Assembly: GCA_010093815.1 (NCBI GenBank)
Contig: ML996572.1
DNA from: Pseudovirgaria hyperparasitica
Taxonomy: Eukaryota
Strand: one strand, 5' to 3'
DNA length: 64,000 nt
The notes beneath the pieces were generated by a model. That model saw only the letters and a list, made by a program, of their open reading frames with translations, was not told the DNA's origin and made no database searches. This document shows, one piece after another, positions 1-64,000 of the stretch (positions are counted from its first letter, which is position 1; the number at the start of each line of letters is the position of its first letter). The position numbers and the translations under genes are program-made.

Positions 1-3000
1 TTAGCTCGCCCTTAATAACCGTACCTCGTTAGTAACCGGCATGGCGCTAAACTTACTTCTAAACGGATACCACGTCAAACTATTACTATAGTAGCTACTC
101 TCTAATACCTCTACGACCTCGGCGAAAGATCAGGCTATGAATTTCCTTAAACACCTTTAAAATAGCACTACCTTAGCTTAAGTAGCTATTACCTAGGCCG
201 AGTAGCGCTCCTAAGACTCGGTAAACTAGTTACGACGCCCGGCCGAGCGTTTTAAGGTCGGCGATATAGTATAGTTCTCCCTCCGGAATATAAAGACTAA
301 CCGCCCGAGCTAGAAGCTCGACTAGCTATAGGTAAAATACCGGGTTATAGCCTAACCCACCTCCTTAATAGTAACCCTCGACCTCCCCGGAGACCTTTAT
401 AAAATAGTCTATATAAGCCTTATCGAGCGCGCCGTAGAGGACCCCCTACCTAGCTAAGAGCGGCTTAATACCCGCCCGGGCCTAGCGCTTAAGCTTAATA
501 AAGTAGACGAGGACGTCGCGGAGTATAAGGTTAAGAACATCCTATATATAAAAAATATATAGAGGCGGAATAAGCGATAGGTGCTCGTAAAGTAGAAAGG
601 GTAGTTATAACTAATATAGGTCCTACTTAAGGACGTAGAAGATACTAAGGCGCTAGACTAGTTCGAGTCTAGATATGGCGACGCTCGATTATATAATAGC
701 CTATAACTCTAACGCATCCCTAAGTAGTAATATTACTCTACTATTATAGGCCTACGGCGGCCCTAATAACCTAATATAAGAGTAGAGATTTTAGGAAAGA
801 AAGAAATAAACGCCGAACGCTAGTACCTAGTATAACCTAATAATAAACCAACACCCGCCTTAAGACATGAAAAGGTTATTTACCTAGCTCTACCCTAGGT
901 TTACACGGCGCTAGGGCCGGTACCGTTCTTATCTATAAATCCTAATATAAGGTTAGTTACCTAGTCCTCCCCTAGGCCGTCTCCTAATAATAGTAGCGGC
1001 TATTAATCTAGGCGGGTAGCGAGGGTAAGTCGTACTCGTCTACGGGAGGGTTATAGCGGGGGTAGGCCGGCGACCGATAGCGGCGTAACGCTTAACGATC
1101 CTCACGGGAATAGTGCCGACGGCTACCTAAGCGATAGCGATAGTCGTGCGACTAGTCCTAATAGTTATATAACCGGTTACGATAGCGGGGAGACTAATCA
1201 CGGCGGGCGGGGGACCGGCTACGACGCTTATAGAACTAGGAGCGGTCACGGTAGTAAGGAGGGGTCCGGGACTAATAATAAGGCGGCGAGGACTTATAAG
1301 GAGGGGTGGTAATAGGGAGCTAGGGGGGCCTAATAGGGCGATAGCGAGAGCTCCGAGTCGGCGACTCCCTATAGCCTATGGGCTAGGGTCGGCGCGAGCG
1401 GCTACTATCTAATAAGGGCTCCTTATCCTCTATAACTACCTAAGTAATAAGGCGGCGAGATAGTAGCTCCGCTAGGCGGGCCAACCCGGATACGACTTAC
1501 TATATAGTACCCTACATCACGCGTTAGAATAGGTATTTAGACTTATAAAGCTTATATACCTATAAGGTACCGATACTAGTACGTAGCTTATCTATCTAGG
1601 CCTCGTTATAGGATACGTACTAATTTATCTAGTAAATCACGCTACTAATCTAGCCACGGTTACTACTACCGCGATACGGCGGCTTAAATAATATTATAGC
1701 GCCATGATAAGGCGTTATAGAAGCCTAACTAACGATACTAGCGTTATATCACGCGACGTAGATAATCTCTAAGTTAGACTTATAGTCCTCGTATAGGCGG
1801 TAGAACTTAGAGTTTATACGCGGCCACTTACTAGATAAAGGCTTTATCGGGTCTAGGCCGCGACTACTATAATCCGTTATATGGCTAAAGTTATTATTAA
1901 CCGACTTATGCATAAACTTTTTAAGACGACTCTACGCCTTATATAAGGCCGGATACATGGCGAGCTCCTTAGTATCCTATAAGTAGGTCCCCTTCGATAT
2001 ATAGTACTTTATATAGTTAGTACCGCGGCTAGGCTTATAGCTACGCTCTAAGATTAGTAGGCGCCGCCATAGCGTAGAGACGGCATATACCTAAGCACCC
2101 TAGTTTTCTCTAGGGCCTTTATATATATACGATATACGAAGTATACGGACTCGGTACACTCGTCTTCTAACGAGTTACCCTCTATAATATATAGCCCTAT
2201 ACGGCGAATAGGCTTAGCCTATCAGGGTATGGTAGGAGGAATAGTCTATCTAGTTAGTATAAGGAACGGCGTAGAGACAGGACCCACTCACGGTACGATC
2301 GGCTAGTTCCTAGCGCCTAGGCGCGCGACGATCGTTAGGGTCTTAACCTCCAGCACCTATAGCTACCGCCGAGACGGCGCCGGTTTCTATAATAGAACTA
2401 TTTAGGCCTAGAGCGCTTATAATAATAGTATAGAAGCTGCGAGGTGGTATATAAGTTTACTAATATTATAGTAGCTACTACGCGGTATTAAGATAGTAGG
2501 TATAAGGGTAGTTAAGGAAGAAGAAAGTCGCTAGGCGTGGGACCCATATACTTGCGTTAGGGAAAATCGTATAGGCCGGGGTAGAGCCGGTTCTAAAATG
2601 GACGATAATAATAATAAACGCGGGTCGTGCGTAAGCTACCCTACTACTACTATATAACCCCTAGCCCGGCGAGTAGCCGGTCCTAAAATAGATAATAATA
2701 AAACGGGACACGCGGTTCGTGCGTAGGCTACCCTACCTTCATATAACCTAACGCGGCACGCCGTGGTATAAGGAGCCTACCTCCGCTATATAACCGCTAC
2801 GACGTAACTATAGAATTCTACTACCTTATAATTATATAACCTACGACGCCATAATATAAGGAACTAACCTCCGCCACGTAACCGCTAGAACGCTACTATA
2901 AAAAGCTACTACCTTACTAGAAGGAATATATAGCCCTACGGTTATTATATAGTACGATATAAAGACCGTAAACCCAAGACCTAACCGAGCCGGTTATTAT

Positions 3001-3252
3001 TATATAAAATACTAAGCCGGTCCCTAGGACGATCCTAGAGAACAAGGGTATGTTATAGACTTCGGCTTTACCTTATCTCTAGTATTATATAATAGAGCCG
3101 GGACGGATAGAGACTAGTATAGGGGTATCACGTGACCTCGCTTAAGACTATACTTAAAGCTATAACCATACGGCTTATCCCTATTCTCTCTAAGTTAAAT
3201 TATAATATATCTTGGTTACCATTGTAGTAACACCTTAGTTATATCCATTACA
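1..3252 (+). mobile_element. RIP-degraded Ty3/Gypsy chromovirus 'C', 3' half (integrase C-terminus, chromodomain, long 3' region, PPT, 3' LTR)
   Basis: Degenerate translation gives integrase-like ALNNRTSLVTGMA (~8-50) and chromodomain-like EYKVKNIL...VLVK*KG...LKDVEDTKALD (~520-680). Purine tract GAGAACAAGGG precedes TGTTA at 3051. Many TAA/TAG stops and TpA excess. Confidence 0.8.
3051..3252 (+). repeat. 3' LTR of element C
   Basis: Starts TGTTA just after a purine tract and ends TTACA. Sequence switches to element A at 3253. The partner LTR would lie outside the window. Confidence 0.65.
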
Positions 3253-6200
3253 CGATATTAGAATTCCTAGAAAAGGTTCTAGTAAAAAGGCTAAGGTTCC
3301 TTCCTCGCGCGTGCTAAAGAGCTATAAATTTAGGGAAGATAGCTCTAATCTAGAAGTTTCTATACTAAAGGTATATGGTTCTATACCGATTATTAAATCT
3401 TTTCGCTAATTTATATAATTCTTAGCGTACCCGCGCCAGTCCATCCCTCTCCATCCCGGGTCCCGCCGCTCTATAGGTTTCTATAGAGGAGTTTATAGCT
3501 ATAAGGCGCGCTATATAGAATTTATAGCGTTAGAATAAAAGGCTAGAGACTTATATTATAAAGCTCTATACTATGCTAAATAAGAACTAGTAGAAGGAAT
3601 TAGATATAACCATCGCGGTAATTAGTACTTCTACTCCTACTCCGACTTAATCGGTTTAGATCTATACTAATCGGTACTAATATATCTCTTTTATCTAGCG
3701 TTTTTGGTTTTTCGGTTTTAATTTTAAAGTGATCTTACTTCTTCTAGATAGATTAGTATAAGTTTATATAGATCTATATAGATCTTTATATTTTCTTTTA
3801 GCTTTCTTAATTTTATCTTTCTTTAATAATAACTTCTTTAATCTCTTTAGTAATCTATACCGATCTATACCAATCGGCACCGATTTCCGATGTCCATTTC
3901 TCTTAGTGAATTATTTTTCTAAGTCTCTTTTTTAGTTAAATTTTTTGAAGTTCTAAGTTTGAACTTTCTAAGGAAGTTCCTTAATTCCTTAGAATGTTTT
4001 AAAGATCTATGTCTCTTTTACCTTCTTCCTTTTAGGCGGCCGTCCTCGGCGCCGAACTATACTAAAAAACGTCGAATCACCGTACTTTAGCATAATTCTC
4101 CGCGATTCTACGGCTTCCTTTGCTAATCGCTACTTATATACTAACATCGCTACTTTACTAATGTTTATTATAGGTTCCTAAGTATCTTTGTTAGAATTAT
4201 ATCCTTTCTAACGAATTTTATATAGCCACGTGCCATCTTCAGCGCGTTACTAGCTAAGTATCTACTTAACTTCGTAGATATCTATACCTTCTTACGTAAC
4301 TACTTTATATAGTATCTATTCGGAACGATCCGGTAATAATAAGGCATGAAATGGCTCGAGAAGCGTAATATAGAATATATTATATATCTTTAACGTAGGA
4401 GGGAGTTATAACTCGTACGCCTGGTTATTAATTACATAAGTAATCTTATATAGACCTATTATTATATAGTTAAGCTTCTTCTTTAGCCTAATACTACGAA
4501 TATTCTTACTATTTAGTAAAACTTTATCCCTAACATTAAAGATCATAGGTTTTCTACCCTTATTATAGTACGATTTACTATAATTCATAGTATCTTATAG
4601 TAACTTTATAACGCTTCTTTACGTTTAGAATAGTTCTATAGTAATTTCTATTACTTTAATATTAGGTCGTTCTACTTTAAACTAAGTCCCTAAGAACTAC
4701 GCATTATGGTTCCGACCGAAGTTTACTTCGAACGGACTTACGTGGGTTAACGTATATCGGCTGTTATTATACGCGAATTCCGCGATATAGACTAACCTTA
4801 CCTAGTTATTCTACTTATAGTTATAATATACGCGTAAATACGCCTCGACTATCTAATTCTACCGCTCCGTCTACCTATCTATTTATAGATAGAACGTAGT
4901 ACTAAGTTTCCGCTTAATTCCTAGCGTATAGTAGAAATCCTTCTAAAATTTAGACGTTATCTACGGACCTCTATCTAAAACTATACTGTTTAGTATACTA
5001 TAGAGCCGGACTACGTCATGGAGTAGTATATCTATAAGATTCGGTACTTAGATCGTCTTCCTTATAGGGATATAGTATAATATCTTTATAAATCTATCTA
5101 GAACTACGAGTAAACTATTATAAATATACCTAGAATACTTACTTAGGGGTAGATCTATAATAAAATCTATTAATAATTCCTTCTATGCCTTCTTTAGTAT
5201 AGGTAATAGCCTTAATTCGCTATATGGTAAGTGTCTATATACTTTCGTATGCTGGTAAACGTTACACGTTTTTACGTAGTCTTTTATATATTTATAAAGA
5301 CCTAGCTAGTCGTACGTCCTTCGGATTAAATCGACCGTTCTTATAACGCCGAAGTGCTCTACTAACGTATAATCATGCTATTCCCTTAAAATATTAATTT
5401 ATAAGCCGCCTTCCGGCACGTAGAGTCGGCCTTAGAAGTAGATCGCGTCCGATCGTCGTTCCTACCTTAATAACTATAGCGGATCTATAGCGCTTCCTTT
5501 TATGCTTATAACTTTCTTTACTAATATATTGGAATTCTAGGTAGATTTAATTAAGTCTTTAAGGGTTTTCTTAGTTTCTTAGACGTTTATTTAGATTACT
5601 TAATACCCGCTCTAATTCCCACAGAGAATCACCGAAAGTGTCCTAGCTTCTAGCATTCTATTAGATAACTAGTCTTATAGTATCTAAAGTATAGTATAGT
5701 CTAACTTATACCGACTATCTACGTTATTCTATAACGATTTCTTATAATCTTCACGCCGCGATAGAGAATTAGCTTTATTCTCTCTTCTAGCTTTATATAA
5801 GATTTTAAAGTTAAATATTAATATCTACTTAGCCTAACATACTTATCGGCGATTAAGGACCTTGGTTAATATAAAGTAACGTAGATTTACGTAATCTAAT
5901 AATAATTCGATCTAATGTGCGGAGCCTTCTAAATAATATTACTATTACTTAAAACTCTTAATAATTATAAGTAGTTCCTAGTCGTGCGTGTTATAACGCG
6001 TCTCTATATCCGCCATTTTACGGGAAAAGAAAGCGACCGGGTACTATTACACCTTATCTTTCGCATCTTTATATAGTTAACTAATAATTCTAGTAATTAC
6101 GAATTCTAACGCGTTAGTTTTAACCTAAATATACTTCTTAGGATCGAAATACCTAAGAATTAGCGTAGTTATAAAGTAATTCTTTAATAATCGGAACGCA

Positions 6201-9200
6201 TCTCGCGCTTCCGGCGTTAACTATATCTCGACCGACTTAGCTTTACGCTATACTCGCCTACCTATAGGGATTTTACCGCTATTCTCTATAAGTTTATTAA
6301 GCGGCGCCGTAATTCGTAAGAAGCCTATAATGAATTTACGATAATAGTTTACGAAACCTATAAATATTCTAATTTAACGTATAGTAGTAGGTTCTAGCCA
6401 TTCTATAATAGTCTTTATACGCTCCGGCTCCATTTTTAGGCCGCTATATATTATAATAAAGCCGAGAAACCTAACTTCTTATTAGTGAAACTCGCATTTA
6501 GATAATTTTACATAGAGTTTATACTACCTTAGATGATTTAGCACCGATTTCACGTGTTCTTTATAATTCTATATGCTATCGGAGTAAATTAGTATATTAT
6601 TAAGATAAACTACGTAAATCACGTTAAGTAATTCTACGAGTATAGTGTTAATATATCCTTAAAACGCTCCTAGCGCATTTATTAGCCCGAATAGCATAAT
6701 AGTATACTTAAAATAACTATATCTAGTCCGAAATACGGTTTTCTACTTATCTCCGTAATGAATTCGAAGCCGGGAATATATATCTCGTAAATCTAGCTTC
6801 GTAAAGTACTTTACCTTCGTTAATTAGTCTAAAGATTCACTAACTAGCGGTAATGGGTGACGATTCTTCTTAGTTACCGTATTTAGTACCTAATAGTCGA
6901 TGTATAGACGTAAACTTCCATCTTTCTTCTTTATAAAGAGAATAGATACGCTAGCCGATAACGTACTACGACGTATCCAGCCTCTTTCGAGATATTCTTT
7001 AATATATTTATAAAGAACTTCGAGTTCTAGTCTCGAAAGTAGGTAAAGTAGACTATAAGGGACGTCTACTCCCTCTTCGAGCTCGATCTTTAGCTTATAC
7101 GGCCTGTGATTAGGGAGAAGTAACGTATCTCCTACCGAAAATATATCCGTATACTATAAATATACGTCAGGTAGCGTGTCTTTACCCTAATTATTACTAT
7201 TATCTTTGTCTTTATCGACGATTAATAAGGATATAAGATAGATTAGCGACGATTAGGTCCGCACGGCGAGATTCCATGCCTCCTTACTAATAGTTACGAC
7301 TTACTAGTATAATTTACCACGGTATTATTGGAACGTTAATATCTCCTTCTAAAAATTAAGAATAGGGTTTAGACGTCTAAGCTAAGGCATCCCTAGAATC
7401 ATATTCTATTAGCTAATATTAGCCACGATAAATTCATTAGACATCTACTATTTTATTATCTTCGAGTTATGAACTTCGTAATTTATTATAGCTTTACCTA
7501 AAGTTCTAACTTTATATCTATTAACTACGATAGTTCGGCTAACTTTACTAAGATCGTACGATAATCTATACTCCTTTATAAGAATTAACGAAATATAGTT
7601 ATCTTCTATACTAGTATCTACGAGGGCCTATATAGTTTTATTACTATTTACTATAGGTAACGATACTTTTAGTAATATTAGGTCTTTACTCGCCGGAAGG
7701 CGCTACGGCTCCTTCTAAGTATATATAATTTAGCTAAGGACGCGGTTAGGTCTCGTATACTAGCCTATTCTTTTTTCGGATTCTTATAGTTAGGCGAAAT
7801 ATATTCTATTTCTCTATACTTATAGTAACGAAGTGCGCTATAATCCTACTATTTTATAATAGGTGTTATATTTAAGCCTATACCTTATTCTTTTCCGTGT
7901 TAAGAAGCACCGCCTCGATTATTTTAGTATCCTCTTAACGCATTTCTACCCCGATTTACGCTCTTCTAGTACTAATCGTAGTAAGGTTACTCTTAATCGA
8001 ACGTATTCGATCGACCTCGTTTCTAACCCGTATAGGGTTCGTTGGTTTTACCTAGAGAGCCGCGTTTCTTAAGGATACGGTAGTGTTTATTAGCTTTCTC
8101 CTCTAATTCGTATAGATAGTTAAAACTTAATAATACTATTCCTAGTCTTTTATGGATTGACGGAAGTAGTACTTCGCGAAACTAGAATATATGAATATTT
8201 TCCTATAGTATAGGGATATTATCCTATAGGTTTTAGAGGTATTATAGTAGTTAAGTAGGTGTCTAGTTCGGTCGTTATACCACACTTCTTAACTTAGATA
8301 GTACCTTTCTTTCACGTTCTCTATCCATTCCGAGGGTGTTTAGTATAAATATAGCTAAATATTCCTAGGTTATCGTAGATAGTAGCTATACTTCCTTCTA
8401 TCTATCCTATTAATCGCGGGATTATAAGCCTAGGTATCGTTCTCTAAACGAAATGTGTTATACTTTAGTAGAAAAGAGTAGAGGGTTATCGAGGAAGTAC
8501 TTTTCGTAGTCTCTCTTCTAGTCTTTCTACTCCTTTTAGTTCTTCCCTATAAATATAGTCGGGTCTTTAGGTTTCGGTATACCTAGGGAAGGAGTAGGGT
8601 AAATCGATAATAAAGCGGCTAGGTATACGGTAGATTGTCGTAACTCTAATAGTAGGTAAACTAATTCCGCCTAAATTAGTATAGGAAGTCGTCCACCTAC
8701 TATCGTTCGGCGTAGTTCTTTAAGAGACTCCTTAAGTTCTCGTCTCTTTATAAGGAGTTTCGCGCGTTCTACCTATTCTTTAAGAGTTTAAATCTCTCGA
8801 GCCTAATTCGCGACGTATTCCTAAAGTTTAGCGATAGTTTATTATAATACCTCGCGTGGCTCCGCCACGACTCGTTATCCGGCTTTATGTTATTAGAAGT
8901 TACTCGGCGTATCTACTATTTCTTCATCTAAAAGCTCCGTGATTCGGTCTAACATTTCTACTTCTCGGTTAGAAACGGCCGGGATTAATACCGATTATAG
9001 AGGATCCCTATTATTGAATATAGTATTACTTATCCCTATAGTAGATCGTGTCGACCTTCTCGGTTCTAGTTAGACTATCTTAACTATAGTACTATATAGG
9101 GAGTAATTCGAATATAAGAATAGAGTTATTAGATAGTAGTATAGTTAGATAGAATAATAGGGTGTATTCTATCATAGAACGAATTACTACCAAACCCTTT

Positions 9201-9340
9201 TAGTAGAAATCTAAGAGTATATATATAAAGGGACGCCGATCTATCTAGCACGTAACTATTTACCGCCCTTCACGTTACCTTCTAACCCTGTTAGCTAAGG
9301 TACGTATAGATCGGGTCCTATCTAAGGCTAAGTCCTAACA
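3253..9340 (-). mobile_element. RIP-degraded Ty3/Gypsy chromovirus 'A' (5' LTR, gag, PR, RT, RNase H, integrase, chromodomain); 3' end interrupted by element C
   Basis: Minus strand shows gag with zinc-knuckle remnant (~7780-7830), RT motifs LFIKKKDGSLRL (~6900-6945) and VYLNNI from YLDD (~6594-6610), RNase H PVAFFSRKM (~6015-6045), integrase (~4600-5400) and chromodomain (~4130-4290). 5' end TGTTAGG at 9340. Confidence 0.9.
9085..9340 (-). repeat. 5' LTR of element A
   Basis: Outer end TGTTAGGAC (minus) at 9340 coincides with the junction back into element B sequence. The inner boundary is an estimate from a RIP-ed CA just before the gag start. Confidence 0.55.
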
Positions 9341-9615
9341 TCGGTATACCATAGCTCGAAAAACATAACCCGAAACTAGACTTCATCTAGAAAACAGCTA
9401 GCTAGCACATATACCTACTATAATAGAACCTAGTATAGCTAGTCGACGACGAATAATTCTAGAAGGACTACGAAAAGGCAATCTCCGCTATCTATATCCT
9501 CTTACTTACTTAAAATAGAGAGCTTAGTATTAAAGTAGACGAAAACCTACTATATTAGTATAAAATATACTAATATATCGCGTTAGCGATCGATTCCTCT
9601 AAACTACCTTAATAC

Positions 9616-9755
9616 NNNNNNNNNNNNNNNNNNNNNNNNNNNNNNNNNNNNNNNNNNNNNNNNNNNNNNNNNNNNNNNNNNNNNNNNNNNNNNNNNNNNN
9701 NNNNNNNNNNNNNNNNNNNNNNNNNNNNNNNNNNNNNNNNNNNNNNNNNNNNNNN
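9616..9755. other. Assembly gap (140 N)
   Basis: Run of N inside B copy 1. Confidence 1.
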
Positions 9756-12700
9756 TAACCTCTATATAGACCTATCTACCCTCTTTTAGAACCTAAGTTA
9801 TAAGCCCTTCGAGAATATATCGAAAAGAACCTTATATAAGAATAGATTAGGCCTAGTATATCCCTAGCTAGAGCTCTAATTCTCTTTATAAAGAAGAAGG
9901 ATAGGAGTCTCCGTCTATATATTAACTACTATAGCCTAAATAATATTACGCGAAAGAATTATTACCTACTACCTCTTATCTCCGAGTCTATTAATAGACT
10001 AGGGCGCGTGAAGATCTTTACTAAGCTTAATCTACGCGACGCCTACTACCGCCTACGTATTAAGAAGGGCGATAAGTAGAAAACGGCGTTTAGGACCCGT
10101 TATAGATACTTTAAGTATATAGTAGTCCCTTTTAGACTAACTAACACGCTAGGAACCTTCTAAGTATATATTAATAACGCGCTAGTAGGTCTACTCGACA
10201 CGACGTGTATCGTATACCTTAATAATATCCTTATCTTCTCTAATAATAAAGAAGAATATATCTAGTATATACGCGTAGTCCTAGATAGGCTAGAAAAATA
10301 TAAGCTATATATTAAGCTATCTAAATACGAGTTCCACTAGGACCACGTTAACTTCCTTAGCTTCGTTATTACTAATTAAGGTATAACTATAGAAAGGGAT
10401 AGGGTCGCTACTATTATAGACTAGCCTAAACTAAAATCGGTTCGAGACATACGTGTCTTTATTAGATTTACTAATTACTACTAAAAATTCGTTAAGTATT
10501 TCTCCCGGCTAGTAGCACCGCTTAACACGTATATTACTACTATAGATTCGTCTATTACGGTCCGCGGTAGATAGAAATAGTATAATATTAAATTATAGCC
10601 TATAGAATTATTAGAAGGTAAAAGGGCCTCCTTCGAGAAAATCAAAGAGGCATTTATAACTACTCTATTACTAATATACTTTGACCTAACTAAACCTATC
10701 CGCGTTAAAACCGACGCGTTAGAATTTATAATCTTAGGCATTCTCTTCTAGCCTAGACTAACTAAGTCTAAAAAGGTCTAATAGTATCTAGTTACGTTCT
10801 TCTCACGTAAAATAGTCGATATTAAGACTAGATATACTATCTATAACTAAGAGCTACTAGTAATAGTAGAGTCGTTTAAATAGTAGCAATATTATCTTAA
10901 AGGTAACATGTATAATATTAAGTTACTAACTAATTACTATAACTTAAAGGGGTTTATAAGTATAACGGTTTTAAACTATTAATAGGTCTAATAGACTAAG
11001 TAGCTTACGAACTTTTACTTTATAATCTACTATTAACCTAGAAGTATAAACCTAGCTAATAGAATGTTAAGAAGACCTAACTATAAAGAAGGCGCCTAGG
11101 ATTATAGTAGCTATAGGGTCCTAGAGTAGCTATAGGCCTAACTCTTAAGGATAAGGTTAGATTTTAAGTTATTAGGCGATTAGCGAGATACTAACATTAA
11201 TACTAGTAATCGAATCTCTAAGACCGAAGCCGGTAACTAAAGACGCAGTACCGAAGTCTCTAGTAGGCCGTTTATTAGCGCTATTAGAAAGGGCGATAAT
11301 ACCTAGCGTAAATATCTAATTAACCTCGCCTAGTTAATTATAGATCTATAGAAGATAGACCCGATAGTTTTAAAGTTACGTAAAATATAGTAAGATAGGT
11401 TATTATAGACTAAAGTAGACTATAAGTAGACCTTCGTAGACGGCTTACTTTACTATAATAGAAAGTACTATATACTAATAGGTAACACGCGATTTGATAT
11501 AGTTAGCTAATACTATAACGCTAACCTAGTAGAATACTTTAGGTATATATATACCCTAAGCTTAATTCGTTAGTACTATTTTTAGGAAGATATGCCTAAG
11601 TACGTCGAAGAATAGATAGCTACTTATCTAATTTATTAAAGAACGAAGGCCCCTAGGCATAAGCTATATAGGAATTTATAGCCTCTTTCAGCCCCCCTCT
11701 TTATATAGAAAGATATTATTATAGACTTTATAGTTAAATTACCTCTAAGCGAGATACTTAGGATAAGTTATAATTCTATTCTTATTATTATAGATAGACT
11801 TATAAAGATATCTAGGTATATCCCGGTGTAGAAGACGATTATATCTAAAGAACTAGCGTAGGTATTCTAGAACAAGATTATTAAGGTCTATAGTATACTA
11901 AAAAGGATCGTTATAGACCGAGAAAGTACCTTCACGTCTAAATTCTAGACGTTATTCTATAAAATAGTAAGTATAAATAGAAATATATCTATAGTATTTT
12001 ATCCTTAGACGGATAGCTAGATAGAGCGATAGAACTAGACGCTTAAGGCCTACCTACGCGCATTCTATAATTTCGAGTAGGACGACTAGGCCTCCCTACT
12101 AAGTATAGTAGAGTTCATATATAATAATAGTCGTTATAGCACGATAGATATTATACCTTTCTAGGCGAACCTCGGACGTAGTCTAAGGATAGGTTTTAAG
12201 CCTTAGACGGTCTAATTTAATCGAATAATAGACGTGAACGTCCACGCTTAGAAATTAGCAATTAAAATCTTCGAAACCATACATAACTATCGCGCTATAA
12301 TCTAATAAGTAAACGACTCGTATATAAAGTACTATAATAGATTAGCTAAGGATTAGACGTATAAGGAGGGCGACGAGGTCCTTCTTAATATCTATAATAT
12401 ACGAACATCGCGAGTAAATAAGAAGCTTAATTATAAAATAGCTAGTCCCTTCCGAATTAAATATTATATTAGTATAAGAGTCTACGAGCTCGACTTAGAA
12501 AGCGATATAAGAATCTATAACGTGTTCCATATCTTACTACTCGAAAGATTTCGATCTAATATATATGGCCGCATGAACGTGTAGTTATACTCTATTATAC
12601 CCTAAGATGGACTAGACGTGTTCGAAGTAGACTATATTATTAAACATAGGATTAATAAAGACGGCGTTTAGAAATATAGAATCCATTAGAAGGACTATAC

Positions 12701-15249
12701 TAAGAATAAGGATACCTAGGAACCAGCGGTATATATCTTAAGTTCTATAATAGCTACGATAAGTAAAAGATATAGAATAGTATATTATTAATATAAGTAT
12801 AGCGACGTCGCGGTTATCGTAAAAAGAAGAAGGATACCATAGAGAATAAAGTGCTAAACTAGGAAATCCAGACACGTACTAGGAAAACTCTATATAGTAG
12901 CCCTATAATTTAAGCGTTATATGGTTACTAGACGCGAAGAAAGCGTAAATAACTATTTTAGAAACGCGACGCGATATACTATAATAGAATAATATAGAGA
13001 AGTCTAGAATAGACTAATATAGACCATTATATATAAGAAAAACATAGGACTAAGAACCTAAAAAAAGGTACCCTACTATAGAATTAAACTCTTAATACGA
13101 AATATAAAAGGTTAGAGTATCTAAACCGATAACTACTAGACTACTAGTTTAGATGCTCTAATAGAATTTATAGAGATAAACTAATTTATATACGGTGCCC
13201 ATACTTAGGTAACTTAAGGAAAATTAGAATATAGAAACTAATAGTTATAAGCTAAGCGAGCGCACATATAATATCGTTAAGTTAAGAATTAAATTACTAG
13301 AAACTAGCCGACGGGTATCTAAACGGTCTAAAAAGGACTAAAATAGATAAGAGCTAGATATAGAACTAATATATAGAGCTAGGCATAGAGCTAATATATA
13401 GAGCTAGACTATAGAGCTAATATAGAGAGCTAAACCTATAGAGCTAGAACTATAGAGCTACTCCTCTATCTTATTATCTGTTCTAACCTCTAGTATAGTC
13501 CTCTCTAACTATATAATATAGTAGTAGAGGATGACGACCTTAGCCTCTAGAGTAATAACCCGATCCGTTAGAGCCTAGAGGGAAGAGCCTTAAGCGCCGG
13601 AGCGTAGCGACTAGGTCTAAAGTTAGCTAATACGATCTAGAATAATCTAGAAGGGAATATATACCCTCTTACGAGGCGACTTAGAGGGAGAAATAGTAGA
13701 CCTCTTATAAGATCTATTAGTAGCGCGAGACGGATAGAGGGGGATAGAGCGAATCCTCTCTACGGCCTCTATAGCTAGGATAGACTCCCTAGAATAGGTA
13801 GTCTAGACGCTAGGGATCTCGCGGCGGCTAGAAAAATTAATAGATGTTAAAAATAATTAATATACTTATAACTTATACTTTAATAACCTCTAGGAAGAGC
13901 TTATAGCGCTCCCTAAACTCCCTCTATATAGTAGATAGACGGCTATAAGGACCCCTAAGGGTCTCGCGGACGCGAAGGTCGTTATATATATCTTATATAT
14001 ATATAGGAATCTAAGAATATATTAGCGCGGACTACTTTAGATTATACTAGATTAAGATAGCCTATTATACTTACCTATAGATAAGTCTTACTAGTTATAG
14101 TATAGCGGCGGTAGCGGGTAGATAGAGTAAAGATAGGGCGTATAGACCCGTTACGGTTAGTAGAGTAGTAGCTAATACTAGAGTTAGAGCGAAAGAGATA
14201 TTTAGAGCCGGCCGTATAGCTCTTAATATACTTATAGTATATCGAACCGTAGTTTGCCGTTTTTCTATAGCGTAAACCACGACTACGTTTAGTATCCTTA
14301 GCGACCTAGGCCTTATTATTAGTAGACTAGGGTTTAGAGTAAATATTAAGGTCCTAAAAGGACCTAGAGTAACTAAATTAGTCTATATTAGACCGGAAGG
14401 AAGAGTAGTAAGGCGGCGGCGTGGGTAAGCGCGAGGGCTCGCGATTATTATCTATAACGAGATCTTCTTTATCCTCTAGAGGAGGTAGAGTAGATAGTAT
14501 ACGCTTTAGAGTAAGAGGAGAATCTACGACCACTTTATCTATAAGTTTAGTACTAGAATTACCTAGATTAGAGTAACTAGTAGCTATATTAGTAGTAGAG
14601 GTAGTAGTAGTAGTAGCCCTAGCTACTCTCTTCTCCGACTTAGAGCGCGCCTTTATACTACCATAATAGGTAGGCTTCTTAGCCGGCGTGGCCGGGGAGA
14701 AGGTAATACCTTTAGAGCGAGTCTTACGAGAGGAGGAGGTAGGCTTAGAGATAGGACTAGTATTAGATATCTATATATATATATTAGCTAGAGATCTAAG
14801 GAAGGAATATTCGTCTACCCTTAACGGCGATTAACGAAGCTAAATTAGTAACTATAATAACGCGAATAGGTTATATTAGACCGGTTCTAATAAGAATAGA
14901 CTACTATAGACCCTTCTAAACCTAAACTAGGGAAGATAGTATATAAATTAACGACTTACCTTAAGAGCGAGGTGGATATACTAGAGAATAAAATTAAAGG
15001 CGAGCGAAGCTAAATATATACTTAACTAAAGTAGTAATTATATGTCCTAGATAGTAGCTACGAAGTAAGGGATAAGCGCGTATATAAACTAGTAAAAGTA
15101 AACTAGAATCTCGAGTTCACCTATATTAAGGATGGTTATAATATTATAGAAACTTAGTTACGGATATATAGGTATACGATAGATTATAGAGACTTAGGAT
15201 TATATATACTTAAGTACTTTAGGGCGAAGTATAAAAAGAAGAAGGATAT

Positions 15250-15487
15250 TATTAGGACGGGAACTATAATAGATCTATATAGACTATTCTAATCTATATA
15301 GCCACGTAGTAGCTAGAGCTAGGTTAAGTTAGCTAAGTTAAGCGAGGTTACTATATAAGTAGACCTCATAAACCGATTCCTACTTATTAGGAATCAACCT
15401 TGTATAAGAGTAAGATTACTCTATAAATACATTCCTATGTCTCTCTATGAACTATTAGACTACTATCCCACGTCTTTACTCTTTACA
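15250..15487 (+). repeat. 3' LTR of B copy 1 (238 bp)
   Basis: Follows the PPT, starts TATTAGG (RIP-ed TGTTAGG) and ends TTTACA. Matches the reverse complement of 17540-17777 and 25356-25593. Confidence 0.9.
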
Positions 15488-17539
15488 CTCGATAAGAACG
15501 GTGTCTAAAAGTATTAAATCCGTTGGAAGAACTATACTAAGAATAAGAACACCTAGGAACCTACGGTATATATCTTAAGCGCCGCGATAGCTATATATAA
15601 ATAGAGGTTATAGAATAATACGTTACTACTATAAACCTAGCACCGTCGGGGCCGTTATAAAAAGAAGAAGGATACCGTAGAGAATGAAGTATTGAATCAC
15701 GAATCCTAAACGCATACTAGGAAAACTCTATAAGGTAGCCCTATAATTTAAGTAATACACGGTTACTAAACACGAAGAAAACGTAAATAACCGTTATAGG
15801 CACGTAACGTAATATATTATAATAGAATAATATAGAGAAGTCTAGAATAGACTAATATAGACTATTATACACGAGAAGAATATAGGACTAAGAAACTAAA
15901 AAGGTACCCTACTACGGAATTAAACTCGTGATATATAATATAAAAGGTTAGAGTACCCGAACCAATAACCACTAGGCCACTAGTTTAGATACTCTAATAT
16001 AATTTAGAGAGATAAACTAATTTATATACGATACCTATACTTAAGTAACTTAAAGGAAATTAGAACCTAAAATTTAATAGTTATAGAATAAATAAGAACG
16101 TATATAATATTATTAAGTTAAGAATTAAATTACTAGAAAACTAGTAGATAGGTATCTAAATGGTCTAAAAAGGACTAAAACGGATAGAAACCAGGTAGAT
16201 AGAGCTAATACACACTATATAGAAACCCTAGCAAATAGAGCCATAGAGCTACTCCTCTATCTTATTATTACTCTTAGAGCGTAGCGAACGAACTAACTAA
16301 GTAATAGAGTAACGGAGGTTAGAGACCTTATCCTCTAGAGTAACCACGCGCTTAGTTAGAGCCTAGTAAGACGATAACTAAGCGCTAGAGCGGAGCGACT
16401 AGACCTAAAGTTAGCTAACGCGGTCTAGAATAATCTAGAATAGAATATATACCCTCTTATAAGGTAACTTAGAAGGAGAACTAGTAGACCTCTTACGAGA
16501 CCCGTTAGTAGTATAAGACGGGTAGAAAGGAATAGTACGAATCTCTTCTACGGCCTTAGTAGCTAAAACCGACTCCCTAGAATAGGTAGTCTAAGTACTA
16601 GGAATCTCGCAGCGACTAAAAATTATAAGCTAAGGTTAATAATAATTAACGGTTTCTAAACTTATACTTTAATAACCTCTAGGAAGAGCTTATAGCGCTC
16701 CCTAAACTCTCTATATATAGAAGCTAGATAATTACTAGAACTACCGAGAATCTCGCGGACGCGAAGATCGTTATATATATCTTATATATAAATAGAAACC
16801 TAAAAACGTATTAGTATAGATAACTTTAGATTACTCTAGACTAAAATAGTCTAATAGACTTACCTAAAGATAAACTTTACTAAGGACGGTATAGCGGTAG
16901 TAGCGGGTAGAGAGCTTAAAGATTAGGTATATAGGCCCGTCGCGGTTAGTAGAGTAGTAGCTAATACTAGAGTTAGAGCGGAAGAGATATTTAGAGCTAG
17001 TAGCGTGAGCCTTAATATACTTAAAGTATATTAAACTATAGTTTACCGTTTTCCTATAGCGTAAACCGCGACTACGTTTAGTATCTTCGGTAACCTAGGC
17101 CTTATTATTACTAGGGCTAGGTTTAGAGCGAATATTAAGGTTCTAAAAGAACCTAGAGTAACTAAGTCGGTCTATATTAGACTAAAAAGAGGAACGGCGT
17201 TTAGAGCGAGGCGGCGGAGGCGTAAACTCTCGATTATTATCTATAATAAGATCTTCTTTATCCTCTAAAGGAGGTAGAGTAGATAGATAGCGCGAGTAGA
17301 TATAGGTAGGCTTTATAGCTACCTCTTCCGTAATACTAGTACTAGGATTATCTAGATTAGAGCGACTAGTAGCTACGTTAGTAGTAATAGTAGTAGTAGT
17401 CTTAGCTACCTTCTTCTCTAACTTAGAGCGCGCCTTTATACTACTACGATAAGTGGATTTTTTAGCTAGTATAGCCGGGGTAGAGATAATCCCTTTAGAG
17501 CGAGTCTTACGAGAGAAGGAGGTAGACTTAGAAATAGAA

Positions 17540-17777
17540 TATAAAGAGTAAAGACGTAGGATAGTAGTCTAACAGTCTATAGAGAGACATAGGAATGTAT
17601 TTATAGAGTAATCTTACTCTTATACGAGGTTGATTTCTAACGAGTAGGAATCGGTTTATACGGTCTACTTATATAGTAACCTCGCTTAACTTAGCTAACT
17701 TAACCTAGCTCTAGCCACTACGTGGCTATATGGATTAGAATAGTCTATATAGATCTATTATAGTTCCCGTTCTAATA
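17540..17777 (-). repeat. 3' LTR of B copy 2
   Basis: 238-bp direct repeat of 25356-25593, with the PPT adjacent at ~17780-17794. Confidence 0.92.
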
Positions 17778-18256
17778 ATATCCTTCTTCTTTTTATACTT
17801 CGCCCCGAAGTACTTAAGTATATATAATTCTAAGTCTCTATAATCTATCGTATATCTATATATCCGTAACTAAGTTCCTATAACGTTATAACTATCCTTA
17901 ATATAGGTGAACTCGAGATTCTAGTTTACTTTTACTAGTTTATGTACACGCTTATCCCTTACTTTATAGCTACTACCTAGGATACGTAATCGCTACTTTA
18001 GTTAAGTATATATTTAGCTTCGCTTACCTTTGATTTTATTCTCTAGTATATCTACCTCGCTCTTAAGGTAAGTCGTTAATTTATATACTATCTTCCCTAG
18101 TTTAGGTTTAGAAGGGTCTATAGTAGTCTATTCTTATTAGAACCGGTCTAATATAACCTATTCGCGTTATTATAGTTACTAATTTAGCTTCGTTAATCGC
18201 CGTTAAGGGTAGACGAATATTCCTTCCTTAGATCTCTAGCTAATATATATATATAG

Positions 18257-19710
18257 ATATCTAATACTAGTCCTATCTCTAAGCCTACCTCCTTCTCTCG
18301 TAAGACTTACTCTAAAGGTATCGCCTTCTCCCCGGCTACGCCGGCTAAGAAGCCTATCTATTACGGTAGTACGAAGACGCGCTCTAAGTTAGAGAAGAGA
18401 GTAGCTAGGGCTACTACTACTACTACCTCTACTACTAATATAGCTACTAGTTACTCTAATCTAGATAATCCTAGTACTAAACTTATAGATAAAGTAGTCA
18501 TAGGTTCTCCTCTCGCTCTAAAGCGTATACTATCTACTCTACCTCCTCTAGAGGATAAAGAAGATCTTATTATAGATAATAATCGCGAGCCCTCGCGCTT
18601 ACCCACGCCGCCGTCTTACTACTCTTCCTTCCGGTCTAATATAGACTAATTTAGTCGCTCTAGGTCCTTTTAGGACCTTAATATTCGCTCTAAACCCTAG
18701 CCTACTAATAATAAGGCCTAGGTTACTAAGGATACTAAACGTGGTCACGGTTTACGCTATAGGAAAACGGCGAACTACGGTTTAATATACTATAAGTATA
18801 TTAAGGGCTATACGGCCGGCTCTAAATATCTCTTTCGCTCTAACTCTAGTATTAGCTACTACTCTACTAACCGTGATAGGCCTATACGCTCTATCTTTAC
18901 TCTATCTACCCGCTACCGCCGCTATACTATAACTAGTAAGACTTATCTATAGGTAAGTATAATAGGCTATCTTAATCTAGTATAATCTAAAGTAGTCCGC
19001 GCTAATATATTCTTAGATTTCTATATATATATAAGATATATATAACGATCTTCGTGTCCGTGAGACCCTCGGGGGTTCTTATAGCCGTCTACCTACTATA
19101 TAGAGGGAGTTTAGGGAGCGCTATAAGCTCTTCCTAGAGGTTATTAAAGTATAAGTTATAAGCACGTTAATTATTTTTAATACCTATTAATTTTTCTAGC
19201 CGCCGCGAGATCCCTAGCACCTAGGCTATCTATTCTAGGGAGTCTATCCTAGCTATAGAGGCCGTAGAGAGAATTTACTCTATCCCCCTCTATCCGTCTC
19301 GCGCTACTAACGGATCTTATAAGAGGTCTACTATTTCTCCCTCTAAGTCGCCTTATAAGAGGGTATATATTCCCTTCTAGATTATTCTAGATTATATTAG
19401 CTAACTTTAGATATAGTTACTACGCTCCGGCGCTTAAGGCTCTTCCCTCTAGGCTCTAACGGATCGGGTTATTACTCTAGAGGCTAAGGTCGTCGTCCTC
19501 CGCCGCTATATCATGCGGTTAGAGAGAACTATACTAGAGGTTAGGACGGATAATAAGATAGAGGAGTAGCTCTATAGTTCTAGCTCTATAGATTTAGCTC
19601 TCTATATTAGCTCTATAGTCTAGCTCTATATATTAGCTCTATACCTAGCTCTATATATTAGCTCTATACCTAGCTCTTATCCGTTTTAGTCCTTTTTAGA
19701 CCGTTTAGAT
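18257..19710 (+). pseudogene. RIP-inactivated spliced antisense accessory gene of element B (putative Zn-cluster-like protein); further copies on the minus strand at ~13320-14770 and in B'
   Basis: Introns GTAAGT..GCTAAT..TAG at 18068-18256 and 18953-19016, plus a probable one at 19149-19199. Exons are conserved and introns diverged between B and B'. Six conserved TAY codons at 18788-18946. The 3' end is approximate. Confidence 0.6.
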
Positions 19711-22700
19711 ACCCGTTAGCTAGTTTCTAGTAATTTAATTCTTAACTTAACGATATTATATATACGCTCGCTTAGCTTATAACTATTAGTTTCTATATTC
19801 TAATTTTCCTTAAGTTACCTAAGTATGGGCACCGTATATAAATTAGTTTATCTCTATAAATTCTATTAGAGCATCTAAACTAGTAGTCTAGTAGTTATCG
19901 GTTTAGATACTCTAACCTTTTATATTTCGTATTAAGAGTTTAATTCTATAGTAGGGTACCTTTTTTTAGGTTCTTAGTCCTATGTTTTTCTTATATATAA
20001 TGGTCTATATTAGTCTATTCTAGACTTCTCTATATTATTCTATTATAGTATATCGCGTCGCGTTTCTAAAATAGTTATTTACGCTTTCTTCGTGTCTAGT
20101 AACCATATAACGCTTAAATTATAGGGCTACTATATAGAGTTTTCCTAGTACGTGTCTGGATTTCCTAGTTTAGCACTTTATTCTCTATGGTATCCTTCTT
20201 CTTTTTACGATAACCGCGACGTCGCTATACTTATATTAATAATATACTATTCTATATCTTTTACTTATACGTAGCTATTATAGAACTTAAGATATATACC
20301 GCTGGTTCCTAGGTATCCTCGTCCTTAGTATAGTCCTTCTAACGGATTCTATATTTCTAAACGCCGTCTTTATTAATCCTATATTTAATAATATGGTCTA
20401 CTTTAAACACGTCTAGTCTATCTTAGGGTATAATAGAGTATAACTACACGTTCATGCGGCCATATATATTAGATCGAAATCTTTCGAGTAGTAAGATATG
20501 GAACACGTTATAGATTCTTATATCGCTTTCTAAGTCGAGCTCGTAGACTCTTATACTAATATAATATTTAATTCGGAAGGGACTAGCTATTTTATAATTA
20601 AGCTTCTTATTTACTCGCGATGTTCGTATATTATAGATATTAAGAAGGACCTCGTCGCCCTCCTTATACGTCTAATCCTTAGCTAATCTATTATAGTACT
20701 TTATATACGAGTCGTTTACTTATTAGATTATAGCGCGATAGTTACGTACGGTTTCGAAGATTTTAATTACTAATTTCTAAGCGTGGACGTTCACGTCTAT
20801 TATTCGATTAAATTAGACCGTCTAAGGCTTAAAACCTATCCTTAGACTACGTCCGAGGTTCGCCTAGAAAGGTATAATACCTATTATACTATAACGACTA
20901 TTATTATATACGAACTCTACTATACTTAGTAGGGAGGCCTAGTTATCCTACTCGAAATTATAGAATACGCGTAGGTAGGCCTCGAGCGTCTAGTTCTATC
21001 GCTCTATCTAGCTATCTATCTAAGGATAAAATACTATAGATATATTTCTATTTATACTTACTATTTTATAGAATAATATCTAGAATTTAGACGTGAAGGT
21101 ACTTCCTCGGTCTATAACGATCCTTTTTAGTATACTATGGACCTTAATAATCTCGTTCTAGAATACCTACGCTAGTTCTTTAGATATAATTATCTTCTAT
21201 ACCGGGATATACCTAGATATCTTTATAAGTCTATCTATAATAATAAGAATAGAATTATAACTTATTCTAAGTATCTCGCTTAGAGGTAAGTTAACTATAA
21301 AGTCTATAGTAACGTCTTCCTATATAAAGAGGGGGGCTAAAAGAGGCTATAAATTCCTATATAGCTTATGCCTAGGGGCCTTTATTCTTTGATAAATCGG
21401 ATAAGTAGCTATCTATTCTTTAACGTACTTAGGTATATCTTCCTAAAAATAGTACTAATAAATTAAGCTTAGGGTACGTATATACCTAAAGTATTCTACT
21501 AGGTTAGCGTTATAGTATCGGCTAACTATATTAAATCGCGCGTTACCCGTTAGTATATAGTACTTTCTATTATAGTAAAGTAAGCCGTCTATAAAGGTCT
21601 ACTTATAGTCTACTTTAGTCCGTAATAACCTATCTTACTATATTTTATATAACTTTAAAACTATTAGGTCTATCTTCTATAGATCTATAATTAACTAGGC
21701 GAGGTTAATTAGATATTTACGCTAGGTATTATCGCCCTTTCCGATAGCGCTAATAAACGGCCTACTAGGGACTTTAGTACCGCGTCTTTAGTTACCGGCT
21801 TCGGTCTTAGAGATTCGATTACCGGTATTAACGTTAGTATCTCGCTAATCGCCTAATAACTTAAAATCTAACCTTATCCTTAAGAGTTAGGCCTATAGCT
21901 ACTCTAGGACCCTATAGCTACTATAATCCTAGGCGCCTTCTTTATAGTTAGGTCTTCTTAACATTCTATTAGCTAGGTTTATACTTCTAGGTTAATAGTA
22001 GATTATAAAGTAAAAGTTCGTAAGCTACTTAGTCTATTAGACCTATTAATAGTTTAAAACCGTTATACTTATAAACCCCTTTAAGTTATAGTAATTAGTT
22101 AGTAACTTAATATTATACATAGTACCTTTAAGATAATATCGCTACTATTTAAACGACTCTACTATTACTAGTAGCTCTTAGTTATAGATAGTATATCTAG
22201 TCTTAATATCGACTATTTTACGTGAGAAGAACGTAACTAGATACTATTAGACCTTTTTAGACTTAGTTAGTCTAGGCTAGAAGAGAATACCTAAGATTAT
22301 AAATTCTAACGCGTCGGTTTCGACGCGGATAGGTTTAGTTAGGTTAAAGTATATTAGTAATAGGGTAGTTATAAATGCCTCTTTGATTTTCTCGAAGGAG
22401 GCCCTTTCGCCTTCCGATAATTCTATAGACTATAATTTAATATTACGCTATTTCTATCTACCACGGACCATAATAGACGAATCTATAGTAGTAGTACGCG
22501 TGTTAAGCGGTGCTACTAGCTAGGAGAAATACTTAATAAATTTTTAGTAGTAATTAGCGAATCCGATAAAGATATATATATCTCGAACCGATTTTAGTTT
22601 AGACTAGTCTATAATAGTAGCGACTCTATCCCTTTCTATAGTTATACCTTAATTAGTAATAATAAAGCTAAGGAAGTTAACGTGGTCCTAGTGGAACTCG

Positions 22701-25355
22701 TATTTAGATAGCTTAATATATAGCTTATATTTTTCTAGCCTATCTAGGACTATATATATATACTAGATATATTCTTCTTTGTTATTAGAGAAGATAAGAA
22801 TATTATTAAGGTATATAATACACGTCGTGTCGAGTAGACCTACTAGCGCGTTATTAATATACGCTTAGAAAGTTCCTAGCGCGTTAGTTAGTCTAAAAGG
22901 GACTACTATATACTTAAAGTATCTATAACGGGTCCGAAACGCCGTTTTCTACTTATCGCCCTTCTTAATATATAGACGGTAGTAGGCGTCGTGTAGATCG
23001 AGCTTAGTAAAGATCTTTACGCGCTCTAGTCTATTAATAGACTCGGAGATAAGAGATAGTAGGTAACGATTCTTTCGTGTAATATTATTTAGGCTATAGT
23101 AGTTAATATATAGATAGAGACTCCTATCCTTCTTCTTTATAAAGAGGATTAGAGCTCCGGCTAGAGATATACTAGGCCTAATCCATCCTCACGTAAGGTT
23201 CTTTTCGATATATTCTCGGAGGATCTATAGCTCGGGTTCTAATAGAGGGTATATAGGTCCGTATAGGGGTTATTAACTATCTTTAAGATTAATAGTAAGG
23301 TCGGTAGATTAGTATTAAGGTAATTTAGACGAGTCGATTGCTAACACGATATATTAGTATATTTTATACTAATATAGTAGGTTTTCGTCTACTTTAATAC
23401 TAAGCTCTCTATTTTAAGTAAGTAAGAGGATATAGATAGTAGAGATTACCTTTTCGTAGTCCTTCTAGAATTATTCGTCGTTAACTAGCTATACTAGGTT
23501 CTATTATAGTAGGTATATACGCTAGCCAGCTATTTTCTAGATAAAGTCTAGTTTCGGGTTATATTTTTCGAGCTATAGTATACCGAGGATCATGTCGAAG
23601 GGACTATCTACTATGATAAAGGTTAAGTAGTAGGGTTTCCACTTCCCCCCGCTGTCCTAGATACTATATTTAATAGTATAGGTACCCTATAATTTAATAG
23701 GACTATCAATACTATAGAAGGTAGTATCTATTAGTACTTAAATATTAATATTAAGTTCTCGTGCTTATTAAGTCGATATAACGTTAGTAGCTAAACCGCT
23801 ATTAAGTATTACGGTCTAATATTATCCACGAGGGACCTCGATAGGCCTAGCCTATAGTTTAATATACTAGTTAGCTAGTTATCCCTCTATTTTAGTTACG
23901 CCTATAAGTCGTAAGGGTTCCTTATAGATAGTTAGTTTTTTATATTATATACCGGGTAGTTAGGCGCGATATATCCTAGCTACTAGTACTTATAGTATAT
24001 AACTAACTTAGTATCTATATTAGTATTTGGTAGTTTCCCTAAGCGGTACTCGGGTGCTATATAGTCTATCCTACTATAGGTATAGTAGATGACTTTAGGT
24101 CGTTTATACGAGTCGTTTCTCGCGTCTTAATATATTAACTAGTAGAAAGATCCGTAGTACGGGCCTCGTCTTCTCGAGTTCGTAGAGTAGTAGTACCTAT
24201 AAGGTATTCCGCGCGATCTATTACTAAACCGGTCCTCTTTAGACGATTTCGTATTAGATTAGATTAATAGAGATAGTCGTGCGCCTATACGATATTAGTT
24301 ATTTATTATACGCTAGTATCGTTCTATAAGATTCGCGAGTACCTAAAGATTAGTAGAGATAGACGTTATAAGGTCGATACGTTCCTTTACGCTCGGGTTA
24401 AGGGACCTTTTAAAGTCGTCGTATTATTAAACTATATAATCTTCCTTAGCTTCTCTCTAAAGAGGTTAGAGGTATTTAAGGAGTTATAACGGGGATTATC
24501 TCTCTTACTATTAAGTCTTAAAGATATAGCTCTAAGTCTATTCGCGTCGCTCGGCTCTATCGCCGAAGTATTAAAGAAGGAATTCAGTGAACGTGTCCTA
24601 GTTATACGCATTCTTAGGGTATTTAATTCGATATACCATCTAACGTTTAGATAGCGTTAGGTCTAGGTAGTTCTATATAAACCTAATCTTATTACTATCG
24701 TTTATAAATAGGTAGAAGAATCGGCTATACTAGTAAGCCTATTTATAAAAGCTTCTCCTGGTTTTACCGTCGAAGTAAGGTAGTTTCTTAGGCTAAGGTA
24801 ACTAGAATAGTAATAGACTTAGTTAGACTATTTTAGCTTAAGTTAGTCTATATTAGTATAGGTTAGTTACTACTAGTACTAAAGCGCGTAGTACGGCTTC
24901 GAGTCTAGCGGTTCGTTCTTATGCTTTATCGAGTTTATAAAGTTACTACTTAAGCTAAGTCTAACGCTACCTCTCCGCGTGTAGCTTAGTATATATATCG
25001 TTATAAGGCGTAGTTAATATTAGTTAGTTCTAACGAATTAATTCATTAACGTTAATAGGGTCTAGTCTTATAGTAAGGATAGGTCTAGTATAGTATAAAC
25101 TAGACCGCGATAGAGTATAATAGACTCCTTCCTTATTATTTAGGTAATCTTCTACGGTTATACGGAATACCGTACTAGTTATTAGTATGATAGCCTATAG
25201 AGTATGCTTATTAGTAGAGGTAGTCGTAGGGAGACTATTCTCTTCGTTTAGATTTAGAGAGAGTCTCTTATATAAGGTAGTACCACGGGTATTATAGCGC
25301 GTAGTAGGAGCTATCTCTATAAGCTACCGTCGTGCTATATAGAGAGGAATTAAAA

Positions 25356-25593
25356 TATAAAGAGTAAAGACGTGGGATAGTAGTCTAATAGTTTATAGAG
25401 AGACATAGGAATATATTTATAGAGTAATCTTACTCTTATACGAGGTTGATTTCTAACGAGTAGGAATCGGTTTATATGGTCTACTTATATAGTAACCTCG
25501 CTTAACTTAGCTAACTTAACCTAGCTCTGGCCACTACGTGGCTACATGGATTAGAATAGTCTATATAGGTCTATTATGGTTCCCGTCCTAACA
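25356..25593 (-). repeat. 5' LTR of B copy 2
   Basis: Intact TGTTAGGACGGG start on the minus strand at 25593, flanked by TSD TAGAA. Confidence 0.92.
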
Positions 25594-26099
25594 TAGAACT
25601 AGTATTAGATATCTATATATATATATTAGCTAGAGATCTAAGAGTAGAATACTTATTTAGCCGTAAAGGCGATTAAAGAAGCTAAATTAGTAACCATAAT
25701 AACGCGAATAGATTATATAGGACTAGCTCTAATAAAAATAGACTACTCTAGACCCGAACGGATCTAAACTAAAGAAGATAGTATATAAATTAATAACTTA
25801 CCTTAAGAGTAAGGTAGATATACTAGAGAAGAAAATTTAGAATAAGAGAACTAAATATAAGCTTAGTTAATATAGCGGTTATATAACCCGTAGAGCTACC
25901 TCTAAGGTAGTAGCTATAAAGTAAGGGATAAGCATGTATATAAATAAAAGTGAACTAGAGCTTAAGTTTACTAATATAAAGACTATCGATAACGTTATAT
26001 GGATTTAATTAGATACGTATATAAATATAACGCTTATAGAATTACGGATTTATATATAGCTAAGTACTTCGGGGCGAAGTATAAAAAGAAGAAGGATAT

Positions 26100-26339
26100 T
26101 ATTAGGGCTAATACTAGGATAGACTTAACTAGACTACTATAGTCTAGTACGGTCCGTAATAGGTGGACCTAGGTTAAGCCAGCTAGAATAAGCGAGACTA
26201 CTATATAAGTAGGCCGCATATACTTAATTCCTACTCTTTAGGAATTAACCTTATTAGAAGAGTAGACTACCCTTTTAAATATATTCCCGAATCCTCCTAT
26301 AACCTGTTAGACTACTATCCTACGTCTATAATCCTTATA
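26100..26339 (+). repeat. 3' LTR of B'
   Basis: Follows the same PPT (AAAAAGAAGAAGGATAT) and is homologous to but diverged from the B LTR. Confidence 0.8.
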
Positions 26340-28087
26340 AGAGTTTTTAAAAGTTCTTAGAAGTTAAGTTAGAAAAGAGCCTATATAAAAACTATATTAG
26401 ATTCTAGAATTACTACCTTCTTTCTCTTCTCTAAGAAATTTAACTCTTTATTTATAGACTAAATTAGAGAGTTTAGAGCTTAGAAAGTATATGGAATATA
26501 ATAGAAGGCCGTATCTACGTCTCTATATAGACGTATCTCTAGTATAGTAGTAAGTATATATTTACTACTAGTATACTTAAGAGAGACCTTCTCTCATTTA
26601 CTCTAGACGGTATTCTCTCTCTATTACTAATATCTATATTTTTAGCTTTTCTATAAGGTCTTTAAGTATACTAGTTTAATAGACTACTAGTAAGTTTCTA
26701 AACTCTAAAGTCTAATTAGATTCTACTATAGTACTAGCTTAGGTATAGGATCTAGATCTAGAGATATATAATAGTAGAATATTAATTCTTTGAATACTTC
26801 TATTGGCTTCTAATAAGAGAGTAGAAAGAGTAATAATATGTTTAAAGAATAATAGAGAAAGAGAGTAAGAGTTAAAGAGATTCCTATGTAGTAGTAAGTA
26901 TATAGTCTATATAGAGTGGTACTTCTCTTTGAATTTAGACTATCTATAGAAACTCATCTATTACTCTATATAACTTATTATATAAGTATTACTTAAAACT
27001 TATCTTCTTGTTCTATTTATTATTAAGATTTTGATCAAGGGTAAGGTTGTCTTAGCTATTAGAATAAAGGGGAAATGCACGCGAGTATAAGTGCTAAACA
27101 CTTACGTCTTGTTACTGCGTTAGTCGGTCCGTTATCCAGTAGCTGCCAATGAGAATCCCACATCGTTAGGTGGTGTGCGCATATCGTCTTGCACCATATC
27201 TAAAATGCCTCAAGATCGTCCTGAAGCATAAGGTAATTGTCTCATTGATCCCTATAGCATTTAAAAAGATAGCTTATTGACGGTACTAGGTATAACATGG
27301 AACATTCGGCCGGTCGGCCTCGTCTCGGGATGACGGTAACTAAGGTTACATGCGTTCAAGGCTATCCATGCAGCTATCTCCCAGATGGTTATTTCATGCT
27401 TAGCCGGACGTCTCCGAGGCTCATGCCTCCTTAAACGTGTTGCTCGTACCGAGAATGAACTCATCATTGTATTCCGCTACGTTGTCGGCAAGGATAACAC
27501 ACTAGTGTCGACCTTTCAACTAGCTAACCGCCTTGCAGGATTTATAATACACACAGATATCAGAGTCACAGTTGTCCTGTAGTATTCATGGAAGTAGTCA
27601 CTAGCGTAGCAAGATCCTGGCCTTTTTGTCGATGTATATCATATATGATCTTCTAACTAAAGCAAGATCTAAGCCTGAATAGGTGGTGGAAGATGGCCTG
27701 ACCGGATAAAGTCTTTGATCCTACTAGTAACTGTTTCCTGTAAGTAGATCAGGGCCCCATGTCACGCTAATAGCTATTACTCTGAAAACCATAGCACATT
27801 GACGTACAGCCTGTTGTGTTACAGTGAAACAGTCATGGGCCTTGAGTAGTTGTTCTAGTGCCTGCTGCTTCACAATCTCTGTTCTAGCTTTTTGTTCACA
27901 ACATCAGCAACTTACGCTGTGAAGCAACTTGCCTATAAGCAAACCTATCTCAAAGACGCAAGGAGCTACGTTCGTACACACTGTCATCATTATATCCCCG
28001 TTATTATGCTGAACTGTTCAGTATATCTTGTTCGTAGTCGCGTGGAATATACTTGACATTCTCCCCACAAAAACAAATTTCGCAAAA

Positions 28088-31000
28088 ATGTCTACAGAAC
28101 AAGAAAATGTGCCGATCGCCATTATTGGGAGCGCTTGTCGCTTTGCTGGAGGCGTTACTTGCCCGTCTCAGCTTTGGAACCTCTTGAAAGAGCCTCGAGA
28201 TGTTTTAGGCTCTATACCGGAGAATCGCTTTCACGCAGAAGGGTTCTATCATCCTGACGCGTCATATCACGGACACACGAACGTTCTCTCGTCTTACACA
28301 CTTGACGGGGATCCTGGATCGTTCGACACAACATTTTTTAAGATCAAGCCTGTGGAGGCAAAGGCTATTGATCCTCAACAGCGTGTTCTGCTCGAGGTTG
28401 TCTATGAAGGCCTCGAAAATGCAGGTCTTTCCATACACAATGTGCGAGGTAGTGATACAGCTGTATACGTCGGCATTATGAGTAGCGACTACGAGAATAT
28501 GCTAGTCCAGGATGTTGATGTACTTCCTACCTACCATTCGACAGGCACTTCACGAGCCATAGCAGCGAACAGAATTTCGTACTTTTTCGACTTAAAGGGA
28601 CCTTCACTCACCTTGGACACTGCGTGTAGCTCTAGCCTTTATGCGATTCATTTAGCCGTCCAAGCAATCCGTAATGGGGATGCTGAAATGGCTATTGCTT
28701 GCGGGTCCAATCTAATTCTGGGACCAAACTTTTACATCTTTCAGAACAAATTAAACATGCTTTCGCCTGACTCAAGATGCAGGATGTGGGATGAAGGAGC
28801 CAATGGATATGCCCGCGGTGAAGGAGTTGCGGCAGTTGTTTTGAAATCGCTGCCAGCAGCATTGCGAGACGGTGATCATATTGAAGCTATCATTCGCGAG
28901 ACAGGGCTCAACCAAGACGGAGCAACGAATGGTATTACCATGCCCAGTACATCAGCTCAGACAGATCTGATCCGCAATACCTACTTAAAGGCGGGTCTGG
29001 ATCCTTTGACAGACGGTCCACAGTACTTCGAAGCCCACGGAACGGGAACTCAGGCTGGGGATCCTATTGAGGCCGAAGCCATACAGCGGTCCTTGATTCG
29101 CAACTGTGATATCCCGTACCCACGACAACGCAACAGTTCTGATCCTCTCTATATAGGCTCTGTCAAAACAGTGCTCGGACATACCGAGAGCGTTGCAGGG
29201 ATAGCAGGTCTCCTAAAGGCATCTCTAGCCATTCAACACGGCCTTATCCCACCGAATCTTCTCTTCGACCGGTTGAATCCCAAAGTGGCGCCATTTTATA
29301 AAGACGTTTGTGTTCCTATTAGGGCTCTACGTTGGCCTGCGATACCAGATGGCCAACCAAGACGAGCAAGCATTAATAGTTTCGGATTTGGTGGAGCTAA
29401 TGCCCATATTATCTTGGAAAGCTCCCCGAATCAAGATTTGATGAAAGACGATGGCGAAAATGAGACTTATGGACCATACGTCTTCTCCGCGCATTCAGAG
29501 CAAGGTCTAGTAAAGATGCTTAAGAACTACATCACATTTCTAGGGAGTGAGCTCTCGGAGTCCGTATCTGCTCGTGACCTGGCTTGGACACTTCGTTCAC
29601 GACGGTCGTTGCTGCCTTTCAAGGCCTCGTTTCCTACAGGAAATCTGGAAAAACTAAAGAGAGACATCGAGACTCGATTACAGGAGAATGCAGAAAAAGC
29701 GACTCCGCTGGGTACACTGTCCTTGGTTTCAAGAAGACGGGTTCTAGGCATCTTTACTGGTCAGGGCGCGCAGTATATTCGTATGGGATCGCAGCTTTTT
29801 GAAAGGTCGTCACTTGCTCGTGATACTCTCCAGAGACTGGAAGTTTCTCTTGCGAGGCTTCCCGTCGAGGATCGGCCGACATGGTCTCTAACTAAGGAAC
29901 TAAATGCTGATGAAGGTTCACGGGTGTACGAAGGCGCGATATCGCAACCACTCTGCACAGCGGTACAAATAGTTTTGGTTAATTTACTAAGACAGTCGGG
30001 AGTTGAGTTCGACGGGGTCATTGGTCACTCGTCGGGCGAGATTGCTGCTGCATATGCTGGAGGATACATCTGCGCAGAAGATGCCATTCGCATTGCGTAT
30101 TACCGTGGAATCCACATAAAAGCAGCGTGTAGCCCTAATTCAAATAAGATGAGAGGGATGATGCTAGCTGTTGGAACTTCAAGAGATGATGCAGAGGAGT
30201 TATTGCAAGAGCCTGTGTTTCATGGTCGAGTGGCAATAGCAGCAAGCAATTCCTCATCTAGCGTCACACTTTCTGGCGACGAGGACGCCATCGCAGAGCT
30301 TGAGACGATATTCGAAGACGAAAAGAAATTCAATAGACGATTGAGAACGGACATTGCTTATCACTCTGCACATATGATGCCATGCGCCCAACCGTACATT
30401 CGCTCGCTCGAGAAATGTAACGTACGGATCTTACGTTCGCACTCGAAAAGCTGTAGTTGGTATTCCACTGTATGCAACCTCACGATCACGAAGGGAGATC
30501 CTATGCTTGATACTGTAGCATGCTCATATTGGTCCGATAATTTAACACAACCTGTTCTCTTTTACGAAGCTATGCAGAGAGCACTAAATACAGGAAACTT
30601 TGACCTCGTAGTTGAGGTCGGGCCACATCCAGCCTTACGTGGACCAGCACTGGAAACCATTACGCAAACTTTGGAAAAACCGTTGCCGTACATTGGAACG
30701 CTGAAGCGAGGATCGGATCCAATCGAAGCATTCTCAGATACACTTGCATTCTTGTGGTCGCATCAAGAGACAGAATGTACGATCGACTTAGACAAGTACG
30801 AGGAGACTATGCAGGAGAGTACGGCAAAGTATCGGCTGGTCAAGAACTTGCCGACTTATCCCTGGGATCACAATCGAAGACACTGGCATGAGACACGCCA
30901 GACACGAAGGACTCGGCATCGAGAAGATCATGTCCATGAATTATTGGGCCATATCTGCCCAACCGTCACATCAAATCAAGTCAGTTGGAGACACTTCCTC

Positions 31001-34000
31001 AGAATGCGAGAAATAAACTGGTTAGTAGACCACAAAATTCAAGACAAACCGGTTTTTCCTGCTGCGGGATACATTTCTTCTATGTTGGAAGCCAGCTGCC
31101 GTATTCCTCAACTCTCAAACGCGGCCAACAGATCAAAGACAGTCAGCTTAATTGAGGCATTTGACTTCACGGTACACCGAGCTATGGTTCTAGACGAAGT
31201 TAGTGACGATGGGGACCAGGGCGGTATCGAAATAGTGATTGCAATGATGGATATCGGAGTCGAACAGCAGCAAAACTCAGAAGTGATCAAAGCTCGTTTC
31301 AGCTATATGGCAGCAGTAGACAAAGACTCGAACGAGATGGCTCTTATGGCTAGCGCCGATATCTCTATCACATTCAGTGCGACCTCAAGTGCGGTGTTGC
31401 CGACGAAGAGCTATTCGCAGCCAAACATGGTTAATGTTGCCTGCGACTCATTCTTCAGCAGATTGTTGAAGACTGGATATGGGTATAGTGGTCTTTTCAA
31501 GGCGGCAGATAATCTGAAGAGATCACTAGGGAAAGCGCAGTGCAGCATTGACCCTATATCTTTGAAAACGGCTTGTGCAAGCAGGCTTATAGTTCATCCT
31601 GCGATTTTGGACTCGGCATTCCAAACCCTGCTGCTCGCTCTTAGCCATCCTGGCGATAATCAACTCTGGACTGTTTTCATCCCTGTACGGTTCGATTGTA
31701 TTCGTGTTGTACCTTCTTTCTGCCAGTCTGTCTTGCCAGCGAAATGTATCACGACCAAGTCGGCTTCACCCATGACCGTGAATACGACAATTGTTGGGCC
31801 AAGTGGGTTAGGCTTTTTGGGGGATTTGGATGTGCTCATTGCAGCAGACACAGCAATTCAGGTACAGGGAGTCACTCTTTCTCCGTTTGCAACAGGATCT
31901 GCAGAGAGCGACACAAATATGTTTGCTCGAATGCGATGGAGTTACTTTGACCCTGTGGCCGGAGGTATCGCCTTAACAGACGACATCTCGTCGAAACATC
32001 GCGATATCTGCCGCGTTGTCGAGCGAATGGCAGTCTACTACATGCGCATGTTCATTTCAGAAGTCCCAAATGGTCATGCTGCACGATTAGATCCAACATT
32101 CAGTCATTATCTAAAGTACTGCCAAGATGTGGTCGATCTCGTCGATAGTGGAAAACACAGATACGTCTCGATAGAGTGCGCAAATGATTGCTGGAATGAC
32201 ATTGAGTCCATCTGTGCTCAGTACTCGGAACTGATAGACATAAGAATCCTTCGGAAAATAGGGGAAATCATGCCCAGTGTCTTCAAAGGCGAGACTACTG
32301 TTCTAGAGCATGTCTTTCCGTCAGGCCTCTTCGCAGATTATTACGCCAATGCTATAGGCCAACAGGAATGTGTCGAATGGATAGGTCAGGCAGCAGCACA
32401 TATAATGCACCGTTATCCAAGGATGAACATTCTCGAGGTAGGAGCAGGGACGGGTGGCGCAACCAAGAGCGTTCTCCGGAAGGCTCTACACGAGAGTTTC
32501 AACTCGTATACATTTACAGACGTTTCCACAGGATTTTTTGAGCAGACCCGAGGTGAACTTAACAGCTTAGGCCTTGACAGCCGTATTATATTCGATGTCT
32601 TGGATATATCTAAAGACCCTATCTCTCAGGGATTCAAATACGGTTCATACGATCTTATTATTGCATCATATGTTATCCATGCCACCCCTAAGCTTGAGGA
32701 AACTTTGCGTGGGTTGCGCAATCTGCTTCGGCCCGGAGGGTTTATTGTCATTGGCGAGAACACAAACCTGGAGTTGTCTGGGATGAACTTCATTTTTGGT
32801 ACTCTGCCTGGTATGTGGGCTGGAGTCGAAGAAGGAAGGACATCGTCTCCATATATTCCTGTCCAACGTTGGGACAACCTGTTGAAGAAAGCAAATTTCT
32901 CCGGAATCGAAGCTGTTACGCCGGAATTTCTGGCCGATACTTTTGCGACCAGTGTCTTTGTTTCACGGGCAGTGGATGACCATATCGAACTTCTACGCGG
33001 TTCAAATGCTCCATTGCCAATTCGTCCTTCTCTTCCGAATGTGGTAATCATTGGAGACGGTAGTAAGAACACAACAATACTAGCAAATGAGGTCTGCGAA
33101 GCTCTAAGGAACTCCTACGGAACAACTTCGAAGATCTTCACTCGCCTGACAGATGTGCCAAGTCATATCCTCTCTTCAGACACAACGTTTCTTAGCCTTG
33201 CAGAGTTAGACAAACCGTTATTCGAGAACATAGAGACCGATCAATTTGAGAGTTTCAAGATATTGGTTGGATCACAGAAGAGATTGCTTTGGGTGACGCG
33301 CGGGCGCCGAGCAACAAATCCATTCTGCAACATCAGCATCGGTTTCCTGAGGACTGCTTCATGCGAGGTCCCCGATCTATGCGTACAAAGTGTTGATTTC
33401 GAGTGCGGAGACAATATCTCTGCGACTATGATCATAGACTTCCTAGTTCCATTCAAATTGGCTTCTGATCTTGAAGGCAGCTTGGAAAAGTCCAACATTC
33501 TATGGACTAATGAACCTGAGATAGTAGTGGATTCTAAGGGTGTTCGCTTAATTCCACGTTGGGAGTCTATATTAGACGCGGATAAGCGGTATAATTCAGC
33601 ACGACGCCCGATCTCAGAATTGACTGAACCTAAAAAAACACCTACCGCAGTGTGTATGGATGCGAATGGTCATTTCATCTTCAAACAGACACCAACTTTG
33701 TTGCCCCTCTCGTCAGAGACCATGTTGGACTCAACCACTCTAGAGACTGTTTACAGCCTTCTTTGGCCAATCGATACTCCGTTTGGCTCACGTTTTATGT
33801 CGGTGGCTGTCATCTCAGGAAAGAGATGCCTCGCCTTAACTGAAACACTTGTTTCTGTTCAGAGGTCTGCAAATATGATCGCTTCCGCGGAGTTTCCTGA
33901 ACAAGCAACGGAGGGTGAGCTGAAGGATATCTTGATCCTCGCTGCTGCTCATGTGTGGTCTTCATTTCTCCTTCACGCTGCATTTCCCGGTCAAAATGTC

Positions 34001-37000
34001 GTCGTTCACAACCCTGCTCCTCTTCTGGCAACCGTCTTGCAGGCCCATGCCCGTGAACGACGTATCAACATTATACTTACGTCAAGCGATTCTGACGTGG
34101 CTTCGTCTAAGTCATGGCTGCACCTGCCGTCATACATGACACGAAGGGAAATACAACGGGCTCTGCAAGTAGCCCGAATCTCGGACTTTATACTATTCAG
34201 TGATCTTGATGATGACAATAACAATAGCTTCATGTCTTCTCTTCCGTCTGATTGTCGCGTAAAGGAAGTAAGACTCAACCTTTCCAAAGACATAGATCAG
34301 TCGCCGGCTCCTGAGCAGCCAGACCGACGTCTTGAGACCGAAACAATGCACTCAGCACTATCGATGGCTTTGACTAAAGCATACCAAGCTAGATCGTCTC
34401 CGATTTCCCAGGATCTACCACGCCAAAACAACTTACTCAAGTTCTCTAGCTTAACATCTGAAGGGAGCCTCCCCAGTCACAGCGACCTCTTTTCTTGTTT
34501 CCAATGGGATGATGAACCTTTGTCGGCTTACATCTCTCGACTTGATAGCGGTCTTCTTTTTGATTGTAACAAGACATACTGGCTCGTTGGACTCTCTGCC
34601 GGGCTTGGACCATCTATATGCGATTGGATGCTCGCTCATGGTGCGAGATACGTCGTTCTCAGCAGTAGAAATCCCAGAGTCGATGAAATATGGCTACAGG
34701 GGCATGAGCGCAACGGTATTGTCATCAAAATCTTCCGTTGTGATGTCACCGCCCAAGATGCTGTCCAGGACACCTACTCTAGAATCGCTACAGACGAGCA
34801 ACTTCCTCCGCTGGCTGGCGTCATAAATGGTGCTATGGTCCTTAAAGACAACCCAATCAGAAATATGAGCACCAGCGACCTTAATGATGTACTGCAGCCT
34901 AAAGTCAATGGCAGCATAAATCTTGACCGCGTCCTTGCTGATTCGAAGCTTGATTTCTTCATATTTCTTTCCTCCATGGTCAACGTTCTTGGAAACGTAG
35001 GTCAAGCAAACTACTGTGCTGCAAATGCATTCATGTCTGCGTTGGCTTCCCAACGACGGCAAAGGGGTCTAGCTGCGCAGGTTGTCAATATAGGAGCAGT
35101 TTCAGGGGCAGGCTACATCACTCGGGAGCTTGGTGACGCAGGAGTACATAGGCAGCTGATGATGCTGGGACTGAAGATGATATCTGAAGGTGATTTGCAC
35201 CAACTACTGGCAGAAGCCATTGCAGACAGGCCAAAAGATTGGAATGGAGGCTACGATACTGACATCGGCTTCGCATTGCAGCAAAGCGATAGCAGTGATA
35301 TAACACCTTTGTGGCACGACAATCCCAAATTCCAGCGTTTTCTCCCAAAATCAACGATTCAAGATACATCCGATATGAGCTCGGGCACAGCTCTCAGTGG
35401 TAAAAGTGTGAGAGATAGATTAGCAATCTCAAGATCTCGAGAAGACATCTGGTCAATTGCCAAGGAGACGCTACTATCAAAGATCCAATCCAGTCTACAA
35501 ATAGAAGATTGCGACGATGCGTGTATGACAATGCGTAGCAACCAATTGGGGATTGACTCGCTTGTTGCAGTTGACTTAAGGACATGGCTTTTGAATAACT
35601 TTCAAGTTAACATCTCAGTACTTGAAATTCTCAGTGGTATCACTATAGGCGATATCGTTGACCGAGTCAGCATTAGTGTACCGCCTGAGCTGGTTCCAAA
35701 TGTCAACCCAAAGCCTCACTCATCGGAATCAGAGGCTGGATTTGCTCCTGGCACAAGCCCGGTCGAGGCGCAAACATCTGTAGTTCCGAAGACTGATGAG
35801 GACTCCGCATTGCCTATGGTGCACTCGTCACCATCAGTACAAAAGACTTCTCCGCTCTCTTCCTCTCAATCCATGTTCTGGGTGGTTCAAAACCTCGTTG
35901 AGGATAAAACGACACTCAATCATACTGTTCTATTTAGCCTGGAAGGAGCCCTAATCAGAAAGAATGATCTCAATGTCGCTGTAAGTGCTTTGGGTCAGCG
36001 CCATGAGGCGCTACGAACCTCTTTTTCGGAGAGAGATGGACAGCCGCTGCAGCACGTCCTCAAATCAAGCACACTTAAGATGGAAGAAGGAAGAGTTCTG
36101 GACGAGTATGATGCTAAACAAGAGTTCGAGCGAGCCAAGAGTCACATCTTTGATCTTGCTTCGGGAGACGTCATGCGCTTCATTCTCCTGACCACTCCAT
36201 CACCACAAAGGAGTTACATCATAATCAGTGCGCACCATATCGTTATGGATGGACTCTGTCTTCAGGTTTTCTTACAGGATATTGAAGAAACGTATAATAC
36301 TGGTCGCGCGGTGCGCGACTCGGGGTCCTCTCTTGTCCGGCAATTTGCTGAGTTCGTTACTTCACAGCGAGAGGCCTTGCAAAATGGCTTATGGGATGTC
36401 GACCTTGCTTACTGGCGAGGGGTATTTGGCAGCAGTCCAGCACCTCTACCATTGACACGTGCCCGAGTCTCATCCAGGAAACCTCTAACTGAATACGCGG
36501 TCCATCGCTGCGATATTAACATTGATAAAACCCTTGCCAACAAGATACGGGCAATCGGGCGTGTATACGGGACGACGCCCTTTCATTTTTACCTCACTAC
36601 TTTTCGTGTTCTACTGTATAGATTTCTTTACTCTGGACGTGACGAGAATACAGACAGTGGCTCGCTTTTGGCAGACTCTGATATATGCATTGGCATCGCC
36701 GACGGCAACCGCAAAGACGACAACATCCTGAGAAGTGTTGGTCCGTACATGAATCTACTTCCAATCAGGTTCGGACCCACGCGAGCCCCAACTGACGCTA
36801 CTCCTTTGTCAACATTTGCTCAAGAACTGAAGAACGCTTGTGACAAAACATTAGAGGCCTTGAGGCACTCTGCTCCTTCTTTTGAGGCAATCCTAGACTA
36901 TCTTCGGATCGATCGTGCAGTAGAGTATGCTCCTCTCTTCCAGGCTTTCCTGAACTACAGACAGGGTTGGAACCACGGACAAGTCTTTCTCAATTGTTCT

Positions 37001-40000
37001 GCCGAAATGCTGGAGTTCGAACCAGGTCGCGTACCGTATGATCTCAGTTTGGATATCATTGACAACTCTGGCTCAAACCAAGGGACCATGATATCTTTTA
37101 TGGGTCAGACCGCCCTGTATTCCATGGAGGATGTTGCTACCTTTGCTCGTTGCTACACAGAGTTTCTAGAAGAGTTTTCAAATTACCCCGAAGAACATAT
37201 TGATCAACCCGACTGGAGCTTTCCGAAGGCAGAAACCGAGCCGGCACTTCAATTGGGAACAGGCCCTCGTCAGGATATGACCTGGTCTTTGACGTTGATG
37301 CACCGCGTCAAATCTATCGTAAGTCAGTTTGGAGACCACCAGGCCATAGTGACAGTTGGTGACCACAGCCGTGGCTCATCGCTCACGTATAAGCAACTCT
37401 GGAGCAAGGTTTCTCAGATCGCTAACCAGTTGCTGTCTCTGGGAGTCACTCCAGGCAACCATGTTGGCGTTCTACAACATCCAAGCCGGGAATCTGTGGG
37501 TTCTATGCTTGCGATCATGGCGATTGGCGCCGTATACGTACCCTTAGACTGCAACCACCATACCGCACGTCTGAGGACGATGCTCTTGGATTTCGGGCCG
37601 AGTGTTCTCCTTGTGGGCTCGTCAAGTCGCACGAAAGCTTCTGAAATCGTCACATCCTCGAACTTACATGCAATGCATATCATCAATGTCTCTGAGTTGG
37701 TAACAGATGAAAGCGTCGAATCTATGGATCTAGAGTTACATGCATCTCCTACAGCACCAGCTGTAATTTTGTACACAAGTGGTACGACTGGTACACCGAA
37801 AGGAGTTGTGGTACCCCACTCCAGCTTATGCCATGAAATTGAGCTCAACAGTCACATATACGGGGTAGATTCTGACGTTGTAGTTCTTCAACAAAGCGCA
37901 TGTGGATTCGATATGGCAGTACAACAAGTTTTCGTAGCCTTGGCATACGGCGGTACAGCATGCGTCATCTCGAATGAACTTCATGGCGATTCATCAGCCA
38001 TCGCAGAGGCTATGGTCAACTACAAAGTGACATTCACATGTGCAACACCTACGGAATATTCTAGTTGGATACGTTACGGCGCATACAAGGCCCTTCAACA
38101 ATGCCAATGGCGAGTGGCTATCAGCGGTGGTGAAAGTGCGACCGAGGAGCTATTGAGCGCTTTCAGACACCTTGGCAAGTCCGACCTGAAGCTTTTCAAT
38201 TGCTATGGTCCGACAGAAACGACCTGTTGCTCTACACGATTACAACTCGACTACCAGACAGAAGGAGTCTATCAAGAGTACTCGATGATACCTGTGGGTC
38301 CAGCGTCATCCAACGAAGTTGTGTACATCGTAGATGATAACATGCGGCTCCTTCCAACGGGACTTCCGGGTGAGATCGTAATCAGTGGTCTGGGTGTCAC
38401 GGCAGGATATCTTAATGATGGTGCAAAGACAAAACAGTCTTTCATTCCCGACAAGTTCTTCCAACAGGTCTCTGGTACAGAAGAAAGACCTTTGATGTAT
38501 CGAACAAGAGACCGTGGGCGTCTGTTGAAGAACGGATGGATCTCGATCGAAGGACGTGTTGATCAAGACACGATGATCAAGCTTCGTGGTGTGCGTGTCG
38601 ATCTCCAGGACATCGAGCAGACAATTATGAAAACTGCACCCAAGGATACAATTTCTCATGCCATCGCGAGTCTCAGATCGGACGAGGAGAGTTCGAAGTA
38701 CATTGTAGCTCATGTGGTCTTCGCATCAAGAGACCTCAATGATAGCGCTGAGAGAACTTCATTCCTATCGCTGCTTCGCGAAAATCTTCCTCTGTCGAGA
38801 CCTATGCTTCCGTCGGTAGTACTACCTCTGGATAAATTGCCACTAACATCTTCGGGGAAACTTGATCGGCGTTTCGTCCAACAGCTTCCGATAGATATGT
38901 TATCGCAGACCCCGGGGAATGGGCAGGACAGCGATCAGCGACCACAGAGTACACTGGAAACCAAATTGAAATTGATATGGACTCAAGTCTTATCAAGAAG
39001 AGAGGTTAGGGATATTGATCCAATGACCATAACTGCTTCGACGAATTTTTTCCATATCGGTGGCACATCGTTATTGCTCCTAGAAGTGCAAAGCAAGATT
39101 CAAAAAGATCTCGGCATACCTGTCCAACTTTACAAGCTTTTCGAATCGAGCACCCTTCTTGATATGACACAGTTGATAGCACTTCAGGGTGAGGCTTTGG
39201 TGCCTTCGAACACACCTAGTGATGAGATTGCTATTGACTGGGAAAGGGAAGCGTCTTTGCCGCGAGAGCTGCAAGATGAGATCATTCGCACGAATCTAGA
39301 CCAGGAACAGTCTCTTTCTCAGTCAACAAACTATCCACCTAGAGTTGTACTTCTCACAGGCGCAGCGGGGAGCTTAGGTCAACGCATCCTCCACCTATTG
39401 CTCGAGAATCCTGCTGTGGAGCAAGTCTTCTGCGTAGCTCTACGGCGAGTAGATGAACGGATATCGTCAGGAACTCTACCAAGAAGCGAAACAGGGCGCG
39501 TCACCTATTATGAGGGTGATCTTCGACTTCCTCGCTTAGGGTTGTCAGTGGAAGATTTCGCACTGCTCTCTAAGACACTCGATGTGATTATTCATGTTGG
39601 CGCGGATGTCTCGCATGCAAAAACATACCATACCTTAAAGGAAGCCAACGTAGGCTCTGTCGGTGAGCTCCTCAAGATGTCTCTGCCTAGAACAGCAACA
39701 ATACATTTTGTCTCGAGTGGAGAAGTAGCTATGCTTGGCGCAAGCTCAATACACTCTCACGGCTCTGAAAGCGATCTGCAAGACTGCAGGATCTTCAGTG
39801 AAGAATCTGTGGTTACTAATGGCATCTTTCCACAGGCTCGTGATGCTGCGCATGAGGGATATGCTGCGTCCAAATGGGTCGCTGAAAGGATGCTTGAAAA
39901 CGCTTTCTCTAGCGGAGCCAAAGGTCGTGCTTGGATTCATCGACCTTCGAGTATTATACCTCCAAGCAAGGAGAATGTTTCAGATTCGGACGTGTATGCT

Positions 40001-40483
40001 CAGGAGATTGCGACGTTTTACCAAGGAGCCAGCGCTCCGTTGCTGCAAAGCTTCCTTTACTACTCACGCAAGCTCGGTCTAATACCTACCAAGGACAGAC
40101 TTCTCCGAGGATCTCTAAATTTGGTTGATATGGATACGGTTGCGAGGAACATCATGAATACAATCTTCCTGGAGCCATTCAATGATGCCAATATGCGGAG
40201 TTCGCTCTCTAATCAGCAAGTCATGCATCGAAATCATATAGGCCAACAAAATCATGCAGTCGAGGATATGGAAGATTTGCTGTTAATGTCCAAGACATTG
40301 ACACCTATCATCAAGGCTACAGAGTTCAGAGCCACTACTTTGGCAGATTGGGTAGAAAGAGCTCGCGATGCCGGACTACATCCCTTATTATGTAGCGTGT
40401 TTGAAAGCATAATTCAGGAGAAGAGAATTTTTTCATTTCCCAAGATGGTACTTGGCTCACTTAAAGAGATAGCCGTTCTTTGA
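28088..40483 (+). CDS. Iterative hybrid PKS-NRPS (KS-AT-DH-cMT-psiER-KR-ACP-C-A-T-R), 4131 aa, intronless
   Basis: Motifs DTACSSS, EAHGTGT, GHSSGE, WLVDH..VFPAAGY, HPAILD, ILEVGAGTGG, GQANYCAAN, LGIDSL, HHIVMDG, YTSGTTGTPKG, YGPTE, FFHIGGTSLL, TGAAGSLG, YAASK. The first ATG is at 28088 (AAAATG); the ORF track starts at an upstream TTG. Confidence 0.97.
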   Translation: MSTEQENVPIAIIGSACRFAGGVTCPSQLWNLLKEPRDVLGSIPENRFHAEGFYHPDASYHGHTNVLSSYTLDGDPGSFDTTFFKIKPVEAKAIDPQQRVLLEVVYEGLENAGLSIHNVRGSDTAVYVGIMSSDYENMLVQDVDVLPTYHSTGTSRAIAANRISYFFDLKGPSLTLDTACSSSLYAIHLAVQAIRNGDAEMAIACGSNLILGPNFYIFQNKLNMLSPDSRCRMWDEGANGYARGEGVAAVVLKSLPAALRDGDHIEAIIRETGLNQDGATNGITMPSTSAQTDLIRNTYLKAGLDPLTDGPQYFEAHGTGTQAGDPIEAEAIQRSLIRNCDIPYPRQRNSSDPLYIGSVKTVLGHTESVAGIAGLLKASLAIQHGLIPPNLLFDRLNPKVAPFYKDVCVPIRALRWPAIPDGQPRRASINSFGFGGANAHIILESSPNQDLMKDDGENETYGPYVFSAHSEQGLVKMLKNYITFLGSELSESVSARDLAWTLRSRRSLLPFKASFPTGNLEKLKRDIETRLQENAEKATPLGTLSLVSRRRVLGIFTGQGAQYIRMGSQLFERSSLARDTLQRLEVSLARLPVEDRPTWSLTKELNADEGSRVYEGAISQPLCTAVQIVLVNLLRQSGVEFDGVIGHSSGEIAAAYAGGYICAEDAIRIAYYRGIHIKAACSPNSNKMRGMMLAVGTSRDDAEELLQEPVFHGRVAIAASNSSSSVTLSGDEDAIAELETIFEDEKKFNRRLRTDIAYHSAHMMPCAQPYIRSLEKCNVRILRSHSKSCSWYSTVCNLTITKGDPMLDTVACSYWSDNLTQPVLFYEAMQRALNTGNFDLVVEVGPHPALRGPALETITQTLEKPLPYIGTLKRGSDPIEAFSDTLAFLWSHQETECTIDLDKYEETMQESTAKYRLVKNLPTYPWDHNRRHWHETRQTRRTRHREDHVHELLGHICPTVTSNQVSWRHFLRMREINWLVDHKIQDKPVFPAAGYISSMLEASCRIPQLSNAANRSKTVSLIEAFDFTVHRAMVLDEVSDDGDQGGIEIVIAMMDIGVEQQQNSEVIKARFSYMAAVDKDSNEMALMASADISITFSATSSAVLPTKSYSQPNMVNVACDSFFSRLLKTGYGYSGLFKAADNLKRSLGKAQCSIDPISLKTACASRLIVHPAILDSAFQTLLLALSHPGDNQLWTVFIPVRFDCIRVVPSFCQSVLPAKCITTKSASPMTVNTTIVGPSGLGFLGDLDVLIAADTAIQVQGVTLSPFATGSAESDTNMFARMRWSYFDPVAGGIALTDDISSKHRDICRVVERMAVYYMRMFISEVPNGHAARLDPTFSHYLKYCQDVVDLVDSGKHRYVSIECANDCWNDIESICAQYSELIDIRILRKIGEIMPSVFKGETTVLEHVFPSGLFADYYANAIGQQECVEWIGQAAAHIMHRYPRMNILEVGAGTGGATKSVLRKALHESFNSYTFTDVSTGFFEQTRGELNSLGLDSRIIFDVLDISKDPISQGFKYGSYDLIIASYVIHATPKLEETLRGLRNLLRPGGFIVIGENTNLELSGMNFIFGTLPGMWAGVEEGRTSSPYIPVQRWDNLLKKANFSGIEAVTPEFLADTFATSVFVSRAVDDHIELLRGSNAPLPIRPSLPNVVIIGDGSKNTTILANEVCEALRNSYGTTSKIFTRLTDVPSHILSSDTTFLSLAELDKPLFENIETDQFESFKILVGSQKRLLWVTRGRRATNPFCNISIGFLRTASCEVPDLCVQSVDFECGDNISATMIIDFLVPFKLASDLEGSLEKSNILWTNEPEIVVDSKGVRLIPRWESILDADKRYNSARRPISELTEPKKTPTAVCMDANGHFIFKQTPTLLPLSSETMLDSTTLETVYSLLWPIDTPFGSRFMSVAVISGKRCLALTETLVSVQRSANMIASAEFPEQATEGELKDILILAAAHVWSSFLLHAAFPGQNVVVHNPAPLLATVLQAHARERRINIILTSSDSDVASSKSWLHLPSYMTRREIQRALQVARISDFILFSDLDDDNNNSFMSSLPSDCRVKEVRLNLSKDIDQSPAPEQPDRRLETETMHSALSMALTKAYQARSSPISQDLPRQNNLLKFSSLTSEGSLPSHSDLFSCFQWDDEPLSAYISRLDSGLLFDCNKTYWLVGLSAGLGPSICDWMLAHGARYVVLSSRNPRVDEIWLQGHERNGIVIKIFRCDVTAQDAVQDTYSRIATDEQLPPLAGVINGAMVLKDNPIRNMSTSDLNDVLQPKVNGSINLDRVLADSKLDFFIFLSSMVNVLGNVGQANYCAANAFMSALASQRRQRGLAAQVVNIGAVSGAGYITRELGDAGVHRQLMMLGLKMISEGDLHQLLAEAIADRPKDWNGGYDTDIGFALQQSDSSDITPLWHDNPKFQRFLPKSTIQDTSDMSSGTALSGKSVRDRLAISRSREDIWSIAKETLLSKIQSSLQIEDCDDACMTMRSNQLGIDSLVAVDLRTWLLNNFQVNISVLEILSGITIGDIVDRVSISVPPELVPNVNPKPHSSESEAGFAPGTSPVEAQTSVVPKTDEDSALPMVHSSPSVQKTSPLSSSQSMFWVVQNLVEDKTTLNHTVLFSLEGALIRKNDLNVAVSALGQRHEALRTSFSERDGQPLQHVLKSSTLKMEEGRVLDEYDAKQEFERAKSHIFDLASGDVMRFILLTTPSPQRSYIIISAHHIVMDGLCLQVFLQDIEETYNTGRAVRDSGSSLVRQFAEFVTSQREALQNGLWDVDLAYWRGVFGSSPAPLPLTRARVSSRKPLTEYAVHRCDINIDKTLANKIRAIGRVYGTTPFHFYLTTFRVLLYRFLYSGRDENTDSGSLLADSDICIGIADGNRKDDNILRSVGPYMNLLPIRFGPTRAPTDATPLSTFAQELKNACDKTLEALRHSAPSFEAILDYLRIDRAVEYAPLFQAFLNYRQGWNHGQVFLNCSAEMLEFEPGRVPYDLSLDIIDNSGSNQGTMISFMGQTALYSMEDVATFARCYTEFLEEFSNYPEEHIDQPDWSFPKAETEPALQLGTGPRQDMTWSLTLMHRVKSIVSQFGDHQAIVTVGDHSRGSSLTYKQLWSKVSQIANQLLSLGVTPGNHVGVLQHPSRESVGSMLAIMAIGAVYVPLDCNHHTARLRTMLLDFGPSVLLVGSSSRTKASEIVTSSNLHAMHIINVSELVTDESVESMDLELHASPTAPAVILYTSGTTGTPKGVVVPHSSLCHEIELNSHIYGVDSDVVVLQQSACGFDMAVQQVFVALAYGGTACVISNELHGDSSAIAEAMVNYKVTFTCATPTEYSSWIRYGAYKALQQCQWRVAISGGESATEELLSAFRHLGKSDLKLFNCYGPTETTCCSTRLQLDYQTEGVYQEYSMIPVGPASSNEVVYIVDDNMRLLPTGLPGEIVISGLGVTAGYLNDGAKTKQSFIPDKFFQQVSGTEERPLMYRTRDRGRLLKNGWISIEGRVDQDTMIKLRGVRVDLQDIEQTIMKTAPKDTISHAIASLRSDEESSKYIVAHVVFASRDLNDSAERTSFLSLLRENLPLSRPMLPSVVLPLDKLPLTSSGKLDRRFVQQLPIDMLSQTPGNGQDSDQRPQSTLETKLKLIWTQVLSRREVRDIDPMTITASTNFFHIGGTSLLLLEVQSKIQKDLGIPVQLYKLFESSTLLDMTQLIALQGEALVPSNTPSDEIAIDWEREASLPRELQDEIIRTNLDQEQSLSQSTNYPPRVVLLTGAAGSLGQRILHLLLENPAVEQVFCVALRRVDERISSGTLPRSETGRVTYYEGDLRLPRLGLSVEDFALLSKTLDVIIHVGADVSHAKTYHTLKEANVGSVGELLKMSLPRTATIHFVSSGEVAMLGASSIHSHGSESDLQDCRIFSEESVVTNGIFPQARDAAHEGYAASKWVAERMLENAFSSGAKGRAWIHRPSSIIPPSKENVSDSDVYAQEIATFYQGASAPLLQSFLYYSRKLGLIPTKDRLLRGSLNLVDMDTVARNIMNTIFLEPFNDANMRSSLSNQQVMHRNHIGQQNHAVEDMEDLLLMSKTLTPIIKATEFRATTLADWVERARDAGLHPLLCSVFESIIQEKRIFSFPKMVLGSLKEIAVL

Positions 40484-40947
40484 CTTTCGGGCTAATAGGG
40501 GATAAAGAATAGTATAGTTGGACAAAATGATATATCATATTCTCTTCTAAGATAAATTACCACCAATCTCTTTTGATAGATTCTCTAACTCTATATAAGA
40601 AATAGTATAGTATAGTATACGCTGTGACCTCATACTAGTATAAAGTGATGCCCTGCCTTGAAGTCAGTCTGCTGCCCATGATTTCCGTCAGCAATTGTTT
40701 CTTGCGTCGTGGTAGGAAGCCGCAAGATGATCGAGACGCCCCGTGTGCAATGCTACTACTCGCTGCATGAGGTTTGCATGCGGTTCAGGAATTGCTTTGC
40801 TGATCAGTTGCAAAGATCAGATCGATATCAGTCGTAATGACGTTCTAGCTTACTATGTGTTCAAATGCTTCCCTAACGTTTGTGCAGGATCGCTTTCCAT
40901 TCAGCCTTGTTCCATTGCTCGATGCTGGATCTCATCGTCTCATCAAG

Positions 40948-42533
40948 ATGGCACAAGAATCCGACTTCATGACTGAAGTCTTCACTGAGCTGGCCATAGC
41001 ATTGCTCGCCATTGTGTTTCGAGTGTATGCTCCGGGCCGGTCGCAGGGGTTCCGTAACCTACAAAGCGACGACTACTTTATGATGTTTGCCGGGGTATGC
41101 TCATGTTCGAAAATACAACCGAACTGACAGTGTTAATGGATCTAGTACCCGAAGTGGCGGCAGCCTACTATGTCAATCATTTCAAAGGAGTGTCAGTTGA
41201 TGCCATGTCCAATCTTGAGCGTGCCACTCTCGACCCGTCCTCGCGAGAATGAAGCGACCGTATCAATGGAGCAAAGATACTTATCCTAGGATGGATGATG
41301 CACACATCGTTTCTGTGGTACTTGAAGGCCTCCATGATGGTCTTCTCCTTCAGACTGACGTAAGTGCTATCCACGCTACTTTGCAACCCTACCTAATCAA
41401 TGAAGTCACAGTGTACGACACATAAAGATACGAGTATAGATCGGAGCAACAGCTGTTACCATTACACATATTTCCATAGTCTGCATCATGCTCTTTGCCT
41501 GCTTCTCTGTAGAGAGACATTGGCAGATTAGTCGACCAAGGGCGTAAGTAAAGTTTACATCTTTATGAACTGTAACCTCTGACGTGGCGTAGCACAATAC
41601 CGTTTACTTGTACCGCTGAGTACCTTGGTCACCCTCTTAATTCTAAATATCACTGCGGACGTATATTTGATCTTCATCCCTATCCAGGTACGTCTACGCG
41701 GCAACCTACTGTCTTGATGAGGCTGACTAGGCCTGATGGTATGGAGAAGTCATATGGGTATAAAGCGTAAAGTTGCCCTGACGATACTGTTTGTAGGAGC
41801 TACTCTGACTACTATATTTGGTGTATTGAGATATGCAAGGATTCTATCGTCGATAAGTCCCTGACTGCGCGATCTCAAAATTTCACCTCTTGTCGCGAGT
41901 CCTCAGAGGGGATTGCTGCTGACTATAGCAGCATGAAATCGCCGGAGAAAAAGCTGCGGAAGAGTTGTCTGTCCGAGTATCTTTCGTTGCAGTGATCGTG
42001 ACTAGCTTTGCTCTGGTTTACCCCTATATCAGTAACAAATGGCAAGAATTACGATCAAAGTACGAGACTCCCAAGCCGAACGCGCAACATAAATGATATC
42101 AACTCAATCACTACGAACCTCATCAGAGGAACTAGAGTTAACAAGAGCATCAGCTCCAAGCAAGTTGCGATTGGGTAAAAAGAAATCAGGGCCTTACTCG
42201 GTGCGAGACATCACCCAACATGACGAAAATTACAGCACACAGTGGATCAACTCTATCCAGTCTCACCTCTCAACGACTACTGATGACAATGAAATATCCG
42301 ACAGGCTGGACAGCACGCAAATCGATCAAATGAAGACTTGCTCGGCAGAAATTGATGGAGCTCTGGGACCTCCTACTTCCAAGCTGTGGACTAGTGCTGA
42401 AGGTGATGATCTAGCTCATCAACAACAACAGCAAGATGATCAGGGCAGCATAGGGGTGATAACATGCATACAAATTAACGGAGCTGAGACTCTCAATGAA
42501 TTTGAGCGTGGCCAAGTGGGATTTTACTGGTAA
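40948..42533 (+). pseudogene. PTH11-like/rhodopsin-domain integral membrane protein, probably disrupted
   Basis: Exon peptides ..LLAIVFRVY..LQSDDYFM, ..ERATLDPSSRE*SDRINGAKILILGW..LWYLKASM and ..LNITADVYLIFIP. GT-AG introns present. In-frame TGA at 41250-41252 and an apparent phase mismatch after intron 1. Confidence 0.7.
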
Positions 42534-43158
42534 ATATCAGGAAAGCACCTCGAAGACTTATTATAACACTGGTTTCTGCGAGTGAATGGTACATATTGTT
42601 AACACTAACAAGGTATGATTGAAGAAGGATGGCGTCTTTAATATGGAGGGATTTTGAGTAGGGCTATATATAGATAGGAAAGTGACGTCGAAGTTCCCCG
42701 ACTTAAATAGACTCAAAATATATCGTCAGAAATTTTGCTTGTAATAGGGAGACTGAAATGCATTCGTCGCCATATCGGAATTCTTTGTTACCATAATTAC
42801 GACCTCATCCCCGTCGGTCTGTGAGAGTGTTGAACGGCGTTACGAGTCAAATGTCTATCGACGCCCCTATCAAGAATGTATTGGCGTATGCAGGCAGTAT
42901 CAGACACCAATGGCAGGTAGCTTTCTTTCACACCTGTTATTCAGATAGACATAATCAACAAAGACTAGTGCAGATGACCTTGTGTACATAATCATCCCTG
43001 GGGGTTCGGACGCATGCCCTACTTAGTGTTAGGTCACATACGCGCACAGGATACTTGTCTAGTCGGATAAGTGAAATCTTGCCAGCACTGAAAGAATAAC
43101 TTTAGCGCGCCATGGAGGAGTATATAGCATGTCCAGTAAAATTCTTGGAACCACGTAA

Positions 43159-44769
43159 TTACATCTCACTTTTTTTGAACACTTCGGGCTGCTGTACGTT
43201 TCTGTCATGATGCCAGCTCAGAGACACCACTTGCCCATTCAATTCATTGAAGCAAAAATTGAAATACCTTTGATCAAATTGATGATACCTTCCCCTTTTC
43301 GCGGTCTCATCTCTAGTCAGGGTCCATTCAAAAGTCTCATCGTAGAAGTAGCGCAAGGAATAGGTGTGTCGATCGAGACCTTGGAACGCCAATTTCAGTT
43401 GTTCCTTGCTTTCTGGGTCGCATGTTATCCCAATAAAGAAAAGCCCTGTATCGTCATAGTATTCACCAGTGTACTCCGCGAGATGTCTTGGGGGTGGGCT
43501 CTTCTGACGCTTTGTCTCTACAGTCTGTTGCATTTGGTCGTAAAAGCCAAGGCAACGAGAACAAAATCGCTCAGTCAGCTGTACAAAGTCAAGCTTTTGC
43601 TCGTCCGAGAACAGTGATTGTATCAGGCTCTGCGCGATGAAGTCGGCAGCATCGCAATTTGCGATCGAGTTCGTAAGAACGATGACACCTGACTGTGTCT
43701 CTGGGAAAAGATAGAACGAAGTAAAGTACCCGACGGTAGCCCCTTGATGATATAGTGCTAGCTTTGACGAAGCCCCCTCTCCCAAGATTGGAAGATCTTG
43801 CACTGCGGCAATTCGACTGTTGTCACCAATCAAGCCAACTGCCCCTGGAAGCTGCGTCCGAATCCATCCTAAGCCATAAGAGCGCTCTCGAATAGATGGA
43901 GTCATGATGGGTATGTGTGCCGAATAGTGCTCTCCGGCCTCACGTATGGGACCATGCTCTTTGGGGGGTAGCTCACTAGCAGCCCGAAGTACATGTTTCG
44001 AGTATGTAAGCATGTCTTCAAGCGATGTGTAGATGCCAGCCGCGGCCTCAAAGAAGTGATTTCGAAAGTCATGACGGTATTTAAGGGGGTGGAGACTTCC
44101 GTCAGCCAAAGCAGCATGAGGTTTGGCGAAATTTGGCGTTGTGTCAAACTCTAGCTTTGAGATTGTGCGTTTAAGTCCGAGTGGTTTTGAAACATATTCG
44201 TCGAGACATTCTTGGAGGCTTTTACCGGTCACTTTCTCCAGTAACTGGCCAAGAACGGAATACCCATGACTGTTGTAAAGCCAAGAAGCACGAAATGGTA
44301 CGACAGGTCTCAATTTCGGGAGATATTTCCAGAAGTCATCTTTTTTTATCAAATGCTCGCCATCGCCCTGGAAAGTAAGATGAAAAGCACCGGATAGACC
44401 CATCCGGTGTGCCGCAATATCTACAAGATTTGCATTATCGGTCACCATTGTCGAAGATGTGATGAATTCTGGTAGATGACGTCTGACTGGTTCATCCCAT
44501 TCCACGGTCTTCTTGTCCACGATCGCGTTAGCGACAGCGACCGCAAAGAAAGACTTTGAACATGATCCGATTCCGTACAGTGTGCTCGAGTCGGCTTTCT
44601 GTTTTTGTTCAGGATCTGCGAAGCCGTGATGATTTGTGTACACGATCTCGCCTCCATGAATAACTCCAATTGAAGCTCCCGCAACTCCTGCGATACGGCA
44701 GATTTTATCGATTGAAGCTTGCTGAGACTCGAGCTTTTCGATGAGCTGTCGTTCGTAATCTGCCATCAT
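43159..44769 (-). CDS. Serine beta-lactamase/transpeptidase-fold hydrolase (peptidase S12-like) with C-terminal extension, intronless
   Basis: SxxK (GSCSKSF), AHRMGL, Y-x-N-like (WLYNSHGY), AAAGIYTS and HxG (YHQGATVGY). First ATG at 44769. No hydrophobic signal peptide. Confidence 0.9.
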   Translation of the reverse strand: MMADYERQLIEKLESQQASIDKICRIAGVAGASIGVIHGGEIVYTNHHGFADPEQKQKADSSTLYGIGSCSKSFFAVAVANAIVDKKTVEWDEPVRRHLPEFITSSTMVTDNANLVDIAAHRMGLSGAFHLTFQGDGEHLIKKDDFWKYLPKLRPVVPFRASWLYNSHGYSVLGQLLEKVTGKSLQECLDEYVSKPLGLKRTISKLEFDTTPNFAKPHAALADGSLHPLKYRHDFRNHFFEAAAGIYTSLEDMLTYSKHVLRAASELPPKEHGPIREAGEHYSAHIPIMTPSIRERSYGLGWIRTQLPGAVGLIGDNSRIAAVQDLPILGEGASSKLALYHQGATVGYFTSFYLFPETQSGVIVLTNSIANCDAADFIAQSLIQSLFSDEQKLDFVQLTERFCSRCLGFYDQMQQTVETKRQKSPPPRHLAEYTGEYYDDTGLFFIGITCDPESKEQLKLAFQGLDRHTYSLRYFYDETFEWTLTRDETAKRGRYHQFDQRYFNFCFNELNGQVVSLSWHHDRNVQQPEVFKKSEM

Positions 44770-45129
44770 AAAACTCTGAGACAGAATGTGCTCGCGCTGG
44801 TGCGTAAATTTCGTAGGGGTAAACCCAGCTAGCAACGAAGAGACCTATGTGTCGCTTTGGAGAAGGCCTAAAGTAGACTGTAAGACTCTAAAGAATGCAG
44901 AACATGAAATCCAAAAAGGAGTTTTGGAGTAATATAGCTGTAAAGGTATTACGAGGTGGCTATCGTGTCTTATGCGGTACATGAACAGCGTACAAGTGAG
45001 CTAGGAAGGCAAATAAATCTTGCCAAGTCACTGAGTGAGCTCTCCCAAACGATTAAACATGTGGCACAGCCTGTAATTTATTCGCCCCGCTATATACGTA
45101 TATCATAGTTACATGGGAAAGCTTCGTTC

Positions 45130-46625
45130 GCCCATGTCTCATACGCATACGACTTCGTATAATAATAAAGAAATCTGTTTGTTACCAATGATATCGAGGG
45201 CAAGTGGTTGCTAACTATACTAGAGGGCGAGCCGTCCCTACTGACGTCAATAGCAACTAACCTACGTACGACCCCAAGGGAGCATATTCCGAAGATGCGG
45301 ATGTCCGGAGCACGAGAAACATATACAGACACTAGCCAACTCAAGACACCGAGCTCACGATCTCTCGATGCATTAAAGTGCGTCTCTATTACGGTAAATA
45401 TCTTCCTGTGGCTGTAGAGCCGAGCAAGCACCTTAAAAAGAGGTACGTAGTAAGAAAAATATCGGTAGTACTCGAGATACAAGGCGCAAGGGGCTACTCG
45501 ATTCCAACCTGGACGCCAATCGATAGATGTGCGGGCGACACGGAGCCGATCCTTACACAGTACGAGGGCAAGCCCACTCACACGACAGGAAACCGATAGC
45601 TTCGCATTATATAGTACAATGTCCAACCCTCCACAGACCTTGTCCTCACCAGTCTATTTCGAGTTACTCGGACTCTCGAATACGACATACTAGCAATTCA
45701 AGAACCCTGGCGAAATCCATTCAATATGACCACTTACCATTCCCTCAAACTTCACTTCCATTTGGCCTACATGAAAGACGCGGGCACAAGAGTTTACTTC
45801 TAGATCAAGGATCGAATCGTTTTGAACATCTGGAGCGCATGCTTTATCTCCGAAGACATCGCTTGTCTGACAACCAACCCAAAACACTCTCTCGAATAGA
45901 AGAGTCATGATCTACAACGTCTATAATGAACTCGGGATGACCACGCCTGATATCCTGGCCGATTCTCTCAGCGCTACGGATTCATAACATGAGATTATGC
46001 TGTTGGGGCACTTCAACTTACCCTACCATCTCTAGTCAGGGGCCCAAACGCGCCAACGACGCAGCCAGAGTATGAGGCCTACCGACAAGCACGAAACAAG
46101 AATGGACGCCACATCTCAAAATCGCTGCGGAAGACGTATCGCCAGAGAGTGGAAGAAGCTTCAACCACGGATATAGGACTGTGGAAGTTGGTGTGTTAGG
46201 CCAAGAACAGGCACCGCGTGACAAGCCAGGCCAGATTGTGAACTCGTGCTGCGTGAAGCGTTTTTTCCGCCTGCTGACATTCCGACATAGACGGCTACGA
46301 ATATCCCAGCCCGATCAACTGCCCGGAGATCTCAGCGATAGAGATGGAAAGGGCGGTGCGTGGTGCTGCCCCAATCAAGGCACCGGGAGTATATAGATGG
46401 CATCACTAACGCCCTCCTTCACCAGACTCTTCAGATCTTTCTACAGACACTGCGTGTCTTGTTTAACGCATGCCTGCGTCTGGGGTCTTGCCCGAAAAAT
46501 TCCAAAGATGCAGCGACCATGGTTCTCAGGAAGCCTAGACAGAATGATTACATGCAAGCCAAGGCATACCGGCCCATCGCCCTGCCCAGCACGCTGAGCA
46601 AAGCGCTCGAGGCAGTCATTGCTCT
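45130..46625 (+). mobile_element. Degenerate, internally deleted Tad1-like LINE relic (APE endonuclease and start of RT)
   Basis: LRII*YNV..YDILAIQEPWRNPF (~45600-45725), GHFNL from GDFN (~46005), and LFNACLRLG..VLRKP..DY..AKAYRPIAL..TLSKALE (~46460-46612). The 5' boundary is uncertain. Confidence 0.8.
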
Positions 46626-47108
46626 ACTCGATAAATAAGTTTGAAGGTGGCCAAGTGGGATTTCACTAGTAACCATCAGTTAGAAGTATTCTTCTATATG
46701 AAGGGGTAGTCTCAGCATTCCGGACACTGATTACGGCACTGTTTCTTCGAGTCCAGATTGCAGTGTGCGCCTACATATCGTCACGCAATTGATATTTGGC
46801 ATGTGGGGTGTGTTGTCTTTCAAGCAGTTCTCATTGAGCAACTTTGAAGCGCGCTGGAAGTTTGGACCACAGATTCAGGAGAGTTCCATCGCTGATTGAA
46901 GTCTTAATCTATCCTCATCCGGCCTTTTGACCAATCGATATGCCTGAGGGGCTGGTGCCACGAATAAGTATCAAGGTTGAAGCTTTGGTATTTACAAAAG
47001 CGCTAGCTAGCACTGCCAGTTAACGGAGATTATACTTCAGTTTGCAAGACTTGCTTCAGAACAATGTTGACGCACAATGGTTAAGGGAGGTGTCTAGTCT
47101 GTGAGTTT

Positions 47109-48527
47109 TTAACATTTAACGGCAACGAAGCCGGCGAACAAGAATCTCGCCAAGACTAAGAACGCTGTGCCCAGGAGCATAATAGATCCCATGACCATCT
47201 GCGCGTATAGATAACCGCCGCTATGAGCCTGTATCAAAGCTCCAGCCAATGGTGGCCCTGCTAAGCATCCGACACTCAGCAAGGTGAACATCATGCCCAC
47301 ACGGACAGGGACCCTCGTTTTGTCCTTAGTAAGCGCAACAAGCGTTGATGGAAAGAGTGTCTGCACACTCGCACTCGCGAAGCCGTAGAAGATGGCCCAC
47401 GTCCACATGCCGCTGGGGCTATGGACGCCCGCCCAAGCGAGATTCAAGATAGCTGTACAGAGGACAACAGGGACGAGGACGTTTAAGCCGCCGTAGAAGC
47501 GGTCGGCAAGCAGGGCTGGGATCAGACGGCCGGGGAGTCCAATGGCATTTAGGGTTAGGAGGAGGGAGAGAGAGGTCGTGGAGGAGACATGGAGGATGTC
47601 CTCGGCGAACGGGGTGGTCTGTCCAACTGTCAGTATTGTGTCCTAATTGTGTCACTTTAGGCAGGTCTACGCACGTAGTATAGCGCGAAATACATGCCTA
47701 GAACGGCAAGTACTAATCCAATTGCAAACGTGACAAACACACGATCAGTGAAGGCAGTCATGTCGATGATGCGCCTGGCATTACTACTTGGTGGGGGTTT
47801 CGGCTTCAGGAGTAGAACGGCGAACACTGAGTTCAGCATTATGACGAAACCCATTGTTCGCTGCGACCACTTAAAGCCTTGTGCGGGCAGCATCTGTTGT
47901 GCAATCAGTGGGAAGATCACACCGCCAGTGTTCAATCCCGACGCGATTGCTGCGATAGCAACAGCACGCCGCTTTACAAAGTATGAGCTCACGAGTCCCA
48001 CAGTTGGAGCAAATGTCAGGCCCATGCCAACGCCTTGACAGAGACTTTGCGAGAGAAAGAAGTGCCAGTACTGTGTTCCCTCGGCGGATGTAAAGATACC
48101 CACAAGTTGCAGCACGATGCCAACAGCCAGAACGTGGCGGTAGTAGCCGGTAGTCAGAGCGTGCATAGAAAACGTGCTTAGGAAGAAGATCAAAAATAGC
48201 TGCACTGAACCTATCCATGAGACTGTGCTAGGAGAGACGCCGAGAGTTTCAGTGTAGTGAGCTTGGAACAGACCGTACGAGGTGATATAGCCCCATGAGT
48301 TGACTGTTAGGAGATGGCCACCAAGAACCTGCAACCAGGGCAGTAATCCTGTGTCAATATGCGGGTCGGCACTAGGAGCTGGTGCCTCTGAAGTTGATTT
48401 TCCAGGAGCTGTTTGTAAACAGTGTGAAGATCCTATGGATTGTCAGCTACTTATATCTGTGCATGTGGAAGTTTTACTAGCCTTTCTTAGTGCTATTGCA
48501 GGAACTAGCAGCTTTTTCAAGATCCAT
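47109..48527 (-). CDS. MFS transporter, monocarboxylate-permease-like, two introns
   Basis: WLQVLGGH..NSWGYITSYGLFQAHY, SWIGSVQ, YFVKRRAVA, GRLIPALLADRF, GPPLAGALI. The exons join in frame across the intron at ~47622-47677. The first intron appears to need a GC donor. Confidence 0.88.
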
Positions 48528-49900
48528 GTTACCAATACAAGGAGACTCAGAGAGTGGACCCATGAGCTATAGTATGAGCAATGTGTCCGGAGGTCTTTGG
48601 AGGAAGGCTTTCAAATATTTAGACAATGGAGATACTTGAGGGGCACAGTAAACGCTCTAGAGAAGGCTCAGCGTTTATAGTGCAATCTAGTCTGCCAAGT
48701 CATGTAGACCATTGATCGTGCGAGTAGTCATCCTTGATGATAGAGTAACCCAGACAGATATCTTTCATTCATTGGTGTAGAAGATGTCTGTGCTGCGTTT
48801 CATGTTTTCTTGCATCCATCGCAGAGAGCCTCGAGTGCCAAACGGCCGATGGATCTACACCGTCAAGTACCTAATTGCAGTTCGCTGTACTAGGAAGGTG
48901 GTTTCTGAGCCTCTGAAACGTGAGCATTTTGGGTCATCATACCTATAGGACATACCTATAGGTAGGTCTATAAATCCATGGTGCCGGTATTCCAAACTCA
49001 TACCTGCTCTCATCTGGTTCACTCTACTTTTAAGCCAGGACTGAGATGGACAACGAGCCGAACCAGGGCTCGGCTCGACTTCGCTGGCAGCCTGGCCGAG
49101 AACTCATTCAATTCGGACCGAATTGTAGATTGAAGACGGGAGGTCAAGCATGAACGAGGTATAACTATGAAGATAACAAAGCCCACGCGTATCTTGGAGT
49201 TAGTACATTAATCTATCATAGAGATTCGAATATGGAGATCCACGGGCAGCGACGAAAAAGTGATTGTGATTGTTGATAGAGGTGGGGGACTACTTGGCAG
49301 GCTGAATCTAATCCCTTTCGAGTTAGCTCTGCCAATATATTTACGCATCGGCCCAGACAGTATTACTAGACTTAGTCATCTCATAATACACGGCTTCCAG
49401 TAGGGGCTGCAATGCAAGTGGTCTCTTTCTTCCATGACTAATATAGCCAGTTCCACTCAGCCTACCAAGGTGTTGTTATATTTAGTTTACTGTTGTAAAA
49501 CACGACAATACCCAGCAAGAACCTGGTGTCAGCCTATTAAACGCGCGTATATACACGACCTCTCACAAGGTTTCCTATGTGTGTGTACACACACGCTGGT
49601 CCCGGCCCAACTTCTATTTACTTCACCTGACTAGCCCTTTCTTATAGTAGGTAGGTACCATTCTCTTGCTTGGAGGACCGCGACTGCTTCTTGATTTTTG
49701 AAGAAGATCTCTCAACGCCACTTTTCTCAAAGCTGTGTTCTGTCTTCTTCGTAAGTGTAACCTGTACATGGTTTATCAAGTTCGTCCCATGTTACTTCCC
49801 CGGAAGAGTCACCATTCCACATCAATTTCTCTATTGCTCTTTTCCTGCCAAGGCAGTTAAGCCATTTCAACAAACACTTTCGCGTCGCTCCAAAGTCACC

Positions 49901-52117
49901 ATGCCGCCTTCCGGATGGGCATTGCTCCAGGAAACCATACGCGCTGAACTAGAACTGCTGCCTGACCGCCCAACGCCTTCACAGATACTTCCACCGCCCA
50001 AACAAGCTGCCGCGTCTCCATTTGATAATTCAACGGTTAGTGGCGTGGCGACCAAAGGACCTCTAAGAGAGATCAACGCGACCTCAGCAGCTACCAATCA
50101 ATCAGTCCTTGACAGCGGAACTCACAGTATCTCCAACAGTACAACGGCACCTAAGCAAGAACAGGTCTCTCTCAATAACGAGACCGAACCGGTCGCAGAC
50201 TCAAACGAAGTGGAACCCTCCAATTCTCAGAAGTCAGCCTCTAGCTGTACTCGAGTTCCCGATTGCTCCCTGGCACGCGGTGAACTGGCACCCCTCAATC
50301 AGACATTCTGTCCCATCTTACTGTTCAGCAAATTTCCATATTGGTTCATTTCCAGAGAGTTTTCGGAGCGCGTCGCGGACGCTTTCTTCAACGGCGGTAA
50401 GTTTTGGGAGAGGACTTGGGACTTGTAAGTAATAGTTCTGCTGGTTTCTGCTGCTGCCGTCTCTAGCTGCTGAGATATCCTTCTGACATCTCTAAGGTAC
50501 TACTTCTGGGCACCGGAAGCGGCGAAGCCTCTATTCTTCATCACCGAACTTCAAGCTCAGCTACTGATCAACGAGATCAACGAAAAATTCAAGGATACTG
50601 GACTACAAGTAGTCTTGAGTGCCTCACAACGCCGCGAGAGTGGTCTGATCATCGACTTCTATGAGCCTCATCCACATCTTCGACCACGTTACCTAGGTCG
50701 ATCCCACACTCGCGACGAGAACCAAAATATGACGATCAATGCGCCCTCGGCGACCTTCCGACCACGTCATGAGGCTGAAGTCAGCCCTCCAGATGACAAT
50801 GAGTTGGAAGCATTCAAGGAGTGGTATGAAGAACAGGCGCAGAAGCAGAAGAGCAAGAGCAAGACCCTGAAAGCTAAGAAGAAGGAGGAGCGCATCATCA
50901 TTCAGAAGGGTTGTGTCAAACAGCTCAAGCGCACTCAGCGCTATCTTGGACTCAGGCCGAAGAAGCCTATCCAGCCACTTCATGATCCAGCTCTGTCAAG
51001 TTTCACGCCTGCTGAGCGCGAAGCTGCACAAGCCCAATGGGAAATTGATACCTTCATACCTCCACTCAATGTACTCGAACCAACTCCCTATGATTTCGAG
51101 AACTCTGTTGTTTTCATCGCCATCGACGTTGAAGCTTGGGAACGCAACCACAAGGTCATTACCGAGGTCGGAGTATCCACTCTTGACACGATGGACCTGA
51201 TCAACGTAGCGCCCGGCAAAGACGGCGAAGAATGGCGCAAGAAGATACGCACGCGACATATATGGATCAAGGAGAACATGCATCTGCGCAACCAGGACTT
51301 TGTACATGGATGCCCCGAGCGCTTCGAATTCGGCACATCCGAGCAAATCACCATGAATGAAGCCCGCCGCGAGATCGCAGCTTGCTTCCGCCCACCATAC
51401 AGCTCTACCACGCGGCCAGATTCGACAATTGAACGTAACATCATCGTCGTCGGCCACGATCCCAACCAAGACATCCGCTACCTAGCCTCTATGGGCAGCA
51501 ACCCACTCGACAACCGCGCCAACATCCTCGAGATCCTCGACACCGCAACCGTATACAAGACCTGGAAGCGCGAGACCCAAAGCACATCCCTCGGCTCCAT
51601 CCTCTACAACTTCGGCATCGTCGGCTGGAACCTGCACAACGCAGGCAACGACGCCCACTACACAATGGAAGCACTCGTCGCCATGGCCGTGCGCGAAGCC
51701 ACCCTCCACGGCACTAAAGCCCTCGAGCAACAGCGCGACCTGGAAAAAGCGACCAAAATCCTCGAGGCAACTACCTTGGCCGCAGTAGAAGCAGAGGAGA
51801 GGCTCGAGGGCTGGAGCTCTGCGGGCGAGGATGGTGGTGAGCCTGTCGCACCTGCAAAGGACGAGATTGTGCCGACGCCCGTGGCTGTCGTCGGTCGGGA
51901 TGGTACTACGTACTATGATACTAGAGGGGGCGGTCGAGGCGCTCGTCGTGGTGGCGGTCCACCACGTACCAGAGGCTTCAGCCAGCAGCAGGGCAGTCAG
52001 CGTACTGATTCGGAACAGATGGTGAAGCCTGGATATATGGCGTCGACATCGCAGGAGCAGGACTGGTCAGGTCTTAATGCTGCCATGACCAGCCCGCGCC
52101 CGAACGAGCGTAGTTAG
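49901..52117 (+). CDS. QDE-2-interacting protein (QIP)/Gfd2-YDR514C-like DEDD exonuclease
   Basis: AIDVEAWE, VGHD, ILDT and LHNAGNDA motifs. Intron 50425-50496 (GTAAGT..CTGAC..AAG) joins the two ORFs in frame. RGG-rich tail. Confidence 0.8.
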
Positions 52118-53056
52118 GGTAGTAGTGTTGACATGCATAGGTGAATCAACCCGTGTGTGCTGACGACAATACGTGTCACGAAAGCACGTGAATGACACTG
52201 ATACAAAGGACACTTGCCAAGGGCGATCACTGCAAAAGAAAGAAAAAAAAGGACGAGCTCTTAAAGTGGAGAACTGTTTCATTAATGCATGTGCATGGAG
52301 CATGAACTACGATTGCAAAACTGTTGGTTCAGCGCTGGAGTTGCGGAAAAGCCTCTATTTTAATGCATGCGTAGGGCGTGATGGGTGGATGGATGGAAGT
52401 ACAAGCAAGTGCTGAAAAGAAAACAAAAGCATTAATAGAAGGCGTTGGCTCTGCATTCTTTTTCTTTCTTCTCTTTCCATGGCATTAGGAGCTCTAGGAG
52501 CAATTGATAGAGCGCCGTCTAATAATACCCTATACCCCCTTTCCACACAGACACCTAGGCAACTAGTACTGGTAGCTAATTCGTGCTCGTACCTAAATTG
52601 CAAGTTATATTTATTACCTTAGGTTCAGTCAACTTTGCAGCTACCAAGGACGTCATTGTTGTAATCGGTTTACACGGTTAATACGCCGGTTGCGGTCATC
52701 GGCTCATGGCATCCTGTGAAACACTACAAGGAAGCGGGCTTGAAATGACTCATGACTATTATACGGACCTGAACCTCCCTACCTAAAAGTCCCGGTAGCG
52801 TAGCAGTGATGCATATGAAGCTGATGTACAGTCTTCCACGCGCGCGCTCGATCGCTCAACAACATTTCGTTCGGCTTCGAAAGAAACCATATATGCCCGG
52901 CACCGTCAATGCAAACCCAACCAGCCCACCTATACTCTCATTCATGTGCGTTGTGTTGCTTTTCGTCATCGGTCGTAAGATGCACGCTCTATCATATCAT
53001 CCGTGCCACCCCTTTCACTTCTTGGTAGAATGCATCTCAACGTTCGATGCGGGTAT

Positions 53057-54215
53057 TTAGAAAGTCTCCTCCTCGACTTCGCCCTCGGTCTCAGCGGGGA
53101 TCTCAAAGCCCTCCTGGGCATAATGTCAGTTTCTGTGTCTAGGTACACACAAGCAAGGAAAGAAAAGAAATACCCTCGCTTACCTCGGTCGAGTACAAGA
53201 TAGTCTGGATCTGCTTGAGTAGGCCACCCTCATCTTTCTCGAGCTCGGGCTCCGCCTCCATTGCTTGCTGGATCAACAGCTCAATGTCGCGCAGCTTGCT
53301 GAAGTAGAAGTCACGCTCGCGCTCGAGGCCGGTCACTGTCTCCTTAAGGACGTCGTTCTCCTGTCTAAGCTGTGCGCTGGCAGCGCCTCCGGCAGCAGCG
53401 CCTGCTTGTGGTGTTCGGGTACGTGGTGCGGCGCCGCCTGTAGGTGCACGGCGGGCTGCACCTCCGCCTGCACGTGGTGCGGCAGCGGCTGGGGGAGCTC
53501 CAGATGCCTTCCGTCGTGAGATAGCATCGTAGTCACCGCCAGGGAAGAACTGGTCCCAGTGGCGCTTGATCCACTGGAGGAACTCGAGGTTGTCCTGCAT
53601 CTTACATTTTATGAGGGACTCGACAGGGACTGGGCGATCGACTTGGTGCTTGGTAAAGGTGTCTGTCCATCAATGGTCAATTATGACCGTGGAACAACCA
53701 TGTTGCTAGCGTGACCTGGTGGGAAGAAGATAACGGAATTGAACGTACTCTGTAGTATCTTGAAGTTTTGTAGGTAGGCATATTCAGTGTTGACGTTGAA
53801 CTTGACACGAGACATCGGTACATCAACTGAGTTTGCTGTCAGCGATTGCTTCAGCATCACCGAGTTGAACTATGATACGTACGGTAGATGCTGTCCATAA
53901 TCTGACAGAAAGCAGCTCTATGTTTTTGTGTCAGCTATGCTACATGGGCGGTTTCCAGATATTTTTCCTAGGAAGCTGAAAACCGCGACCGCGACGTGCG
54001 ATATGGCTCGTTGCAATGGCCGAGTTGAAGGGAAGATTGCTTCGCACCCTGTACCGCATTGCTCGACCTTGGTGACATTCAGTTGTAGAAGGCTATTTAA
54101 CCATTGCAGGAGCTCTTGTCTACGGCACATATGTCAGCTCTCGATGAATTCCAGGGAGCGTAGAGGGACGGCTATAGGAGATTAGGCTGCAAGATCCGTA
54201 CCTTGATTCTCCCAT
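53057..54215 (-). CDS. BIM1: EB1-family microtubule plus-end-binding protein, multi-exon
   Basis: MGESR/QELLQWLN..KVEQCGTG, MQDNLEFLQW, LERERDFYFSKLRDIELL, C-terminal EEETF. Confidence 0.95.
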
Positions 54216-54727
54216 CTTGAGTGAAGCGACAATTCGTGTCGTAAACAATAAGAGTCAACTAGCGATGAGAACGGACTTAACAAGACTGAGTATATAGCGG
54301 TGGAAGGTCGGTATATGTAACAGCGAGCAGGTTCTGGTAAGAAGATTCAAAGTGTTTTGCCTGCAGAAAAGATGCGTTGTGTTGATGAAGCTCATTCGTT
54401 GGCGGGGATATGATCGCCCACGCGCTAAAATTCCACACGCCCCTCGCACGTGATGACGCGCTGGCCGGTAAAGTTACGAAGTCTTTCGGGACGCGGCAAA
54501 ATTATCTGTTCGTCGGAGCGAACGGGGATTGCAGACTAGAAATAACGTCACGCTTGGGAGTCACTGAAAACCTGGAGAATGCCCTTGATTCGATCTTATT
54601 CGTTTCAAACTGAGTCTGCAAGCAGGGTAGGTATATCCATCTAAACGCCTCCTACACTTCAATTGTAGAAATGCCTTCACACGTTGTGTATCAACTCATG
54701 CACTGTACAAACATCTTATCTGCATCC

Positions 54728-56104
54728 TTAGCCTGAGTGCCTTTCAGCGTCACTTGACTTGGCCTCTCCATCAAATCGAACAGGGGCCCTAGTCCTCTTG
54801 AATTCACCAAATAGTGATACAGCTACCCATGCGACAAAGACGACTCCAGCGATCACACCGTAGGCAATCTCACCACTCTTTGAGTTGTCAGCCAGCTTCA
54901 AACCCAGTCCACCGTTGATCATGCCGAGGGTGATGAGAGCACGACCAAGCCAGATATGAGCGTGAGAGACGATAGTGCGGCGTCCATGCTTCTTGTAGCC
55001 GAGATGGTGCAAGAATCCACCAATAGGTTGGACCCACATGAGAGCAAAGACAACGAGACCGATAATGGGATGATATTCGGAGAGCTAAGATGGGTCAGAA
55101 AGGTATGTTTGCGTGTAGATCGACCAACTTACGTAGTTGAGCTTTGTCGCAATGTAGATTCCCAGACCAACAGCAGCGGTGAGCAGGAAGAGTGCCAGCA
55201 TCTGAATCCCAGCATGCACCCAGATCAATCCCGAGAAGCTAAACAGACGGATAGTTATAGAGCCCAGCGGGAAGAAAATGACCATTGCAAGCGATGCTAA
55301 AACACCGTGAGCAATAAGCATGGTCATAGAAAATGGACCACTAGACGGCTCTATCTGGTTTCCTCCATTGCCATTGCCATTGCCATTTCCATTGCCCTGA
55401 CCGCCACCGGTCGATGGTGGAGGAGTGGTGTTACTATCGACGAATGGATTGACGCTGCTGCCACCTTTAGCTGAGGTCATGTCCCAGTTGAATGCGGCAT
55501 GCGCTGTGTTGTGCTGTCTGATCGTTGCAGATGTATCGTCAGAATTGATACTAGAGCCTGTGTATGCCGCATGGATCCAGCTTGCTTGGTTATCCGTGAA
55601 ATCCATAGTACCTCCACTCCAGGAGTTGCAGCTGGAGCCTGTCTATGATTAGCATTGAGGTGGATTTGGAATGAGACTTGGTACATTTGAAATTGGCAAT
55701 CATCATGCCGTCACTAACGCCGGTCCCTTCGAGCATGGTGATTTGAGCATCAGCGTTGTGACGCGGCATGATATAGCCAGTTCCGATGCGCGGCGAAACG
55801 GTGACGTTGCTTCCGTCGCCCGAGGTATAGGCCACGAAGATTTGAGCACCGTCCATGCCACGGCCTTGACCTACTGCAACCCATGAGTAGGACGTTGGCG
55901 CCTTGATTTGCAGAAAGATGTCGCCATTGCCGCTTTGGGCAGTAGACTGTGGAATGTTAAGTTGATAGCAAATGTCATCATAACATTGCTCTGACAGCTG
56001 AGCCAGAGCTGTAGCGCCTGTGGGGAAGTTAGTTTGATGCGCAGAAAGGAAGTAGAGGGAGCCATACTCAAGCCCAGCAACGATGTAAGGATAGATGACT
56101 TCAT
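54728..56104 (-). CDS. Secreted/membrane CDH-cytochrome (DOMON-like) plus cytochrome b561 protein, multi-exon
   Basis: Signal peptide MKSSILTSLLGL, WVAVGQGRGMDGA, VSPR, transmembrane helices with His residues (IAHG, VHAG, HPIIG, AHIWLGR), and a GN-repeat linker. Confidence 0.85.
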
Positions 56105-59100
56105 GTTGCGATGGATGATTAGGTGTGAGGCGGCGGCAAGGAATGTTGAACAAGGCTGAATGAGAGAGCAGCTTCGGACAGGGTGAGTCCTTGAGAGAAG
56201 GCTCGACGGCGATAGTGTTGTTTATAGATGGCAGGAGCGATGCGGAGATGTATGCCAGAGAGCCTTTGAGCCGGCGAGATAGCAGACGTAAGAAAAGGAA
56301 GCCCAACTGCTGGGCTGACGCAGAACGAGAAGAATGATAAAGAGCCAAGAACGGCGAGGTAAGACCAGCAGGGCTGGGATAAGTAATAGAAGAGAGGCTG
56401 AAGGCTGATGTATCGTTAAAAGACAAAAAAGGCAGGGAGATTATGAGACGCCGGTTAGGGCGATACCCGAACGGTGACCAGTAGTAGTGCGAAGGGCAAA
56501 GGGTAAAGTGTGGAGTGAGTGAATCAAGATGGCTGTGCGGGCCGCGCGATTGAGCAGACTGTGACTAGGCTGTGCTATGTATACCTACCTGCCCTTGTGA
56601 TGCCTGCTGGTGCTTGTAAGTCTGAACACAGAGAATGGTAAATGCAATCATTACGCATGCTATATCTATCATACATGTGGGCAGAGTCCAGGAGCAGAGA
56701 AAAGAAAAAGCCACCAAGGCTCGTCCAGTCGCGCACCGGGAAAACACGCTGATGCGACGATGCAGCCAAGCGGCATGGCGGCAGGGCCCACCCAGCATCC
56801 TGACCAGCCATGAACGGATGAGATTGGACAGAAAAAGACAGACAATGAAGTGAATCCGCAAAATGAGGAGGTCCATGAGGTCCAGATGCGGAGCCAGTCT
56901 AGCCTTCAGCGGAGAGCCGGTGATTAAATTTAGTTGAATGACACCAGAAGCATTTCAATAAGATGGTTGAGTTCGACCAGAATGAGAAGAGCAGGCATCT
57001 ATATCGAACCGTGTCGGGCGATACAGGATGAATACATGTCATCACTCGGGCTTTGCCTAATACCTGGCATTATTAGTTGTCTGAACAGGCGCCGAGTAAT
57101 CAGGAATCGTGCTTTGAAGTCTTGGGAGCGAGAGATGAGGTGTCGTCGAGGCGGAGCATGAACCAGGGGTTTGTGCGCGTCCAATCAGACGAGGGCTATT
57201 TGCAAGGGGCTCTGTCAAAACAACTAAAGATGCATCCAACGCCCAGGCGCAAGACGCACGACGAACGAGTCTTGTCACTTTGAAACCTCAATGTTTTACA
57301 AGCCCTTTGCCCTCATATAGTGGACTGCCTACATTACGCGTCTTGCCTTGGCGCATCATCCTCAGCTCTGATTCCTGACTGCTGCTTATCAACACTCACG
57401 GAAGAGTCCCGTCCGCGGATCGGACTACTTGAACGTCCAGCATCCTGCTTGAGGTCCATAGTTACCGACCGCTGTTGCTGTCCACGGGGCATATCTCCAC
57501 TCCACATGCCATCGTCCACACTCAACACCATCTAATCGCTCGACCATGATTTGCCTGCTGGGTGCTAGGCGCAATGGACTTGCCATGGACTAGAGTAGTT
57601 GGGATCATGGAAGCTCGAGATGCCGTACAAGAAGGCTAGGCCAAAAGCAGATACCACTCCAGGAAGCCCTAGGTCCACTGATACCTAGGTAGGTATCAAG
57701 TATCAAGTTCAACATCTCGCCACTGTTACTTCCCTGTTCTGGATTAGTTCACGTAGTTTCGCGACGGTTGGAATATAAGAACAAATATATTGCGGGGTAG
57801 CGCGATCTTCTCACCTATACACACACCTACGTCGGACGTCGATCGCGCACCGCCTGGTTGCGTGTGCACGTCTGCCGAGGATATGCTGTACGCGGGTTCC
57901 ATGATGATACACCGGTCTAATTACCGTACCTTGCACCTATGCCATCTATCACGCACTTTGCTCATTGACTGCTCTTAGAACTGGTGCTTGGTGCATAGTC
58001 TTGCAATGATCCAACCTTATCAGGAAAATTTTGGCATCGCGTGACCATTGGAGATGCATTTGTTATGTAGAACATGCGTATTCGTGTGATGATCACATAA
58101 TTTCGCACACTCACACAGCAGTCACACCAACGAATAGTCGATATCAATGTCCAAATCGCCGTCCTCGGCGATGCCTCATTGTTTTATCTGATCCCTCGAT
58201 CGTAGCGCCTACCGATGGACAGGCTTCTATGCCCGCACGCTCCAAACGTTAGGTGCTCGTGTAACGCCTCTAACGTTTCCAAAATAGGCCTTAGATCACA
58301 ATGCAGTGGTCTGGTCATAGCATCGTGTTCTGTTATATGACATTTGACAAGGTTAATTATTGTAAGCAAGTGTAAGCCTACCAATATTAGCAGGGATCAC
58401 CTTCACCTTCCTGCACATTGCAAATATGAGCTAATCATGCAGAAATAGACTCCTCCGACTGTCAGATTGCCAACCGTAGCATAGTACTCGTCAATTCTTC
58501 CCTTTCGATCTACATGGCACTTCAGACATCCATCCTTCTGGAAGCCTTACTCTACAGTCATAATATATATCTTTTGAGTGTCGTATTGAGCGTTGGTACT
58601 GCCCCGTTACTAGAGGTCCACTTCATCGCGACATTAATCTCTATGAGACGTCTACAGATTCCTGCTCATCTTCCCGAGGTTTTGCAGCTCGCTATTAACT
58701 ACATCCCGCTATGTGCTTCAGTGATCCTGCGACAATGTTGAGAATCGCTAACAAACGAGCAAATGTTTCGGCAAGATCGCTGCGGAACAGTCCGTCCTCA
58801 TGTCAGAGAATAAGTCATTGACGGTTGGGCACTTTGCAAACTGCTATTATCGCAGTCTGAGGCATTAAGGTCTTGATGACTGGAAAGTAGTATATGAATA
58901 CAATTGCATTTCTCCTACTCTTACAATGCCCGAATCAAGATCGTGGCTTAAGCTGATAGCTAATAATAACGAATGAATAGTTGGACCCGCTAAGTCCGGA
59001 GCGCCACCTGACGTCTTTAGCCCCGTACCAGTACCTGACGCCTGAACCCTGAGCTCCACTACCAAACCACGATTGCCTACAGGAATTGTTTCCTTCTCAC

Positions 59101-59234
59101 AAGAAACTCTAGATGAGCATCCCTGCTTAGGCATCCTCATAACACTGTTGATAACCAGCGAGCAAACCGTCGCTTACAGAACTGCCTGCATCGCAAGTAA
59201 TTATAAAGCAGCAAAATACACCGAAGAAATCGTC

Positions 59235-60359
59235 ATGTCTCCGCCTCGCGAGATCACAATACCAATAACCTCCACCACCTCCGACGCAAAGCCATACACC
59301 CTCTATCACATCCGCGTTGCACAACCAAACTCCCTAAGACACAACATCCAGAAAAAGCGATACTCCGAATTCACCGATCTCAACACGGCTCTCCACAGCC
59401 AGACGGGCAGCTACCCACCCGCCTCACTACCGGCAAAGTCCTGGTTCGCACGCACAGTCAACAATGCCGAACTCACAGGAGAGCGCCGTCGAGGACTCGA
59501 GACATACCTGAAGGAAATCGAAAAAGCAATCGACTCAAAATGGAAGAACGCGCCTGCATACCGGGAATTCCTGGGTCTGAACGACGAAAGTAGCGCGACG
59601 GACAGGCTGAGCAGTGCTGTTGGCTCCTCCAAGACACCCGAGATCAGGACCGCAAGCGCCTGGCTCGACACGTATGCCGAGCTCAAGACGAAGCTCCAGC
59701 AAGCGCGTCTCTTCCTAACCAGGCGCGAGCAAGCCACGAGCCCAGCAACGCAGAACGATGCCTCCGTAAACGCGAAGAAATGCCTCATGCAGGCCTCCAG
59801 TTTCATAATGGCCCTGGAGTCTGGCCTTGCACTGCTGAGCGGGAAGAAAGGCACCACGGACGACGGGGGCTGGGCGATTGAGCGGCTCGGCGACGGCGAG
59901 ATACGGCGGCGCAGAGACATGATTAGCACGGCGAAGAAGGAACGGGAGGGCCTAGACGGCGTTCTGAGTGCGGCTATACCGAGTAGGAACGCACATACGC
60001 CGCGTCCTGGATCGTCTTCTTCGTCAGGTCCGGCTCTCCAGGACGCCAAGGCTAGCCTGTTCCAGGGCAGCAGTATTGGACAATCGTCGCGGAGAGTGTT
60101 GGGTGCACCGAAGGAGACGGAGAGGACGCGGGAGTTGGATAACGAAGGGGTGCTGCAGCTGCAGAAACAGATCATGCAGGAGCAGGACGAGGATGTGTTT
60201 GATTTGACAAAGGCAGTGCGACGCATGAAGGAGATGGGAATACAGATCAACGAGGAGCTGCATGACCAGAACGAGTTACTGGAAATGCTGGATGGAGACG
60301 TGGAGCGCGTGGATGGCAAGATACGGATTGCCAACAAGAGAATGAACAAGATCAAGTGA
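59235..60359 (+). CDS. VAM7: PX-domain Qc-SNARE (Vam7-like)
   Basis: PX motifs KPYTLY, KRYSEF, RRRGLETYL. C-terminal SNARE helix ELDNEGVLQLQKQIMQEQD..INEELHDQNELL, with no TM segment. Confidence 0.92.
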   Translation: MSPPREITIPITSTTSDAKPYTLYHIRVAQPNSLRHNIQKKRYSEFTDLNTALHSQTGSYPPASLPAKSWFARTVNNAELTGERRRGLETYLKEIEKAIDSKWKNAPAYREFLGLNDESSATDRLSSAVGSSKTPEIRTASAWLDTYAELKTKLQQARLFLTRREQATSPATQNDASVNAKKCLMQASSFIMALESGLALLSGKKGTTDDGGWAIERLGDGEIRRRRDMISTAKKEREGLDGVLSAAIPSRNAHTPRPGSSSSSGPALQDAKASLFQGSSIGQSSRRVLGAPKETERTRELDNEGVLQLQKQIMQEQDEDVFDLTKAVRRMKEMGIQINEELHDQNELLEMLDGDVERVDGKIRIANKRMNKIK

Positions 60360-60755
60360 GATCTCCTGAGTCGATGATGAGATTCTCTATGGAATGGATG
60401 GTCCAACACGACTGCATTGAACAGGCGTCTTTGTGCATTTCAGCGATCATCGTTATTAGCTTATGAGCCTTTTCAACTCTCAGGTCATCCACCAAGACCG
60501 CACATTGATAGTCTGGATGGTATAATATATGTAGATGTACAGATGGGAGTAATATATACAATGTAGGAATACGCTCAAGGCGATCATCCTGTCACCCATA
60601 TGGAGTGGTGAAGCACCCAGGTAGTATGCCCAAGCCGTAAGAAACGCCGCGCTGATGCTCCTCTCTGCTACTGACTTCGCACCACATTTTACATCCTTTG
60701 CCATAGCCCCATATCATACAGTCTCCTTCCCTCTCCTTCTCCCTCCCTCAGCCCC

Positions 60756-61269
60756 CTAAACATTCTTCTCCATAAAATCCTTCGCCTCGTTGATCTTCGT
60801 CGCCAAATACGGACTCCCACCGCGATCAGGATGGTTCAGCAGCATCATCTGCCGATGCTTCTTGCGCACCAGTTCCTTTGTCGTGCCTCGCTCCCTACAT
60901 CTCGTCAGTCACATCATATTCCATCGCATGTCCTGTCCGCAGACGTCTTCGTGTGATATCGCTCCGTGGCTGTACGTACTGTAGCCCCAGTATCAGCGCG
61001 GCCTCCCGCCGGTTCATCTTGCTCTCGAAGCCGCCCTTGTAGAACGCCTTGCCGAAGCCTGCGGAGCCTTTTGCGCGCCCGACCATCCATGCTCGGCCCT
61101 GTTGATGTGTTAGATGCGTGTGTATGTGTGTGCTAGCGAGCGAGCGTGAGAGCAAAGATGAAAGCGACAGAATAAAGAGCTGATGCTAGAGGAGATGTGG
61201 AGGGGAACAAGGACATACGACAAACGCAGCAGCCGCAACACCAACACCGATTGCAATCGCGCCGACCAT
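60756..61269 (-). CDS. PAM18: Mitochondrial import motor J-protein Pam18/Tim14, two introns
   Basis: [20 protein letters not shown] and [22 protein letters not shown]. Confidence 0.93.
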
Positions 61270-61658
61270 GGTGATGCCCTGCTTTTCTTCCTGGGCTGCT
61301 CCTTCGGGGGACGACTGGCTGCGCGGGGGCGGGATCGGGCGATGCGCGAGGGACATGTGTATGTGGTGACGTTTACCAGGAGAGGTGACGCTTTCGAGAA
61401 AGTCGGAATCGCTACGATGTGCAGAGAATGAATGAGATGAGGTTTTTTTCCGGAGGACGTCCTAGATGGTTTCGACCATCGGGACGAGTAATTACTGCTT
61501 GGGCGGAGCGGAGGAGATCGCCCGTGCCGGAGCTTAGCCGCGGCCGCCCAGTCAGGTCCCCAGCTCGCGAAGAAAAAGTTGCATATCGATAAACTAAAAC
61601 TACATCTTCACCGCACCCACGCACACACACTCAACGGCACTGCGTTGAGTCGTTCAAG
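61270..61658. promoter_or_regulatory. Short divergent promoter shared by PAM18 and RLP24, with a PAC-like GAGATGAG (~61434-61441)
   Basis: Head-to-head ATGs with 389 bp between them. GATGAG is the core of the yeast ribosome-biogenesis PAC element. Confidence 0.45.
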
Positions 61659-62526
61659 ATGAGGTAATTGCGCGCTTCTACTCATAATGGCCGTGAGAAT
61701 GCCCTGCTAACCCTAAACAGGATCGAGACTTGCTATTTCTGCTCGCAGCCGGTGTACCCCTCCAAAGGTATATACATCCACACACACACACACACACACA
61801 TCCAGCCAAAGACAGAGACCGAAGCCCACGAACACGAACATAATCTAACACAAACCTCCCAAACGCAGGAATAACATTCGTCCGCAACGACGCCCGACTC
61901 TTCCGCTTCTGCCGCTCAAAATGCCATAAAAACGTAACTCCCCCTTTGCCTCCCTTACTTTCCCTTTAATAAACCCCAAAACCCAACGAAACTAACTCAC
62001 CTCCCCCCTCAAACAGTTCAAAATGAAGCGCAACCCCCGCAAACTAGCCTGGACCAAATCCTTCCGCCGCGCGCACAACAAAGAGCTCGCCGTCGACAGC
62101 ACCCTCCTCTTCGCCGCCCGGCGCAACGTGCCCACGCGCTACAACCGCGACCTCGTCGCCAAAACCCTCAAGGCCATGGCCCGCGTCGCCGAGATCCGCA
62201 AGAAGCGCGAGCGCGTCTTCTACAGACGGCGCATGGCCGGGAATAAGGAGCGGCAGCGCGCCGCGGATCGGAAGCTGGTGCGGGAGAATCAGCATCTTTT
62301 GCCGGTGGGCATGAGGGATGAGGTTAGGAGGGTGTTGGAGGATGGTGATAAGGAAGAGGAGGTCGTGGGTATGGAGGTTGAGGGGCAGGAGGAGGTGCTG
62401 AGTGAGGTGGAAGTGGAGGAGGAGGAGGAGGAGGAGTTGAGGGTCAAGGCGCCGAAGAAGGCGGTTAAGAAGAAGCAGAAGCTTGTGCGCGGGAGCGGGC
62501 CTGAGGCTATGGAGGTGGATGGATGA
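61659..62526 (+). CDS. RLP24: Ribosome biogenesis protein Rlp24, three introns
   Basis: [51 protein letters not shown], and an acidic tail. Confidence 0.95.
61779..61800 (+). repeat. (CA)11 microsatellite in an RLP24 intron
   Basis: Directly visible CA run. Confidence 0.9.
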
Positions 62527-63182
62527 ACGTTGGAGCTGGAGCCGAGAAGAATATTTTTCCACGGTGTAGTGAGATCCCCCCCTTTTTCTCAGTAGTTGGC
62601 ATTGCAAGGAGTTTTCGGCGCAGATTTGACGGGGCAACGGGGCAGAGCACCTCGGAAAGAAAAGACCGGGTTTTTCAATTGGCTTTGTTCTAGGTAGAGC
62701 CGCCCACATTCCCTAGCAGGACTACCTATATACACATGTGTGTACGTATGTGTATGGAAAGCCGTTGACTTTGACAAAAGCCGAGTACATCATATATATC
62801 GGACGTGCGTTGTAGTTCGATAATAGATCTACAGGCAGGCAGACACCCGTGTGCTATGTACAAGAGCAGCAAGATACGAGACGCGGTGGAACGGATCTCT
62901 CTTCTCTGCAGGAAACCTAGATAGTACAACAAAGGACGAGGAAAAAGCTGTAGATGTACAAGGCATCAACGTCGTGATTCCCGTGAGACACATCCTAGTA
63001 GCGAGCATGTACGCTCAAAACATGCCAGGCATGGATGGACAAGACCAAAATAAAAAAACAAGCACACTCCCCACCCACGCCAGTCGTAAACGTCCATCGT
63101 CAGTCCTTCATTTTCTTACATTGACCACCAGGGCTCTCATGGCTCTAATTTTACTTCTACGCATCAATCACTACCACTTCTA

Positions 63183-64000
63183 TTAGTGCGTCCCATTTTC
63201 GCCGTTACTATTACCATTAAGTACCCCGGTCATGCCTATGCCGTCAAAGCCGCCTTCGCCCTGCATGTCTGCCCAGTCCCACTCGAGCGTCATGGGCATC
63301 TGCCACAACTCCTGTGGTACAAATGGTTGCTGGAACGAATTGCCCATATCCATACCACCAGGACCGGTACCAGGCGTGTTGGGTGAGTAGTTTGCGCCAT
63401 TAGTGCCGTTACCGTTGGTCATAAAAGATGATGGAGGCATATCAGAAGAAGATGGCATGTTGCCCATGTTGCTGTCGCCGTTGATATCGGCGCCCCAGCC
63501 ATGTAGAGAGTTGTGGGTAAAGTTGGGGGAGAAAGGGAATGGCTGTATGTTGTTAGTTATGTTTCCACGCCAGTAATCGCCATGATAATATGGTGAAACT
63601 TACCGGGTCCGACGTGTCCGAGTACGCACCGGGCGTCATGCCCGGCCCACTCGGCCCAAATCCGTTCCCATTCACTGGCGTCACAGGTGTGTTGAAGCCT
63701 TGCGACTGCCTTCTCTCGTTATTTTGCGGCGTAACGTGCGGGCGTGGCACGTCAAGATGCGGTGGTGCGGAGCCATTTTTAGATGCGTCTTTGTCTACGT
63801 GATTCTTCCTCTTGCGTCGTGATGAGGTTTCTCGATCAGCTTTTTCGCAAACAACCTTGGCAATGCGTTCAAATTCGGCGCACACGCTTAGCATGCGCTT
63901 CACGCTTGAGTCGGACTCGTACGAGAGCTTTGACAGGAAGCTGACGACGCTGTTCATGAGTTTGAGGTCTGAGCGTGTGCGGGTGTCTTGTGGATTTTGA
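63183..64000 (-). CDS. 3' part of a fungal-specific (probably Zn2Cys6) transcription factor, truncated by the window edge
   Basis: [25 protein letters not shown]-like RRKRK, and C-terminal [21 protein letters not shown]. One intron ending near 63602. Confidence 0.7.

Follow-up and report, generated by a model that had tools for sequence, protein, structure and literature searches.

Intron-like signals opposite pol suggest a relict antisense gene in a RIP-destroyed Ty3/Gypsy element family of Pseudovirgaria hyperparasitica

The antisense gene brtn of the Boty element was reportedly described by Zhao et al. (2011, Virology 417:248). In the portions available of other reports, brtn appears as an additional antisense gene of the Boty-like (BcGypsy1) Ty3/Gypsy elements of Botrytis cinerea (PMC8365987, PMC4227169, PMC7264820), and plant elements (Grande, RIRE2, Retand with TRP28 domain) are described as having antisense aORFs between pol and the 3′ LTR (PMC7264820, PMC11963269) that are retained in families (PMC7264820). 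Antisense genes in this position are not new, being in print, as far as the available text of these sources goes, for Boty and for many plant elements (PMC8365987, PMC7264820, PMC11963269). Here we analyze element C, which lies at the start of a 64,000-nt window of the P. hyperparasitica genome (GCA_010093815.1, contig ML996572.1) and for which an initial annotation, made from the sequence alone, had proposed an antisense spliced gene at 800-2460. The closest known case is brtn, likened to it by layout and not by sequence: in each case a Ty3/Gypsy element of a fungus has an additional gene, a putative one in C, on the strand opposite gag-pol, whereas the C copy is RIP-dead and its intron number and protein are uncertain. 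With the plant aORFs, as the available parts of the sources present them, C shares the place between pol and the 3′ LTR, the probable antisense orientation, the presence in most copies and a long region possibly containing repeats; they differ in coming from plants, mostly from non-chromovirus lineages, and in having no introns mentioned in that text, and no TRP28 or other Pfam domain was found in C.

The annotated span lies within the pol-to-3′ LTR stretch of a Ty3/Gypsy element that is present in many copies, has been destroyed by RIP and carries pol on the plus strand (Table 1). When the plus-strand translation of 230-721 was compared by pairwise BLASTP with the integrase C-termini of elements A and B, it aligned to both (E 2e-4 and 2e-5, respectively), in each case over the Pfam SH3_Tf2-1 domain of that element. 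Pfam also detects RVT_1 and RNase H in the pol of both, Integrase_H2C2 in A only and Chromo in B. On C itself there was no direct SH3_Tf2-1 match, and its chromodomain-like stretch neither matched a Pfam family nor aligned significantly with the chromodomain of A or of B; a search of pol (2-721) against longer proteins returned 438 candidates, with none at E <= 0.001. The RT, RNase H and integrase core of C would fall upstream of the first base of the window, and the 5′ LTR also lies outside it.

The RIP indices over 1-3250 (TA/AT 2.0-2.2; (CA+TG)/(AC+GT) 0.17-0.19) are far from those of the gene-rich half (0.73 and 1.24), and in sequencing run X1 transitions account for 515 of the 533 differing places among copies of family C; the one transversion among the places listed is at 2670. 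Contig pieces of the family with 80-100% likeness to 1-3400 numbered 2680 in run X1 and 1496 in run X2, while runs X3 and X4 yielded 0 and 1 matching pieces. Depth is of one order over 1-3078, except for a dip at 1027-1254, and it is the same over 800-2500 as over pol; the region therefore belongs to the family and not to a single copy.

C pol is over by ~790 and the LTR begins at 3051. The LTR edges were placed where contigs of other copies turn into unlike sequence, before 3051 and past 3250-3252; depth rises 4- to 10-fold from 3079 on, and the LTR, which is itself repeated in the genome, has TG...CA ends and a AGAGAACAAGGG purine tract upstream. The purine-rich tract directly before it is probably the true polypurine tract, judging from its place next to the 3051 boundary. 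The run at 2514-2527 had been considered as a polypurine tract with an LTR starting at 2528, and was rejected in favor of 3051 on the loose ends and depth. Purine runs of at least 14 nt are rare, with only six on the plus strand of 1-28000, including the one at 793-806.

Table 1. Features of element C and of the proposed antisense gene, in window coordinates
Feature	Position	Strand	Basis
C-terminal end of pol (integrase), RIP-mutated	2..721	+	BLASTP vs elements A and B
SH3-like integrase domain of pol	~251-430	+	BLASTP alignments onto SH3_Tf2-1 of A and B
Chromodomain-like stretch of pol	~524-700	+	judged by eye only (VLVK*KG*)
14-nt purine run AGGAAAGAAAGAAA, just behind pol	793..806	+	purine-run count; candidate element only
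Pol-to-3′ LTR region, ~2.2 kb, family-wide at pol depth	807..3036	.	depth of other copies
101-codon open frame in the phase of pol	1007..1312	+	ORF list, R/Y scores; aligned antisense frame is the alternative coding strand
Intron-like signal 4, 48 nt: GTATAT ... CTAAC (1527-1523) ... TAG	1512..1559	-	intron-pattern scan
Intron-like signal 3, 63 nt: GTAAGT ... CTAAC (1777-1773) ... TAG, canonical fungal form	1769..1831	-	intron-pattern scan
Second half of proposed motif: Tyr codons 2039, 2015, 2006, 1985 (plus 2003), read C-x7-C-x2-C-x6-C	1983..2047	-	sequence
Intron-like signal 2, 43 nt: GTATAT ... CTAAT (2057-2053) ... TAG	2048..2090	-	alternative 5′ site 2130 gives 83 nt
Exon of the initial annotation, with TAT-ACT-TCG-TAT (2145-2134)	2091..2245	-	sequence, splice models
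Intron-like signal 1, 46 nt (42 nt to TAG at 2250): GTGAGT ... ACTAAC ... TAG	2246..2291	-	intron-pattern scan
Second 14-nt purine run AAGGAAGAAGAAAG, within the pol-to-LTR region	2514..2527	+	purine-run count
Purine-rich tract AGAGAACAAGGGTA, directly before LTR	3037..3050	+	sequence; adjoins boundary 3051
3′ LTR, ~202 bp, TGTTATAG ... CCATTACA	3051..3252	+	loose ends of copies, depth, TG...CA ends

A retroelement can keep introns on its antisense strand only, because sense introns would be spliced from the genomic RNA before reverse transcription. Intron-like patterns in C are indeed enriched on the antisense strand: the minus strand of 807-2513 holds two strict and four distinct loose patterns, the plus strand one. 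In Markov simulations the expected number is 0.30-0.33 for the strict pattern and 0.86-0.90 for the loose one, with P(>=2) of 0.03-0.05 and P(>=4) of 0.013-0.016, and when scaled to the full 2.2-kb region the P value for the loose pattern is ~0.03; these enrichment values (0.01-0.05 overall) apply to a pattern that we defined ourselves. As a control, the same scan recovered three antisense intron-like signals in each of three copies of the antisense gene of element B and few elsewhere. Within signal 2, a 1-nt deletion at 2050 is present in two contigs of other copies.

In its upper part (~1500-2400), the pol-to-LTR region of C most likely preserves what is left of an opposite-strand accessory gene with several short spliceosomal introns, a reading that we hold with moderate confidence. 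The data show which element this is and how it is oriented, its RIP, the family-wide presence of the region and the antisense enrichment; that the signals are real introns, the exon frames, any cysteine motif and the function are inferred. It has to be weighed against the absence of any gene, in which case the stretch behind pol would be non-coding (a long 3′ untranslated or regulatory region) and the signals would reflect TA-rich, RIPped DNA combined with a free choice of frames and splice sites. We consider this unlikely, yet it is the most serious of the alternatives: the P value of the intron cluster is only 0.013-0.05. Against it, the cluster shares its strand and its position with the one in B, a stretch of 1.7 kb contains two canonical GT[AG]AGT...CTAAC...TAG signals against an expectation of 0.3, and ~2.2 kb kept at full family depth is long for a pure untranslated region.

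All eight strings quoted in the initial annotation are found on the minus strand where it had placed them: besides the TAT-ACT-TCG-TAT listed in Table 1, these are GTGAGT at 2291-2286, CTAAC at 2257-2253, TAG at 2248-2246 (with a second TAG at 2252-2250), GTATAT at 2090-2085, TAG at 2050-2048, TAT-ATA-AAG-TAC at 2015-2004 and TAC at 1985-1983, and an additional TAT at 2039-2037 supplies the x7 spacing. The in-frame joining of the two proposed cysteine halves, which had been named as the weak point of the gene model, also holds, in that removal of 2090-2048 (43 nt) joins them through a codon split as G/AG. A second splice model is at least as good: a stop-free ORF of 54 codons at 2218-2057, which overlaps the proposed exon in another frame and holds a real TGT at 2158-2156 (minus strand), continues in frame to the CIKC half if an 83-nt intron (2130-2048) is removed. 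Since both models work, the exon frames are ambiguous, and the equal fit of two incompatible models counts in favor of a non-coding region. The TGA at 1751-1749, which closes the frame proposed initially, reads CGA in ~86% of the depth of other copies.

The proposed protein had been credited with a cysteine pattern similar to that of the B protein, on the premise that its tyrosine codons are RIP-mutated cysteine codons. This motif could not be confirmed. Tyr makes up 6-11% of codons in all six frames, with Cys, His, Trp and Gln almost absent, and a tyrosine so common in every frame can be called a former cysteine in any of them. Among the 55,996 codons of the RIPped 28 kb there are 462 instances of Y/C-x2-Y/C, 40 of Y-x2-Y-x6-Y and two of the full post-hoc pattern Y-x7-Y-x2-Y-x6-Y. 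Codons of the YRY class (Tyr, Cys, His and the CGY codons of Arg), whose membership RIP leaves unaltered, number 11 among the ~40 of the motif window; equally rich windows, 1.5% of the total, are found at 46 separate places across the 28 kb. Both the tyrosine frequency and the recurrence of such windows are what a non-coding region would predict. One of the six proposed Cys sites, the Tyr codon at 2145-2143, appears among the 40 of 563 differing places listed: the majority of other copies have C on the plus strand at 2144, which is G on the minus strand (72-80% of depth) and yields TGT, while in the alternative frame the same change is synonymous (GTA to GTG). The claimed similarity is reduced to one checkable codon that depends on the frame, and the canonical zinc-cluster spacing is absent. 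The spacing of a Zn2Cys6 cluster is C-x2-C-x6-C-x5-12-C-x2-C-x6-8-C. The second half of the C motif, C-x2-C-x6-C, fits the second half of this cluster (Pfam PF00172) if Tyr is read as Cys, but the first half has no C-x2-C-x6-C, neither splice model gives the full spacing, there is no Pfam match, and the canonical spacing has zero matches in the six frames of 1-28000 even when Tyr is counted as Cys. Readings of Tyr as former Cys require evidence copy by copy.

The density of stop codons did not discriminate between frames, and stop counts are uninformative here because the demonstrable pol frame (2-721) itself contains 24 stops in 240 codons. The purine/pyrimidine (R/Y) pattern, which is immune to RIP, gave weak tests only: it marked 1007-1450 and failed both pol controls, and the R/Y dicodon score, trained on only six host ORFs, is too weak to detect the pol frame in 1-720. 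For the two motif exons of the initial annotation, the R/Y log-odds are 5.2 and 5.0 bits in favor of the minus strand, in line with true coding windows, which average 4.7 (sd 6.1). The stretch 1007-1450 is less RIPped and GC-richer than its surroundings and has a strong 3-base periodicity, which is itself at odds with a purely non-coding region. This lower third of the annotated span does not fit the phase assigned to it, -2, by either dicodon score or strand log-odds: the dicodon score peaks there in +2 and -1 and lies far below zero in -2, and over 1010-1511 phase -2 trails the plus frame codon-aligned with it by 33.8 bits. The stretch 1007-1312 seems to be coding in another phase, which may be on the sense strand.

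Sense-strand coding could extend to the whole region or only to its lower part (~840-1450), as a C-terminal tail of pol past the chromodomain or as a separate ORF, and the antisense gene would then be shorter or absent. The open frame at 1007-1312 shares the phase of pol, which would happen by chance in one case in three. Over 102 codons, the strand log-odds prefer it to the aligned antisense frame, with a margin of 14.8 bits, and the top dicodon score in 1051-1200 belongs to +2, but the dicodon model rates the aligned antisense frame equally (29.2 vs 26.8 bits, summed over 1051-1350). The sense translation is hydrophilic (Gly/Ser/Asp/Tyr-rich) and the aligned antisense frame is rich in Ala, Leu, Pro and Ile. 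Given that pol in A and B ends ~30-80 codons past the SH3 domain, that the 14-nt purine run at 793-806 separates pol from this ORF, and that sense coding leaves the cluster of antisense intron-like signals at 1500-2300 unexplained, we judge it improbable as an account of the region. Among the other copies, 1007-1312 shows dips in depth and joints that skip 120, 102 and 55 nt.

The statement that C has no obvious nucleotide similarity to B agrees with our searches, which detected none. The further proposal that both carry the same cargo design found no support, the two regions showing no similarity by tblastx, BLOSUM62 and a RIP-invariant purine/pyrimidine codon alignment; the last of these negatives is weak, since the 8-class alignment also missed the relationship used as its positive control, that of C pol to the pol of A (z 0.6) and of B (z -1.1). 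What the reported antisense gene of B (18068-19710) and the putative one of C do have in common is their position in the element, their strand, a cluster of short intron-like signals and a RIP-dead state. They differ in the exon between the last two introns (346 nt in B, 209 nt in C) and show no detectable nucleotide or protein similarity. Copies of a purine tract, in the form of identical 14-mers, stand at both ends of the B region, and C has two similar runs. A more speculative view, which we put forward tentatively and regard as rather doubtful, is that several chromovirus families in a single fungal genome, though unrelated, have a modular cargo site in common behind pol, where each maintains an intron-bearing antisense gene of its own. 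The site would be marked by purine tracts and would have been refilled repeatedly, with template switching at a duplicate of the polypurine tract as one conceivable route; Cys-rich protein starts would then be convergent or a shared nucleic-acid-binding module that controls the element.

Antisense introns and dissimilarity to B would equally be expected of a passenger: a piece of a host gene, or of a different mobile element, taken up in reverse by the ancestor of family C (transduction) and of no service to family C itself. The data at hand do not distinguish a passenger from the retained accessory gene that we favor, but in our searches the region resembled no protein and no Pfam family, and it is present at full depth across the family, as in the retained plant aORFs described in the available part of PMC7264820, and we assign the passenger only a very small probability.

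No homologue was found for any reading of the region, in searches that are low-powered on RIPped DNA. Pfam searches of the six read-through frames of 1-4200 and of eight shorter pieces gave nothing beyond a chance-level AIPR_N match (E 0.11; 12.9 bits, with the cut-off at 28), a negative that weighs little, as C's own pol was missed too. The minus-strand translation of 1749-2090 had one candidate among proteins of 62-200 aa and residues 1-163 of that of 1010-2048 had 995 among proteins of 190-606 aa, with none at E <= 1 in either search. In metagenome contigs, a 29-nt RIP-tolerant pattern had no matches and a related-locus search gave 293 pattern matches, none confirmed; in viral contigs, eight pattern matches were found, none confirmed, and the DNA pattern had no matches. 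In heavily RIPped DNA, stop codons, Pfam and word-based searches are nearly powerless. The absence of a homologue also adds to the case for a non-coding region. Of the initial proposal, the place behind pol of a Ty3/Gypsy element unlike B and the enrichment of antisense intron-like signals, as in B, stand; the antisense spliced gene itself is plausible, with ambiguous frames and no homologue found.

In an active family, the antisense gene of C may have been transcribed from an LTR-side promoter of its own and, after splicing, have yielded a small protein with many Tyr/Cys/His/Arg-class codons at its start. If brtn, plant antisense aORFs and retroviral antisense genes are taken as a guide, this protein probably acted in the nucleus on the expression of the element itself; for the plant aORFs, to which C is likened in this respect, a nuclear or DNA-binding regulatory role is suspected in the available portions of the sources cited above. 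The present copy is a fossil, now without function. If the gene is real, C is a further retrotransposon family to join the fungal elements with an antisense, intron-containing accessory gene, although a dead copy with an unmatched protein teaches little beyond brtn. With regard to repeats in the pol-to-LTR region, TRF found no tandem array in 1000-1450, and weak repeats of ~95 nt are present at 2728-2916.

Positions 1-28000 of the window carry a RIP signature (TA/AT is 1.6-2.2, compared with 0.73 in the gene-rich half, and (CA+TG)/(AC+GT) is 0.17-0.25, compared with 1.24 there) and are RIP-mutated repeat DNA. Element C, the retrotransposon at the start of this region, aligns at 230-721 (+) with the integrase C-terminus of the Ty3/Gypsy elements A (E 2e-4) and B (E 2e-5), and the alignment coincides exactly with their Pfam SH3_Tf2-1 domains; from this sequence likeness we infer that C is itself a Ty3/Gypsy element with its pol on the plus strand. 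The pol stops somewhere in ~706-790 (+), and a possible chromodomain is recognisable by eye only. When contigs of two DNA sequencing runs of the same organism were mapped onto 1-3400 at 80-100% likeness, 2680 pieces were placed from one run and 1496 from the other, and 515 of the 533 places that differ among copies (run X1) are transitions. These numbers, together with a depth over 800-2500 similar to that over pol, make C a high-copy family and the 800-2500 stretch a property common to that family, beyond the present copy. Contigs of other copies diverge from this one upstream of 3051 and downstream of 3250-3252, and depth climbs from 3079, which therefore delimits the long terminal repeat (LTR).

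The initial annotation had proposed an antisense spliced gene at 800-2460 of C, encoding a cysteine motif (CTSC...C-x7-CIKC-x6-C after reversal of RIP, with Tyr as former Cys) like that of B's candidate antisense gene. Each string it quoted is found on the minus strand where it had been placed, and the joint between the motif halves, described as its weak point, works in frame via a split codon after excision of 2090-2048 (43 nt). The description is accurate; its meaning is a separate matter, and the cysteine motif itself is only possible.

Stop counts are useless for finding genes here because the known pol frame, with 24 stops in 240 codons, has no fewer than random frames. We scanned for introns with a loose (GT[AG][ACT][AG]T...CT[AG]A[CT]...YAG) and a strict (GT[AG]AGT...CTAAC...TAG) pattern, and 807-2513 holds four distinct matches on the minus strand (two strict) versus one on the plus strand. 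Second-order Markov simulations give expectations of 0.86-0.90 (loose) and 0.30-0.33 (strict), with P(>=4 loose) of 0.013-0.016 and P(>=2 strict) of 0.03-0.05; scaled to the full 2.2-kb pol-to-LTR region, the cluster has P ~0.03. The same scan finds three antisense signals in each of the three copies of B's candidate gene and few elsewhere, which validates the scan and makes C like B in this single respect. In other copies, the TGA at 1751-1749 that closes the annotated frame is CGA in ~86% of depth. RIP causes transitions only, so the purine/pyrimidine pattern is untouched by it and can serve for RIP-proof tests; the strand log-odds of the two motif exons (+5.2 and +5.0 bits toward the minus strand) match what genuine coding windows usually give (mean 4.7, sd 6.1 bits), yet are less than one sd from zero. 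With all evidence combined, we lean towards the view that this locus holds a genuine but defunct spliced gene on the antisense strand.

Coordinates of features in elements A, B and C
Feature	Element	Strand	Position	Details
Intron-like signal	C	minus	GTGAGT 2291-2286; ACTAAC 2258-2253; TAG 2248-2246	TAG also 2252-2250
First motif half	C	minus	2145-2134	TAT-ACT-TCG-TAT
Candidate short intron	C	minus	GTATAT 2090-2085; CTAAT 2057-2053; TAG 2050-2048	
Second motif half	C	minus	TAT 2039-2037; TAT-ATA-AAG-TAC 2015-2004; TAC 1985-1983	
Intron-like matches	C	minus	2291-2246; 2090 or 2130-2048; 1831-1769; 1559-1512	loose scan
LTR	C		~3051-3252	ends TGTTATAG...CCATTACA; purine-rich tract just before
Pol-to-LTR region	C			~2.2 kb
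14-nt purine runs	C		793-806; 2514-2527	within pol-to-LTR region
Purine run AAAAAGAAGAAGGA	B		12821-12834; 15233-15246	mirror copy 20193-20206, 17781-17794; also 15659-15672, 26083-26096
Pfam domains	A, B			RVT_1, RNase H, SH3_Tf2-1 in both; Integrase_H2C2 in A only; Chromo for B

Tyr accounts for 6-11% of codons in each of the six frames, Cys, His, Trp and Gln being almost gone, and a Tyr codon in this DNA may originally have been one for Tyr, His or Cys. One of the six proposed Cys sites appears among the 40 listed of 563 differing places: TAT 2145-2143 is TGT in 72-80% of depth. Whether this denotes Cys depends on the frame, because a rival splice model, in which a stop-free ORF at 2218-2057 (containing a real TGT) and an 83-nt intron at 2130-2048 also join the CIKC half, renders the change at 2144 silent. 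Canonical Zn2Cys6 spacing was not found in 55,996 codons, even counting Tyr as Cys; the annotated spacing, set post hoc, has 2 matches in the same codons. Tyr/Cys/His/Arg-class codons (11 of ~40) place the motif stretch in the top 1.5% of all windows by density, a value reached at 46 places.

No nucleotide similarity was found between the C and B regions, as the initial annotation had stated. Its idea of the same cargo design in both finds no counterpart at the protein level: the best tblastx match has E 0.12, the BLOSUM62 score is 60 (null 54.9 +/- 4.3), and the RIP-invariant score, from a method that failed its positive control, is 34.9 (null 33.6 +/- 4.0). Protein, Pfam, metagenome and viral-contig searches returned no relatives of C's region, which says little because C's own pol is equally invisible to them.

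The lower part, 1007-1450, is GC-richer and less mutated, differs in length among copies, and shows a strong 3-base periodicity that follows plus frame 2 (the pol phase) and its aligned antisense frame. In the annotated phase it scores only -24.7 and -17.0 bits, so this span is not a simple continuation of the annotated frame. The strand test puts the plus strand ahead by 14.8 bits; a dicodon model leaves both strands unseparated. From the phase scores and strand test, two readings follow for the lower part: an ORF or pol tail on the sense strand, or an exon that comes later in the candidate antisense gene and lies in a different phase. Within it, 1027-1284 has the element's lowest depth, with single contigs of other copies whose joints skip 120, 102 and 55 nt; TRF finds no tandem repeat in this length-variable, low-complexity, 3-periodic stretch.

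An antisense gene between pol and 3' LTR, brtn, has been published for Boty of Botrytis (Zhao et al. 2011, as cited in PMC8365987, PMC4227169 and PMC7264820), and passages of PMC7264820 and PMC11963269 describe such genes in many plant elements, with proposed nuclear, regulatory roles. The candidate gene of C shares their position and strand as these passages give them and, if real, belongs to an already known kind. Weak direct repeats of ~95 nt in C's post-pol region (2540-2920; 2728-2828 versus 2821-2916, 74% alike) are reminiscent of the arrays of repeats that PMC11963269 describes between pol and LTR in plant Retand elements.

At 3250-3256 the 3' LTR of C, which ends in ...CCATTACA at 3252, lies tail to tail with the LTR end of minus-strand element A (from 3255), two bases apart, both boundaries being marked by loose ends of other copies. 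Summed contig depth at 3079-3400 rises from ~10-30 thousand to 117-273 thousand; the LTR ends of C and A are much more abundant, or more conserved, than the interiors, which suggests many solo LTRs.

Two copies of B lie inverted to each other (9756-15493 versus 23272-17534, 95% alike), with an assembly gap (9616-9755, 140 N) just ahead of B's pol. A third, partial copy of B's post-pol region lies between them (12655-14754 versus 15492-17537, 77% alike) and retains three antisense intron-like signals. The purine run AAAAAGAAGAAGGA occurs twice in B, ~30 nt past pol and immediately before the LTR, thus flanking the pol-to-LTR region; the runs of C are similar, not identical. The duplicated polypurine tract might be a trace of how the cargo region arose.

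Follow-up and report, generated by a model that had tools for sequence, protein, structure and literature searches.

Among LTR retrotransposons, antisense accessory genes have been described in a few plant lineages and in the fungal Boty elements, and none has an established function. The Boty gene, brtn, is said to have been reported by Zhao et al. in 2011 (Virology 417:248), and the antisense gene of Grande is reported by Gomez-Orte et al. in 2013 to be driven by a promoter of its own and to yield a product found in the nucleus.

In the cited passages, brtn belongs to Boty-like Ty3/gypsy elements with a chromodomain, from Botrytis cinerea and Sclerotinia, where it lies antisense in the interval from pol to the 3' LTR (PMC8365987, PMC7264820, PMC4227169, PMC5987419), and a passage that cites brtn records BRTN-like transcripts in Monilinia. 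Plant antisense open reading frames (ORFs) described in the passages used here occupy the same interval, from pol to the 3' LTR, and include maize Grande gene23, rice RIRE2, and that of Silene Retand, which has a TRP28 domain (PMC7264820, PMC11963269). As these passages describe them, the plant ORFs are found in most copies of their elements, are predicted to bind nucleic acid or DNA, are proposed to have a regulatory role, and often stand beside tandem-repeat arrays, for example in the same region of Retand (PMC7264820, PMC11963269). Our literature search returned no further fungal case beyond Boty, and the survey "LTR Retrotransposons in Fungi" (PMC3248453) does not contain the word "antisense."

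Here, we describe a locus of this kind in a stretch of 64,000 nucleotides from Pseudovirgaria hyperparasitica (contig ML996572.1), referred to as the window. A fungal chromovirus in this window carries a real, RIP-inactivated accessory gene antisense to pol, of a kind already known from Boty and from plants. An earlier note on this DNA had not recognized the arrangement as a described fungal chromovirus feature; according to the passages cited, brtn has exactly this position (PMC8365987, PMC7264820, PMC4227169).

Results

Element B carries a cassette between pol and its 3' LTR

Element B is a Ty3/gypsy chromovirus with reverse transcriptase, RNase H, a chromodomain, LTRs, polypurine tracts (PPTs), and a target site duplication (TSD). 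It lies within an AT-rich block (positions 3000-27000) with a GC content of ~0.33, versus ~0.48 in the remainder of the window. For a neighboring gene, the closest clusters in the Atlas come from Ascomycota, which serves as a lead at most. Its features, with the basis for each in parentheses, are as follows.

17540-25593, minus strand: element B, RIP-degraded Ty3/gypsy chromovirus, 8054 bp (self-blast, LTR alignment, Pfam)
17535-17539 and 25594-25598, no strand: TSD of element B, TAGAA (sequence reading with aligned LTR ends)
17540-17777, minus strand: 3' LTR, 238 nt, TGTTAGG...TTTATA (self-blast, LTR alignment)
17779-17795, minus strand: PPT adjoining the 3' LTR (exact 16-mer match)
17796-20190: cassette, 2395 nt, between the two PPT copies
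18257-18952, plus strand: exon 1 of the antisense frame (aORF), ATA plus 231 codons, 4 internal TAA/TAG, terminal TAG
19567-19677, no strand: tandem repeat array, period 13/25, shorter in copy C
20191-20207, minus strand: second PPT copy, identical, directly behind pol (exact 16-mer match)
20264-23902, minus strand: pol, protease through chromodomain (sequence reading, Pfam)
24001-25050, minus strand: gag, with RIP-mutated CCHC knuckle YYTYSRIDYIAPEY (sequence reading; no Pfam match)
25356-25593, minus strand: 5' LTR, 238 nt (self-blast, LTR alignment)

Pfam matched RVT_1 (1.1e-15), RT_RNaseH_2 (1.4e-14), and SH3_Tf2-1 (4.3e-9) in element B; the Chromo match (6e-4) is under the Pfam cut-off and ends at 20264, and Pfam detected neither gag nor the integrase core. 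The two TAGAA copies of the duplication match perfectly over 5 bp. The RIP indices of the element are 1.80 for TpA/ApT and 0.12 for (CpA+TpG)/(ApC+GpT).

The earlier note had placed about 2.4 kb of extra sequence between the chromodomain and the PPT, and the end of the Chromo match and the position of the PPT bear this out. The 16-mer TAAAAAGAAGAAGGAT borders this cassette, standing after pol and again beside the 3' LTR in each of three copies; it has six exact matches in the window and none in 100 shuffles. Gypsy family A, which lies in the same RIP block, has no room for a comparable cassette.

All three copies of the family in the window (element B, copy C, and copy 1) contain the cassette by self-blast and alignment, where the earlier note had counted two, B and B'. 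The parts of the other two copies are as follows.

15488-17534, minus strand by self-blast and LTR alignment: copy C (older), left part, end of pol and cassette to aORF codon 7
16864-17534: aORF exon 1 of copy C, left part
25599-26339, minus strand by self-blast and LTR alignment: copy C, right part, first aORF codons (to 25612) and upstream region
26082-26097: PPT of copy C
26100-26339: 3' LTR of copy C
9341-15487: copy 1, pol on the plus strand
12767-15250, minus strand: cassette of copy 1 (self-blast, alignment)
14075-14770, minus strand: aORF exon 1 of copy 1

Element B is inserted within the aORF of copy C, in the orientation opposite to copy C, and the two are ~77% identical, with ~5% transversions. 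Because the TAGAA-flanked element B sits inside the aORF of copy C, the two are separate integrations, each with a cassette; and because B is nested in an older copy that has the cassette as well, the cassette moved along with the element. Compared with element B, the cassette of copy 1 has no transversion from the PPT to exon 2 and one in 19200-19560, and copy 1 adjoins copy C at a site other than that of element B. Across the cassette, copy 1 thus differs from B almost solely by transitions, and it abuts C elsewhere, which makes it either a sister insertion or a rearranged duplicate, RIPed against B. At the LTR terminus, copy 1 keeps the unmutated ...TTTACA, versus ...TTTATA in element B. 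All three copies are dead.

The antisense frame is open beyond chance and followed by intron-like signals

The frame that begins at 18257 on the plus strand, opposite pol, contains 5 stops in 232 codons (2.2% per codon) and has open runs of 130 and 76 codons. Every one of the 5 is TAA or TAG, the stops that RIP generates from CAA, CAG, and TGG. In 2000 dinucleotide shuffles, taking the best of six frames, the mean was 16.2 stops and the minimum 9, so that none reached 5, and the 4 stops of the copy C aORF were likewise matched by 0 of 2000 shuffles. The pol strand of the cassette has no frame of comparable openness. The aORF starts with ATA directly behind a TAG; RIP turns ATG into ATA, and this ATA is possibly a mutated start codon. 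We conclude that the frame existed before RIP. The frame is basic and Ser/Thr-rich (K+R, 17.7%; S+T, 23.5%), in line with the basic, S/T/K/R-rich N-terminus that the earlier note had described. Taken from 18257 to 19380, the frame has the features of an aORF-3R: it occupies the interval from pol to the PPT/3' LTR, runs opposite to gag-pol, is open beyond chance, and is present in 3 of 3 copies, independent insertions included.

Intron-like signals flank and follow exon 1.

18068-18256, plus strand: putative intron 1 (a 5'-UTR intron if real), GTAAGT..GCTAAT..TAG, 189 nt in 3 of 3 copies
18953-19016, plus strand: putative intron 2, GTAAGT..[GA]CTAAT..TTAG, 64 nt in 3 of 3 copies
19017-19148, plus strand: putative exon 2, weakly supported, 44 codons, of which 2 are RIP-type stops in element B
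19149-19224, plus strand: putative intron 3, revised, GTATAAGT..CTAG, 76 nt in B and copy 1 and 77 nt in C
19225-19380, plus strand: putative exon 3, weakly supported, 51 open codons and then a TAG common to 3 of 3 copies

Counting both strands, the 24-kb RIP block has eight matches to the strict pattern GTAAGT..RCTAAY..YAG, six of which are introns 1 and 2 in the three copies; judged by the two background matches, ~0.1 would be expected in 1.6 kb of one strand. The strict signals and the lengths of introns 1 and 2 are kept in all three copies, in support of the coordinates that the earlier note had given for both. As for the third intron that it had proposed, the donor at 19149 is kept, but the acceptor at 19199 leads into 10 stops in 121 codons, and with an acceptor at 19224 there follow 51 open codons. 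The GTAAGT of intron 2 begins immediately where the exon 1 frame closes. Over 18257-19380, the exons of B and C differ by a single indel, of 6 nt, and the sole indel that is not a multiple of 3, of 1 nt, falls in intron 3. The resulting three-exon model is 328 codons long, interrupted internally by RIP-type stops at 7 places in B and 5 in C, and would make the aORF a spliced gene.

A rival model, which we think unlikely, is that of a short, unspliced gene that ends after 231 codons at the TAG at 18950-18952, the downstream intron-like motifs having arisen by chance in AT-rich, RIP-mutated DNA. The strong shuffle statistics cover exon 1 only; exon 2 has 2 stops in its 44 codons, and the 51 open codons of exon 3 are ordinary in a cassette with ten stretches of at least 45 open codons, so both are short and either open enough by chance or interrupted by stops. 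The putative introns are moreover conserved like exons (B versus C identity, 0.831, 0.750, and 0.667 for introns 1, 2, and 3 and 0.778 for exon 1), which does not bear out the earlier note's contrast between six retained codons and differing neighboring codons and introns, and two more strict intron matches lie elsewhere in the RIP block. What the unspliced model leaves to chance is a perfect GTAAGT right at the close of the frame, followed in 3 of 3 copies by GCTAAT or ACTAAT, an AG, and the same 64-nt length, where only ~0.1 strict matches are expected. It would also leave to chance the 95% identity of B and C at 19094-19153, within exon 2, which is among the best conserved stretches.

The cassette belongs to the whole family

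When the region from the LTR to the integrase is divided into 30 bins, contigs from two source runs (13582 and 4926 records) cover every one of them, and listed sites show similar numbers of contig variants whether they lie in the cassette or in integrase. The cassette therefore belongs to the whole family. Two runs with the same species label, X3 and X4, gave 1 and 0 matching contigs, respectively, which is no evidence of absence. Among the 40 of 319 variable places listed for the source contigs, none falls in the Tyr codons of the block described below.

The similar abundance of cassette and integrase in the source runs counts against the cassette being a passenger, i.e., host-gene sequence picked up by transduction or foreign DNA nested in the family, of no use to the element. 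We rate this possibility as distinctly improbable, given also that the frame is open save for RIP-type stops despite ~5% transversions between copies and that neither the window nor the protein searches yielded a host paralog. It would account for the identical 16/17-nt PPTs that flank the cassette in all copies, as expected from recombination at the PPT, and it fits the lack of room for a cassette in gypsy family A; transduction is discussed as an origin of plant cassettes in the passage cited (PMC11963269).

Substitution patterns and homolog searches

A deRIP consensus was built from the three copies, two of which differ solely by transitions across the cassette. In a dN/dS-like comparison of B and C, made under RIP noise, the substitutions gave no clear coding signal. 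Transversions in exon 1 number 10, 11, and 19 at codon positions 1, 2, and 3, respectively; synonymous changes make up a share of 0.24 for the proposed frame, 0.15 to 0.24 for other frames, and 0.38 for putative intron 1, values that are subject to RIP noise.

Searches for homologs came back empty. Pfam found no family for the aORF exons at E values up to 10, a word-based search with the three-copy alignment retained 0 of 8000 candidates at an E value of ≤0.01, and an HMMER profile of the C-terminal 144 columns detected no credible homolog among 1.84 billion representatives. The sole HMMER match (E value, 3e-4) was a repetitive 548-amino-acid translation that we judged spurious. In metagenomes, a scan with a RIP-tolerant Y/R pattern returned 0 matches, and a scan by protein alignment returned 587 pattern matches, none of them confirmed by tblastn. 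The ESM Atlas had no usable match to the Tyr block of copy C, and comparison of the aORF with the gag of B or A and with the remaining window gave nothing below an E value of 0.08. Because RIP hides even the gag and integrase core of element B from Pfam, these blanks are weak evidence and no proof of a new protein.

The substitutions and the failure to find a homolog would agree with there being no gene at all, only a frame open by chance or composition and at most a noncoding antisense transcript, as would the low complexity of the N-terminal part of the aORF, with its CTA/ACT repeats. Such an origin is very improbable, however, since 0 of 2000 shuffles reach the stop count of B or of C and stops are sparser in the aORF than in the pol frame of the same element (90 stops in 1213 codons, or 7.4% per codon).

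A Tyr-dense block may be a former Cys/His module

The C-terminal part of exon 1 is rich in TAY codons.

18776-18946, plus strand: Tyr-dense block, 11 TAY codons in 58 (codons 174-231)
18788-18829, plus strand: core of the Tyr block, Y-Y-K-Y-I-K-G-Y-T-A-G-S-K-Y

The first 173 codons of the aORF contain 7 TAY codons, versus the 11 of codons 174-231. RIP has converted known Cys and His residues of element B to Tyr: only 1 Cys, 8 His, 2 Trp, and 1 Gln are left in the 1233 codons of pol, and Tyr stands at every gag CCHC and integrase HHCC position. Accordingly placed are the Tyr-densest 58-codon windows of gag (14 Tyr) and pol (12 Tyr), both of which coincide with the gag and integrase zinc modules. 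Since these zinc modules are the Tyr-densest windows of gag and pol and the aORF block has 11, the block is most simply read as a former Cys/His module, which may have bound metal. No TGY is present at the Tyr codons of the block in any of the three window copies. Copy C has TAY at 9 of the 11 positions, with CAC (His) at codon 185 and TTT (Phe) at codon 179. Near codon 185, deRIPed B and C together read K-[G/A]-H-A-A-G and have no more than two real differences, which shows that they are soundly aligned there.

In this block, the earlier note had proposed a hidden Zn2Cys6-like motif marked by six TAY codons. The six are present (codons 178, 181, 201, 220, 223, and 230) but were selected out of 11. 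All three copies have TAY at the six, and the earlier note had stated as much for B and B', but this is unremarkable and carries no weight, because TAY is the end state of RIP and 44 of 59 block residues are the same in B and C anyway. The earlier note had counted His or Tyr in less-mutated copies against its motif; in copy C, one of the block's Tyr codons does encode His, but it is not among the six.

The Zn2Cys6 signature is C-x2-C-x6-C-x5-12-C-x2-C-x6-8-C. The six codons are spaced x2, x19, x18, x2, x6, so that two of the five intervals fail, nor does any other set drawn from the 11 TAY codons match the signature. Compared with fungal Zn2Cys6 clusters, the last three of the six (220, 223, and 230) fit C-x2-C-x6-C, whereas the first half and the linker do not, and the aORF block has a His inside it. 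It is thus hardly credible that the product was a Zn2Cys6 zinc-cluster trans-activator with all its Cys codons turned to Tyr: TGY to TAY is a preferred RIP change, the known Cys codons of element B are all Tyr, and the last three codons fit C-x2-C-x6-C, but the signature calls for x6 and x5-12 at the places of x19 and x18, respectively, the remaining five TAY codons are left aside, one of them His and another Phe in copy C, and Pfam has no match (weak evidence under RIP).

A better guess can be made for the core of the block. The CCHC knuckle has the signature C-x2-C-x4-H-x4-C, and the aORF core would read C-[Y/F]-K-C-I-K-[G/A]-H-x5-C, i.e., C-[Y/F]-K-C-x3-H-x5-C, which is closer to a retroviral CCHC knuckle than to Zn2Cys6. 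With intervals of x2, x3, and x5 and the His seen at the third ligand in copy C, it is knuckle-like only. The likeness lies in a 14-residue span, an aromatic residue at position 2, a Gly before the His, and basic surroundings, and the gag knuckle of element B after RIP resembles the aORF core. The differences are x3/x5 in place of x4/x4, Cys residues that are deduced from Tyr codons, and the lack of similarity to the gag of element B.

Discussion

Together, these results make it probable that the 2.4-kb stretch is an accessory-gene cassette of the antisense-ORF-between-pol-and-3'-LTR type and that it held a spliced gene, killed by RIP, for a basic Cys/His protein. Before RIP, the cassette would have carried this gene on the strand opposite gag-pol. 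Transcription would be expected from its own promoter, in or beside the 3' LTR, and would be followed by splicing. Being antisense in the genomic RNA, the introns would be retained through copying, as the earlier note had reasoned, and the intron-like sequences that this presupposes are supported here. The predicted product would be basic and Ser/Thr-rich, of ~230 to 330 residues, with a C-terminal part rich in Cys/His (now Tyr) and a zinc-knuckle-like core. By analogy with the plant antisense ORFs, its most likely role would be that of a nucleic-acid-binding factor acting in trans on the transcription or the RNA of the element.

A more far-reaching version of this proposal is possible but doubtful: the family may have gained its own spliced antisense gene between duplicated PPTs, unrelated to brtn and with a nucleocapsid-like zinc knuckle, whose product would act in trans on the element's RNA or chromatin and help the family to reach the very high copy number that it has in the source genome.

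A second case among fungi would demonstrate that cassettes of this type arise repeatedly in chromoviruses. The family described here is very abundant in its genome; it has duplicated PPTs at the cassette borders, signals resembling introns, and a likely Cys/His module, and would offer a tractable candidate in the form of a small, probably nucleic-acid-binding protein. For annotation, our findings suggest that a Tyr-dense block in RIP-mutated DNA is the mark of a former Cys/His module, to which a specific class of zinc finger is assignable only with less-mutated copies.

Among described systems, the plant antisense ORFs differ from the aORF in kingdom and element lineage (Retand is a non-chromovirus), in the TRP28 domain, for which, as for other Pfam families, the aORF has no match, and in introns, which the cited passages do not mention and for which the aORF has intron-like signals. 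The likeness is that this family, too, has a long region between pol and the 3' LTR, with an antisense ORF, tandem repeats, and presence of the ORF in most copies. The host of element B, set against the Boty hosts in this comparison, has strong RIP and AT-rich blocks. With respect to brtn, the aORF profile has no credible match among the 1.84 billion representatives, a comparison that is limited by RIP. The gene in the cassette has the same design as brtn in the passages cited, antisense between pol and the 3' LTR.

Sequence elements within and around the cassette

In the cassette, which lies between pol and the 3′ LTR of element B, a non-coding segment (19701-20190) separates the tandem array from the pol-proximal polypurine tract (PPT). 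It has the lowest transversions between B and the older family copy C (3.3%), and identity between the two reaches 95% at 19994-20053. A search of both strands of 19701-20190 found no open frame. This segment may be a cis-acting sequence.

One contig of sequencing run X1 joins 17777, at the LTR edge, directly to 19955, leaving out 2,177 nt of the cassette. The shorter side of this join is 29 letters long (likeness threshold, 80). The contig could stem from a rare derivative in which a deletion removed the accessory gene; alternatively, the join could be false, formed where the sequence is T-rich.

A third copy of the PPT 16-mer, with one mismatch, occurs in pol of both B and copy 1, a member of the same family, where it coincides with the FIKKKD motif. 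This match could serve as a central PPT, or it could simply be coding sequence.

Third PPT 16-mer copies, each with one mismatch
23126-23141, minus strand: element B, within the reverse-transcriptase coding sequence
9887-9902, plus strand: copy 1, within the reverse-transcriptase coding sequence

B and copy 1 are near-identical and both lie within older copy C, in a nested arrangement spanning 9341-26339. In the window, they have opposite orientations, are separated by ~2 kb, and form a 5.7-kb inverted repeat with 95% identity. Copy 1 is truncated at 9341 and contains an assembly gap (N run, 9616-9755).

Neighboring element and genes

The window also carries a second gypsy family.

~3000-9300, minus strand: element A, with pol ~66% identical to that of B

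A purine-rich tract directly follows its chromodomain, and at most ~1 kb is left before the edge of the AT block; therefore, a cassette of 2.4 kb would not fit in element A. No pair of LTRs was found for this element.

Genes beyond the RIP block
28028-40483, plus strand: hybrid polyketide synthase/non-ribosomal peptide synthetase (single frame, 4,151 codons)
43159-44835, minus strand: beta-lactamase family
50615-52117, plus strand: Gfd2/DEDDh exonuclease-like
55590-56426, minus strand: cellobiose-dehydrogenase cytochrome domain
59073-60359, plus strand: PX domain

The hybrid synthase frame starts ~1 kb from the RIP-block edge, and its product has the domain order KS-AT-DH-MT-KR-ACP-C-A-T-reductase. 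The remaining four, all in the GC-rich part of the window, are ordinary fungal genes.
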